A stretch of DNA of 64,000 nt from Botryllus schlosseri (taxonomy: Eukaryota). Under the pieces are notes generated by a model. It did no database searches, was not told where the DNA came from, and saw nothing but the letters and a program-made list of their open reading frames with translations. Each line of letters begins with the position of its first letter. The first letter of the stretch is position 1. The stretch is taken from contig CM119371.1 of the NCBI GenBank assembly GCA_051294905.1, forward strand, positions 2,606,001 to 2,670,000, in the 5' to 3' direction. A program made the translations under genes and the position numbers. This document shows, piece after piece, positions 1 through 64,000 of this stretch.

Positions 1-800
1 TCCGGACTTGAAAACCCCCCTTTTTCGATTTGAAAAAAAAAGTCATTTTCACTCCACCCTAGAACGCATGCCTATTGACATTCCAACATTTAACGACAAA
101 TGACGATACATATCCCCACATCTTCACCAAGTCTACCTACCTCTCATTCGAATTAAGTTCTGACACATGAAAAAATGGTCTGGAATTTATCCTGATACAA
201 CCTTTTGTCAACTTGTACGCATTAGCGTAAAATACATGGTCTCTCCATTTCCCGATAACCCAAATGAAATGCAAGGCTCAAATAACGAATTAATATTTAT
301 TTCAAATCAATTCTATACATTTCATAACATGAAAACGCAGCCCAATACAACATAAAATCATTGAAATTTCAGCCACTACTCGCAAAGTCTAAGATGCAGA
401 TACTCATTAGGAGTCATTAACAATACTCTATATGAGTTGTGGATAATGTCAGTATAATTGCAAATTATTGACAATGGACAGTGAGAGTAATTTACAGAAT
501 GTCAAGCAGCAAATCATACCATCTCAGCAAAAAGGGCATATTGAATCACATCCATAAGATTATCTGAAATTTCGATTGTTATGGATTAACAATTTGCCTC
601 TTTTTCTGTTAACTATGATGTATAAAGTCATTTAGAATAAATTGATCACATATCAATAATAAACGAGGTCATCAAGAGAAATGATCCCATTATATTATGC
701 TCGAAGCATCTAGAAACAACAAGGTAGCAGAAAAATTGGTCATTGGTCATAGAAGCAAGAAAAATTGTTGACTCGAAGTACAGCGACCGTCATTCTACAG

Positions 801-1124
801 CAGTGGATCTCAACCTTTTTTAGACACGCCCCCTTTTTGATAATGTAAAATGTCGCGCCCCACTCATCGTCATATCACAAAAGACAACTGGGATGCTAGC
901 AACCCCAACAGATTATTTAGTGGTATGGTCGGTTATGAATGTTGATGGGAGAATAAAAAAAAATATTTAATTGTTGGATATATATAGAGAGAAACACACG
1001 TGTATTGGAGGTAAATAGCGCCGAGCGCGAAATTTTTTTTCAGGTTACTGCTTCTTCGCGCCCCCTTTCAAATGTTTCACGCCCCCCCTCAAAGGGGGCG
1101 CGCCCCCCAGGTTGAGAACCCCTG
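801..1124. mobile_element. hAT-superfamily non-autonomous element (MITE)
   Basis: TIRs CAGTGGATCTCAACC / GGTTGAGAACCCCTG. 8-bp TSD ttctacag (793-800) / ttctatag (1125-1132). Same family as 26011-27373, in the opposite orientation. Confidence 0.85.
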
Positions 1125-3317
1125 TTCTATAGAATAATATCAAGGTCATGAAATATCTTCGTCATGAAAGCTTTAACCTCGGTAAGTTTACCTTTCAACA
1201 CTCTTCTGAAGTCAACTGTACTAAAGATATAGAGAAAGATCACTAGATCATAATGGAGCATGGAGAATCATACATAACTGACATTACAATGGATTTCATA
1301 TACTATACATTCATTTTCAACAAAACTTTTAATTTTATATTTTTTGGGTTTTTTTTTTTTGAAGAATTTTATTTCTATCATAATTCATCACACAAAACGT
1401 AAAGACAGTACACAGTACACAATGCACATCTAAGAATATAACACTTTTTTCATTTTTTTATATTTATGATTTTTATATAATTTTTATTATAATCAATTAT
1501 TTTATAGGTGTAGGACGATGGTATATATCCATTTTATCCCGCGAGTTGATCACAACTTGCGAGTAAATAGTTATAATAGCAAACAATTCAACAGGAAGAC
1601 TGCTTGAACTCTACTGTAGTCAAACAACCATGGCATTCAAATCCATTCAACCAGTATTTTGTGCCGTAAAACATTCGTCTTTGGAGATATGTAGGTTTGA
1701 CGTGACGTTTACGGCATCCATTGTTTTCGTCGATTTGTGAAGCTTTATGCAACTGTTTCGGTTACTTAATTGTAAAATGCATATTAGAAATAGTTTCGTG
1801 AAATTTCAGCGATTGAACATGAAATAGTCCCTTTGAATTCTGAAACCAATAGCAGTAATTCTGCTCTGCACGTCTCAATTTTTTTTGATGACGATTGGCT
1901 CTTGTACACGAGTAACAATGTTGCATCTACAAGTACAGCCTTTTCAAATACTACCTGAAAAACAATTACCGCTGAATAAATCACTGTCCCAGTTAATCAA
2001 TTACGTCAGCAAACTATTCGGACTATAAGCAGAAAATTAACTGTTCGCACGGGTATGTCATAACAATGCACAAAATAGAATTCGACTTGCTGTAGAGTAC
2101 CGGGGATCAGAGTCGGATGAATCGTAGGGATTGAATCTACAGGACGATTCGGCATTTAAATTTTCGCGAGACGATTCTCAAGTATCGTCGGCACACAATC
2201 CAATATACGGTAACATATTTAGTCAGTACACGAATTTCATGAAAATAAACCTGCAGACAACACATCGTATCGCGGGAGCGGTATTGGCTGGGACGGTGTG
2301 ATAGCTAGAGGACTTTGTTAACAGTTAACATTTCGATTAGAGAAGTTGTGGTGCTGTTAACAATATCGACTATCAATGACACTCGAAAAAGTAGCTATCG
2401 GCTTGTTTTATGGAAAACCTAAAATATTGGTGACGATAAGCGTACTACTGTCAGAATTGGATTATTAGATAATTCTAGTTGTCTAATTAGACCAATTAGA
2501 GCAAATGCCGGTAAGGTAACTTGAAATGAGTCTCTGCACTAATTCTAATCTAATTGGTAAATAATTTATATTTTCTCATTTTAATTCAAACCCTATCTCT
2601 TGGTTTTCCTGTAAATGCTACTCAGCGTACTGTATAGTGCGAAACGAGCCAAGCTTGTTGTACAGACATTTGCTATTATCATGCTCAGGAGATTGAACCA
2701 TAATTTGATAGTAACGGAACTGGATTCAATGACCTAGTTTTTTGCGGACTCGGTAATTCTAATCCCAATTTAATTTGGAAAAATGTATAGCTATAACTAC
2801 AGTTTTAATTTATTTTGAAAAAAGTAACGCGATAATTATAATTCTACCATAAGTTGGAAATATCTGTGTAGTGTCAATTCTTATTCTACTGTATGTTGAA
2901 AGAAAATTTAACTGTAATTATATTACTAATCAATTTTGCAAAAGCAGGAAATCTTCTAGATGACGGAGTCTTACTGGATATTAATCTGAAATCTTGTTGA
3001 TTTGCAGCACAACTATTGAGCACATGCAAGACGAAGTTTACGAAAAATTTGTAACTTGTGACTTGCGAGTACCTAAGAAAAGTATTCGACAACCTGTCCC
3101 AGTAATAATATTTGAAATGCACGTACTCCAGTACTTTTCAAACTTCATTTACACTATTGCTACATACACCCGAGTAAAAAATGAACGGGATCACTCCAAC
3201 TTCTGTTCGAGTTTAATAAATGACTATTTCGATAGTCTCTTTAAAAATTATATGACAACATATTACAACCAATAACTCTATTTATTTCACCTCCAGCAGC
3301 TAAACAATCCGGACGCA

Positions 3318-3423
3318 TTAATTCTCGACGCCGTATTGACATATAAATTCTTCGAGTATCTCATCAAATCTCAGTTTCATAATACAGCAAATATTTCTCC
3401 CAATAAAATGAAATCTGTGTGGT
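3318..3423 (-). CDS. Candidate terminal coding exon of the NLR gene (RPHRFHFIG...QYGVEN*)
   Basis: Phase-2 acceptor cattcag matches the preceding donor. Stop TAA at 3318-3320, with AATAAA on the minus strand at 3281-3286. Confidence 0.45.
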
Positions 3424-6400
3424 CTGAATGCAGCAAGTAATCATGAATTGAAGTGATGCATTACTGCCGAAGATCAACTTTAGTATATGTTCACAGACGT
3501 GGTTAGTAACCAATTAACTCCACCTTTTCGAAGTACGTTTTGCCCACTTACACTACTTACTTAAATAGTTGTTAGTTCAGACTACTTCTACTTCTATTTA
3601 ACAACTTTCATTTTTTTCAGCAAAACTAGGAGCGACCTGAAAAGTATGTTGCGTTTTGATGCAAATGATGCATGACAGCGCTATTACATTCTTTCAGAAT
3701 AAACAAAGTCTTTTTTCCACAAAGCTACGTGTGATGCACCGCGTGTCAACGTTATGACGTCACTATCCGACATCATATTAGTTAATATCGTATATTAATT
3801 TATATAATACCAGTTTGCGCCACAATATTTCTAAGCGGGTGTTTGAAACCGAAACTTCATGAGAATTGATCGACGATGTAATGGAAGGATCAATCTCAAC
3901 TCTCATTTTAGAACGGCCACACTTCGCAACATCTACTCACCTACGATAAAAATCCCAGTCGAGTCGCTGCCAGGCATCTTTTTCTCGGAGCACTGAAATA
4001 AGAAATAAGTTATATGGCTTAAAATGCTTGTTAGTAAAATATGTATGCATCCTATGAATTGTGCTCCGTTGCTGAGCCTATTGCGTAATATCTGAAACAG
4101 TCATCAGGCTCAAAGAGAGGTAAAATAATCAAAAATATAAATGAATTTTATCCTACGATACACGGTGGTTTAGTTATGGTAGGTAGGCGTACCGAACTTG
4201 CGCTTATCTACTATTTTAAATCCGAATCCTATTCCTGATGATACATTCGAATCCAAGTACAAATCCATATTTTATTTTGTCTCGCGTCCATATCCACGTT
4301 CAATCCGGTAATGGCTGAAACTTGATCAAAACGTCGCATGAAAATGAAAGTTACGTGAAATTCTATGTCAAAGTACGGCTGGAAATCCATCTTCGAATGA
4401 ATCATAAACCATTATCTAAAGCAGTGATTCCCAACGTGAGCGATTTGGCGGTCTAGGGGGCGATAGGGGGCGAAAATGGACAGAGGGGGCGAAAATAGCG
4501 AAGGGGACGATAGGGGGGCGATGGCGCGTTAAACGGCTATATTGGAGACAAGTCGCAGAAATGACTTTTTTTAGTCAACCCATGAAAATTTAGCCGCAAA
4601 AGTGTAAAACTTCGATACCGAGCCAAAAAGTTGACCATTTTTTAATTCAACCCGCCGGTGATTACAGTTTGTATGCACATTTTTCGGTTCACAAAATATT
4701 AGGGCGATGATCAGTGGGTGCTTGAAAAGGGGGCGATGAGTCGAAAAAGGTTGGGAACCACTGATCTAAAGCCATGCAAAAGAGATGACACGTGACCTCA
4801 ATACCATAGAGATGCATAGAGTGGATTCGTAAAATTATTTGTTCTGGTTTCTGTTTAATAGCGGTGGCTTTCAAAGGGAACATTGCTGCGGCCAAAATGT
4901 TTTTCACACTCTCCACTTTCATTTCAGACAACATTATATTTAGAGCGCAGTGTCGTTTTAATGTGTTATAGTTATGTCAGTGGGTAGTGAAATGAGAAAT
5001 CACACACAATATGATGCTCTGGCAGTAGAATGTATATTACGTTTATCTAATCCAATTAGATATGAAAATGAGTGAAAGCAACTCTAATCCATTTGTAAAA
5101 CATTCCCTGCAATATGCAGCTAATTATTTACGTATTGTCAATCGATTCAAATCACTAAATATATATTCGATTTATATTCGCACCGGTTCCACGTTCTGTG
5201 AGACACTTTCACAGAACTAATATGAACTCGCATATTCGTTTTCGTATCAAAGGTAAATCGAACAAAGTAATCCCGAATGCTATTTGAAGATTTATAGTAC
5301 TTGATTAGGTTGGGCATGACGATTTCGGATTTAATGCAATGTTATTGATTATAATTCAGTTCTACCTATAAGAATGCACAATGCACATGAATGATGAAAT
5401 GATTCGTATCAACGCAAATATAAAAACTGGGATGCTGTATGACATAAAACCACGAATCCTGCGGAGAGCTGGTCAGCAACGGAGTAACTCTACTTTATCA
5501 GACTACTCAAGTAGTGCTGTTTACTTGAATCACTTAATCAAGGGTTGTCATTTCAGACTACTTCTGTTTCAACTTCTTGTCCCAGTTGTTTGTCAAAACT
5601 CCTTACTTTATACAATATTGATTTTGAAAAGTATCAAGTTGTTCCTAGCCACGTATTCGTCATCGTTTTCAGTGAAATTCTTATAGACGAGCCGCCTTAA
5701 ATAGCCCATGTATCACGGTAACTGCATGAACATATTTTCAAAGATTCCACTCACTTGTAGTGTCATTATTCATTTTGCATTAGCCGCGAATATATATCCT
5801 GCAATTTCAAAAGTAGATATCTCCTATAAACTGCTAAAAGTATGTGGCCCTTCGACCAAACCTACTTTTTGAAACTACTTATTCCATTACATTTCAGACT
5901 GATACATTTTCTACTTCCACCTCAAGTCAATTTCTTATTTCTTGGAAAATGATACTTCTACTTGTATTTCAGCAGCAGCTTACGGCGCTACTTATAGTTC
6001 TATATGAGTCTTAACTCTGACTACTTTGACTACCTCTAATCATTCATGAACTCGTGTATGCAACTCTCAGAACCGATCGGAGTCTGCTTGGTCACCAGAT
6101 GTCGTAAATAAGCTGCATGAAATATTAAATTTGTTTCATAGTTATAAAAGTATATGAGAGTGGTATACAAGTTTCTTTGACTCATCGTCCCCTTATCAAG
6201 CTCGATATATCTTTATCACGTAGAGGTATTATCAGCAGCGAAGTACTTGTGCTTTTCTGTAGAACTTATTATTATATACTTTTTTCGCTTACTCAAGTAG
6301 TTTTGTTCGTCTACTACCTCTACGTCAACAATTTTTTTATGGTGAATACTAATTTTTGCATACTTGACATTGTCAATTAAAAGTAGATTTTGACGCACTG

Positions 6401-9400
6401 TACCGATGCCTTGCTTCGAAATTGATATCCAAGTTCACAATCAGCAACGTGCGAGAGACCATGTCTGAATTTTCTACACCAATTATTCGTATTAAGTATG
6501 GGATGTCGCATGAAACTAAAATTCATGAATACTGTGCGTTATCACATAACCCTGATAACGACACTATGTCATGAATGAAACTAAAGCCTCATGATTTCTA
6601 GCGTTAGTAACGAATTGGACATGTTACGTGAATTGACCATTTCATGCAAAGTGATCGCGCTTATTTAATATACCTAATAAAACGCATCTAAGATACGCTG
6701 CCACCAAACAATGACTCACCGTATAAAACTTCCAACTCAGTATCGAGATCATTTAAAATCTCCCGGACTTTCTGCAATGCGTCTCCTTTTAGCATATCAT
6801 TTTCTCCGCAGTAAACCAATGTTAGTTTCTTCAAGTTAGAGTTGTTGACGAGAGACGAAATATCATCGAGTGAAGCGCCACTTTCAAAGTTGAATATGCA
6901 TCGGATATATTCGATCTGCTGTGAGAAATTATGACTATTAATATTGTGTATTACAATGATGCGTACCACTATTGTTAACCATTTCACCACAGGCCATCAT
7001 GTATTACAATATACTTTGGATCACCAGTTTGGACGGTTTAGTCTGGCCCGCTAGGCGATTCTGAAAAAATGGCCATATTATCCGGCGCATTTCCAATACA
7101 TGTTGAAGTTTCTAGTAGGAAACACTTCCATTCTCTCAAGAAAGAAAATGTCGAGCATTTTCGTTTCAGGTCAAATTATAACCATCCGACACAAACAAGT
7201 CACTGCCGTTTACACTAGTGTTACCATAAGTCCTCTTTTCTGACTTTTTTGAAAGTGTTCTAGATGAACGAGCGGTGTTCAAAAAACATCTTTTAAAAAA
7301 TTTCATCAGCTTACCGGTAGTTGTCAAATCATCAGGTTACCTAAAAAAGCGTTGCACACCAAATTCGACTCAATTCCAACCAGTAGAAGCCATGGTCACT
7401 CCAATTGAAATTTCCGTCATTTTGGAAAAATAGTATTTACGGTGACCCATTTCGTCGCACCGACATGATCAAAAATCGTGTTCCAGGTATGCCCGAAGTG
7501 GCAGGGATGTCTTTTTCACTTGTTTTGATCTTGATACGTGCCTAGGGTGGGGTTGGGATGAAGGCATCGCCAGTAGACGAAAAAATATATGACACGGTCT
7601 ACCGGGAAATTGGTTCACGTTATTGAAATAGACATGTCAAAACGATGGTGAGATAATTTTCAAATTGAGTAGGCCTACTTAACACACTGAAATTAAAGAC
7701 CACGAAAAGAAAATGAACTGACAAGCAGGTAAAATCAACATAAATATATTTCTCAAGTGATCTATATTCTTGGTCGGTCCAATGTAAATTTTTTCACGAT
7801 ACAATTTGATATCATAAGATATTTTATCATTTGCTCTGTACCACTCCTACAGTACTACAACAGGCAAATTATAAGACTTATAGGCACCGTTACCGATCTT
7901 CTTCCTATCAAAAGTTATCGTCCTCTATTCATGTCATCCCCCTCCATATTAGGATACTACAATCTAATTGTATCCATATATCGTGGTAAAACACCAATGC
8001 CTTTTATGACTCTATGACAAGGGGGCCCTGGTGATATTGAAAGACCAGAAAATGACTAGGTAATGTGCTTTATAAGCTCACTGGGTTACCATTTGGTTTC
8101 CTCGAATCTAGCATATGTGAAGTATCAGAAATGTTTTTCAACTCATAAATACTATTCAGTGGCAGAGCCCATTCTGAATTGCAATCGGTACCATTTTCAG
8201 CATCCTGGATCAGTCAATGTCAAACAGCAGAGAAATATTCGAACACTGAGCTGCAGAGGAATGCAACAGATGTCTCTGTGGATGAGGTTTTGGGAATGGC
8301 GACTTTGCAATCAGTGAAATATGCCCGGCTTAACTGGGATCGATTTCGTCAAATCTAAATTTGTCCTAGAAAAAATACTTCTAGATATGACCATCACTTG
8401 AGAAATATACCTACCTGTATTTTACTTGCTTGTCAATTCATTTTCTTTTCGTGGTCGTTAATATTAGTGTGTTAAGTACTCTATTTGAAAATTATCTCAC
8501 CATCGTTTTAACATGTCTATTTCAATGAAGTGGACCAATTTCCAGGCAATCCTTGTCATATATTTTTTTCGTTCACTGGCGATGTCTTCATTCAAACCCC
8601 ACCCTAGGACCTTGTCAAGATCAAAACATGTCGAAAAGACACCCCGCCACTTCGGGCATACCTGAAACACGATTTTCGGTCATGTCGGTGTGACTAAATT
8701 GGTCACCGTAAATATTATTATTTCAAAATTGACTGAAATTTAAATTTGAGTGACCTCTGCTTCTACTGGTTGGAATTGAATCGAGTTTGGTGTGAAACGT
8801 TCTTTTAGGTAACCTGATGATTTGACAGCTAGGCCGATGAAATTTGAAAAAAAGAAGTTCAAATGACCTCTTTTTAAGAATTTGTCCTCTTTTTTGAAAA
8901 TTTTGGTAAAATGTACGTGAAAATTCAACTGAGAAATTTAAAATAAGTACTGAAGTAACGCCCCGGCAGGTCTTTCGGGAGTTGAGCCAGAATGGTGATC
9001 TTTTTTTTTAAATTTTACCACTGTGTTGCAAGTCTGAATTTTTTAAATGGTGTCCTCTTTTCAGATTCCCAAAATATGGTAACCCTAATCGACACTCAAT
9101 TCTAAGAAGGCGAAACAGTGCTTAGTGAGTTCACAGTTTCATGCAAAAACGGACCACAAAGTAGTTATCTGCAGAACCTCATAATAAAATTATGACACCA
9201 AAATATCATTTAAATATCTGTGGTCGCAATCCTTTTGCGCTTATGACTCAACATCTCCTTGGCTGCCGGAGAAACCCGAATCGCGATGTAAAAATGATGA
9301 ACAAAATTTCAACGTCTACGTTTACAGTTAAATCGCTTGTATTCCTCACAACGCTAACACAGGATGGTCAGACTCCGACCAAAACAAAGCAAGCATACCA

Positions 9401-12400
9401 ATTCGCCAACGTATATCGTCGGTCCGGCCATTCAATCTAATTTCGCCAATTTGGTTGTTTGCGAATAATAAAGGTATTGAGGGAATACAACCAGATGGCC
9501 ATGATATAATGTGATTATTATAATGTGTATAAGCTTTATAATCAAGTATTCAAGTGAAAAACAAGGGCATGGATTTTAAGGAAATATTTTGGAATCATTC
9601 GACTGATCCGGCCCGCGAGTGCTCTGAAAGTTTGTCTCAGACCCGCGACGCTAGTTGAGTTTGACACCGCTGCTTTTGGTTAACAAATTATCGGGAAACA
9701 CGAACTCCGCACTACGGTTGATATCTCGGTCATGGATATAAGTTAATTCATGTGGAGGGGACTCGTACTGTGCGGCAGAATTCAATGACAAACATGCGAT
9801 GGTGGGAGAAGAACGCTCCATATATCCAATGCAACTAATACTGGATGATAAGTACTACCTTCTTTTGCTGACAAGCTTCTAACGTCTTCCAGAATTCATC
9901 TGCTCTTCCAACGTAAAACATGGCATGGATATTGCCAAAAACGGAAATTGCTGTCCTGCGCTCCAAAATTCGGCTGTAATCCTGGTCAGTTATCAGGCCA
10001 TTCACGGCAATATCCAGGAGATCCAACTAAAATGCGAAAACAGTTATTACCAGACTTTAAGATAGCCACCGAAGAGATGATTGGGTTCGAAGTCATATAA
10101 AATGATAGGTAAATATAAACGCATTTAAAAATACTTTGGGAATAGAATCAGAAATCATACTTGATACTTTCTGCAGCAAGTCTCAGTCATCGACCAGTCG
10201 ATGTTTTCTTTTGTGCAATTGAGCAGGACCTTGCTTATCTGAACACAATATTGGTTTCATTAGGTAAGATTACTTGATTTTTACGATGTATTCCCATTTG
10301 AATAAATATTCATATAGTTTCAGTACAATAGTGATTAGTATGAATTCTTCGATTCTCCATAATGCATGTACTACATCGGTTTTAGTCTCATCAAAGAACA
10401 TGTTTTTTTATATCTACTTATGAATATGATATGCATTGTACAAACGGTTGATAAAGAAGATGATGGTGAAAGTAGTCATCGTAGGTGGTCAAGTAGAAGT
10501 AACGCCTTCAATTTCTACCCAAGTAGAGGTATAAGAATCAATATGCAGGTAGTAAAAAAGTGAGTACTCAAGGTCTAGTTTTGTCCGAAAAATTGAAACA
10601 GCAAATAGAATTGAAATTACTCTAAAATCATAACCACTTGAGTAATTAGTTAAGTAGGAATAATCTACTTGAATTACTACGACAAATAGAAGTACTTTGT
10701 TACTGACCACCTCTGGATATAGGTTGTAAGGAACTCTGGCTATCACTCATGTTTTCCCGAACTTACCTATATACTTGGCACAAAGAAGCATACCTTATTT
10801 GAATTGTTAACTGCCAGCTTTCCAAAACCATTATGTGTAGCATGCATAGTTGATTTTGACCTCTGACAACGCCAATGCTTGAGCGTACAATTTCACTTAT
10901 AAAATGGATGAACATTTATCCGTGAAGTACTTTATATTTTCCAAAATCAAAATTTATGAAAACTTAACACGAACTACTTTCTCCGTATCAGAATACAAAA
11001 TACAACAAGCGATTAGTCTCGTAAAATAGAGTTAACATATTCTGGTTTCGGGTAAAAATGGTAAACTTTTTCCACTTCGTAGTCAGTTGACTATAAAAAA
11101 GGTCAACTTTCACTCAGCTCACAAAATACCCGCCTGACAGTTAATTCAGTGTTATTTAATGGTATCTCGGTCGAATTTGGCCCTGTGTTTCAGCAAAATT
11201 CTGAAAAAAAGAGGACAAAATCTCAAAAAGGAGGACATTTAGCCGTCCTCGGAGGACATTTCCAATACCCCGAAAAAGGAGGATAAGACCTCATAAAAGT
11301 GGACGTATGATAACCCTATGTAAAAGAACCGCTCAAGTAGAATTGAAAGTAGTCAAAAATATTGCCGCTTGAAAAAGTAGCGAAAGTAGGCAAAGTTTTG
11401 GAGTAGTACTGGTACTGGTTTGTTAACCACATCTATTAACGAGTGACTTACATATTTCCAGAGTACATGGTTATTATGACAATTTCACTCATAATTTTAA
11501 TGGAAACTGACGAACGGCTTAGTGCTTTTCAGAATGCAAATTGTAACCAGTGAGTAGACTTGCCGAAAAATTGCTCAAGTCGAAACAGAAAGACGACCAC
11601 TTGCGTAAGTACTTAAAGTATGAAAACTGTATTAACCCCATCCATCAAAAGACTACTTTTCAGAGTACAAAACAGGTTATGCCTACTTACATGACTAGCC
11701 CAATTGGTTTCGATTTTAAGCTACTTCCATTTCTACTCGAACAGCTCTTTCACAAATGCACATGCTTTTCACGCATTAGATTTCTAAAAGCAGAAATTCA
11801 ACGGTAGCCACCACTGATAAACTGCAAAATATTTGCAAAACATCGACTAAAAACTTTTTACTGGAGTACTTTCCAGGCCTTACATTTTCTACTTTGAACA
11901 GGTGTTTTAAGAGCTAACTTTACTTGGAATTGTGTATAAATTCAAACCATTACTTCTGCTTGGACTTGATTAGCGACGCTGACAACATTCACCACTTCTG
12001 CGTGTACGCCAGACCGACTGGCAATATTATGAACGCAAGTTAAGTAGAAATTGACAGCACAAGTTATAAATTGAAACTTGCATCTTACTGCCTGCGCATT
12101 CTCTCGTTACTAAAAATATCGAATTCGATATCTTATATGATTTTCGCATTATATGCTCTTATTAAAATAAGAACATATCCACAGTACTGAAATTGTAACA
12201 GCGAGCAATGAAATGATGCCTTGAACCCCAAAACGAATTGGCCAACTGCAAACTACCCAACCATAATTATTATTAATTCAAGTGCCCTCAAGAAATCATT
12301 CGGTTACTTTGTTTTGTTAGATATTCAGGTATTGATTACTAGATTACCTACTGTAAGATTAAGTACATTTTAAAGTAGAAGCAAATCGAATAGTCGAATC

Positions 12401-15400
12401 CGTCAGCCGTGATTCGAAGTTCAAATCCACACCAAACATGAAACTAAATAAATAGCAGAAGAAAAATACATCTGCAGCAGACCTTCTTTACTTTACACTC
12501 TGATAACTCCTGTAAACCAGCCTGCTTGACATAAAGTTCTTCAATCAATTTGACAAATTCTGCATTGAAGAGATTGATCAAAAATTCCACCGCCGAGAGG
12601 GAAAGAACCATATTGAATGATAGAGTGGATTCCTGCGAAAATAAAGTGTTGCGAGTGAGGTCCACCAACAAGAATCCCTAAGATATATGTGTGACTGAAG
12701 AATTTTATTAAGAAAATTCAAAAGAAATATCAATGACTTGCAAACAGATAAATCAAAGTCAAGACGAGAAATTACTCCAACACCTCATACCGTAAGGGTT
12801 AGAATATGATGCCTTCGAAAATCGTCAATTTGGCGCGCCGCCCAAGAAAAATAACCGTCGTACAGAGCACTCAAATACAAACTCAATGAGAAAGCGCAAC
12901 AGAATGTACAACATAGGTAATAAACACTAGGAAATTAACTCAATGAAAAAGCAATCAAGCAATCAAGCCAGTCAGATCGCTTTCGGCTTGCGTATCGTAC
13001 GATCAGTCGCGGTTTGCTTTACCATAGTGACTACTACTGCATACTGCGGGCTAGGCGAAATCGCGCGTTCTGAGAACATATCTTTTCAAACGAGTCACCT
13101 GAAATAGCGCACATGACCAACGTAACCGCTACATTCATCATAATGATCGAAACTTTTTAGGAAATATATTAGTTCGTCCACATCTATTTTGCGCCAAGCA
13201 TGACGAAATTTTGGACTCCTGAATTTCTTCGTCTTGGTCCCTCTCTCTTCCTCTCTTTGTGGAAGTACATATTACTTCTACTTGATAATTTGTAAATATC
13301 GAAAAGTAAGTTGGTAAATCTCAAAATATGACACAGTACAAGTACAAGTAGAGTGTCAGAAATAGGATTTACTTGTTTAAGTGCTACAATTACGGGAGTA
13401 CTTGAGTACTTCGGAAAAGTAGAAGTACTTGGTCATTGACAAACTCTGGGTTTTAATTAACAGAATATTTAAATTCGCTGCAACTCTTAATCACCGAGTC
13501 ATTGTATTGGCTATTTGAATTGACCAAAGTTGAATAACGTCAGATTCAAGACTATTTGATTTGAGTAAACCAAACAATTCTATTCCAAATCGCATCCCTT
13601 ACAACGTTGTTATAATTAGGGCAATTTTTTTTTACCTAAAAACGGAAGATTTTGAACTAAAAAATCTAAATTTTGACCTTTTTTGACCTAAAAAAATGAA
13701 ATTTGACCAAATTTTGACCTCACGTATGCAAATTAGATGTTTCCGCATATAATATTAAACTGGTTAGAACTGTCTGTCCTTGCAAAGTAGATTGGCCTGA
13801 AAAAACGTTTTTGGCTCTAGTATTTTAACGAAATCTGGCCCTATGAAGAATTCCAGTAGTTACATTACGTATTCAGGGGAAATAAATAAAATTTGTTGTA
13901 GTACAACGAAAGATCCTTTCCTACATTCTCGGGTAGAAAGTGTCTCTCCTTACTACGTAGCTTGCCAAGAATGGAGAAAGAGCGTTCAACAGCAGCATTT
14001 GTTGGCTGACAACACTCAAGTTGTGTGCACACCAATGTTCCCTCTAATTTTTCGATAGTCTGCGCAAACACGCCAACTCACTGCGCAGGCCCTCGGAGAA
14101 CAGTGCGCAACCACCCTCCAATAGGGTAATAAAACTAACTACTGGGGGGCTTCTTCGGCTCTAGGCTTCTTCCGGTACTTATCATGTACATTGGGTGCCC
14201 ATTTAGTAGGAGTGTCCCGAAACGTGCGAAGCGCGAAAATTTTTCTATAATTTATGATTGCATCGGCCAATATGACCGGAAATTGCATATATATTGCTAT
14301 CAATTTTTATCGCCTACCTGCTCACATAATCAGATTTACCGGTAAAGCTGATCCAGTGAGGTGTGTTGGAATAGATAGGCCCTCTAAAAAATAATAAAAC
14401 ATCTTCGGGCACCCCCGTTGATATAATGACTTCGTTACATGACGCTACTCGTGACCCTCTATCTGCTATGTCAAAAGATATTGAAATCGCATAAACGCAA
14501 TAAAGTAAAAGACGTATACGATTTCAAATTGGTATTTCTTGGCTGGAAAATAATGTTCGCTCGATATGGCATTTGTCTTGTTATGGGACTCGGATCGCCA
14601 GGACAGGAACATTCGGCGCCAGCCATTTAGGCACCCATGGACATGGACAATTACATATATATTTGTATACATCGAAGTTTTCGATCAGCACCGTGGCAGT
14701 CTTTTTCGCCCAAGGTTTTCTCGCTGCTGATCGTTCTGACGCACTTCTTGGATTCGCATGTTACATAGCCTTCAACTTCATATTTCTTGGCGCATCATAG
14801 TTCGGTAATGGCCGACGCCTAACTGCTCATTTCTATAGATCATGCCTAATTTTTGTTGGGAAAGGGTTCCCAATAATCTGATATCTTACAATAATAAAAC
14901 CCGCGTAGCGCGAAAAAAAAATCCTGAAAAATTTCAAAAAATACACCATGATTTATGTTAATTCTCGAAATAATTTTGGACCCTCTTCGAGCTCGGCCCC
15001 TCCAATTGGAGGGTTTGGGGTGCGAAAGTTACGGTCCTAAGTAAATCTTACGCAATGTTCATGCCACGCGAAAAAGACTATCATTCGTTAGATTCTCGCA
15101 GATTAACTTCGAGCTAGCCCATTGTTATTTAAAACTTTGTTAAACCATGTTATTTCGCCATTCCCAGAAAATAATGCGCTATTGAAAGTATATCAGTATC
15201 GCTCACGTGTACGAGGCCATACTAAAATAATATCTTCCGTGAGGCGCAGGTGATTGTGAACTCTAAAAACCATGTCATTATTTGTTAATTTGACCATTTC
15301 TGATTCACAATGAGCAGACGATGGCCCGTTTACGACGGTAGGCCTATAAAGTAGGCTACAAGCTGTAAAATATCAAATGATAAGTTCACCGACAGCGCAA

Positions 15401-18400
15401 AATCTACGATTAAAACGAAATGCAGAGGTCAAAAAATGTTTGACTTTGTGAACAATTTTGACCTATCGCTACAATTTTGACCTAATTTTGACTTTTTTTG
15501 ACATGTAAAAAAAAATTGCCCTAGTTATAATATATCGAAGCAGAAATTTGTCTAGAATATGCGTTCACACACAATGATTCAGGAGAAGCTCTTCAATTAT
15601 TCAGTACCAGACTTCCAAATATTCTAAAAAGATGTCTTGCTTGTTCAAAACAACAAATGGCAAAAACCCTATCCCTTGATTTAAAATGATCTAAAATCCC
15701 GAAGGGAATTGAAAATTAAAGTACAGTGACAACAAAAAATCTTTAGCTTCAGCAGGCAAAAAAAATACTTACGAAATTATCACTAGCTGTAAGCTTGCTA
15801 TTCCCTACAAAATTATCGCATCTTCAAAACGCTCCTAATTACGTCATGAGCTGCAGCTTGGCTCTACTACACTTTAAGTGCCTAGCGTTGTCTACAGTTG
15901 CGCGAATAGTGATGTCAGTGAAATGAGCGAACGTTCAATCCAATCAGAAGTATGGACTCGTTATCAAGGTTGAATCAACTTGATATCAAACCTTGACGTT
16001 GAAGTGCCCTTCAATTGTAACCATGTCAGTAAGCATGTGACTTCCACTTATCTTGATGACATCTTCTTCGTTCTTCAATTCAACCCATTCTTCTCCTACA
16101 GTCATCTTGACTACCTGAATATTGTACAGAATTTAAACGCGAGATTGTGCATTTTATTGATCATCCACCAAATATCGTGACGTCGTATCGATATCGTAAT
16201 AGACACAGTGACGACCGAAGCATCACAGATCATCATATTTTTCACGTCATCAACCCAGATCACTGATTTTACCGGCGTTTTTGTCAGTGGCGCCATTTTG
16301 GGACATTTGCGACTCAATATCTCCGCAAACACTCGTTTATATGAGGCATGAATTAAATTGGCGACATCAAGAGAAAAAACTTTACGAATCGAGACAAAGA
16401 CATTTTGGTCTATATAGTTGATCTTTAAAGCAAATCGTAATCACCCAAAACCGTATTCCTGTATTAACACGAATTCACGATTGAATTTCGTCTTTTGATC
16501 AGAGCGCGAAATTGGACAGTTTCCTAGTGTGAGCATGTAAATCTGAATTATTTCATGGACATCATATTGACTCCTATATTACAAGGCAAACAAAATGCTG
16601 CATTCCAAAACGCTTTTATGTTCAGTAAAAACTTTTTCGATGCACACTTTGTTGATAAGGACTGGTAATTATCTGTTGCGTACCGACAATGTCTACATGC
16701 ACAATCCAGTATTGTAACGATGCTAGCAATGTTACTTGTTACTCACGCAGTGCATTTTTTAGCGGCACGCGGCGTTCAATGACGTAAATGGGACATAATT
16801 TGTCAAAATATTGATGCACAACTTGATGACCGCCAGACTGACGGGTATCGATCACACCAATGCCAATTTTCATTACATTGCATTCATTTCATTCATTCTC
16901 AATTCAGTAAAAAGCGGATTATTGTTCACAAGGTCGTGGCATTAGCTCTGCGCTCTTATTGCTGCCACCACTTTACATGATCCCCCATTTCACCAAATTC
17001 GATTACATAGCTCGATATTAATGACACAGTGCGGATATTAAGAAATCATATCAGTGGGTAAATACTGTACGGCTTAGGGATGAAAGCAGAGTGGGACTGT
17101 TAAAAAATATTCTTCAGAATTCACTGTCTACGTGATAAAATTGTTAGGTTGGTTGAAACAACGCTGTAAACCAAATTTGGCTTCAAGACAAACTAGTAGA
17201 AACAAGATTCTTGCTGTAAAAAGTTTTGAATTTATAATTAAAAAAAATTCAAAGTTTTTCTTTCAACCCCATAAAATTGTGTCAGTAGTGATGATGCATA
17301 CCAAATTTGGCTAGGAGCGAAGTTATTGCCGTGGTAAAATTTCCAATTCCATGATTTTACAGGAAATAATTATAGCTTTCAATACAACATCCATTGTAGT
17401 ACAATAATTTAACTCAAATACTTTTCGGCACTCCAAAGGGATTTAAATGGATTTAGCAGCAAAACCAAATCTGTTCAACTCCCTTCAGTGTGCCTTGAAA
17501 GAGGCAACAAAAAAGTTTTCTAGTTTAATAAATATTCCACTACCTTGCATTTTGTATTGAAAGCTATATTCAAGTTCTGTACCACGAATCAGCTATTTGA
17601 ATAATTAAAGAGTTAGCTACGGTAAAATTATTTTATTCGAATCCAAATTTATTCAACTGCAATAACTTCGCTTCTAGTGTGCGGAATTGAGCCACATTTG
17701 GTGTGCATCGTCTGTACTGACAGCCCAACAATTTTACGTTGTTGACAGAAAAATTTTAAAATTTAATTTTTTAATGATAAATCCAAAATTTTCTATTGCA
17801 AGAAAATCGCTCCTACTGGTTGCAATTGACCCAAAGTTGGCCTGCAGCGTTGTTTTCGCCAACCTGACAATTTTCTAACATAACCGAATAAACCAATCAC
17901 ATGCGATTGTCACGTCACAAGTCTCCGCATACCCACATAAAATTATAGTGGCTTGTTAGTACACAACTAAATCATAGAACCGATCTCACTTCCCAGCCCA
18001 ATTTTCCAGATAGCGATTCAATCCGACGATATCCGAGAAGTAAACGCAGTGCTGTTGCTGACAACTCATTGTCACGCAAATCCACTTCCTTCACCTGGAA
18101 TGATAAATGAAATATGAATGCAATGTCTGCCAATGTCATGTCAAACTAAAAAAGCTTTACACAGACTTATCCAGGGCATATTTTGGAAGCTGAGTATGTT
18201 CAACATCATTGTGATCCTTATAATTAGGCAAACGACCCTAGGTTTAGAGGTCTTTTACTAATCCATTCAAACGGCTTCAATAAATTCTAGGAATACACCG
18301 TCCTCTATAATTCATATTACGATTTGTTTAGAGTGAATGATGGCTAATTTTATTCACTTTCGATTTCATTTTTACGAGCGAGTTGGCCACAGTAGGATCA

Positions 18401-21400
18401 ACTGTAATTTGTAATTGAGCTGCATGTGACTAATTATATTTTTTCATGTTATTTTAATTGTCATCGAAGCATTTCTATTCTGTGTAATTATAATTGTAAT
18501 CTGATAAAAATTTTCTAATTACAATTTCAATTGCATTGTTATTGAAACCTGACAATCACAGCATAAGATAATTAGCCCATTAACATGGGGGTCCTATGCG
18601 TACCTCGTCAACTAATTCAGCCATACTAAACTGTTTCCCATATAAGCCAACTTCAGCTCCAACAGAAAACTTGGTGAATTACAATATAGGCTATTGAACC
18701 AAAAAAATCCTACTATTTCATAAATGGACGAAAAGCAAATGAACTCTTCTGTAACCTGTGCTGAATCATTTCCTACACCACGGTCAGCGTTTTTTTAAAT
18801 CTCTTTGCAGAACTGAGGCTTGCTGCAGTAATTGCAAAAAGAAATTCAAGTTTTCAATAAAGACTTCATTACGCTAGATCACACATTTGCAGATATGTTA
18901 TCCCAATCTTACCTCCTATCTTGACTTAATTTACTGGGGCCCAGAACTTTTCCGCATCCTAACGTTCATCAAATGCAGTCGACAGTTTTGAGCAAGTGAA
19001 AATGTAACTGCGAACCAAAATTTTGTATTTGGTAGTTATCAGGAGCTTCTTTACTCGTGTATTTATTTTAATTTTACACACCTTATCGGTATCGTCCTTA
19101 TTGCCTTACCAATTATATATAATTCACCTTACTCAGCTCTGAGTATTCGTTTGAGTACATTTCATTGATTGTCTTGCATCCTATTCGCTATTAGTCGTTG
19201 CCAGTCGCTCGAAATTTTGATTGTTAGTAGTCGCTTATAAAAAATTTCTTTTTTTTATGTTTTTCAGAGCTCATGACTAGGAATATTTTGATTAGGTTCA
19301 AGTTTGATTTTTCTAATTAAAGGGTATTCTACGTAGTACGAATCATGAATGAAACCACCCTCTGATAGCGGACTTGGACTAGGTCGTCAATTGAAAATGA
19401 CTCGACTTGACTCGAGTCAAAACTATGAAATAGAGATTAACTTGTTACTCGGAGACTTCGTGACTAGGTTACAACCCTGATTGTAGTTATAATTTGATCT
19501 TTTTAGCATAGAGTAATTGTAATCATAATGTAATTCAAACATGCAATAAAGTAATTGTAATTGAAATTGAATTAAATTAATTATTAACTCTGGCCCTATA
19601 TTTAAATTAATACAAAGTGTACTAAATTACGCGTGGCGCCAAGAAAAAATTTCAGTAGCTACATAAATCTGTTATTATTGTTTATGTTTATTTGGAATAG
19701 ATTTTGAGTGTATTTCAAGCCTTCAAAATTATGGGATTTGAAGCATATATATTAAATTTCCTTCCAGAAACAACGTGAACAGTGAAATTCCGAACATGCC
19801 CCGGAAAATACAGACGTATGGCAATCCTGATAACTTGAGAATTTCGGACAATCATCCGTGCGCGTATTTTTCAACAAGAGCTATGTTATTGTAGGGTGAA
19901 GTGAAAAAAAAATTTTAATTTCAAAATGTGCCTTTGAAATTTTGTCCCAAATCTCGAATGAATTACTTCTATCACAATTTCAGGTTCATGCACTTTCTAG
20001 TGGCCGTGCAATTTCACCGAACATGCCGAAAATAGCTAATTTTGCCATATATTGATACCTGCTTATGCTAGAAAGCTAGTTTTAGGCTCAAAAGCTGCGG
20101 AATCAACATGTTTCTATCTCATTTCCATAGAACTTTGTCTTGAAAATGTACAGAAAAAAAGTTACAAGCAAATTATTGATTTTTAGGGCGCCAATAAAAT
20201 GTTCATTGTAATTTCGAAGAATAGCAAAGTTAGGACACTATTATTATTTCTTGTAACAGTAGTGGTGCTTAAAAATGCTGCCAGATACTGTTAAAAGTAA
20301 GTAAGATTAGTATATTATGAATGGCAATCATTCAATATCACCGAGCAGAGTTGTAAAAAGTGGGTTTCACATGACATTAACTCGGAACTGAACAGTGAAC
20401 ACAATGACTTGGACTCGAGTCAAAACACAATGACTCGGACTCGACACTCTCAGTGTTGGGATCAAGTCACTACCTTCGAGTCACCAGTCATTTCGAGTCA
20501 TTGCACATTTTGACTCGAGTCAAGTCAAATCAATTGATTTTCAAAGGGGACTCGAGTCAAGTCAAGTCACTCGATTTTTGGAAGACTCGACTTGACTCAA
20601 GTCAAAACTATAAAAGTGAGATTGACTTGTGACTTGGTTACAACCCTGACACATAGCCTGCATATATATGTATGTGAATTCCAAAATCAGTGTAAGAGAC
20701 AGTCAGTCACGCTTACGACCAACAAGAAGTATCGATAGTTACGTACGAACGTGGGCCTATATAGGTAAGATTGACTAATGGAATGTGTAGTAGCCTACAG
20801 TAATTTCGAGTGCAGTTCAATATCAATCAAATAGCGAATCTGGGCATTCTCCCGTGACGATTGCATAATGCATATTATCGAGTCCAAGGTTCAGAAGGCA
20901 CCACATTGAAAAACGCATTGTGTAGAATTTGATGAATCTAGAATACCTCTTGTTATTGTTTTCCTACTGAAGCTATGATTTGATGAAGTGGCTCACGTGA
21001 ATTCGATTTTCCAGACACCTTGCAATGATGCCTAAAAGCTCGTCGTCGATACTGCAGTTGTATAAATTCAAAGAATCAAGGTTTTGATTCTTTGCTGCAA
21101 GCGATCCAACGATATGAGCTTCATCGCGATTCAATGAGATGCGACATGCGTTGATGTCGGGAAGAACTTTCATCAGATTGTCGTCGCCCGATTCGTAGAT
21201 TGCTGTATAAAGTTCCATGCGAATGTGGGGCTTGTCTTCCATGATACCGTCGCCCCTATTCTTCTCTAGTTGCAAACGAATCGATCTATCGAGAATTTGC
21301 TGTTTATCGGTCCGATCCGAGACTGTGATGCAACAAGAAATATTGTTGCAATTGTTTTGGTCTTACAGTATACGCAACAATTTGAAGATTGCGCTACGGT

Positions 21401-24400
21401 GGCTATACAGGGTTAAGCTTGAGCAATTAAACTCTTAAATCGACTTTATACGAGTCTCTCATGAGCAACAACGGGGCATTATAGTGGTAAGAATGGGCTT
21501 GATAATAAATAATCACAGCAGCGCTGGTCGCGCACAATTTCTCGCGAAAAGTGGACAATGCTAATAATAGCACTAACTGCATAGTTTAGACAAGAAAATA
21601 TCGCCGAGAAATTATTGAAAATGTAGATAGTATGAACCGACAAATAGTACCGTAAAACGGGGTAACTTTGGACAATTTTCAACAATTCCGCTTTGTATCT
21701 TGAAAATGCTAGGGTGTAGGGGAGGCAAGATTTGTGTTTTTCGGGGATTATGGAGCAAAGATTAGAATTAACTAATCCAAAATCTTCATGGTCATAAAGA
21801 AGTACCCGTGTTTTGTAAATTATCTGTGTCCAAAGTTACCCCGGCATGTGGGTAACTTTGGACAATGTAGTTTTTTGTATGTCTTTACACTCTATTGTTT
21901 ATGAAACCCCGTAAATGAGGCTTATTTGTTAAGAGTTGATGAGAGCAGTGGCTAAAACTGAAACAAAGCAGTAGACGTCTGGCCTATTGCATGATTTTGA
22001 CCCAATCACCCCCCCCCCCCCCCAAAAAAAAAAAATTACCCTCATATTCATCCCTTATCTAAATTTTCCCTCATGTGTTCACCAATTGGGACTTATAAAT
22101 AAAATATGGCGATAAGGGGTATCCCACTGGCGGTGTCAGCAATCGACAGCAAACATTAAGCATGTTGCCGTGATTTATTGCCGATTTCAAATATTTTACT
22201 GTTCTTTAAAAGATACACAATTTCTTTTCCTATGCCCTCTGATGGATATATTTGTTGTAATTTACAATCTCCGATATTCAGGGTGTATTGAGGGTGGAGA
22301 TCATAGAGGATACTTAAGTTCCGGTTGCCAAGTAACACATGCTTGAGTACTGAGTATTACTCAATTGAGGATCATAAAGTATCCTCAGACCTAAAATGAG
22401 TTTTTAACGGCACAAAAAACGTCCGAAACTTAAGGTACGTGTAGTGCTAACTTAAGTACGCGACATGTTACTTCGAGAGCTCCGGCGTTACAGTTGGTCA
22501 GTCATCCGAGGCCATATTTCTCGTCACGCAGCAACAGCGTCAGCATAGTTACACCACAATGACCTATAGTAATGCATAACAATGACCTGGGAGTTGCAGC
22601 GGACGACTGAAAACATAAGCAAACGGCTTCTGAGGTAATATGCTGGGGATTACTCTGCATTGTAATAGTCATACCGCAATGGTCTAGATTAATGCCTAGC
22701 AATGGCTAGAAGCTACTGCGGATGACTGCAAATACAAACAAACAGGTGCTGAAGTGATGTGCGATGGTCAGGCTCGAAATCAATTTCTTAATGACTGTTG
22801 TACTGATTTAATTTATTATAACTGGCTAAATTGCTATAAACTATCAAATACAGAATTACAAGCGATAATCTAACAATTGTAATAATGAGTGATGTTCCAG
22901 CGAAGAGGGAGCCCAATTTCTCTATTCAAGAAAAAAAGTTGTTGTTGGATTTAGTGGCAGAAAATCTCGTGATTGAAAATAAAAAAAAACAGACAAATAT
23001 TCGACCAACGCGAAAGATAGAGGGTGGGAGAGTCTCGCGGAGAAGTTTAATTCCAGCGGCCTTGGGACAATTAGGAGCCAAAAATGTCTAAGAAAACGCT
23101 GGATGAATATGAAAGATAGGGCGAAAAGTGACGAGGCAAGGCTCAAAAGCGGAAAACGGGGGGTGGGCCGAAGACGTTTATTCCAGACCCTTTGACGGAA
23201 GCAGTATGCTGTGAGTGTAAAAAAATTGAATGAATAGTTGCCTACAATCATACACACTGATTTGTAACAAATGTATTTTTCAGCTGTTGTTCCTGGTCAA
23301 ATTCACCCTATCGATCATTGCCTTGATCACGATACAATCGATTGTGAAGAGGAATCTTACGTTATCATGCATTCGGAATCGCCGGTGACGAGTCATTCTT
23401 CGTCGACTCCCGTCCATTTCGGACGGAAATCAAAAAGAAGTGGCAGCTTTCATTTCGAAGAAAGCGTGGAGCAACCCCCCAAAAAGTCCAAATTTGAAGT
23501 CCTCCGTGACGAATATTTGGCCGAAAAGATAAATGCTATGAAGCAACAAGAAGTAAGAAGAGAACGGGAGTTACAGTTAAAGGAAGAAGAGAGCGTATTG
23601 ACGAAACAAGTTCTTCAGTTGAAAATAAAATATATGGAAATGAAATTGAAAACTGCTGGTTCGGAGTAATATGCAAATTCCTATTTCTGTTGTTGTTTCA
23701 TTAATTATTTTATTGTTACTGCTTTGCTACACATTACTTATTTCCCGTTCGAGATGCTGCATCTGTTGTTGTTTCTTTTATTTTATTGTTACTTCGTATA
23801 TTAACTGCTCGCTGTAGGGTACATTTATTCCGCGTATATAAATTCAAATACACAAAAGAACTATAAATGAATATACGATATAGGAATAGTAGTTGAATAA
23901 AAATGGTAGTAAAAGCGAAAATTATTTCATAAGGTATGCAAGGGCCTTACTCAAAAGTAATTTTCTAAAAAGGTATTTCTGACTGCCCTTCCGGACAAAG
24001 TGTCGTTTTGTGACGGTGCAGTTACAATGTTTACATCGTAAATACTTGGCTCCAGGTCATCTTCTTCGGGCATCGGTTGTTTTAACGCAACTGCGACGTT
24101 GTGCAAGCACGCAATTGATATTATTATCGCCACGCTGCTCTGCAATTTAGTTCTGAGCGGGATCCGGAGAGCACGGAATCTTTGCTTCATAACTCCAATA
24201 CATTGCTCGATTCGTGCTCTAGTCGCAATGTGTGCGCGATTGTATTTTTTCTCCTGTTCAGTGGTCGGATTGATAATTGGAGTTAGAAGGTGTTTTAATA
24301 ACGGGTAGCCATTGTCACCTAACAGAATTCCGTCAACTCCTGGGAATTTCTTGACCTTATAAAATTCACATTTCAGTGTTGCAGTATCATGCATCGAATG

Positions 24401-27400
24401 CATAAAACTGATTTTGTGCTTTGATATGGCGTACGCCACACGGTGTACACTTCTTCGTGCAGTGTGGCGAGACAGGCCAGCAAGGTCTCCATCGGTTACT
24501 TGGAAGTGTCCCGTAGCAAAAAAAACGCAATGCAATGGTTAAATGAAGCAGAGGGTGCAAGCTATGACTCCTAGCTTGGAAAACCTCGTCCCCTTTTATA
24601 TTATCGAATATCTCAATGACGGCATTTTTATAAAACCGACATCGTTTTATAAATTCTCCGTCATCATATTTCTCAAATGGATTCTTAGTATCCCTGAGGC
24701 GCCTGCGTGGAATCGATTCCGATTGCAGAATCTCAATTTCTTCAATTAAAGCAGCCATTTCTTTGATTATTATTCGCAGAATGGCCGATATTTAGGTTTT
24801 GCGGACGATAACAATCGGAACAGACGCTCGTTACTTAGCGACGGCTTTGGATCATGACGTCATTCTGATAAAAATAAATCTGGCAACCAGTTTCGGGATT
24901 TTCACATATCGGCTTGAGTGTTAAACTCCACTCAGTTAAATTAAGTGTGAGGATACTTTATGATCTCGAAGTTGAGTTCGAATAACAGACACAACTCAGT
25001 TGAGTTGCTGCAGGCACTTAAGTTGAGGAAAGTTTATGATCTCCACATGTTTAAGAGTATGTAATAAGTTTTTGAAGTAGCTTACACCCGATTACAATCT
25101 CTTAGCTTATTACCCACCCGTTTTTTTCAAATTTTGGCCAACTCTTGATTCATTCCCGCTTCTCAACAAAGCCATTTAGTTTACGAATTTAAGTGCCACT
25201 GTGATTGTCGGTACGTAGGAAGAACAACTCAGCGCCTGCAGGAACGTATCAAACAACATGTACCGCGCGTTATTAAACTACGTACATTAAATTCCCAGAA
25301 ACAGGCCGCTGAAACTGAAACTGAAACTGACCTAAGGGTGTTGGAACACAATCAGGCCGTGGCAATGAACTCTGCCATTGGCAGGCATTTAGCTGAGAAT
25401 GCTATTTGCGCCAATAACTATAGTGACGACAGATTCTCAATTTTGGGTAAAGGCCGCACACTTTTCCACTTGTCCGCGCTGGAATCAACAATCATTAAGA
25501 TCCATCAACCACGCTTATGCCAGCAGAAGGAACGTTTGCTTCAGCTAAAAATTTGCCACTAGCTGCGCTCGCGGTTTTGTCTGCACTTGATGTTGTTTTG
25601 TTTCTATGACGTCACAATTCGATGTATGCAATGTAGTTATATGCAAGTTTTTGAAATTCTCGTTATGCCGACGATTACCCCTGATGAGTGTTGGCTCGAA
25701 AAGCTTCGGGTTTTGATATATTTCTAGTATGAATATATTATTAAAATGTATATTAAAGTTCTGTACCCCAAAAAGTCTCTTCATTCCATTTTAAAAGCCA
25801 TCAGGCCGGTCATAACGAATATAGTTGACGATAAACTTTGACACAGATGAAGCAGCCACTTTCCTGAGCTCTAAATATCACATTTTCCCCTGTCCAAAGT
25901 TACCCCGTTCTGATAAAATTTGACAGGGTAACTTTGTACATCAGATTTTCTTATATTGATCCAAGGGTGAGCCCACTGAAATTTTTGCCGTGGATTAAGA
26001 CTACCTAGAGCAGGGGTTCTCAACCTGGGGGGCCGCGCCCCTGGGGGGGCGCGGGAGGCTCTCAGGGGGGGCGCGAGAAATTGACGAAGTCAGTATAGGG
26101 GGGGCGCGAGAAATTGACAAAGTCAGTATAAATTGTACGTGTCTGAACATCTGTTTCACATCCATTATGAGAAGACGATTAATGAAGATGAAATTTATTC
26201 CATATTCAAGAAAGCTTGCAAAATACAAACTCTAGCAACAGCGCTCAACGGAGTATAGTCTGATTTCAACTTCATTTTAGCAAATTGTTGAAATTCTTTG
26301 GAGATATAGAGAGCAATTCCCACGTGTAAGTCATTCATTGCTTCATAGCTTTGACAGTAGCCTAAAGCTTGTCGCGCTGGGCAGCTCTTGTTAGTAGCTT
26401 GCGAACTGCACTGCCTAAGACAGACTTAGATGCAACATAGGTTGCCCGGTTTCGCCCTCAATTAGGCTATAAATTAACATAATTAATTCATTTCGAAAAC
26501 TGATCAAATTTAGCCTGGCAGGACAGAACGATGCCTTGCTCTCTGTACTCACTACCAGCATCAGGAGTAGTCTCAGGGTGAATTACATCGAAATTAATTA
26601 ATGGATGTCTTGTTCAATGGTTTTTTGTTATTTTCAAACAAGTTTGAAGAAATTTGTCAGCAATGTAAAAGACTCAACAACTGGAATGCAGATTCGAAAT
26701 TGGCATAAGATATACCTTATGTATACTATTAAATCAGGGGTTGGCAGCCTGCAGCCGTAGAAGGGAATTTGAGCGGCCGTTGACGCCTAATTCAATTAGT
26801 ATGTGTTGGCGGCCGTAGACATGCAAATTGCAATTACGAATTCACTCCCGCATTTTCGAGAGATTTTAATTAATCTTGAAATTTTCTTCGCCCTCCGCGC
26901 AATTCAACAAGACTTCATTTTTCGATTTTAATGCAGTAGCGCCCTTCTTAATCTGAGCCGGAATGGGAATTGGCAATAGCAATTCATTCGCGGCCCTGAA
27001 AAATTTTCGCGCTCCGCGCGACAATATGCACCTCCCGGCAACTCTTCATAACTTTGCCACGCGCGATTTCGGTGCGTACACTAGGCCATTGTGAAAGGTA
27101 GAATAGTCCGGAGCTCACCAGGAATGGATATGGACAGTTTACCGTAGGAATTTTGCGTCCAGATCGTTCATTGTGGCTATGCCCTGGAATGCGGCCTTAC
27201 GCTATATACATAAGCAATCGAAATGCGGTCATGATTATCAAAAACGTTGCCCACCTCTGTATTAGATGATGTGCTCTTTTTGACATGACGATAAATGCAA
27301 GTCGGGTCAGGGGGCGCGAGTTTTTTGACCATCTCCAAGTGGGGCGCGGGTCAAAAAAGGTTGAGAACCACTGACCTAGAGGTATCTGCTGCCAAGTTTT

Positions 27401-30400
27401 GAATCTATGAATCACATGCTATCTATGTTTGGTTGTAAGAAGTTTAATGGCCATCAATTTTGAAGAAATTGACCCCCGCCATTAATTTGTCAATGTTAGG
27501 TCAAGTTTATCTGGTAGGGAAATGAATCAACGTTTCATTGAGACTACTTGTGGTACAGTAGCCTCATGAAAAAGAATTGGACACCCTTTTCTATTATTAC
27601 CCATTCAAATCTTTTACTGCTTAGTGTCCAAAGTTACCCTTAAGTCCAAAGTTACCCCGGTTTAACGTATTTATAAAACAGAATCAGAGGTGTTCGCAAT
27701 TACTGATAATAGATATAAACCTTCTGCTCCACGATATACAGTAGTACCCAATAAAAAACGACTATGGAGCTGGCAGTCCACGTACGAGTTCAGTGTCGAT
27801 TTCCACAGCATGGATTATCACTGTTTCACTGTAGTCATTCATCTTGTTTTATAACAAACAAAATATTGTTCATTGTGCCAGCCAATAACCTTACAAAAGT
27901 AATTGCAAACCAATATCCGAATTAAGGGAGTCCGTTGCATTCGTAATTTGCAGTGCAACTCTACTTACCTAAACGCAAAGAGATATATTAACTCGGATTC
28001 CCTAAGCCAGCGAATGGAATACATGCTAGCATGGCCTAGTCGGCAATAGTGCTAGTCAACTATGTCGCCAACATTTTATCGATTTAATCCAGCAACATGA
28101 CATGATTTACGAAAATTCACGCCGGAGTAAGCTCGTACTCGAAAACGCATGAACGAAATTGTAGTGGCTGCAACATTTTACAGCAAGTTACCAATGTTTT
28201 GACATTGATGATAATTGATCATTCTACTACGATATTCATTCATAAAGCAGTGTCATGTTTGCTGAAAAAATACCAACGTGGACGGGATGGCCTACCTCTA
28301 CAATTAATAGGAGCCACGCAGTCAACTTCGGTCGAATTCGAACTAGAAACCACATTGACGTTACAGAAAATGAAAATTATCCAACACCGCTAACTAGAAT
28401 GTTTGATATCTGACCTTTGTAAAGATCGTTTTGTGATTTCGAGAAGACGACGCCTGCCACAAATCGCCGCACGACTGACCATCTTTCTTCATGGAGATGT
28501 TCTTCATCGAAGCGAGAGAATTCGGTAAACTCCATTTCCGTGATAAAGATGGCTGCCAGATATTCTTGAACACTTTGATGACAAAAGAAAAACGTGAAAT
28601 CTCCTTGCATCAAATGCCGGCTGAGTAGATTGTTCCCAGGAGCTTTCGTCATTAAATCTTGGACATCCTCTGAGGATACTCCAAACTGTGTCAGGTCAGA
28701 CTCTTTAAACACGACCCTTCCTTCTATCATGCCTTGAAATGCCAATGCCTTTAGTTTGTTGACGATAGATATAATTTGATCCCGATTTCTAATGTTTTCG
28801 ACACTTTGCAGAGCTAATATGATTCGGTTGTAGAGTTCTGCTACCGTTTTTGGAGGAGGTTCACTAGGATCCCTTCCCATCACAACTGCTGTTAAAATCA
28901 GGAAAACGGGTACGGAAACTAAATTCAGCAGTCTCGGTGACATTGATTTGATATTCTGCCAGAGTTCCTCGCCTTTTTCATTCAGTAAAAACACAAATAG
29001 CCTGTAGGCGTCTTCCAAAGTAAGACCATTCAGCGTAATGATGGTTTTGGGTCGCGCCATCGCCGGTAACTCCGAAACCGCAAATTCACGTGAAGCTATG
29101 TAAACTTTAACGTGTCGGAGGATATTCCGCGCTAGAATGTTATACATGATTGTACAGCTGCTTGCGGCTTCGTGCTTTTTTACTTTGCGCAGACTTTTCT
29201 CTTCAAAATGCCACCTCGCTTGATCAAGCCCGTCGAATATTAAAATAGCGTCAGATTGATGTTCGTCGAGCCATTTGAATGCTTCTTCTTCGTCTTTTTT
29301 GTTTTGGTAAAGCCCCCCAAACAAAAATTTTGACGGTTTAATTTTGCTCCTTACTTCAATATCCTTCAATTCAATATAATGTACCATTTTTAGATCGGAA
29401 GAATGCATATCTTCGACTTCCTCCCTTGCAGTCGACATACTGAGTGCTTGTCTAGCTATTCTGCGTGTGAGTGTGGATTTTCCCGATCCAGCGGATGCGA
29501 CGATAGCAGTTGTCCCAACTGATTTTGACGAGTCCAATATTTCCCTCTGCCATACGGATGCCATTACTTCATCAACATCGATCGTTTTACCGCTAACTTC
29601 GCCTTGGCGGATAAACCCAATTTCCTTTGTTAGCTGATTATGCCCAAACTGGGAAAACTGCTTGTGATGCCATTCCGACTGGTCCGTGAAAGGTAGCCTG
29701 GAATTGACAACATATAACCTACTTTTGAATAAAAACGTGTGAATTAAACCATAGGCTGTATAAATCGAACCCGAAATATGTTTACTTTGCAGCCTACTCG
29801 TTCATCTATGTACACTGTACAGTTAGTTAGTTAGTTAGCTAGGGTTACTCAAAAATTTCTTTTTTTTCTGGATTCCGGCCATTCACTTGTTAAATTGTCA
29901 GGTTAGCCTTGAACACGCTGCACACCAAATTTGGTTCAATTCCAACCAGCAGGCCTATAAGACGCCGCAGAGCACATTTAAATTTTCAATTTATTATGAA
30001 AAAAAAAAGTTTCTGTCAAATTGTCGAGTTGTCTTCAAAAACGATGCAAAAGAAATTTAACTCAATTCTAACTCGTAGAATATGAGTTATTTGAGTTTGT
30101 CATTTATTATTCTGGGATTATCCACCGCCAATGCTATTATTGCAATTTATGCAGAACTTTAAACTGCAACAACTCCACTTCTACAGGTTGGAATTGAGTC
30201 AAATTTGTTTTGCATAGTTTTTGAAGGCAACTCAACAATTTCACTGGGTTGACAGAAAATTTTGAGAATTTTTTCTTTTAATTTTTCATGATAAATCAAA
30301 AATTAAATTGGGTCAGCGGTGGCTTATACTGATTAGAATTGAACCAAATTTGTTGTGCAGCGTTTCTAAGGGTTACCTGACAATTCAATCAGTGAATGGC

Positions 30401-33400
30401 TGGAATACTAAAATAAAACACTTCCATTTAAACAGCCCTATAGTTGTACAATGTACACTGTACAGCAGGGGTCTCAACTCAAATGTGATCGCGGGCCAAT
30501 TTTCTAGTTTTTGACGACGCCGCGGGCCGCTGCATCAAATAGTTTCATTATATTTATTTTTAGGCCTTTTTGACGGGACCTTGCAAACTGGCATTCCATA
30601 CACATCTTGAAGTCTGATTTACTATCGTAATATTGATGCTTGCTACAAAAAAAGTTACATTTTAAGTATACGAATGAAATTGTTGTTGTACTTGGCCTAA
30701 TTTGTAATTATAACGAGTCGTAAACACCACGCGAGAGGACAAATGCCCCATGAAATCGTAAAAGCCGTCGTGTTATAAATTTGCAGCTAGCTGACACTTG
30801 ACGTGCCATAACTGTAGGTAGAATATTTTGGAATGTAACGAAGATTGGTCTGATATCAGAGCATTTGGGAGAAGTAGCCTTAATCCTGGATTTGGGCATA
30901 CTTCTTATCAGAAAGCAATTGATCATGCCATTGCTGAAGTCAAATTAGAATATTAGAGTATTGAAACAGGTGAATAACAACTTGAATATAATATTTGTGG
31001 AATGTGGAGCGCACTCATCTCACCTTCACTTGGCGATAATATGATATAGAAAAGACCCAAGATGACCCATGATGTATACCTATATAACAATACAATACAT
31101 CAAGTGGATCACAATATGCCAATACCATACCAACCTGCTTAGATAACTAAACGCTATGCAACACAAGCTATGACCTTTTGATATATTAGACTACTATTCT
31201 CCATGACATTTTGATAGTATGTTGTGTTTGTGATTGCACCAATAAGTCATGGCGTTCCGAGTCATACGTTATTTTCCGATTTCAAAGTTTGACCCGACTC
31301 ATCTAGAGTTATATTTATTTTATCTTCTAGTCTGTCCGAGTTCGAGTAATGATACAAAAGTCCAAATCACAACTTTCAGGAATCAGGAGCAGGCCATGTT
31401 TTATCATCATAATAGGGTAATGTGACATAATACCTGACCTTCCATAACATGGTAGCATTGGAAGTTATGTAATAGAGAAGTTTGATACCCCTGCTGTACA
31501 TTGTATGTTGTCATGTTTCCAATCCTAAATCTGTAAACCAAGTCAATCAGTTGCGTTCACCTAAAATGATGGAGGCGGAAGCCAGACATTTCAAGAAGAT
31601 ATTAATTTACTTGAGTTGGATAGAAACCAGCCATTTTAGTTTGTTGGTCGTCGTGTTTAGCAGGGTTGTAACCAAGTCATAAGGTTCCATGACACAAGTC
31701 AATCTCACTTCAATAGTTTTGTCTCGAGTAAAGTCGAGTGCTTTTCAATTCACCACCGGGTCAAGTCCGAGTCCAAGTCAGCTGGTGGAGGGTCGAGTCC
31801 GAGTCCGAGTCCAATTGAATCATTATGTTCACTGTTCAGTTTGCAGTTCAATCCGGTTCAACCCACTCTTTTCAACTCTGCTGGAGTGATGTAGAATGTC
31901 ACGCATTCATATTATAGTAATTTTTCTCGAGGTCCTAACAAATTGTGGCCCTATTGTTCGAGTATCTGGAACTGGACTGATAGACAAAATACCAATAATG
32001 TGGACATAGTCACTTTACTATTCTTCAAAGCTACAATGAAATGTCTTTCTTGGCCGTCCTACTCTCGAGGTGAATGACTAGGTCTATTCCCGCAAATGAC
32101 TCGAGTACAAGTCGATTCAATACAAAAATTGAATCGAGCAATTTGACGCATTTGACAAAAATGAGTCAAGTCAAGTTGAGTCAGCAAAAATTGCGACTCG
32201 AGTCATTTTTTTTCAAATACCGTACGTCAAATTACTCAAATATATCTCTAAACACCAAGGTTGTATTGACTCGAGTCAAGTCGAGTCACCAAAAATGGCG
32301 AATCGAGTATATATTTTGAAGCGGTTTTATGAGAAAAACGCAGTGAAATAGAGTCATGCGTCGGCTAAGACCACGAGAGATATTAATTGGTAATATCCCA
32401 AATAAATTTTGGCGTCAAAAGGGTCTGGGGTCACTGTGATTTAAATGAGTTAAGAATGTTTCGTGTTTCGACTCAACTGACGTCGCGGGTGGTGTTCAAA
32501 CCATCAGATCGCTTGTGGGCCGCACAAGTCCATTGATTCCACAATATATTGCTTCAAAATCCATACCCTTGTTTTCCATTAGACTACATCACAACAATAT
32601 TATCAATCCTCTATAGGGCCTACAAAATGACATGTAATGACAAGAGTGGCGATTTTTTAGTGACTCAACTTGGCTCGAGTCACTTTTTCAAATGCGTAAA
32701 ATGACTCGACTTGTACTCGAGTCATTGTACATCACTCGAATTGAGTCATATGACTCGAGACTAGGACGGCTTCGAAGATTAGTAAAATTACTACATTATT
32801 TCGTCCATCAGTCCTGGTACTTAAGAAATAGGGGCAGAAACTGTTGAGAACGAAGATAATATAACATATTTTTATAAATGTTATTATGATTAAGAGCTAA
32901 ACTATATCCCACTAGCATCGTTGGAAAAGGTGGATTGAATTGGATTAAAATCACAACTGATCAGGCAACACAATGACTTTGGACACAGTGTTGCTACTTT
33001 GACTCGGACCTCTACTCACTGACTGGACTCGGTGGTGATTTGAAAATGACTCGTCTTGACTCGAGTCAAAACTAAAAAAGTGAGATTGACTCGTGAAATG
33101 GAACCTTGTGACTTGGTTACAACCCTGCAAAATATTATATCTGATATTATTACGGATCATCGGGATTCAATTGCTGCTACAACTCGCAAACATTGGAACT
33201 GGCAATAACACGATGATTAAGCGGGTGAATGAAGTTATTATAAACTGATAAAACAGTGGCTGTACCGATGATATATATTTTCATAATCCTTGGTTTTAGT
33301 CGTAGGTCTATACTGATATCAAGCTGGCGTAGGCGTTGTAAAGAATACAGAAGATTTCACTGTATACGCAGAGTCATAAGCGATGCAGCAATGCAGCCAC

Positions 33401-36400
33401 ATCTATTTGAATTATATTTCTGTGTAACGATTATACTCTATATGTAACTCGCATACAACGGTTCAACATTGACGCTTTCGCTTCTGTGGATAACTATTTT
33501 TTGGTCAATTTTTTGACAAAAATCGGAACTCATTATACACAATTTTTTGTCTTCTCGGAATTTATTGTGAATGTCAGAGACTATAATTCCTAATGGTGAG
33601 TAGCCTAAAGTGAAGCTACAACACCGATGTTAGGTGGTCATGATGTGTCAGATGAAAATACTGGACATTTGCCGTCTTGACAGATTATTTAACAATTTCT
33701 TATTCAAAATCTTGAGATTTGTTTTAAATGTGCTGGATAATATACGCGTATATTTGAATCTGCTCAAAATTGCATCTCAGGCCGGATGAAATCGTTTGAC
33801 ATCCCTGGTTTAAATATTTGGCCCGCTAGTCTATTTTTTGCTTCTCATTCGGCCCGCTAGGAGAAATTACTGTCTACCGCAGGTTTATGAGCATCTTCAT
33901 TCCTACATTCTTCTAACCTGCTGTTTTCGTAGCGACCTTTGTAATAATCGTTGACGTCGACTTGTCGCATCTGAGGGTAAACTTCAAAATCGGGTTTCTG
34001 AAGCTCTTCATTTTGGAAGTCTTGAAGGACATCAATGGACGTTACTGCCTTGGTATTGTCGTTTATAGTTTGAATTAATTTTCGTAGCGGGACGGCTGAA
34101 AAAGAAAAGATTCTGGAATATCTAGGATGAGTTTGTGGCGCACAACAGCCTTGCATTCCAAGCAAATATTGTTTAGGCGCCTGTTCAGGAGTATCCGGAT
34201 TCTACAATTAAAAAAATTCATGCTCAAGGTATGTCACAAGAAAAAGGTAATGGCTTCATCCCATCTCCATGTCACGACGGCAGATGAGTTGGACTCGAGT
34301 CGAGTTGAGTCACCAAAGAGGCGCGACTCGAGTCGAGACTCGATTCATTTCAACCCTGGCTATGGGTTTCGTGTTACAATACATCTAATGCAGGATATCT
34401 ATATTTTAAACAGCATAAGGACTAGACCACATTATATGATGCAAATTGTACGTTTGCTATAGAATAGTGGCTCTAATTCATGGGCCACCAACACATGGAC
34501 TGTGTGGCACATTATGCGACACCTGCAGTAAGGCACAACACCTTAATTAGACGTTTATGAAACTTCCCCGATACAATGCATTGATGGACGTATTCCTGGA
34601 TAGCATATATTTGATTACAATACCAATATGTATACGGTAATGCGAACAAATTGACCAAACTCACCTTCATGGCGTGGTGTTATGACGTTTTGTGTGACCT
34701 GTTTGATCACCACTTTACCGTGGTCATTCACATTCAATTCCACATTGCCCTGGACGTCTTTAGCAAGGGCGGCTAGAATGATAATTTCATATTAACTACG
34801 GTAGATTCTAGAATGTGTGGAGAATTACAATAAACTTGTAACTTACATCTACCAAAAAAAGGATTGTAATTATTGATACGTCAGCATTCTACAAGCGTGT
34901 TTATTTCGCATCAGATTAACTAGCTTGGTCAGAAGTCAAATAAAAGATAGCTAAAAAGCACAAATATACGGATTGATTAATGATGAGCGTTGAGCTCATC
35001 AGGACACTGACACCATGCTGCTGTTGGAAAATCATGTGACATGGGAGTAGGCCTACATTGTTTTTCAATATAACCATTCTTAAGAATGTAATGGTTTGGT
35101 TTCCAATATAAACTATTAATTCACTAAACGTTTCATTGTTCAACCGGCATATTTCAAAGTAGTATGTCATTTCGTTGGGTACGATCGGTGTCGTTTGAAA
35201 GAGGTCACTACACGATGTCACTCCAAGGAAATGTTCAATCATTAAATTATAACAACTTGTGATTGCCACTCTTGACCAAAAACTCTTGGCTGCTCAGAAT
35301 ATTAAGGGGCCAACTAACCATTTTACTGGAGGAGACAACAGACCAGACAAGCACATAGCAGTGACACTAGCAATGCTGCCAAAATCTTATTTACAGAAGT
35401 AATTACATACTATTTTTTAGTATTTAAGCTCTGTGCATCACAATATAAAACGATCAGGGGAAGGAAGCAACCATATATGAGAAAAGCGAGGCCACATTAT
35501 TATATAAGACTGGATATTGTCTTCGGACTGCTTAAAGTCCTGGCGCGGGCCGTATCTTGTCCGCCCCTGTTCTAGCCTACATGGCATGTGACATGACCTT
35601 ATAAGGAAATATCTTGTTTCTCAATAACTTTGTCCCTTTTAACGCATTCTGCACATATGTTTGACAGACCAACCATAAAAGCATTAGTTCGCAGCTATAG
35701 GCTACGAGAAATCTCCTGAACAGTGCAATTTCCGGCATTAGTTAAAATAGGAGTATCAATGTACAGATGGTTCAACCTTCGACGCAATGGTGACAGTTAA
35801 AATCGTGGTATAAATACGATTATTGTAGTTTTTGAAACTAAAAAGTTTATATCCAAATAAACTTGCTCCTAGTTTAAGGTGGCTTTATGCCCCAGCATGT
35901 GCTTTCACGTCCTCAAGGGTTCGCGGCCTCTAGTTGGAGAACCACTGTCCTAGACCTTATATTTATGGCGATTAGGTCAAAATTGAAGCGTTTCGTCAAA
36001 AATGGTAAGAATTTTCAAACAGTTGATTCTTTTCTTGCAACATGGATTTCGTTGTATCGTAGATTTTGCACTGTCGGTGAACTTGTCATTTGACATTTTA
36101 CAGCTTGTAGCCTACTTTATAGGCCAACTTTTGTAGACGACCGATTGTAGGCTCATTGTGAATCATAAACATTCAAATGAAACAAATAGGTTGACAAATT
36201 GTCATGCTCAACATATCGCACTAACCCAACTGAAGCGAGACTGCGTGGGCACCATTGCCAGAATGAAGCAACACGGTTGGTCACGAGAAGTGTACGCACA
36301 ACTGCTGCTGTTGAATATTCTTTCTCCATTCTTGGCAAGCTACTTCGTAAGGACAGACAATTTCTACCCGAGAATGTAGGAAAGTATTTTTCGATGTACG

Positions 36401-36950
36401 GTACTGCAAAATTTTTTAATTATTTCTACCATAATGCGTAATGTAACTACTGGAATTCTTCATAGGGCCAGATTTCATTAAAATAAAGTTTTGTGAAGTA
36501 AAAATTTGTCAGTTTTTGAGTCGAAAAAGTTTTTTTCAGGCCGAACTACTTCGTAAGGACAGACAGTTCCAACGAGGAATGAGGATAAGTAGTAGGCTAC
36601 AATTATAACATTATGTGGGAAAACACCTAATTTGCATACGTTGGATCAAAAAATGTCAATCAAAAATCTTTATTTTCCAGGTAAAACAAACTTGCCCTAC
36701 TTATAATACACCTAGATTTGATTTGATAATTCGAAACAGCAGCTATTGTGCTATCTGTAAGAATCATCAAAACTTCTCACTATTATTATTTAGCGTTCGA
36801 TTACAAAGAGCAAAATAAATTATACCGGTATGTATGTAGATTAGGACCTCAAATAATTAAGTAGGCTACTTCCTTACTGATAGCTCCAATTGATGACGAT
36901 GAAGGCATATCAGTGATACCAGAATCTTCACATCGATGCCTTTTCGCCAT
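3318..36950 (-). CDS. NLR-like gene (NACHT + degenerate LRR), 13 predicted coding exons, about 979 aa; span of the whole model
   Basis: Exons 36878-36950, 34665-34772, 33918-34095, 28415-29697, 20997-21322, 17990-18094, 15992-16114, 12492-12632, 10161-10238, 9859-10026, 6720-6918, 3941-3992, 3318-3423. All have GT/AG boundaries and join in consistent phase (2940 nt). The NACHT exon is unambiguous; the 3' exons are less certain. Confidence 0.8.
3941..3992 (-). CDS. NLR exon (VLREKDAWQRLDWDFYR)
   Basis: Strong acceptor ttatttcag and donor AG|gtgagt; phase 1 in, phase 2 out. Confidence 0.6.
4422..4763. mobile_element. hAT-superfamily MITE
   Basis: TIRs CAGTGATTCCCAAC / GTTGGGAACCACTG; perfect 8-bp TSD ATCTAAAG (4414-4421, 4764-4771). 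Confidence 0.9.
5464..6040. repeat. Interspersed repeat family rich in ACTACTT/AAGTAG motifs (probable MITE); related copies near 3500-3600, 10470-10715, 11330-11960 and 13260-13440
   Basis: Shared terminal-like motif GGTCAG(C/T)AAC / GTTACTGACCACCTCTG and recurring actactt motifs. Boundaries approximate; no clean TSD found. Confidence 0.45.
6720..6918 (-). CDS. NLR exon, LRR-like (...NLKKLTLVYCGENDMLKGDALQKVREIL...)
   Basis: Inside ORF 6688-6990; NAGNAG acceptor (cacagcag) and donor G|gtgagt. Confidence 0.75.
7300..8845. mobile_element. Fold-back/MITE-like element with long imperfect inverted arms (about 7300-7770 and 8375-8845)
   Basis: For example tcatcaggttacctaaaa...caattccaaccagtagaagc is mirrored by gcttctactggttggaattg...ttttaggtaacctgatga. 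Shares the caccaaatt...ttccaaccag motif with elements at 17.1, 29.9 and 38.1 kb. Confidence 0.7.
9859..10026 (-). CDS. NLR exon (LDLLDIAVNG...LEACQQKK)
   Basis: ORF 9835-10026; acceptor cattttag, donor AAG|gtagta; 168 nt, phase 0/0. Confidence 0.7.
10161..10238 (-). CDS. NLR exon (ISKVLLNCTKENIDWSMTETCCRKYQ)
   Basis: Acceptor gtgttcag, donor CAA|gtatga; 78 nt, phase 0/0. Confidence 0.6.
12492..12632 (-). CDS. NLR exon (ESTLSFNMVLSLSAVEFLINLF...ELSECK)
   Basis: Inside ORF 12444-12671; acceptor ttttcgcag. Donor after 12492 (or an alternative in-phase donor after 12483). Confidence 0.65.
13617..15523 (-). mobile_element. hAT-superfamily element, internally deleted, with a transposase C-terminal remnant
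   Basis: TIRs TAGGGCAATTTTTTTTTAC / GTAAAAAAAAATTGCCCTA; perfect 8-bp TSD GTTATAAT. Minus-strand remnant TNAAVERSFSILGKL...R.F.PEN (13865-14000) resembles the hAT dimerisation motif. Confidence 0.85.
15992..16114 (-). CDS. NLR exon (VVKMTVGEEWVELKNEEDVIKISG...FNVK)
   Basis: Acceptor atattcag, donor AAG|gtttga; 123 nt, open, phase 0/0. Confidence 0.55.
17094..17880. mobile_element. Fold-back MITE-like element (same family as 7.3, 29.9 and 38.1 kb)
   Basis: Imperfect inverted arms (ttgttaggttggttgaaacaacgctgtaaaccaaatttgg mirrored by ccaaagttggcctgcagcgttgttttcgccaacctgacaa); boundaries approximate. Confidence 0.55.
17990..18094 (-). CDS. NLR LRR exon (VKEVDLRDNELSATALRLLL...)
   Basis: LxxLxLxxNxL-type motif; acceptor cattccag, donor GAA|gtgaga; 105 nt. 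Confidence 0.75.
20340..20648. repeat. GACTCGAGTC-rich interspersed repeat (end motif GTTACAACCCTG); other copies at about 19370-19478, 31661-33127, 34280-34357, 42170-42720 and 59050-59190
   Basis: Multiple GACTCGAGTC palindromic motifs and a shared terminal CAGGGTTG(T/C)AA motif. Confidence 0.65.
20997..21322 (-). CDS. NLR exon: NACHT-associated helical region and first LRR (LDSLNLYNCSIDDELLGIIARCL)
   Basis: ORF 20973-21275 extended to acceptor catcacag; donor CAC|gtgagc. Phase 1 matches the NACHT exon donor. Confidence 0.85.
22885..23669 (+). pseudogene. Harbinger Myb/SANT-like DNA-binding protein, frameshifted, 2 exons
   Basis: KREPNFSIQEKKLLLDLV...IENKK, then a shift in the A-run at 22980 to TDKYSTNAKDRGWESLAEKFNS...KCLRKRWMNMK. 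Intron about 23211-23283; C-terminal coiled coil in ORF 23271-23669. Confidence 0.8.
23951..24758 (-). pseudogene. HARBI1-like Harbinger DDE transposase, frameshifted and internally deleted
   Basis: N-terminal EFIKRCRF..LTIALRFF, then frameshifted FATGHFQ. C-terminal LLGDNGYPL..LLTP..YNRAHIATRARIEQCIGVMKQRFRAL..IACLHN. Confidence 0.9.
25149..25830 (+). mobile_element. Penelope-like retroelement 3' fragment (GIY-YIG endonuclease plus pseudo-LTR region)
   Basis: Open frame 25149-25562 reads LVYEFKCHCDCRYVGRTTQRLQERIKQH...SAIGRHL...LESTIIKIHQPRLC (GIY-YIG signature). A hammerhead motif follows; the 3' boundary is approximate. Confidence 0.85.
25677..25711 (+). ncRNA. Minimal type I hammerhead ribozyme (Penelope-associated)
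   Basis: ACCC-CUGAUGA-G(UGUUGGCU)C-GAA-AAGCUU-C-GGGU: complete core, stem I ACCC/GGGU, palindromic stem III AAGCUU. Predicted cleavage after C25707. Confidence 0.8.
26011..27373. mobile_element. hAT non-autonomous element
   Basis: TIRs CAGGGGTTCTCAACC / GGTTGAGAACCACTG; perfect 8-bp TSD ACCTAGAG. Confidence 0.9.
26735..27259. mobile_element. hAT MITE nested in the 26011-27373 element
   Basis: TIRs CAGGGGTTGGCAGC / GTTGCCCACCTCTG; 8-bp TSD tattaaat / tattagat (7/8). Confidence 0.75.
28415..29697 (-). CDS. NACHT-domain exon of the NLR gene
   Basis: 395-aa ORF with Walker A ASAGSGKST, Walker B ILIFDGLDQ, sensor-1-like IASR, VPVFL and winged-helix FFFCHQSVQEYLAA. Acceptor attccag before 29697; donor G|gtcaga after 28415. 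Confidence 0.95.
29840..30440. mobile_element. Fold-back MITE-like element (same family as 7.3, 17.1 and 38.1 kb)
   Basis: attccggccattcact...aattgtcaggt...cgctgcacaccaaatttggttcaattc is mirrored by gaattgaaccaaatttgttgtgcagcg...acctgacaatt...agtgaatggctggaat. Confidence 0.65.
31661..33127. mobile_element. GACTCGAGTC-family element(s) forming a long inverted repeat
   Basis: CAGGGTTGTAACCAAGTCATAAGGTTCCAT... is mirrored at 33098-33127. No matching TSD, so this may be two copies in opposite orientation. Confidence 0.6.
33918..34095 (-). CDS. NLR pre-NACHT exon (AVPLRKLIQTINDNTKAV...KGRYENSR)
   Basis: Strong acceptor tcttttctttttcag. Donor AG|gttaga gives phase 2, matching the NACHT exon acceptor. 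Confidence 0.75.
34665..34772 (-). CDS. NLR N-terminal exon (TALAKDVQGNVELNVNDHGKVVIKQVTQNVITPRHE)
   Basis: Acceptor cattctag, donor G|gtgagt; 108 nt, phase 1/1, open. Confidence 0.7.
35964..36699 (+). mobile_element. hAT element related to 13617-15523, older and more degraded
   Basis: Remnant TTAAVEYSFSILGKLLRKDRQFLPENVGKY; right end TTGCCCTA; 8-bp TSD cttatatt / cttataat (7/8). Confidence 0.7.
36878..36950 (-). CDS. First coding exon of the NLR gene (MAKRHRCEDSGITDMPSSSSIGAI)
   Basis: ATG at 36950-36948; donor A|gtaagg in phase 1; upstream acceptor aatacag at 36980. Confidence 0.6.
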
Positions 36951-37289
36951 GATAACGATCACATAATATTAAATAGCTCCTGTATTAAACAATACCAAAA
37001 ATGCAAGAACAGTAGTTATGGTACGATTATTTCATGAACTCTACAAGTCTACATGCATACATGCATGTGCGCAGCTTAGAGGGAGCATTGTTGGAAAGCA
37101 TTTTCAAACCAGCAACCCATCATATTTCATGTCAACTGTAAATAAATACAATGCCTTGTCTACAAAAAGTACTGTTGAAATTAAGGAAGGAAAGGACGTA
37201 GTTAATTTTTGTCCTTGATGTTTTGCGGCATATACACCGACTCATGATACACATACACACGATCTGCGCATATGCATACCATGAGTGCA

Positions 37290-37510
37290 TGATGTGCATA
37301 TGCCACTGGACAAGGAAGTGCAGATATAGCCTTTACGGCTTTCTAAGTCATGCACCACCCCTCCATGCTATCCCAGTATTGCATGAGCACAAAGCAGGGT
37401 AGCCAAGGATACCAGTGTTACTAATCAGGTCTTTGGTCTGACCCGGCCGGGAATCGAACACACGACCTACCGATCAATTAGCCGGACGCTTAACCATTAC
37501 GCTATCTTGT
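37290..37510 (-). mobile_element. tRNA-derived SINE
   Basis: Minus-strand head with A-box-like TAGCGTAATGG and B-box GTTCGATTC, followed by a non-tRNA body (CCGGGTCAGACCAAAGAC...). The 3' limit is approximate. Confidence 0.7.
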
Positions 37511-37894
37511 CTGTTAAAGCAACTATTATAACTCAATTACCGTGCCGTAAGAGAATTTTCGAGCTTCCTCGGACGACCAATTCAATTTTCGTGAGGAAAA
37601 ACGACAAATCCTTCTAAAAGAGGACACATCGTAGGACTATATTTAACTAACCAATCATGTAGGGTAGCCTTTACCGTCTATAGCGTTTGCTGTGTAACCT
37701 CGAGTCTCAAACAAACTAAACTTCATACCAGTAAATTCTGTCTATGCTACTCCTATACCAATACCATTGTGTCAGGACGTCAGTCAGTCAGTACACTGTA
37801 GCGATGGGGAACAGGGAACAGCTATAGTCAGCTTTCATCTAATGTATCATTCACGACAGTGTATAGAGTCAGCGTGGGGAACGGGGATCAGATA

Positions 37895-38030
37895 GTCAGC
37901 TAAAGTATCATTCATATCTTTACCTTACGGGTTATTGAGAAATCTACGTACCTTATCTATTTGCTCTGCATGGCAACGCTAGCTGGTGAAGTTTCAAGAA
38001 CTAAAAACCAACTTTTATAATCCACACCCA
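37895..38030 (-). promoter_or_regulatory. Candidate proximal core promoter and non-coding first exon of the NLR gene
   Basis: TATAAAAG at 38019-38012; Inr-like TTCACC with A at 37987 (32 nt downstream); donor AG|gtacgt after 37952. Confidence 0.5.
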
Positions 38031-38059
38031 TCCCCACAGCAGCAGCGCAACTTTTTTCC

Positions 38060-38530
38060 AATTTCACAGGCTAGGCCTACTTGATAAAATTTTTAGATTG
38101 GCTAAAAATCGCTGCACACCAAATTTGGTACAATGGCAATCTGTATAGCCACATTGCTACAAGAAAGTTTTGGATTTATTACCGGTACGTGACAATTTTT
38201 TTTTTTCTGTCAACAACATGAAATTGTTAGGTTGCCTAGAGGAACGCTCCACACAAAATTTGGCTCCAATTCCAACCAGTGGAGCCAAAGTTATTGTCGT
38301 AGAAAAATTTGCATTCGACAAAATGAAAATACTAGTAATAGACTAATTCTAAGCCACCGTGAATACTATTTTATTCAAATCCATAATTTTCTACTACAAT
38401 AACTATACGCTTACGCTGGTTGGAAATGAGCCCAATTTGGTGTACAGGTTGATTTTTAGCTAACCTATGAAAACAATCTTATCAAGTAGAGCCAATGAAA
38501 ATTGAAAAAGGTATGTTTAAACAGCCCCAA
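38060..38530. mobile_element. Fold-back MITE-like element between the two promoter copies
   Basis: ctacttgataa...ggctaaaaatcgctgcacaccaaatttgg is mirrored by cccaatttggtgtacaggttgatttttagc...ttatcaagtag. Confidence 0.6.
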
Positions 38531-38754
38531 TGTACTCGATTACGATTACAATTAATTGTGATTTTCCCTGCCTGGTGCAGCCACCATCCCTATGATCGTA
38601 ATTGTAATCAATAATCATGGGCTTTATTTATTGAGCCTATATAGTTTCCTAAAAATGACCTTTTTTTGTGTGATGAAATTGTCACGTTGACTAAATAAAT
38701 TCTGCATTCCGAATTCGTCTTAATTTCAACCTACATAAATATTGCCATTAGACG

Positions 38755-38890
38755 AGTCAGCTAAAGTATCATTCATATCTTTACCTTAAGGCTATTGAGA
38801 AATATATGTACCTTCTCTATCTCCTCTGCATGGTAACGCTAACTGGTGAGGTTGTAACAACTAAAAACCAACTTTTATAATTCGCACGCA
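38755..38890 (-). promoter_or_regulatory. Duplicate (distal) copy of the candidate promoter/first exon
   Basis: Direct repeat of 37895-38030, offset 860 bp. TATAAAAG at 38879-38872, Inr-like A at 38847, donor AG|gtacat after 38812. Confidence 0.5.
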
Positions 38891-38927
38891 GCCCGACAGA
38901 CAGCGCCACAGCTGATAGTGAAGTTAT

Positions 38928-39199
38928 AGAAATTACTGAATCTGGTCTTGATCGAAAGCTACTGTTGCACCGATTCCGAAAATATAAATTAAAATATTGA
39001 TCTGGCACTGATCCACTTACACCGCACACAATGGCCATAACAATGACCCGTTACGACTCTCCGATTGTTCGAACAATGCCGATATTTCGGACTTCGAGGA
39101 CGGATCCTAGGTGGATCAGACCCTGATCATTATTTTAATTTATATTTTCGGAATTGGTGCAACAGTAGCTTTCGATCAAGACCAGATTCAATAATTTCT
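38928..39199. repeat. Near-perfect inverted repeat, 75-bp arms (38928-39002 / 39125-39199)
   Basis: Arms are reverse complements with about 3 mismatches; weaker similarity extends about 18 bp further inward. Confidence 0.9.
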
Positions 39200-42100
39200 G
39201 GGCTCGGGAAGATAGCTTTTGGATTGCCAGAAATCCAACAGTCGCATACGCAAAACAATTCCCCACTCCAGCCTCGGCGAAGCGCAACGAAGCTGCAAAA
39301 TCGGTCGTTGCCGTTCCATGTTTAATTTCTATAGTGTAAGTTGCCTATAAAATTTCTAACCACAGCAAACCTAAATTGTCTTGTGCCGATAGTGCGGTAT
39401 GATCGGCCATACTTTATCCACAATGCGAGCAACCGCAATAATATTTTGACAGTCACAATAGATGTGAACACACTAAAATTCCACTCGTACCAAGTTTGTT
39501 CGACACCAACGTGTGAACAGGGTCCAACTACGACCCAATTGAATTCGCCGGTCTACATTCTGATTCATCAACTTTTTTGATCACCGACCCCTTCAACTTT
39601 ACTTGCGCGTAATCGTAAAATCGCTCGGCCTCGCGACCCTTTTAGATTGATTTAAAGCCCTCGATGGAACGTATTTTCATTATTATTTCTTAGTGATAGC
39701 AATAAAGCGTTCATCTTCATTTTCTCGATCAGCTCTCTCTTGATCAGCTGATCTCACTCCATGTTTGACACGAGACATGGCAATCGATAACTGCTGAGAA
39801 ACACGACAAGTAGGCCTAGATGTTATCCTACCGATATGAAATTATATTGCACGATACATATTACCGTCCCGTCGCTTTAGTTTGCTAACAAACTGTTTTA
39901 TGCCTTCATGATGCTGTCAGTTATCCCATCTTGCATGGGCTATACCAATTGCGCAGATCTTGCGCCAAGCTGAATATTCACAACATATATTGCCACTTCA
40001 ACTGCACGAAACTCGTTCATTGTGTTACATCGCTGAGAACATCATGTGCATTGCAACCTTTGATGATGATAATTTCTCACGAATTTCGCCTATGAAACGC
40101 CATATAGACGAGTTACCGTCCGATTTAAAACTATCGTCAATGCAATGTACATTCCATCGTTACGACAAGTATCATCATAATATTTCGGTTGCCTGATGAC
40201 ATTGGTGGGCTCCATATGGAGTAAATCGACATTGTCATGTGACTGGGAGTTTTTATACGAGTCGTGAACTCATATATATGATGGATCAAATACCAGTTCA
40301 CGGTCGGATAGTTTTATTAAACTTAACTGTCATACATGGAAAGCAGGCTTATAGCACATTATATGAGTGGCAACTTAACTGCGACACGCTACTTCATCAT
40401 AATGAATTTTACGAAGGCTTTTGATTGAAGAGTGATATCAAATAATAATGAGTAAAGTAGTCATTGGAAAAACTGCTGCAAAACCCTATAATGCTATGTT
40501 ATCTTGTCAATATGAAATTAAATTACATAATAAACATCAGCAACACTCCGCTATAGTTGTTCACTAACTGTTCTATTTCTTTGTGACGCTGTGTTCATAA
40601 CAGCAGCATAGGTTATCCAATCCGGCATTGACAATGCTAACTGAACAGTGCCTGTACCAGACTGCATATTCGTCGAAAATACTGTCACTTACAGCACGAA
40701 GCTCGGGATTGCATTACATCGCTATGAACTGATTCCTGTGCGGTTTACGCGCTCACAGGTCTGCATTTTAAATCGATTTCACGCGTGAGTCAGCTTGCAA
40801 TTGCTTCCGGAGTGCAAGTAACACGATCGATACTCAAACTGAACTATATATATATCCTAATACATTGCATTTCACTACAGACATGCGACGCATTATCGTA
40901 ACACATTACATCAAATACGTTATCGTAGTAAATGTAATAAATACCGATCGCTAAGCAAAATCTCTCCTGCAGTCAACAACTACCGAGAACAACGCTGTTC
41001 ATACTGCTTGCTATATTTGATCACTGTCAGGCACAATCAATTGCTGCGGACTCTAGTTAACACGAATCATTATTCGTATGAAGCAGTGCTTTTCATCCCG
41101 TGTGACGGTTCGCACTCGTGCGAATGAAAAAAAAATGAAGTGCCAATGACGAAGGTGGTGCAAATCGTGCGAATCAAAAATCCGGATGAGTGCGAATGAA
41201 AGTCGCGAGGAATAATTGTTCATTTTTCTGACGTGAAATAATTCGAATAAACGTAATAGGAAATTCAAGGGCAGTGTATCTTTTGTAATTGCGACGCAAT
41301 TGTATCTTGTTCAACTTACGACGCACCACTAATCGTGGTTCTCGCAAGCCGTATGCAATTAATATTTTCGCACTGTAATTATTACGTAGCCAAAAGCCTG
41401 GTTTAGAAGCTTGCGTCGTGGCAGACATGCAGCATATCAGCCCGTCTGAGCCTGTGACACGCTGAACTAATGACGTCAAATTGACTTTCTGCTTTCTTTC
41501 GCTAAACAATCATCTTATTTTCGTAATAGCTGATCGATTAGCACGAGGGACGAGGATAGTATTAAATTCCATCATTACAGACCCACGTTTGCAAGTTACT
41601 GTAACGCAAATTCATACCACTTCAAGGGTTCTGCAAAAGTTATAAGTTTGGGTCGACACGGTGACATAGCTATCTGTTAATATGCATATGTAATATTTTT
41701 TGAGTCTATTATTGCAAAAGAAATCCTGCGATAGTTTTCACATATCAAAGATCACTGTTACTGCAGCCAATAAGCGAGACACGCAGAAAAATGATTTGAT
41801 CATGAGAATCTGCCGACCTTTGGTTTAAATTCATGATAAGATTTGTCCTAATGGTTTTGTGGATAACATGGACGAAGAGAGTTGGGATGAACTAGTGTAG
41901 GGGTGTGTAACGAGCGAGTTCAGGCATGAAAGTCATTCAATACAAGGCCAACCCCTTCTGCGTCGGGACACATGAAGACGTAAAGCACTATTTTTTCAGG
42001 TTTTTCATAATGTCCTCCGAGGACGCCTAAAAATCTGGTCAGGGCTCTGCAACTCGCACACCAATTACCCGAATATGTGAAAAAATGACCTAGTTTAGCA

Positions 42101-43213
42101 CCAGTAAAATGACCATAAAATGATCTAATGCGGCGTTACAATTATTCGTTAGAAAGCCCAAACTATAGGGCAACAATGTCGCAAGATTACGAGTCACATG
42201 TAAACCTTACTTTTTCGTATTTACTCGAGTCAAGTCTATTCATCTCCGAGTCAAGTCCTAGTCCAAGTCGTCGAATCGGAGGGGGGGGGTGGAGTAGTCC
42301 GAGTCACGGAATCGTGTTCAGTGATCGTTATCGCGTTCTAGTTAGGTTGGTACCCAATATTTACAACTCTGCTTGAGTGATACGCCTATCGAATGCCTTA
42401 CATTCACATTATGCCGATTATCATCATTAACAATTTCAGGCATAAATTTTGATGTACGACTACTCATGGACGGAATATCAATATTATGTAAATTAACCAC
42501 TCTTCACGGTTACAATTAAATGTCTCTCCTGGCTGGCCGAGTCACGATTCATATGACTTGCGCGAGTCATGCGCAATTACTCGAATATAAGTCAAGTCAA
42601 TACAAAATTGATTGACTCAATTCGTGTAGAGTCATTTTCAGTATCGAAGAAATTGTCTCGCGTAAAGTCGAGTCACCTAAAAATCGTGACTCAAGTCGGA
42701 CTGGAGTCATTACAACCCTGCCGATTTCTGGACTTGCATATCGTCCAACGATGCCGCCACTGCACAGTGCACACCTATCAGTAGGTTGGTTGTATATAGC
42801 ATCAGCATAAAAGAACAACTTCCAAATGCGTTACGCATCAAACCCCAGGTACGTTTTCGTGTCCACCTTATTGGAAAAGGCGTGAGCATGTTTTGAAACC
42901 AGATCATCGTACACACACCTTTCTTTGATATTTTTGTCCTCTACCCCGAAGCCTGTATTTTCTTGCCTTCTTATTGCTCTTGATGCTTTCGCATGACTTT
43001 CCGCTACTCGGACTAGATTATGTGTTTCCTGTGAAGACGCCTTTGCTGCACAATCTTGCCCTGGTCTCTCGAATGGATGATTGGGCAACGGGAGTTTATT
43101 ACGGCTGGCTGTCATACCGTCGATGCCTTCATAGGGAAGTCTAGTAGTTGGATTTAACGAATCCATAGATCGAGTCGTTTTCCTGTTCTGCATTCCAGAG
43201 TTGTGTAGCGTTC

Positions 43214-43462
43214 TCAGTCTTTTCTTGTGAGCGACCGAATCTTACGATGACGTTCTTGTCCAATGTTATCGGTTTTGGTTGGATTAAGGATCGGCATCGT
43301 TCGGCGAACCGATCTTCTTTTTAGCTTCTGCTTTTGGAGAAATTCTGCCTCACAGTGTGCGTTGATTTTGAGCGCTTTAATAGAATGGAGGAATCGGTTG
43401 ATTTGACTGAGAAAAATATTCCTTGTATCACGGTAACTTGATATATTTTCAAAAATAGTGGG
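43214..43462 (-). pseudogene. Coding-like segment of unknown family, paralogous to 61700-62058
   Basis: Open frame PTIFENISSYRDTRNIFLSQINRFLH...EFLQKQKL...RKIRSLTRKD*. Its differences from the 62-kb copy are biased to third codon positions. Confidence 0.4.
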
Positions 43463-45102
43463 CTACTTATTAATCGGGCTTCACACAATGATTGGAGTAA
43501 TCGAATCTGAATGGAGATTGGAGAATTAACTCCATGATTCGAATCAAAAAGTGAGACATGATTTTTCGGACACGAAAATGATAAGCTCATTGCTTCAAAT
43601 CGTTAATTCCTTATTGAAAATTGTAGTTTGGATACGATTTTCCCTTGCGGATGACTGTATATACAATAGGGCTGGGCACAATGATCAGAGTATCTGAATC
43701 TGAATTAAGTATTAATTCTAATGATTGGAGTCAAGTAGCGAAATTATGCGACCCTTGCCAATAGGGTCGTACAAAAATTGAGTACCTGAGTGAATCGATT
43801 CATAATCACGTATCAGTGTACGAGTCGAGTATTCGAGTATCACTCTTCACGACGAAATACCAGTAAGATGTCAAAGTTCATACATGTGCCTTTCAAGCTA
43901 CTGCAAAGAATACAATGCCTGTACTTTGGTATTTTTCGACCATACCGATTTCATTGCACTTTGCTACAATGCTATGGGTAGGTCATTACTTCAGAACTAT
44001 GTTAATCCCACTAACATTCGTATCTTTGTACTACATGTTCCGTTTGCCGCGACCCAACCGACCGAGATTTCAATGCTTCCAAATACTGCCGTAACTATAA
44101 TTCTCGGTACAAATTAAATTTCATTGACAAGTAGCTTATGATATCAGTACTCTATAGATTCAATAATCGAAGCAAATTTGATTACTCGAATCATTGTATC
44201 CATCCCTATTGGCCAATAAACGTTAATTAATGAACCAGAACCGTAGTTACCATCGTATTTTCCAATGGAACTCTAGTGCTCATATAACAGCTTACGAAAG
44301 CTGTCGTACCAAACTATGTCAGCGGAAATGAGAAATCTGTGAAGTTGTGATCAGCGCACAGCATTCGCAATGAAATAGGCATGGTCGACAAATACCATAC
44401 TGTACTCAATATGATATATAACCGGCATACAGGCGGCTGTAATTCACTGAAATAAGTGATGCAACTTATCCCAAAACAACTTTATACTTTTAAAAATGAA
44501 ATTGTAAAAGGAGCTAGTTGGAAGTGGAATTCGTCAAAAACAATGGTTTTTAATCATGTGTCCAGCGCCCCATGGTGGTAATTTGTGTTTTGTAGGGGGC
44601 GGAAACACTCAGGGGTGATATGGGGGTGCTGGGACTTTATAGGGGGCGCCGAAGAAAAATGGCGATTTAGTTATAGTTATTAGCTGTGTTGTTAGTTACT
44701 TGGTTAGGATTTTTAAGGTCGTTGTTAATAGATTAGTTGAAGCAGAGAGTCTTGCATTGTCAGTACAGAGTTTGCAAATCCAATAGTTTGTACAAGTCTG
44801 GTTGCAGCACCACAATAGTGGATCAAAATTATTCATGGACGCAACTACATACGTTTTCCACACCATTCAGCGCGTTCATACAAATTGTCCCATCTTCAGA
44901 GGTCTTGAATTGGATGAAGCACATCTGTTGGATATTTCAATGGCGGATTTGATGGAGATCTGAATACAAGATGTCAAAAACGTGACAGCAATGCATTCAA
45001 GCACACTAATACATCAAGGAGTTGTACAATGTACAGGCACCTGATGACTATACAGCTAATGGTAATAGTAGTAGTATAGATCGCTCGTGATGCGCCATTG
45101 TT

Positions 45103-45330
45103 TCTTATGGGCGGGGTGGCGAGCTAACGAGAAACCGGGGGTGGCGAGCTAACGTTTTCGTCTTATGGCGGGGGTGGCGAGCTAACGTTTTCGTCTTATG
45201 GCGGGGGTGGCGAGCGGCACTTATTTCTTATGGCGGGGGTGGTGAGCGGCAATTATGTCTTATGGCGGGGGTGGCGAGCGGCTATTGCGTCTTATGGTGG
45301 AGCTGGCATGCGGTTATTGTGTCTTATGGG
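45103..45330. repeat. Subterminal GC-rich tandem repeat, about 31-33 bp unit TCTTATGGCGGGGGTGGCGAGC... (mirrored at about 58700-58930)
   Basis: About 6-7 consecutive imperfect copies visible. Confidence 0.9.
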
Positions 45331-45696
45331 TGCGGTCGTGACTCGCCCTTTCAGGTATAGCTCGTGGCGGTGATTCGCCGTGAAAACTCGTGGTCGTGAC
45401 TCGTCTTTTTTGCTATAGGTGGTGGCGGTGATTCGCCTGTCGTGTATTCTTACGGGTGCGGTCGTGATTCGTACTTTCAGGCATCTCTCGTGCGGTGTTG
45501 AATATGTACGAGTCACCAACAATAACCGCACAAACGGAAACGTGGCTTGTTGTGAGGATTAAGCAGTGCGTGCGACCTATATTTCGAATGACCTGCGTGT
45601 GGAATTGTTTCCCGGCCAACTGCGTGCTACTATCGATTATTACACTAATCCATTCAGTGCGAAATAGTTTGCTAAATCTAGGAGTCACTTCCAAGG

Positions 45697-46560
45697 TAAT
45701 ATTTTGGTAATTAGTTTACCACGGAGCCGGCGTAGACGGCGATTCCAATACCAACAATAGCCGCGTTCACATATTAACACTCCAAATAGGTGTGAAATAG
45801 TTTGCAAACCCTGCGATCGCTGACAAGATAATGTCTCAGACATACGCGACTTGATGTTACAGGCATATCGATCACTCACGCGGTGAAATTTTCGTAAGCA
45901 GTTTGGGACAGAGCTTGATTTCACTCGTAAGATTTAATAAGTAACGAATAACAGACCGCCAGTGTCGGTAACTTGAATAGCGACAAATTGCCACTTATTT
46001 CCGCTCTAACCCTAATCCTTTGTGAAGTGAACGCTTATTCAAAAAGGTGTGAAATATTGGTAAAATCCCGCGACCGCTCACAAGATAATACCTAAGACAT
46101 AACCATCGCTCGCGACTCGCTGTTACATACACGCCGATCGTTGACAATGTAATATTTTGGTAATTGGTTTGCCACATAACCGGCGTAGACGGTGATACCA
46201 ACAATAGCCGCGTTCACATATTAACACTCCAAAAAGGTGTGAAATAGGTTGCAAACCCCGCGATCGCTGACAAGATATTGTCTCGGACATAACCATCTTT
46301 CGCGACTTGCTGTTACATACATTCCAATCACTCACAAGATACTATTTTGGTACTTAGTTTGTCACAGAACCGGATTTCGCTGGTAAAATTTAATAAGTAA
46401 CGAATAACAGAGCCGGCGTAGACGGTGATTCGAATACCGACAAATTTCCACTTATTTCTGCCCCAACCCTAATCCTCTGTGAAGTTGACGCTTATTCAAA
46501 AAAGGTGTGAAATAATTGTAAAATCCTACGTCGGTGACGCGATAATGCATCAGACATAGC
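45697..46560. repeat. Four imperfect direct-repeat modules of about 190-270 bp in the arm (mirrored at about 57470-58335)
   Basis: GGTGTGAAATA recurs at about 45789, 46045, 46236 and 46504, with shared CCGGCGTAGACGG and CGATCGCTGACAAGATA blocks. Confidence 0.85.
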
Positions 46561-46799
46561 GATCTAGTTATAGTACGGTGTCGGAATCCATTCGCGAGAT
46601 GTTCTATAGGTAAATTGAGATAATCCGAAACGAAATATTTTGACTTTGACGTAGTGTGAATTGAAATAGGATTGACAAACATGACCATCAACTTTCCCAC
46701 AGTCCCATATTGATATTATACGCACATTGATTTGAAACAAGTAATGGAACATTGCAACTCTATTCGCGATCCGACTTTTCGTTTGTCAAAGCGACATTT

Positions 46800-47700
46800 T
46801 AACATCTTACCATACTCAAAAGAATTATTTACAACATTAACAAGTGTTCAAAATCTAGTTTTCACTTACTTGATTATATCACTGCAACTCACAAATTTGA
46901 ATTAATTCATCCTGGTTGTATTTGTATGATCGGTCTTTTTTATTCAATTGTAAAGGTCGTTACTATTCTGAAGACAAAGTAAGCTATTTACTAATCGACA
47001 CATAAATGACTTGACATAAACATATTATATTTTGAGTATACGAGATTTGGATGTCTGAACAATAACTGAGAAATAATTTATCACAATAAAATCCGCATAT
47101 TACAGCGTAAAAGATGTTTGAATGTCAGCAACTCTGTACGGCCATAGTTACTATCACTAATTTACCCGACCAACTCGTCATGATCATTCCTGAAATCAAC
47201 ACAAATATGACCACTGACTTGAGTTAACCACAAAACAGCGTCAAGTTTTAAATCCACTTGTAGCTTACGGCTTATTTGAATGCGGGTTATGTTTTGTTGT
47301 AATTGAGTGTACGGAAATAGTATTACATCTCGACATCTTACCATCTTACCATATTCAAAGAGTCAACCACGAAAACATTGTCAAGTCAATCCGTTTGTAA
47401 CTTACCCAACTAACTCAAGCAGTATCAGTATGAAAACAACCAAGCATACACGAGTCCATACAATCGCTACAATCTAAAATCCATAGCAAGTTCGGTTTAG
47501 GCATATACCACCAACTCGTCCTTTTTGTTCAACTGTAAAAGTCGTTACTATACCACAAGACAAAGAGATTACTATGCGATATATTTTGTAAGACAAAAGT
47601 AATTACCACTCGGTGCAGGTGATTTGAGATTAACATAATATGTTTGAGTATACGAGATTTGAAAGTCTGATCAAAGTATAGTTGCGACTTCATTTCTTAC
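46800..47700. repeat. Diverged direct duplication within the arm (about 46800-47100 vs 47340-47700; mirrored in the right arm)
   Basis: Shared blocks CATCTTACCATA.TCAAA, GTCGTTACTAT...AAGACAAAG and TTTGAGTATACGAGATTTG. Confidence 0.7.
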
Positions 47701-50349
47701 AATCGAACGCTGGTGTTATATCGAAAGTTACCATTCTGTAAACATAAGGATTGATACATTGACGTGCCATATGCAATAGTTGATCATGGCTTGATTATTA
47801 CATTATTTGCGTTAATTAGACCCGGCGTTGTGGTAAAGGTTATTATGACAGCAACAAACTTTTCAGTGCCGTTGTTATTAACATATTGAGTTGTAAAACT
47901 ATGCGTGTCTGAAATGTTCTTGAATGGAAAATTATTTCACCTTGGTACATATCACCCTGCGTATCGCGGATATCAGAAAATATTTTACAAATGTAATTGT
48001 CTCCACTAACCAAGACTAAAGATGAAACAACAATTTCCTTTGTTGAACAATAACCGGTACAATACTTTATCATCGTAATCTGTGGTGAGAATTGAAACAC
48101 TTTCGCACATTACCCGGTGTCAAGATATCACTCTAGGTGAATTGACATACCACCGCTTGATTAATACCTAATCCGTTCGCACCATTTCACATACTTTGAT
48201 CATTACAAAAGTAAATTGGAATATGTTTGCTAGATGCATTCAATTCAGTTAGAAATGTCTGGTGCACAACAATCGTAATATCGAAAAAGTACTTGCTACA
48301 CTATAATTCACTAAACGTGTTTTGTATTGTTGTTCATTTGTAGTATTGATTGAAATTGTTTTTGAACCCTCAAATAATAATTCCCGACATGAAACTAAGC
48401 CGCTGAAAGTCGTTACCATCACAAAGAAACAATTTGCACGATGTTTACTAAATGTGTCCTATAGTTAGGTGTACTGGAATTATTTGTAAAACACACACAC
48501 ACACACACGATCAGAGAAATTGGAAATTTTTCCGTTGTCATTCGCTAAAGTAAATGTCGTCACAATACTCTGTCACTAAAAGACGTTACTTGGACGTGCT
48601 TGAATTCTAGACATAGTTCTGATTTACCCAACACAAGACCCAAGGACAACCCTAGTTTCAGCCGAACACAGATATCCAAAATATCACACACTTCGCTATT
48701 CCTAAAGCACAAACACCCGATACAAAATAATACTTGTTGTGTTGTTGCGGCATCATCACTCAACAATATCACCCTCAATACAAATGATGTTTATGTGTAA
48801 CATGCTATTGATTTGAACCACACCCACCTGACGGAAGAGGATTTACTCAATCTTTACAAAATGGATATTGACCAACATCACATCACCGGATTGTATCTGT
48901 TTCGCTGGATACGAGTTATGTTAGTTTAACAGTAAACAAATTTCACCCTCTTGGATTATGAACTCAATGCGTTAGCAGTCATTCAATATTTTGTTTGTGT
49001 CAACTAGTTACTTGGTATGTTACTCCACAACTCTTACAAAAGTACGAAAGATATTAACATCGCACTAAGTAATTAACTTTACTCGATATTCTCGCATTAC
49101 GAAACTAAAGAATGGTTGGTTAGACTCTACAAACTGTTTCGATATCACAAGACCTTTATTGTCTGAATGGGTGTTCATGTGTCTTAAGAACCAAATAGTT
49201 CAACACAGCGCTAGTACCAACAGAAACATCAGAGTTGTTTACACAAAAGTTTGTATGCGTACAGTATGCGAATACCATGCGTAAGTCCAGCACAATTGTG
49301 GTATCCATCCGGGTTTAGTTAACACAATTTACGACACCGAGGTCACCTCATCTTTCGTAAGACAACAAACCAACCAAGGTTTCAGGATATGTCCATGTTA
49401 TAGCAATAAATCAGCTACTCCAACAACAGAGTACATATGTTTTCTAGTTACGGTGCTTACATCTTACACACAAATCAATCTACTTTGCTAACAAAAAGTG
49501 CTGGGTCATCAAGTGATTGCCCTAGCAACAAAACAGCTAAACGTACTATCATACAAAATGGCCGTTATAGTCACCAACGGTACATGGTACAAGTAACAAG
49601 TCTCGAGAATCCAGTTATTGAAAAAACATGAAAGTGTTTCTCCTGCGCCAAGTCGTTATGTTGACGAAAGCGTATATTGTAGTATCATGATCGATTTGCA
49701 TTCGTTGGTCACAAAATGTCACTACTCTAAATAATTATTTTTCACTCAAACACAAACGCATACTTGTCACCAATCGTTTTCATCAAGCACGAGTTCAAGA
49801 AACCTGCTACGACATGAATTCCGATTTAGTTTTACAAATATTTTATAATTGTTTTTAGTAACACTATATCAATGTCATCAAGTTGAGTGTTTACGATATT
49901 GGTGTGTAGGTGTGTGTCATAGCCTACTTGGGGGGATCCGTATTACAATTGACTCGAATTGACTAAATGTAAGAAGGGTTGAAATGTTTCGAATCGATTC
50001 ATAAGTGGTCTTCGTTGTGGTTTTCGTCGGACATACAGCACGAACTAACTGTAGACTCCTCTCTGTTGTACAGCTACTCGGTAATCGAAATGCATTAACA
50101 TGTAAACAACGATCTTGTTTCGTCACACCAAAAATATGTTCACTGTCGCGATACTCCGCACAAGAGGTGCATAGCCTTTTCACACTCGTAATAGTATACC
50201 AACGTCAAGCGATAACGTTTAACAAGACCAACGACACTGAACCCACGACGTTTACCTATGTAAAATTACCACTTTCACTTGCCAGTCCATCGTTTACCTG
50301 ACTAAACATATTATTCTCCTTTGGAGATCTGACGTTTACCCAAAGTAAG

Positions 50350-50860
50350 AAACCATTTTCACTTGTAAATATATTTTTTCCTCGGCTAACAAACCTTTTT
50401 TCACTTGGAAATATATTTTTTTCCTGAGCAACAAACCTTTTTCACTTGGAAATATATTTTTTCTCTGGGTAACAAACCTTTTTCACTTGGAAATATATTT
50501 TTTCTCTGGTTAACAAACCTTTTTCACTTGGAAATATATTTTTTCTCTGGGCAACAAACCTTTTTCACTTGGAAATATATTTTTTACCCGGTAACAAACC
50601 TTTTTCCCTGAGCAACAAACCATTTTCACTTGGTGGTCCGTCGTTTACCCGAGTAAAAATATCATTTTCCTTTGGAGATCCGGCGTTTACCCAGTGTAAC
50701 AATACATTTTCACTTGGAAAAATACTTTTACCTAGAGTAACTAATCATTTTCTCCTGGGTAACAAACCCTTTTCGTCTGGAAACTATCATTTAACTGAGT
50801 ACCAATACCGTTTTCACTTGGAAATACATTTTTTCCCTGGGTAACAATACCGTTTTCGTT
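50350..50860. repeat. 41-bp minisatellite TTTTTCACTTGGAAATATATTTTTTCTCTGGGTAACAAACC (mirrored at about 53170-53680)
   Basis: About 6 close copies at 50350-50600, plus degenerate flanking copies. Confidence 0.9.
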
Positions 50861-53800
50861 TTGAAAACTGACAACCACACCGGCCAATTTGATATTTTTG
50901 TATATTGTTACAACGGTCAGTGACAAAATATACACCAACAACGACTCCGATACATTTGTGTATTCGCATACTCACTTGCTCTGGCGCAGTCCCATCAAAA
51001 TCGACGGTGAGCCACACACACACACACACACACAAACACAATAACAATGCGCTATTTCGATATGACTGCGATGTCCGGGTTCATGCTTTAGATTTTCCAG
51101 AACCAATCCGTCTAAAGTTGTAATCCCCCCACCTTTGTTAACTGGTTGATACACGGATAACAATCTTCGGAAAATGTAGGAACGCATACTACCCATCGTG
51201 CTAACGATTCCGGGTTACTTGTGATTAATTTCCTTGCTCACCCTATACAGATTATACGTACAGCGATATGTAGCGGTAATCGGTTTGGTCAATACATATC
51301 GCCCCATTCAGTATGGAATTACAAACCCAATACAGGTCAGTTCATAACCGGATCCGGATATTCAATGCAAAGCGATAAAGCAGAACCAATGACCAAATGT
51401 AATTAAACATGTAGATTCACAACCCTTGATTTTTTTCGTGAAAATTGACAATACATATCGAATATATTTTACGATGGTTCAACCCTACCAAGTATTCTCG
51501 TAAATGTGGTTTATGACATTACATACAATGCGTCGGTGTACAAATGTTGGGTGTTTATGCACACATCGGTATGACCTATAGACAACATCATCATACCCTC
51601 CAGGACTTCGTTATTATATCGCGAGTTCAATAAAATCAATTTTGTATATTCAATCGGTGGCATAGACGACGGAAGGCTTGGAGATCCAATGTAAAATTCA
51701 GACAAACAAACGGGTATATTTGTCCATCTTGGTTCTTCAATCAACTACCATTGGTGCTCTCGATACAGCTAACGGTACAGTATGCAACGCATATCATTAG
51801 AGTGATATATCCACAGGTAAATATGGGGCCTGGCCACAATAATTGTACGACGCCGACAAATCGATGCACGCAAGGTGTGGTTGATGATAATTGTTTCATG
51901 TGTCAAAGATACAGCACTCTCTTGTAAAGGTTAGCAGATCCTGCAGAAGCACAACTTGGATTACATTACCAAATCGATTTCAAACTTAAACCGAATCACT
52001 GGTGTTGAGAGTAGTGATATCCGATTTTTCGAATATTCATATCGACTTAGTGAACGATCGGTAACGACACTTATCATAAACATTATGAATATTAGTAATT
52101 CCAGTCGTGTCTATCTTGTGTTGTTACTAGTTGCTAAAACCATCGAGTGAATCAGTGAAAGGATAGTAATCTGGGTTAAAGCTCGATACAATTATTGTGG
52201 CCAGGCCCCATATTTACCTGTGGATATATCACTCTAATGATATGCGTTGCATACTGTACCGTTAGCTGTATCGAGAGCACCAATGGTAGTTGATTGAAGA
52301 ACCAAGATGGACAAATATACCCGTTTGTTTGTCTGAATTTTACATTGGATCTCCAAGCCTTCCGTCGTCTATGCCACCGATTGAATATACAAAATTGATT
52401 TTATTGAACTCGCGATGTAATAACGAAGTCCTGGAAGGTATGATAATGTTGTCTATAGGTCATACCGATGTGTGCATAAACACCCAACATTTGTACACCG
52501 ACACATTGTATGTAATGTCATAAACCACATTTACGAGAATACTTGGTAGGGTTGAACCATCGTAAAATATATTCGATATGTATTGTCAATTTTCACGAAA
52601 AAAATCAAGGGTTGTGAATCTACATGTTTAATTACATTTGGTCATTGGTTCTGCTTTATCGCTTTGCATTGAATATCCGGATCCGGTTATGAACTGACCT
52701 GTATTGGGTTTGTAATTCCATACTGAATGGGGCGATATGTATTGACCAAACCGATTACCGCTACATATCGCTGTACGTATAATCTGTATAGGGTGAGCAA
52801 GGAAATTAATCACAAGTAACCCGGAATCGTTAGCACGATGGGTAGTATGCGTTCCTACATTTTCCGAAGATTGTTATCCGTGTATCAACCAGTTAACAAA
52901 GGTGGGGGGATTACAACTTTAGACGGATTGGTTCTGGAAAATCTAAAGCATGAACCCGGACATCGCAGTCATATCGAAATAGCGCATTGTTATTGTGTTT
53001 GTGTGTGTGTGTGTGTGTGGCTCACCGTCGATTTTAATGGGACTGCGCTAGAGCAAGTGAGTATGCGATTACACAAATGTATCGGAGTCGTTGTTGGTGT
53101 ATATTTTGTCACTGACCGTTGTAACAATATACAAAAATATCAAATTGGCCGGTGTGGTTGTCAGTTTTCAAAACGAAAATGGTATTGTTACCCAGGGAAA
53201 AAATGTATTTCCAAGTGAAAACGGTATTGGTACTCAGTTAAATGATAGTTTCCAGACGAAAAGGGTTTGTTACCCAGGAGAAAATGATTAGTTACTCTAG
53301 GTAAAAGTATTTTTCCAAGTGAAAATGTATTGTTACACTGGGTAAACGCCGGATCTCCAAAGGAAAATGATATTTTTACTCGGGTAAACGACGGACCACC
53401 AAGTGAAAATGGTTTGTTGCTCAGGGAAAAAGGTTCGTTACCGGGGAAAAAATATATTTCCAAGTGAAAAAGGTTTGTTGCCCAGAGAAAAAATATATTT
53501 CCAAGTGAAAAAGGTTTGTTAACCAGAGAAAAAATATATTTCCAAGTGAAAAAGGTTTGTTACCCAGAGAAAAAATATATTTCCAAGTGAAAAAGGTTTG
53601 TTGCTCAGGAAAAAAATATATTTCCAAGTGAAAAAAGGTTTGTTAGCCGAGGAAAAAATATATTTACAAGTGAAAATGGTTTCTTACTTTGGGTAAACGT
53701 CAGATCTCCAAAGGAGAATAATATGTTTAGTCAGGTAAACGATGGACTGGCAAGTGAAAGTGGTAATTTTACATAGGTAAACGTCGTGGGTTCAGTGTCG

Positions 53801-56800
53801 TTGGTCTTGTTAAACGTTATCGCTTGACGTTGGTATACTATTACGAGTGTGAAAAGGCTATGCACCTCTTGTGCGGAGTATCGCGACAGTGAACATATTT
53901 TTGGTGTGACGAAACAAGATCGTTGTTTACATGTTAATGCATTTCGATTACCGAGTAGCTGTACAACAGAGAGGAGTCTACAGTTAGTTCGTGCTGTATG
54001 TCCGACGAAAACCACAACGAAGACCACTTATGAATCGATTCGAAACATTTCAACCCTTCTTACATTTAGTCAATTCGAGTCAATTGTAATACGGATCCCC
54101 CCAAGTAGGCTATGACACACACCTACACACCAATATCGTAAACACTCAACTTGATGACATTGATATAGTGTTACTAAAAACAATTATAAAATATTTGTAA
54201 AACTAAATCGGAATTCATGTCGTAGCAGGTTTCTTGAACTCGTGCTTGATGAAAACGATTGGTGACAAGTATGCGTTTGTGTTTGAGTGAAAAATAATTA
54301 TTTAGAGTAGTGACATTTTGTGACCAACGAATGCAAATCGATCATGATACTACAATATACGCTTTCGTCAACATAACGACTTGGCGCAGGAGAAACACTT
54401 TCATGTTTTTTCAATAACTGGATTCTCGAGACTTGTTACTTGTACCATGTACCGTTGGTGACTATAACGGCCATTTTGTATGATAGTACGTTTAGCTGTT
54501 TTGTTGCTAGGGCAATCACTTGATGACCCAGCACTTTTTGTTAGCAAAGTAGATTGATTTGTGTGTAAGATGTAAGCACCGTAACTAGAAAACATATGTA
54601 CTCTGTTGTTGGAGTAGCTGATTTATTGCTATAACATGGACATATCCTGAAACCTTGGTTGGTTTGTTGTCTTACGAAAGATGAGGTGACCTCGGTGTCG
54701 TAAATTGTGTTAACTAAACCCGGATGGATACCACAATTGTGCTGGACTTACGCATGGTATTCGCATACTGTACGCATACAAACTTTTGTGTAAACAACTC
54801 TGATGTTTCTGTTGGTACTAGCGCTGTGTTGAACTATTTGGTTCTTAAGACACATGAACACCCATTCAGACAATAAAGGTCTTGTGATATCGAAACAGTT
54901 TGTAGAGTCTAACCAACCATTCTTTAGTTTCGTAATGCGAGAATATCGAGTAAAGTTAATTACTTAGTGCGATGTTAATATCTTTCGTACTTTTGTAAGA
55001 GTTGTGGAGTAACATACCAAGTAACTAGTTGACACAAACAAAATATTGAATGACTGCTAACGCATTGAGTTCATAATCCAAGAGGGTGAAATTTGTTTAC
55101 TGTTAAACTAACATAACTCGTATCCAGCGAAACAGATACAATCCGGTGATGTGATGTTGGTCAATATCCATTTTGTAAAGATTGAGTAAATCCTCTTCCG
55201 TCAGGTGGGTGTGGTTCAAATCAATAGCATGTTACACATAAACATCATTTGTATTGAGGGTGATATTGTTGAGTGATGATGCCGCAACAACACAACAAGT
55301 ATTATTTTGTATCGGGTGTTTGTGCTTTAGGAATAGCGAAGTGTGTGATATTTTGGATATCTGTGTTCGGCTGAAACTAGGGTTGTCCTTGGGTCTTGTG
55401 TTGGGTAAATCAGAACTATGTCTAGAATTCAAGCACGTCCAAGTAACGTCTTTTAGTGACAGAGTATTGTGACGACATTTACTTTAGCGAATGACAACGG
55501 AAAAATTTCCAATTTCTCTGATCGTGTGTGTGTGTGTGTGTTTTACAAATAATTCCAGTACACCTAACTATAGGACACATTTAGTAAACATCGTGCAAAT
55601 TGTTTCTTTGTGATGGTAACGACTTTCAGCGGCTTAGTTTCATGTCGGGAATTATTATTTGAGGGTTCAAAAACAATTTCAATCAATACTACAAATGAAC
55701 AACAATACAAAACACGTTTAGTGAATTATAGTGTAGCAAGTACTTTTTCGATATTACGATTGTTGTGCACCAGACATTTCTAACTGAATTGAATGCATCT
55801 AGCAAACATATTCCAATTTACTTTTGTAATGATCAAAGTATGTGAAATGGTGCGAACGGATTAGGTATTAATCAAGCGGTGGTATGTCAATTCACCTAGA
55901 GTGATATCTTGACACCGGGTAATGTGCGAAAGTGTTTCAATTCTCACCACAGATTACGATGATAAAGTATTGTACCGGTTATTGTTTAACAAAGGAAATT
56001 GTTGTTTCATCTTTAGTCTTGGTTAGTGGAGACAATTACATTTGTAAAATATTTTCTGATATCCGCGATACGCAGGGTGATATGTACCAAGGTGAAATAA
56101 TTTTCCATTCAAGAACATTTCAGACACGCATAGTTTTACAACTCAATATGTTAATAACAACGGCACTGAAAAGTTTGTTGCTGTCATAATAACCTTTACC
56201 ACAACGCCGGGTCTAATTAACGCAAATAATGTAATAATCAAGCCATGATCAACTATTGCATATGGCACGTCAATGTATCAATCCTTATGTTTACAGAATG
56301 GTAACTTTCGATATAACACCAGCGTTCGATTGTAAGAAATGAAGTCGCAACTATACTTTGATCAGACTTTCAAATCTCGTATACTCAAACATATTATGTT
56401 AATCTCAAATCACCTGCACCGAGTGGTAATTACTTTTGTCTTACAAAATATATCGCATAGTAATCTCTTTGTCTTGTGGTATAGTAACGACTTTTACAGT
56501 TGAACAAAAAGGACGAGTTGGTGGTATATGCCTAAACCGAACTTGCTATGGATTTTAGATTGTAGCGATTGTATGGACTCGTGTATGCTTGGTTGTTTTC
56601 ATACTGATACTGCTTGAGTTGGTTGGGTAAGTTACAAACGGATTGACTTGACAATGTTTTCGTGGTTGACTCTTTGAATATGGTAAGATGGTAAGATGTC
56701 GAGATGTAATACTATTTCCGTACACTCAATTACAACAAAACATAACCCGCATTCAAATAAGCCGTAAGCTACAAGTGGATTTAAAACTTGACGCTGTTTT

Positions 56801-59800
56801 GTGGTTAACTCAAGTCAGTGGTCATATTTGTGTTGATTTCAGGAATGATCATGACGAGTTGGTCGGGTAAATTAGTGATAGTAACTATGGCCGTACAGAG
56901 TTGCTGACATTCAAACATCTTTTACGCTGTAATATGCGGATTTTATTGTGATAAATTATTTCTCAGTTATTGTTCAGACATCCAAATCTCGTATACTCAA
57001 AATATAATATGTTTATGTCAAGTCATTTATGTGTCGATTAGTGAATAGCTTACTTTGTCTTCAGAATAGTAACGACCTTTACAATTGAATAAAAAAGACC
57101 GATCATACAAATACAACCAGGATGAATTAATTCAAATTTGTGAGTTGCAGTGATATAATCAAGTAAGTGAAAACTAGATTTTGAACACTTGTTAATGTTG
57201 TAAATAATTCTTTTGAGTATGGTAAGATGTTAAAATGTCGCTTTGACAAACGAAAAGTCGGATCGCGAATAGAGTTGCAATGTTCCATTACTTGTTTCAA
57301 ATCAATGTGCGTATAATATCAATATGGGACTGTGGGAAAGTTGATGGTCATGTTTGTCAATCCTATTTCAATTCACACTACGTCAAAGTCAAAATATTTC
57401 GTTTCGGATTATCTCAATTTACCTATAGAACATCTCGCGAATGGATTCCGACACCGTACTATAACTAGATCGCTATGTCTGATGCATTATCGCGTCACCG
57501 ACGTAGGATTTTACAATTATTTCACACCTTTTTTGAATAAGCGTCAACTTCACAGAGGATTAGGGTTGGGGCAGAAATAAGTGGAAATTTGTCGGTATTC
57601 GAATCACCGTCTACGCCGGCTCTGTTATTCGTTACTTATTAAATTTTACCAGCGAAATCCGGTTCTGTGACAAACTAAGTACCAAAATAGTATCTTGTGA
57701 GTGATTGGAATGTATGTAACAGCAAGTCGCGAAAGATGGTTATGTCCGAGACAATATCTTGTCAGCGATCGCGGGGTTTGCAACCTATTTCACACCTTTT
57801 TGGAGTGTTAATATGTGAACGCGGCTATTGTTGGTATCACCGTCTACGCCGGTTATGTGGCAAACCAATTACCAAAATATTACATTGTCAACGATCGGCG
57901 TGTATGTAACAGCGAGTCGCGAGCGATGGTTATGTCTTAGGTATTATCTTGTGAGCGGTCGCGGGATTTTACCAATATTTCACACCTTTTTGAATAAGCG
58001 TTCACTTCACAAAGGATTAGGGTTAGAGCGGAAATAAGTGGCAATTTGTCGCTATTCAAGTTACCGACACTGGCGGTCTGTTATTCGTTACTTATTAAAT
58101 CTTACGAGTGAAATCAAGCTCTGTCCCAAACTGCTTACGAAAATTTCACCGCGTGAGTGATCGATATGCCTGTAACATCAAGTCGCGTATGTCTGAGACA
58201 TTATCTTGTCAGCGATCGCAGGGTTTGCAAACTATTTCACACCTATTTGGAGTGTTAATATGTGAACGCGGCTATTGTTGGTATTGGAATCGCCGTCTAC
58301 GCCGGCTCCGTGGTAAACTAATTACCAAAATATTACCTTGGAAGTGACTCCTAGATTTAGCAAACTATTTCGCACTGAATGGATTAGTGTAATAATCGAT
58401 AGTAGCACGCAGTTGGCCGGGAAACAATTCCACACGCAGGTCATTCGAAATATAGGTCGCACGCACTGCTTAATCCTCACAACAAGCCACGTTTCCGTTT
58501 GTGCGGTTATTGTTGGTGACTCGTACATATTCAACACCGCACGAGAGATGCCTGAAAGTACGAATCACGACCGCACCCGTAAGAATACACGACAGGCGAA
58601 TCACCGCCACCACCTATAGCAAAAAAGACGAGTCACGACCACGAGTTTTCACGGCGAATCACCGCCACGAGCTATACCTGAAAGGGCGAGTCACGACCGC
58701 ACCCATAAGACACAATAACCGCATGCCAGCTCCACCATAAGACGCAATAGCCGCTCGCCACCCCCGCCATAAGACATAATTGCCGCTCACCACCCCCGCC
58801 ATAAGAAATAAGTGCCGCTCGCCACCCCCGCCATAAGACGAAAACGTTAGCTCGCCACCCCCGCCATAAGACGAAAACGTTAGCTCGCCACCCCCGGTTT
58901 CTCGTTAGCTCGCCACCCCGCCCATAAGAAACAATGGCGCATCACGAGCGATCTATACTACTACTGGTAATACAGAGACACTACAGTAGATCTTGAACTG
59001 GGGTCTATATATCCTTTGATGGTGTGCAACTGCACATATACTAGTTGAAGGGCCAAGTCGACTCATTACACAGAGTGACTCGAGTCGAGTCATTTCAGTA
59101 CTTCGAGAAAATGACTCGAGTCAAGTCGAGTCAGCAGAAAGACGTGGCTCGAATCGAGCCATGACTAGAGTCATTGCAAGTTGCAACCCTGATTTGTCGC
59201 GTATGCTGCGACACGGCCAATCAAGTTTTCAAAGCTTCCTCAGTGGAAATAGCATCGAAACTATAATTGTCGTTAGTAAATCAACTTTCAAATGCGAGTA
59301 GCGTATGATACCGGTACTCGAAAAAATCGTATTTTACTACCCAACTAGAATCATTGTGCCCAGCCATAACAATGCATATAAATATTGTGAGAGATGTATA
59401 GAGCAGACAGCAAGATGGATAAAAATGGCAACACAATTATTCTACTGCAATCCCAACATAGTGTAAGGCTAGCGCTAAAATTGCATCGATTCAACTTGAG
59501 TCGGACTCGAGTCATTATATTGGATATACAAAATGACTTGACCCATACGTCGGTCATTGTGCATTCCTCGGACAAGTCATAAGACTCGTGTATTAGTACC
59601 AATATTTGGAAAACAGACAGAAAAACTGTGTTTATGTGTATTTACAAACAAGTTAGGAGTGAGAAGAATGACTAGTGGTTGTAATTGGTAGTGGCGAGAA
59701 AACGCAGATATTCGGATCTGAAATCATTGGTTTGTCAAAAAATATAATTCATAATTTACCTACTTTTCACCTCATATTTCATTCGGAGATTGATGTTTGT

Positions 59801-60469
59801 CAGATTCCGACCGATCCGTTTGGATTGTCGCGTAAACGTCTTTTACGAAAGATGTACCTGAGGAACAGCCTTTCAAATGAGATGCAATCAACTGCAATAT
59901 AATCAGAAGTGGTTGTATAAAGTAGAATCAGTAAAGCTATCTATACATAGAAAGCACAGTACCCGGCTAAAGTACCCGGCTCTATTTCCTATAGTTTACA
60001 GGCACAAATAGTCAAGATGTAATTGGTGTTACTCAGGTAGAAGTAACGTCATACATTGCTAGTCATGCACAATTCGTTAGTTAGAAGATAAAGGCCAGTT
60101 TTTCCCAGAAACTGAAAGCTGTTCCTGTAGTTTAAGTTGACCAAAGTCTTAACCACTCCGATAATTAGTGCTAGTATGCAAAACATATTTTGGATTTTAT
60201 TACTGTAAAAAATTAAATTGACTTCATTACTGACCACCACTGCTTGCATAGGACCAGATTCAGTTTTCTAGTTTGTTTCACGTCCAAGCTTAGCATTGGT
60301 TGTGTGTGCTTGAAGCGAGATGAAATATATTTTGAATATCGGCGGCTACATCGGCATGATCAGCAGAAGTGTAGTTATCGGTTTGATCGCTAGCTGATGA
60401 AATATCCGGTATTGGTCAGGCTCTAGTTCAACACACAATGGTAGGGGGGCAGACTTGTACACCTTACTC

Positions 60470-60830
60470 ATTTTCCAAACTAGCAACTAGATCTACTTAT
60501 TTTTCGAAACTAGCAACTAGAATTAGTCATTTTTAAAAATTCGCCACCAGAAATAGAAATATAATTACTCAATTTTTTTAAAATTAGCAATATGAGTTGA
60601 ACTGGAACCACGCTCTTTTCAGAATCTGTAACTAGAACTGGAATTACTTAATTATCAAAACTAGTAACTGGATTTACTTATTTTTTTAAATTCGCCGCTA
60701 GAAATAGAAATACTCAATTTTTTAAAAATTAGCAATTTCAGTTAAACTGGAACTACGCAATTTTCAAAATCCGTAACTAGAACTGGAACTACTTGATTTT
60801 CAAAACTAGTAACTGGAATTACTAATTGGT
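60470..60830. repeat. Degenerate tandem repeat of about 30-35 bp (ACTAG(T/C)AACT(A/G)GAATTACTTATTTTT(C/T)AAAA)
   Basis: Recurring actag/aactggaa/ttact/tttt-aaaa units with a higher-order duplication. Confidence 0.7.
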
Positions 60831-61699
60831 ACAATCGGTACAAATTGGTACAAATCAATCTTTTGCCTTTTCGTTCTTTTCTAATTTCTTCCATTCTATT
60901 GTGCCGAGACCTTCAGCGGCTTGCGGTCCTATGCAGAAAACAACATAGGGTCAATTACGTCAGCATTGTAATTTTGTAGAACTTTTGATAGGTCAATCGG
61001 AGGTGGGTTGGCTACTTACTAAGTTGCGTCATGAATTGGACAAAAAGATAATATTGAGCTTTTCCAAATTAGATTAGAAGTAGAATTACTGATTTTGCAA
61101 AAATTGTCTATGTGCCTACACCTAGCGTGGCTCGTTTTTTACTATACCAGGGGTCACCTCAATTGCCGACGATCTGATTTGAGATTTTGGAAGTACGCGA
61201 AATTGATTTCAGTTTTCAAATGATTATTGTTGTTGTTTCAAAGAAAACAGATCGACGACAAAAACAGATTCTGCGATGGCAACAGCATTCCATAGAGGAA
61301 GAGTCTGCTTATATCAATAAGCATTTTGTCTTGACATGCAATGGCCAAGACACTGCCTAGACAAAGCGGCCCAGGACCTCCCCACAAGATCGATCTTTAG
61401 GATGAGATAGTCTTTCAGATTAGATTAAAATTAGATTACAGGCAGTTCGCTCATTTCTGCCTTGAAGTGACATACTGAAAGGTGTTGATAGAGACAATCC
61501 ACTACGATTTTTGTGGATAGGCTTCTCTCATGCCACTTTGCTAACACGCAATCGAAATGACAAATCCTGTTACCAGAGCTTCATTTTATATGTCACACCA
61601 CATTTGCAGGATGTTGTGGAAGTAAGATATTTTTGAATCGTGTAAAGCTCAGAGAATGCTTGACGTAAAATATCCATTTAAACTGCATGACACATACCT

Positions 61700-62058
61700 T
61701 ATTACCTTGTAAGGTCTTCTGAGATAACTGAATCCAACAAACCTGCCAGATATCGTTTTGGTGGCCTGATTCGGGAACACTAGCCGGCATTTACTTTTCC
61801 GCCTTTTTTTCTTGAGTGGCCGAATCTTCCTACAAATATTATCTTTAAACAATGTCGGTTGGGATTCGATTATGTATCGGAATCATTTGAGAATTCAATT
61901 TCGTTTTCTAGCTTGCGTTCTGTGAGAAATTCTGATGTACGCTGTTCTTTGATTTCAGGAACAGGAACTATCCTACAATGTAGGAATTGGTTCATATGGC
62001 CGAGAAATACAGCCCTCGTATCTGATATCTTAATATATTTTCAGAAATAGCACCATGG
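61700..62058 (-). pseudogene. Coding-like segment paralogous to 43214-43462, apparently frameshifted
   Basis: AISENILRY / DTRAVFLGHMNQFLH...EFLTERKL / RKIRPL, in shifting frames; acceptor ctaatag before 62058. Confidence 0.35.
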
Positions 62059-62813
62059 CTATTAGAGATGTCAATAGTTTAGAGCAGTGGTTCTCACAGT
62101 TTTTAGCGGGAGACCAAATTTTATGTTACTTTACATTTCGCAACCCAAGATTCGCTCGTGTAAAAATGCATTTCTGACACAAGTAAGCCCATGCAACTAT
62201 TTTACGAGCATGTATGAATCAGGCAAGGTGCAGACGAAAAGACAGTCAATATCAAAGTAGGCTACCTATACCTTTCCGGAGTACTCGAGTAAGTAGATTT
62301 GATTAGATCTGCTAACCATATTTAGGCAGAACTTTTTCGACTTTGGATTTTGCCAACTAGAAGTTGGTTTTGGGATAGGTAGCGAGCACTTTTACGTATA
62401 AATTTTCATAACGGTGAAGTAGCGTCTGAATCACGGTCATTAAATTTATTTAAAATGGAACCAATTACTGGAAATATTTTTTGGCTCATTTTCAAACAAG
62501 TTTTTTGCATTACAGTGCTGCCAATTAGCCACAATCGACAACACACGACATGCGATTTAATTACCGGTAGTTGCATAATTTCAAAATGTCGTGGTTCGAG
62601 TTCTAGTTGCACATCTCAAAAATCCAGTGGTTTGAACAAATTTGCTGTATTACATTATTTTAAGAAGTGTGTAGGCCTATACTAGTGATTCTCATTGGCT
62701 GAAAGATGATCAAGTGTTGTCAAGCAGGAATGACGGCAGAAAATAAAGCAGATAACGATCAAATTTAATGTCGGATATAATATTGCAAATATCAGCATCA
62801 ATAGGAATTTTAC

Positions 62814-63037
62814 CTGGTTTCCAATGAAAATTCAACACTTGACGTGTGACTGGTCCAAAAATGTCTGGATTGATATCGATTGAAACTTCTCAAAGCTTTT
62901 AAAGCGTGTTCGATTGTTTGTGTGTGAAGTTGGTGAATGCGAATCAGAGCTTGTACGCTGGAATTCTTCAGATCTCGTATGACTCGAGATTCCGTGATGA
63001 CTACACCGCGCCGATCTTTGAATTGGAACAGAAGTAC
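62814..63037 (-). CDS. Possible internal exon of an unidentified gene
   Basis: Acceptor gttttcag, donor AG|gtaaaa, open frame (ORF 62810-63055). The phase-2 donor fits the acceptor at 62058. No recognisable domain. Confidence 0.35.
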
Positions 63038-64000
63038 CTGAAAACATGATCGCATCAGTTTATCGAAGCACTAAAAAGGTAAACGCGTTAGCCAATAGCA
63101 AGGAAAAGCTATACAGTCGAGTATGCTATTTCGGACAGTTTTGTTTTGCTTCCTTTCGGCAAAAATAAGCAGAGACACTGCTTTATCCAAACTAACCGAC
63201 AAATCAATTTCCCTTTTATGGCAACCCGGTGAACCCTTACACTAATCTGAAAGCCTTTCGTGAACCCCGTATTTTTGTCAAGTCACAAAAAAACCTATCA
63301 CAAGACACTTCTAATACATTACTATAGAACTCTAATGAGTGCGGAATGACTTATGCATCAAGCTTCCGTGTTAAGAAAAACAAAACCGTTAAAACATGAT
63401 CATCACACAAAATTCACGACTGTAAATCAGTGTGACTTCTGTTGTATGAGTTGGATGTACAGAGGAACTGTATCGTGCGAAACGAGGTATGCTTGCTGTA
63501 CAGACCGTTGTCGTTCTCATGCTTATGAGACTGAGGTCTGATTTAATATGAACTGGACTTCATTCCATGTCCAAGTTTTCGCGAATTAAGTGATTCTAAT
63601 TCCAATCTAACTTTGAAAAATTGTGTAGATTCAACTCTGATTTTAATCATAATTTGAAAAAAGTCTGGTAATAATTATAATTCTAAATCTAGTATAGTTT
63701 GTAAAAAAACTGTGGGTTTTAGCCATCATTCTATTTCCAATCTGATTTCGAAAAGTTGAAAATGATCTAGTTGTTCAAATCTGGCTCATAGAACCTCTGG
63801 AGTTATCGTGTAAAACCCCGGTTAGGAATCATTGCTTCAAGATAACCTAATTAGAAAGTACGTTAATAGTTGTGATGCTGACATACCTACAACTATTTGA
63901 CACATCTAGGAAGATTGTGAGCACAAAGTCGAATTGTGCGTTGCATTTTTCAGTTTGGCCGGCTTTGCATTTTCAATCTTCGCAAGTTTCTTCCATTCTA

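Follow-up and report, generated by a model that had tools for sequence, protein, structure and literature searches.

To our knowledge, neither the replication nor the movement of Polintons (also called Mavericks) has ever been shown experimentally. These elements are modelled to replicate extrachromosomally by protein priming and then to be inserted by an integrase (preprint bioRxiv 10.64898/2026.07.28.741278), and the mechanism of their excision is likewise unknown (PMC2836005). In PMC8097293, vertebrate Mavericks are defined by ends of the form 5'-(AGT)2//(ACT)2-3' or (AG)3//(CT)3 and by a perfect 6-bp target site duplication (TSD); their terminal inverted repeats (TIRs) span 46-1,447 bp, and intact elements measure 12.7-24.6 kb. 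Polintons of Anolis occur in fewer than ten copies, none of them non-autonomous (PMC3014272). More generally, non-autonomous DNA transposons are classed in Repbase by their termini and TSD (PMC4455052). A search of titles, opening parts of abstracts and text passages, a body of literature separate from Repbase Reports, Dfam and supplements, returned no description of a gene-less or palindromic Polinton.

Two other kinds of system resemble the palindrome that we describe below. Like it, foldback-type transposons (Drosophila FB, the P-superfamily element Galileo, Tetris and sea-urchin TU) have very long TIRs whose outer domain consists of short tandem subrepeats; their copy number is high, and most copies are non-coding. 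Unlike our element, they have arms of about 1 kb or less that are largely repetitive, and their ends are not trinucleotide repeats. Foldback-type duplications are 7-9 bp long, as compared to 6 or 8 bp here. With regard to viruses, the DNA of incomplete adenovirus particles carries long inverted repeats. Snap-back or copy-back defective viral genomes, too, are inversely complementary along almost their entire length, as described in PMC13506859 and, for AAV snapback genomes, in PMC8235507. Further common traits are a small centre that is not complementary, identical replication ends on both sides, the lack of coding capacity and a presumed dependence on a helper. Yet, snap-back defective genomes are extrachromosomal by-products of infection, whereas the present element is chromosomal, is accompanied by a target duplication, and belongs to a multi-copy family found across species labels.

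A near-complete palindrome and its ends

The window, that is, the whole 64-kb stretch of Botryllus schlosseri DNA analysed here, contains an element proper of 13,899 bp (45067-58965) that starts with AGTAGTAGTATAG, ends with CTATACTACTACT and lies between two copies of GGTAAT (Table 1). A preceding sequence-only reading had given its coordinates as 45061-58971; this is the same element, but the span includes both GGTAAT copies. The same reading had described a palindrome of the whole element, with arms of 6,781 and 6,779 bp around a 339-bp spacer, and this proved real when the arms were aligned and the coordinates recomputed. The arms, previously put at about 98% of the element, make up 97.6% of it and are 99.8% identical. 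In a global alignment, 13 substitutions (11 transitions, two transversions) set them apart, together with a single indel, namely a 2-bp CA in the (CA)n run at 51013. These differences are skewed towards the centre (permutation p = 2e-4), and the outermost 1,922 bp are identical between the arms. Elsewhere in the window, there was neither a second copy of the arm sequence nor any similarity to the spacer. That each arm might be a complete TIR-bearing element, with two copies lying head to head, was ruled out, as there is no inverted repeat inside an arm.

Table 1. Coordinates of the palindromic element and its features in the window
Feature	Position	Strand	Details
Left flanking direct repeat	45061..45066	.	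GGTAAT, putative 6-bp TSD
Left arm	45067..51847	+	6,781 bp, non-coding, without internal inverted repeat
Terminal trinucleotide repeat	45067..45075	+	(AGT)3, first bases of the inverted repeat
Subterminal array	45105..45338	+	7 copies of TTATGG-N4-G-N-TGG; mirrored at 58694-58927
Tandem duplication	45692..46564	+	units of about 420-430 bp, 80% identical; mirrored in right arm
41-42-bp tandem repeat arrays	50346..50866	+	mirrored in right arm
(CA)11 microsatellite	51013..51034	+	holds the sole arm-arm indel
Spacer (hairpin loop)	51848..52186	.	339 bp, unique
Right arm	52187..58965	-	6,779 bp, reverse complement of left arm
Terminal trinucleotide repeat	58957..58965	-	(ACT)3, i.e. (AGT)3 on the minus strand
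Right flanking direct repeat	58966..58971	.	GGTAAT

In this one copy of the element with its flanks, the maximal inverted repeat is directly abutted by GGTAAT at either end, in line with the exact 6-bp duplication noted before, and the left and right flanks are mutually unrelated sequences. Where inverted-repeat ends have been defined independently, the probability of a 6-bp match directly abutting them is about 1/4096. Besides, AGTAGTAGT occurs three times in the window as against 0.24 expected, and two of the three occurrences are the ends of the element. Given this probability and this excess, a chance origin of the flanking duplication is not plausible. The third AGTAGTAGT, at 13030-13038 on the minus strand, is not associated with a recognisable terminus. 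The earlier parse is, however, not the sole one: an 8-bp flanking repeat, TGGTAATA, can alternatively be delimited at 45060-45067 and 58965-58972. This requires that the first and the last base of the inverted repeat be counted as flank, which leaves GTAGTAG...CTACTAC as the ends. By coincidence counts alone, the 8-bp parse is about 4 times likelier than a 6-bp repeat that was extended twice by chance, and the balance tips to 6 bp only because the ends match the Maverick motif.

As to this match, the terminal (AGT)3...(ACT)3, the perfect 6-bp TSD and the presence of TIRs agree with the definition in PMC8097293, in line with the Polinton/Maverick ends proposed by the sequence-only reading, and the length of 13.9 kb falls within the range given there for intact elements. 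It had also called the TIR far longer than that of a normal Polinton; at 6.8 kb, the TIR is indeed about five times the longest one reported in that text (1,447 bp). TIR length is a typical feature of Polintons/Mavericks, not a defining one, and here it lies outside the range. The element may hence be counted with the Polintons/Mavericks by its termini and TSD, a resemblance distinct from a sequence link to an autonomous Polinton.

Under the 8-bp parse, the locus would instead hold a foldback-type cut-and-paste transposon (hAT-, P- or sea-urchin TU-like, or undescribed) with the TSD TGGTAATA and the true ends GTAGTAG...CTACTAC, and its likeness to Mavericks would be due to chance. We consider this explanation unlikely. 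Although 8 bp of direct repeat are indeed present, the convention of taking the maximal TIR yields 6 bp. hAT ends follow the pattern YARNG, and neither GTAGTAG nor AGTAGT ends fit this pattern or that of P elements. Nor is the terminus, a trinucleotide repeated three times, a known Mutator end, whereas it equals the Maverick motif as published in PMC8097293. The long TIRs and the seven copies of a subterminal motif recall Foldback, Galileo and Tetris (PMC3573991, PMC4168063 and PMC4079207), but the greater part of each arm, about 6 kb, does not consist of subrepeats, unlike the arms of FB. A high copy number, such as we report below, is usual for foldback transposons and unusual for Polintons; yet, the open pieces of the element searched against Pfam contain no transposase remnant. 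Finally, among the matches listed, a contig of sequencing run X5 joins 45063 to 58966, leaving three extra bases, and could represent an excision footprint. However, this is one contig from one of four runs, its shorter side measures 26 nt and its depth is 2-4 times the unique level, so that it may stem from a paralogous site.

Two further assignments were rejected. Dada elements insert into small-RNA or tRNA genes; with no Rfam family or tRNA in 43500-60500, and hence no small-RNA gene at the target, a Dada-like insertion was ruled out. Ginger2/TDD elements belong to an integrase-related transposase family with 6-bp targets, but have TGTNR ends and the target RTATAY (PMC2836005), as opposed to AGTAG and GGTAAT in our case.

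A gene-less element of a diverged, multi-copy family

The element is without coding capacity and non-autonomous. It contains no ATG-initiated open reading frame of 80 aa or more, and none of its 54 open-frame pieces of 45 aa or more reaches the curated cut-off of a Pfam family. In this search of the open pieces, there was no remnant of pPolB, integrase, capsid, ATPase, protease or transposase. Autonomous Polintons/Mavericks, e.g. the vertebrate Mavericks of PMC8097293 and Polinton-1_SP and Polinton-1_DR (named in PMC3014272), have seven to eight core genes as compared to zero here, and the pair of PolB and retroviral-type integrase by which autonomous members are recognised is absent from the element. 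Outside the element, the window has 43 open frames of at least 85 aa, and among these, too, there was neither a pPolB nor an integrase, capsid, ATPase or protease. It had been suggested from the sequence that one end of a Polinton was copied back on itself. The arms hold no remnant of a Polinton gene and are therefore not a fresh copy-back of an autonomous element's end.

What the arms do contain is a series of repeats (Table 1). The motif TTATGG-N4-G-N-TGG matches 16 times in the window as against 3.1 expected, and 14 of the 16 matches fall into the two ends of the element, where successive copies are spaced by 58, 33, 32, 32, 32 and 32 bp. These subterminal motifs are candidate protein-binding sites. 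Towards the centre, read depth steps down about five-fold at the (CA)11 microsatellite; the step is sharp, and the centre (the inner 0.8 kb together with the spacer) is about 5-fold shallower than the outer 5.9 kb.

Contigs from four sequencing runs matched the stretch in large numbers (154,294 in X1, 12,439 in X5, 8,778 in X6 and 2,004 in X12), and most of them are less than 99% identical to it. Among the matches listed, one variant at a single position is carried by up to 77 distinct contigs. In all four runs, the arms exceed the flank bins 10^2- to 10^3-fold in summed depth, these values being sums over contigs, not copy numbers. The arms are thus members of a diverged, multi-copy family, in contrast to animal Polintons, for which a high copy number is unusual (PMC3014272). 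The centre of the palindrome recurs as well. A 399-nt contig of X12 (51818-52216, nine differences) comprises the spacer and exactly 30 nt of either arm, and the spacer is covered in X6 and X5 contigs as well. If the Logan word length is k = 31, as we assume, then the spacer with 30 nt per arm is what is expected of a 31-mer graph at a palindrome. The same spacer with inverted arm ends was present in contigs of other runs and studies, one of them under another species label; the family is found in the host species and under at least one related species label. Since the family is diverged and multi-copy, and the same palindrome centre appears in other runs, the element is not a one-off accident. 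Exact scans of metagenome_contigs and viral_contigs returned zero loci each, both for the terminal 26-mer and for the subterminal 22-mer.

Near-perfect palindromes of 14 kb are an assembly hazard as well as a rearrangement hot spot, and such a structure could in principle be mimicked by the inverted misjoining of two repeat copies or by the incorporation of a mirrored long read. A highly repeated family does invite misassembly, and among the pieces listed no read or contig spans the whole element, parts without coverage being uninformative in this respect. Nevertheless, we deem an assembly artefact very improbable. The two different flanks share an exact, flush repeat of 6-8 bp, as at the two sides of one insertion, and the arms are not identical, their differences being of the transition type. 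The spacer and the inverted arm ends recur in the contigs of other studies and under another species label. Moreover, mirrored reads give rise to spacer-less foldbacks at contig ends, not to internal ones with distinct flanks. A mirrored-read artefact is unlikely because the arms differ, the flanks are unrelated and other runs show the same structure of spacer and arm ends.

Propagation and origin of the palindrome

On balance, we think that the locus holds a non-autonomous element of the Maverick/Polinton type, with a hairpin layout of its whole body, that is moved in trans. We infer the identity of the helper, the mode of replication and the origin of the palindrome as follows. The two identical ends, each consisting of (AGT)3 and seven evenly spaced subterminal motifs, would be recognised by trans-acting proteins of autonomous Mavericks. 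Synthesis by the protein-primed polymerase of such a helper would begin at the terminal trinucleotide repeat, the polymerase then sliding back in the manner of adenovirus, whose ends are (CAT)2. The displaced single strand could snap into a 6.8-kb hairpin, whereby the duplex end would be restored and each arm could serve to correct the other. Finally, a retroviral-type integrase, again from the helper, would insert the two ends at target positions 6 bp apart and thereby leave GGTAAT on either side. Packaging by the helper's capsid is conceivable, too, because 13.9 kb is within the 12.7-24.6 kb range reported for intact vertebrate Mavericks (PMC8097293).

Most likely, the palindrome arose once, either by copy-back (a template switch) or by another inverted duplication of a non-coding relative's end, and then spread as a unit. 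Taken by itself, the copy-back origin is a tentative proposal, which we find possible but would not bet on. Host DNA repair might also have produced the palindrome within the same superfamily, through fold-back priming at a break in a non-autonomous element or through recombination between inverted copies, followed by mobilisation; we hold this to be rather unlikely. Fold-back priming at a break classically produces an asymmetric spacer a few hundred bp long, and the arm terminates at the short near-palindrome ACAAT-A-ATTGT; the junctions between spacer and arms, however, lack clear microhomology. The roughly 5-fold drop in depth at (CA)n and the centre-skewed differences between the arms fit a composite history, yet no progenitor, in which arm and spacer would be followed by a different continuation, was recovered. 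Either way, a polymerase template switch and host repair look alike in these data.

Returning to the Maverick-type reading, a bolder version of it would see in this family a self-propagating snap-back satellite of Mavericks/Polintons: a hairpin genome that lacks genes, resembles its helper in length, stems from copy-back during protein-primed replication, possesses two perfect origins and integrase ends, has its arms homogenised by strand folding, and has been amplified and persisted across related species. In this full form, the proposal is speculative and probably goes too far. If true, it would represent an endogenised, heritable counterpart of the defective-interfering genomes of a eukaryotic dsDNA virus lineage, and virus-like elements would have parasites of their own, akin to the snap-back defective genomes of adenoviruses and parvoviruses. 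If correctly interpreted, a palindrome that bears Maverick ends and has multiplied without genes of its own would also constitute natural evidence for a replicative, strand-displacing stage and define the minimal requirements in cis, namely the terminal repeat and the subterminal motifs. Should other copies carry 8-bp duplications, the family would be an unusually long foldback transposon and thus a more ordinary result. Besides, the element, if transcribed, might yield a long hairpin RNA directed against its own family.

Structure and authenticity of the palindromic insertion

The sequence-only reading had placed a 13.9-kb palindrome with a flanking 6-bp GGTAAT duplication at 45061-58971. Inspection of the boundaries, an inverted-repeat search and alignment of the arms recovered all the features it described. 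While the structure stood as stated, its coordinates take in both GGTAAT copies, and the element proper is 45067-58965 (13,899 bp). At the left boundary (45061-45067), ...GCTAAT GGTAAT is followed by the element start AGTAGTAGTATAGATCG..., and at the right (58965-58971) the element end ...CGATCTATACTACTACT is followed by GGTAAT ACAGAG.... The repeat search returned two collinear pairs of inverted-repeat blocks (45067-51038/52994-58965 and 51015-51847/52187-53019). In a global alignment, the left arm and the reverse-complemented right arm differed by 13 substitutions (11 transitions, 2 transversions) and a sole indel of 2 bp, within the (CA)11 run at 51013. The differences concentrate centrally, ten of the 13 substitutions falling inside 50586-51617 (permutation p = 2e-4, mean position).

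Contigs from four of 24 listed public runs (X1, X5, X6 and X12, the last under another species label) were aligned on 44000-60000. An artefact of mirrored reads or misjoining is argued against by the flanks, which are unrelated to each other yet carry one and the same exact repeat abutting the inverted repeat, by the non-identical arms, whose differences are mostly transitions as in natural mutation, and by spacer contigs from other runs. Among these, a 399-nt X12 contig (51818-52216, 9 differences) comprises the spacer and exactly 30 nt of each arm, the product expected of a 31-mer graph where a single sequence flanks a spacer as two inverted copies (k = 31 being the assumed Logan word length); X6 contigs (51830-51976, 52031-52216) and an X5 contig (51958-52171) also cover the spacer. 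No contig of the four runs spans the whole 13.9 kb, so the exact arm length stands without confirmation from independent data. Besides, in one of the four runs (X5), a contig of depth 152 joins 45063 to 58966 with a shorter side of 26 nt, skipping 13,902 bases. As 13,905 bases would be missing from a perfect empty site, this form retains three extra ones (GGT); possible readings are a footprint left by excision, an allelic form, or a paralogue of the left flank, which is weakly repeated.

Arm and spacer contain no ATG-initiated ORF of at least 80 aa. A translated tandem repeat accounts for the longest stretch without a stop (123 aa), and none of 54 stop-free pieces (at least 45 aa) reached the curated cut-off of any Pfam family (best E = 0.0016, below that family's cut-off). 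No inverted repeat was found within a single arm, making the arm one-ended and ruling out a palindrome of two complete elements head to head. Nothing similar to the spacer occurs elsewhere in the window. The subterminal motif TTATGG-N4-G-N-TGG matches 16 times in the window against 3.1 expected, with 14 of the 16 in the element's two ends. GC content is raised in the outermost 600 bp of each arm (52.5% vs 38%). CpG is not depleted, its observed/expected ratio being ~1.0 across the window and reaching 1.2-1.4 within the element.

Features of the element and of the remaining window
Feature	Position	Detail
Left arm	45067-51847	6,781 bp
Right arm	52187-58965	6,779 bp
Spacer	51848-52186	339 bp, unique
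(AGT)3	arm terminus	
TTATGG-N4-G-N-TGG, seven copies	+39 to +272 of arm	spacing 32-33 bp, one 58-bp gap
Tandem duplication	within arm	~420-430 bp, 80% identity
41-42-bp arrays	50346-50866	repeat analysis
(CA)11 run, then last 0.8 kb of arm reaching spacer	inner arm	
Open frame, 474 aa	28377-29801 (-)	NACHT (E 1.2e-15), NOD2 winged-helix (E 4.8e-07)
Open frame, 195 aa; PIF/Harbinger remnant	23951-24538 (-)	DDE_Tnp_4/Harbinger-type transposase domain (E 1.3e-14)
Second, small foldback	7318-8831	five collinear inverted-repeat blocks (7318-7761 vs 8393-8831), 84-89% complementary round ~630 bp
Short interspersed repeat, right flank	59054-59179	~100 bp, 72-83% identity; relatives at 42622-42715, 20493-20569, 32108-32307, 32661-32711, 34292-34353
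Third AGTAGTAGT of the window	13030-13038 (-)	neither a recognisable terminus nor an inverted partner close by
Open frame	25149-25559 (+)	weak sub-threshold Pfam match to GIY-YIG (E 2.7e-4)
Open frame	2985-3272 (+)	weak sub-threshold Pfam match to MIF4G (E 7e-4)

Copies of the element in sequencing runs

Arm sequence is absent elsewhere in the window and highly repeated in the contigs of all four runs, where the majority of contigs are less than 99% identical to the window copy and up to 77 distinct contigs share a variant at a single position. Summed word depth in arm bins was 10^2-10^3 times that in outer flank bins in each run (X1, ~1e5 vs ~200; X12, ~300-800 vs ~5), these sums not being copy numbers and taken as 'many copies' only. 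Depth dropped abruptly at the (CA)n run, the centre (50942-53077) being ~5-fold shallower than the outer 5.9 kb. Spacer contigs lie well above unique-contig depth, so the palindromic form itself seems to be multi-copy; further family members seem to have the outer arms without this centre. Of note, the inner-arm cluster of arm differences coincides with the depth step. The bin 58952-59485 had very high depth in four of four runs, indicating that the element adjoins another abundant repeat.

Contigs aligned on 44000-60000 by identity to the window copy, and contig depths
Run	Contigs	>=99%	95-99%	90-95%	Spacer contig depth	Depth of unique contigs in the flanks
X1	154,294	44,329	59,244	50,721		
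X5	12,439	3,468	4,216	4,755	3,339	~36-75
X6	8,778	2,809	2,906	3,063	41-123	~4-12
X12	2,004	439	621	944	14.7	~4-5

Superfamily, origin and a possible replication cycle

Vertebrate Mavericks, as reported by Barreat and Katzourakis (PMC8097293), have conserved motifs at their ends, 5'-(AGT)2//(ACT)2-3' being the commonest, perfect target-site duplications (TSDs) of 6 bp, sizes of 12,723-24,620 bp and terminal inverted repeats (TIRs) of 46-1,447 bp, and non-autonomous DNA transposons are classed in Repbase by termini and TSD length (PMC4455052). The end motif and 6-bp TSD fit both, and on this one copy a Maverick/Polinton-type assignment by those criteria is the favoured reading. On the other hand, the true duplication might be 8 bp: counting the inverted repeat's first A and last T as flank lengthens the direct repeat to TGGTAATA (45060-45067, 58965-58972) and leaves a perfect TIR, starting GTAGTAG. 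A true 6-bp duplication needs two chance extensions (~1/16) and a true 8-bp one only complementary first and last bases (~1/4), so that coincidence alone speaks about four to one for 8 bp. The threefold terminal AGT, however, is a specific published Maverick mark whose chance occurrence in another superfamily would have a probability of 4^-6 or lower, which is why we favour the Maverick reading. The element has neither the TGTNR ends nor the RTATAY target of Ginger2 (PMC2836005), and a test for a Dada-like RNA-gene target was negative. Outside the element, 43 stop-free frames (at least 85 aa) in the window included no Polinton gene, the only clear families being NACHT with NOD2_WH and Harbinger-type DDE.

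Autonomous Mavericks/Polintons, snap-back defective genomes and foldback transposons are its nearest known counterparts. Autonomous Mavericks/Polintons share the ends and duplication, whereas the element is gene-less and its TIR ~5 times their maximum; foldback transposons likewise have long TIRs with subrepeats, but their duplications and ends differ. In the literature searched, judged from titles, abstract openings and selected passages, we found no gene-less or palindromic Polinton described; the family may already be curated in Repbase Reports or Dfam, which lay outside that literature.

The sequence-only reading had proposed a snap-back (copy-back) satellite Polinton. Textbook snap-back defective genomes show near whole-length inverse complementarity and no coding capacity (PMC13506859), and the element fits on both counts, yet is integrated and multi-copy. 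Since 6.8 kb hold no gene remnant, the arms are not a direct derivative of an autonomous Polinton's gene-dense end; copy-back, if it happened, took place in a relative that was non-coding by then, or in the distant past. We regard a replicative copy-back origin as a tentative proposal, with the balance somewhat against it. Host-mediated fold-back repair or inverted recombination would fit the palindrome equally well, and the spacer-arm junctions display no decisive microhomology.

In the published Polinton model, as outlined in a preprint (bioRxiv 10.64898/2026.07.28.741278), TIRs anneal in the excised strand, a protein-primed polymerase replicates it and integration creates a new TSD. Folding of a single strand of the present element would give a 6.8-kb hairpin closed by a 339-nt loop, restoring a duplex end that carries the terminal trinucleotide repeat. 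Adenovirus uses (CAT)2 ends for initiation with slide-back. The polymerase of a helper (an autonomous Maverick/Polinton supposed to supply proteins in trans) would initiate on the terminal repeat and slide back, and copying round the loop would regain the full duplex. The hairpin stem would permit mutual correction of the arms, which would account for their 99.8% identity though divergence among family members reaches 10%. Integration of the two identical ends, 6 bp apart, would then fall to the helper's integrase, with the seven evenly spaced subterminal motifs as candidate binding sites. Encapsidation is conceivable because the total length lies inside the helper size range given in PMC8097293.

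Other features of the window

Judging by its domains, the frame with NACHT and NOD2 winged-helix matches is an NLR-type gene or exon, and it suggests an animal genome. The GIY-YIG and MIF4G frames may represent degenerate remains of genes or retroelements.

Follow-up and report, generated by a model that had tools for sequence, protein, structure and literature searches.

A 13.9-kb palindrome in Botryllus schlosseri is a copy of a non-autonomous, probably helper-dependent family of Maverick/Polinton derivatives

The window (the whole stretch of 64,000 nucleotides of Botryllus schlosseri DNA that was analysed) contains a 13.9-kb palindromic element at 45067–58965. The left arm (45067–51847, + strand, 6781 bp, non-coding) and the right arm (52187–58965, − strand, 6779 bp, aligning to the left arm as its reverse complement) are separated by a unique central spacer of 339 bp (51848–52186), which is of a short class lacking a 91-aa ORF and shares 96% identity with its counterpart in copy C9. 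The element termini are AGTAGTAGT/ACTACTACT, its first letters AGTAGTAGTATAG and its last letters CTATACTACTACT, and each flank carries GGTAAT (45061–45066 and 58966–58971). A preliminary description had given this layout and put the inverted repeat at about 98% of the element; repeat search and alignment confirmed the arms, spacer and flanking duplication, and the measured value was 97.6%. The 100% arm identity printed by the repeat search is a product of rounding, as in a global alignment the arms differ by about 0.19%: 13 substitutions, of which 11 are transitions, plus a single 2-bp indel.

At the extreme left end, the terminal motif AGTAGT-N6-GATCGCTCG (45067–45087, + strand) includes an (AGT)3 reiteration and is common to autonomous elements. 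Inside it lies a subterminal array of about six copies of 32–33-bp repeats (45136–45329, + strand; mirrored at 58703–58896, − strand), 76–85% identical to the TIR and subterminal sequence of helper elements, and these repeats are probably binding sites for helper proteins. Arrays of 41–42-bp tandem repeats occupy the inner arm (50346–50866, + strand), are seen again in other copies, and have their mirror at 53314–53682 (− strand). No ATG-initiated ORF of at least 80 aa was present in 45000–52200, which covers the left arm and spacer region, and Rfam and ARAGORN searches of 44500–59500 returned 0 matches and 0 tRNAs, respectively. In one raw RNA run, 52 of 12,895,792 records touched the stretch compared, all 52 only partially, and were uninformative.

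The window element is an insertion that entered as one unit. Integration as a unit had been proposed, with an empty allele holding a single GGTAAT as the expected trace, and an empty site of this kind was found at a paralogous locus (L053; G000:C1:2169244-2169249), where one GGTAAT stands with nothing between sequences resembling the two flanks (51/60 positions matching the left flank of the window element and 56/60 the right).

The earlier assignment of the ends to Polintons/Mavericks is supported by termini, subterminal repeats and exact 6-bp TSDs common to the palindromes and two autonomous Mavericks in the same genome, as comparison of their sequences indicates. Genome-wide, the terminal pattern occurs 440 times in forward and 441 times in reverse orientation (controls, 0 and 2). 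An 18.3-kb autonomous element (C1:5923771-5942033; 443-bp TIR, TSD GCCGAG) encodes a pPolB (PF03175, 32.6 bits against a cut-off of 25.8, hmmscan), an integrase with rve domain (PF00665, 60.1 bits) and chromodomain, and a weak ATPase match, so the termini are indeed those of a coding Polinton, as had been anticipated. A second, 15.8-kb element (C2:27873469-27889298; TSD TACGTA) contains a full-length pPolB match and has a 560-bp TIR, 100% identical between its ends, to which the first ~440 bp of the window element are 76–79% identical. Satellites and both autonomous elements start with 5′-AG and end with CT-3′ in the same motif, and they show features of protein-primed replicon ends, namely (AGT)2–3 at the extreme end and identical inverted ends (TIRs 99.5–100% identical within each helper; arms 98.1–99.98% identical within satellite copies). 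Other palindromic copies had been expected to carry different 6-bp TSDs, and among eight with readable ends seven had an exact 6-bp duplication and one matched at 5/6; one nested copy also had an exact 6-bp TSD.

A pPolB protein query gave 38 scored places, all at 92–100% amino acid identity, of which 34 were without a stop. A genome search with the PF03175 profile returned 0 matches, a false negative since hmmscan finds the domain in the helper ORF, and whole-genome counts by that search are thus lower bounds. In the window element, both pPolB and the rve integrase were absent by ORF scan (no ORF of at least 80 aa in the arm) and by translated comparison (tblastx) of the arm and spacer with the autonomous copy, where the terminal repeats alone matched.

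The window element belongs to an old, diversified family of about 570 non-autonomous Maverick/Polinton derivatives, each with two non-coding arms of 6–7 kb around a core of 0.3–0.9 kb. The arm marker was found 571 times in forward and 581 times in reverse orientation (1152 in total; control, 0); among the first 100 matches listed, 80 formed 40 convergent pairs and 20 were unpaired. The 10 copies selected, besides the window element, for likeness to its end were palindromes without exception; counting every other element retrieved, 10 of 12 were. The window left arm aligns colinearly, at 65–94% identity, with arms from 10 other copies. Spacers fall into two homologous classes with arm/spacer boundaries at the same positions, and a 29-mer of the window-type spacer occurs 101 times (control, 0). 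Because homologous spacers sit at the same boundaries, the arm–spacer–arm layout with its conserved core is, by this sequence comparison, inherited within the family, and because TSDs differ among copies, these are not segmental duplicates of the window locus. Inward zippering of the arms into the spacer was considered and rejected, as alignment of the two classes pairs arms with arms and spacers with spacers. By arithmetic, about 570 copies of about 13.5 kb would amount to about 1.5% of the genome.

ORFs in the arms formed four clusters across 10 copies, none present in more than 5 of the 10. Two clusters had dN/dS of about 0.8–5, a third had 0.5–0.8 where computable, with dS = 0 in several pairs, and the fourth had too few changes for a dN/dS judgement; the arm ORFs thus gave no sign of purifying selection. 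The core of about 460 family copies contains an orphan ORF of 91 aa, which is apparently under purifying selection; one copy with this ORF lies at G000:C1:29181516-29194878. Searches with this ORF gave a best E of only about 0.25 in Pfam, 0 matches among PDB sequences, one near-identical protein among 5.8 billion sequences and, with a profile, one match among 1.84 billion representatives. Its Atlas recognition score was low, with bacterial hypothetical proteins as matches, and its AlphaFold2 model was unusable (mean pLDDT 39.9). As its only relatives come from what is probably a single species, the ORF is a candidate satellite-specific protein. The subfamily of the window copy (about 100 copies) is without the ORF, and tblastn detected no trace of it in the window spacer; this subfamily would have lost the gene and still spread.

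Judged from sequence similarity, only the outer 0.4–1.6 kb of the family arms derive from helper ends, and the inner 5–6 kb or so are without helper similarity. The proposal that an arm is one end of a Polinton fits the outer ~440 bp of the window arm, which match the helper TIR as given above, but does not readily extend to the remaining ~6.3 kb, where no DNA or translated similarity was seen to C1c, the only complete helper in the comparison, nor to the terminal ~3.9 kb at either end of C2. In copy C4 both arms carry the TIR plus helper left-unique sequence, and in C5b both carry the TIR plus helper right-unique sequence.

Left and right arms were sisters in 11 of 11 copies, with left–right distances of 0–0.019 against 0.0095–0.15 to the nearest other copy. 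In 10 copies the arms differed by 0.02–0.46%. The most asymmetric copies, C8b (1242 gap columns, 0.46% substitutions) and C5b (a deletion of about 3.6 kb in one arm, 0.35%), have the most substitutions, which looks like decay in place; a rearranged copy, C9b, showed 1.9% arm divergence. In a nested trio on C1, the outer copy, although interrupted by nested insertions, had 1 mismatch in 4409 bp, so the sampled age range is narrow and does not separate the explanations of arm likeness.

We consider it probable that the window element is a young, recently inserted copy of a helper-dependent palindromic Maverick family, mobilised in trans by autonomous Mavericks. The satellite has no replication or integration genes of its own and carries the termini and subterminal repeats of the helpers, and so most likely relies, for copying and insertion, on pPolB and integrase supplied in trans by the numerous intact autonomous Mavericks of this genome, with the integrase step leaving the observed 6-bp duplication. 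Such trans-mobilisation would fit the ends and TSD length that both groups have in common, the copy number of about 570 and the abundance of intact pPolB genes. Since arms stay alike within a copy while lineages drift apart, one arm would be copied or corrected against the other, presumably as part of propagation: most plausibly, a displaced single strand would fold back on itself, as a full-length version of the panhandle formed by the inverted ends of protein-primed replicons, so that one arm is rewritten from the other.

There is next to no chance that a falsely mirrored contig produced the palindrome. Such an artefact would fit the near-identity of the arms and the shortness of the public DNA contigs, which were not long enough to span the flank/element junctions or to reveal an empty allele. 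However, the arms differ at the positions listed above, the TSD and the paralogous empty site are exact, hundreds of copies share the layout at other sites with different 6-bp duplications, and a contig from an independent sample holds the spacer-to-arm junction of a related copy (~96%). The arm differences, the other sites with their own TSDs and the arm marker count against its control thus speak for a real structure. It is also very improbable that a single Polinton end was copied back once and integrated here as a one-off product. The palindromic layout, two Polinton ends and 6-bp TSD that this would give are all present, but the other end-similar copies are without exception palindromic, their spacers homologous and their arm/spacer boundaries in the same place, window-type spacers and arm markers recur throughout the genome in the numbers given, and only ~440 bp of the window arm are helper-derived. 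The preliminary description's single endogenised snap-back has accordingly given way to one of about 570 copies with an inherited layout; a snap-back origin of the family ancestor is possible.

Trans-mobilisation in itself leaves room for other accounts of the arms. Large palindromes in genomes are well known to undergo conversion between their arms, and chromosomal gene conversion between the inverted repeats, perhaps with movement by integrase-only cut-and-paste, would fit the few arm differences seen everywhere (0.02–0.46%). We regard this as rather unlikely: the arms of C5b, C8b and C9b diverge most and retain large indels that have been neither removed nor transferred to the other arm, and about 570 copies cannot arise by cut-and-paste alone. 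Arm likeness could also result simply from youth. Synthesis afresh from a half-length template (arm plus core), running down the arm, round the core and back, would make arms identical at birth and would explain both the sisterhood of left and right arms in every copy and the appearance in both arms of a helper end gained by one. Also in its favour, small viral genomes are known to be packaged as inverted dimers. It is nonetheless improbable, as no half-length form came to light, the 20 unpaired ones among the first 100 arm markers listed aside, the core is not palindromic, and 0.3–0.9 kb is large for a turn-around loop. A broader extension of the trans-mobilised family is tentative and perhaps doubtful: the palindromes may be replicating parasites of an active Maverick virus population, animal-genome counterparts of defective-interfering or satellite genomes, copied by the protein-primed polymerase of the helper by way of a full-length fold-back intermediate, in which one arm serves as template for the other, and packaged as the mirror layout brings them near helper size, with about 460 of them carrying an orphan 91-aa protein that serves the satellite.

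Replication and particle formation of Mavericks/Polintons are still inferred mainly from their genes. In this family end-copying is visible in the sequence itself, in that the two arms evolve together within each lineage and both display the helper end that was gained, whichever it is. The family could be a natural reporter of fold-back (panhandle-type) replication, of size limits to propagation and of co-evolution between helper and satellite, and a large share of the "Polinton ends" in an assembly can be gene-poor satellites.

No description of palindromic non-autonomous Polintons was found in full-text searches of the literature; Repbase and Dfam lay outside this scope, and the family may be catalogued there. 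Autonomous Polintons/Mavericks, with pPolB and a retroviral-type integrase, were reportedly described by Kapitonov and Jurka in 2006. Excerpted text of PMC6431247 gives these elements as 15–25 kb long with pPolB and a retroviral-type integrase, and also mentions Foldback transposons. The window element is like autonomous Polintons in its 5′-AG…CT-3′ ends, terminal reiteration, subterminal repeats, 6-bp TSD and termini shared with coding elements of the same genome, and unlike them in lacking pPolB, integrase, capsid and other helper genes; its TIRs are 6.8 kb (97.6% of the element), whereas those of the helpers are 443–560 bp. Butterfly polintons, as portrayed in 10.1101/2025.02.07.637071, have TIRs of about 2 kb holding hexon and adenain genes. 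They are similar in that Polinton-family TIRs have grown far past the usual few hundred base pairs, but these elements are autonomous and carry duplicated genes in their long TIRs, whereas the TIRs here are three times longer, non-coding and set around a 0.3–0.9-kb core. Tlr1 of Tetrahymena, "sometimes viewed as non-autonomous polintons" in a passage of PMC5499653, is likewise a Polinton-related element with long inverted ends; it differs in coding for numerous proteins, and current classification places it among the polinton-like viruses.

The family resembles Foldback transposons: both have very long inverted arms that contain tandem repeats and enclose little or no middle, and most members are non-autonomous. 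Foldback transposons (Drosophila FB, Galileo) have TSDs of 7–9 bp and an FB/P-type transposase. Identity with an FB-like element was rejected, since no 7–9-bp TSD occurred in the readable copies and the coding partner sharing these ends is a Maverick; the TSD here is 6 bp, termini and helper are of Maverick type, and the arms are mostly unique sequence rather than arrays. Adenovirus/AAV systems produce snap-back or copy-back defective genomes and package undersized genomes as inverted dimers. Like these, the palindromes are mirror molecules with two replication/packaging ends, probably helper-dependent and near helper size (13–14 against 15.8–18.3 kb). Snap-back genomes, however, arise de novo and repeatedly and are made of helper sequence; here the turn-around points, in place of being new and variable, are conserved across copies and classes, and the family forms a heritable lineage whose unique core is conserved and whose sequence is mostly not that of the helper; it also has an ORF of its own and germline integration.

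The window element occupies positions 45067-58965, begins AGTAGTAGTATAG and ends CTATACTACTACT, and consists of a left arm of 6781 bp (45067-51847), a unique spacer of 339 bp (51848-52186) and a right arm of 6779 bp (52187-58965). The target-site duplication GGTAAT lies immediately outside both ends (45061-45066 and 58966-58971), and the overall extent, the arm and spacer lengths and the duplication agree with the preliminary description. By global alignment the arms are not literally identical, differing by 13 substitutions (11 transitions) and one 2-bp indel, or ~0.19%. Arm and spacer contained no ATG-initiated ORF of at least 80 aa, and Rfam and ARAGORN gave zero matches in the region of the element. 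A paralogous empty site, not an empty allele, was found on contig C1 of the searched assembly (G000), where 2168650-2169249 matched the left flank at 93% and ended with GGTAAT, while 2169244-2169475 matched the right flank at 86% and started with GGTAAT. The two matches overlap by exactly 6 bases, and the locus has a single GGTAAT, adjoined by sequence agreeing with the window flanks at 51/60 and 56/60 positions. The window element is an insertion, which entered as one unit with a 6-bp duplication.

Both flanks (44467-45066 and 58966-59565) are repeat sequence. All 41 matches of the left flank fall in the first 3.8 Mb of contig C1, 40 on the + strand, which suggests a unit repeated locally, in tandem or segmentally; positions 230-400 of the right flank are a dispersed repeat (2927 first-look candidates). 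Elsewhere in the window, a 474-aa open frame on the minus strand (28377-29801) that matches NACHT at 58.1 bits and the NOD2 winged helix at 30.2 bits is an exon of an NLR-type immune gene and points to an animal host. The minus strand at 23951-24538 holds part of a DDE_Tnp_4 transposase of PIF/Harbinger type (54.5 bits), and the plus strand at 25149-25562 matches GIY-YIG weakly (21.6 bits, under the cut-off).

The motif AGTAGT-N6-GATCGCTCG occurred 440 times in forward and 441 times in reverse orientation in the 495.5-Mb assembly (reversed control, 0 and 2). Twelve other elements were fetched, ten by similarity to the end of the window element and two as likely autonomous, one of the latter chosen by length and one by a polymerase match between its ends. 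These two are the 18.3-kb C1:5923771-5942033, lying between one pair of such motifs with TIRs of 443 bp and GCCGAG duplicated exactly, and the 15.8-kb C2:27873469-27889298, a second autonomous copy with 560-bp TIRs (100% identity) and a TACGTA duplication. The 18.3-kb element encodes a 1214-aa ORF whose protein-primed polymerase domain, PF03175, scores 32.6 bits (cut-off 25.8), a 359-aa rve integrase with chromodomain, a 215-aa NTPase that matches AAA/Pox_A32 weakly and a 432-aa protein (L051:4223-5518, minus strand). The last, which we take to be probably a capsid component, is widespread and Maverick-associated, with 238 relatives at E ≤1e-5 (32-40% identity) that are named 'F54H12.2-like' by their sources and come from fish, snails and a wasp. 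Since a polymerase protein query matched at 38 of the 38 places scored (among 437 first-look candidates) with 92-100% identity, 34 without a stop, potential helpers are many and apparently intact. Over its first ~440 bp, the window element aligns with the TIR of the 15.8-kb copy at 76-79%. The proposed Polinton ends were thus borne out by termini common to both coding elements, and its ends and target duplication place the window element, as a non-autonomous derivative, in the Polinton/Maverick superfamily.

All ten similarity-chosen copies were palindromes with arms of 3.1-8.1 kb, one of them (C9b) rearranged, and the arms were colinear among copies at 65-94% identity. An exact 6-bp duplication was present in seven of the eight palindromic copies with both ends readable (GGTAAT, CACATA, CAGGAC, CACTAA, CCCATA, GGTGGA and GCCGCC) and matched at 5/6 positions in the remaining one; C5a, C5b and C9b were left out of this scoring as their ends were too damaged. 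Further palindromes with differing hexamers, which the preliminary description had proposed as a check, therefore exist. A 29-mer from the arm (≤2 mismatches) was found 571 times forward and 581 times reverse in the genome (control, 0 and 0). Among the first 100 places listed, 80 formed 40 convergent pairs, 39 spaced 6-11 kb and one 35.7 kb, and 20 were unpaired. The counts and the convergent pairing indicate a palindromic family of roughly 570 copies, by arithmetic about 1.5% of the genome. In contigs from three samples of three studies, word depth over the window element exceeded flank depth 100- to 1000-fold, an excess consistent with a high-copy family and not itself a copy number. A 41.8-kb stretch at G000:C1:16768420-16810257 holds three nested elements. 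For the middle element, AATACC is duplicated exactly and arm identity is 99.64%; the outer ends agree with each other at 99.98%, and the three right-flank bases fetched disagree with the left flank, which could reflect recombination between copies or ends that are not a true pair. A ~13.5-kb unit on C1 has two termini motifs 153 bp apart at each end (33469672/33469825 and 33483188/33483341), representing either a duplicated end or an element inserted just inside another's end.

The spacers fell into two homologous classes, a short one of ~332-339 bp (the window copy and C9, 96% identical) and a long one of ~860-950 bp (C22, C1b, C8a, C4, C8b and C15, 75-90% identical, with C15 the outlier); the C5a spacer had partial matches to the long class. 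A 29-mer from the window-type spacer occurred 101 times in the genome (control, 0). When the two classes are compared, arms align with arms and spacers with spacers, which shows the arm/spacer boundary to be conserved. The preliminary description had proposed that one Polinton end was copied back on itself and integrated as a single snap-back product. Neither one such event at the window locus nor repeated snap-backs with random turn-around points would be expected to produce homologous spacer classes and a conserved boundary. The palindromic layout is inherited.

Only the outer part of the arm is helper-derived: ~440 bp of TIR in the window copy, including a 32-33-bp repeat array, and up to ~1.6 kb in other copies. 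For the remaining 5-6 kb, neither DNA nor translated comparison gave any similarity to C1c, the single complete helper used, or to the outermost ~3.9 kb at each end of the 15.8-kb helper. No cluster of arm ORFs was common to more than five of ten copies, and dN/dS gave no clear sign of purifying selection on them (~0.8-5 in two clusters and 0.5-0.8, where computable, in a third; the fourth had too few changes).

The long spacer class carries a 91-aa ORF (P0001; L036:77-349 = G000:C1:29188277-29188549, plus strand, Met to TGA), intact in six of the eight fetched copies carrying it (the exceptions are C4, with two stops, and C8a, with no start). Its pairwise dN/dS was 0.30-0.75 (dS up to 1.09), lowest at ~0.3-0.4 in pairs with the divergent C15, well under the arm-ORF ratios. 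Among the best 150 of 1197 genome candidates, a selection that favours intact matches, all 150 were full length or at most two residues short and 148 had no stop. The protein is an orphan, with no informative model and no informative relative in Pfam, PDB or a search for outside homologues. A 23-mer from the ORF occurred 459 times (248 forward, 211 reverse; control, 0), and these 459 markers and the 101 short-spacer copies together approximate the number of arm pairs. The window copy is without the ORF and is therefore a member of a deletion subfamily that lost it yet reached ~100 copies.

Compared over a block of 450 arm columns, left and right arms of the same copy were sisters in 11/11 copies, at a distance of 0-0.019 versus 0.0095-0.15 to the nearest other copy; over whole arms they differed by 0.02-0.46% in substitutions (10 copies). 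Because the palindrome is older than the lineage split, the distance between arms would, without arm-to-arm copying, be at least that between lineages. In C4, each arm includes a segment unique to the left end of the 15.8-kb helper (C2L 630-971, inside a 90.6% match), and in C5b each arm includes one unique to the helper's right end (C2R 2961-3339, inside an 86.5% match). Exchange with a helper would alter one end only, yet both arms changed, a pointer, suggestive and not decisive, to arm-to-arm copying tied to propagation. Grossly asymmetric arms were retained in C8b, C5b and C9b, also the highest in substitutions (0.46% and 0.35% over whole arms and 1.9% in the 450-column block, respectively), which looks like decay in place rather than continuing repair and is a second, likewise suggestive, pointer to such copying. 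All sampled copies are young, since even one interrupted by nested insertions had 1 mismatch in 4409 bp. Substitutions between arms were concentrated in their inner two fifths (62/98, 10 copies), where 41-bp tandem arrays may be responsible.

Coding Mavericks and the window element have ends in common, the window copy has no genes of its own, and the palindrome is inherited with co-evolving arms. We propose that the integrase and protein-primed polymerase of helpers work in trans on the ends held in common. When a palindrome is copied by strand displacement, the strand set free would fold into a full-length hairpin, which takes to its extreme the panhandle made possible by inverted ends in protein-primed replicons such as adenovirus; a Polinton model with panhandle-type inverted ends was reportedly put forward by Kapitonov and Jurka in 2006. 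Formation of the hairpin would restore a duplex origin and open differences between arms to correction. Satellite lengths, mostly 13-14.3 kb versus 15.8-18.3 kb for helpers, would fit a requirement for a certain size in propagation and may reflect simple descent.

The window element differs from an autonomous Polinton in its coding content and from Foldback elements in its target-site duplication. The analogy to helper-dependent, mirror-image defective genomes would hold in how the element is proposed to work; copy-back products arise de novo, and there the likeness ends, as the layout here is inherited. Full-text literature searches, mostly at the level of abstracts, turned up no account of palindromic non-autonomous Polintons. 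The closest published case found is that of butterfly polintons, whose ~2-kb TIRs bear genes (preprint 10.1101/2025.02.07.637071).
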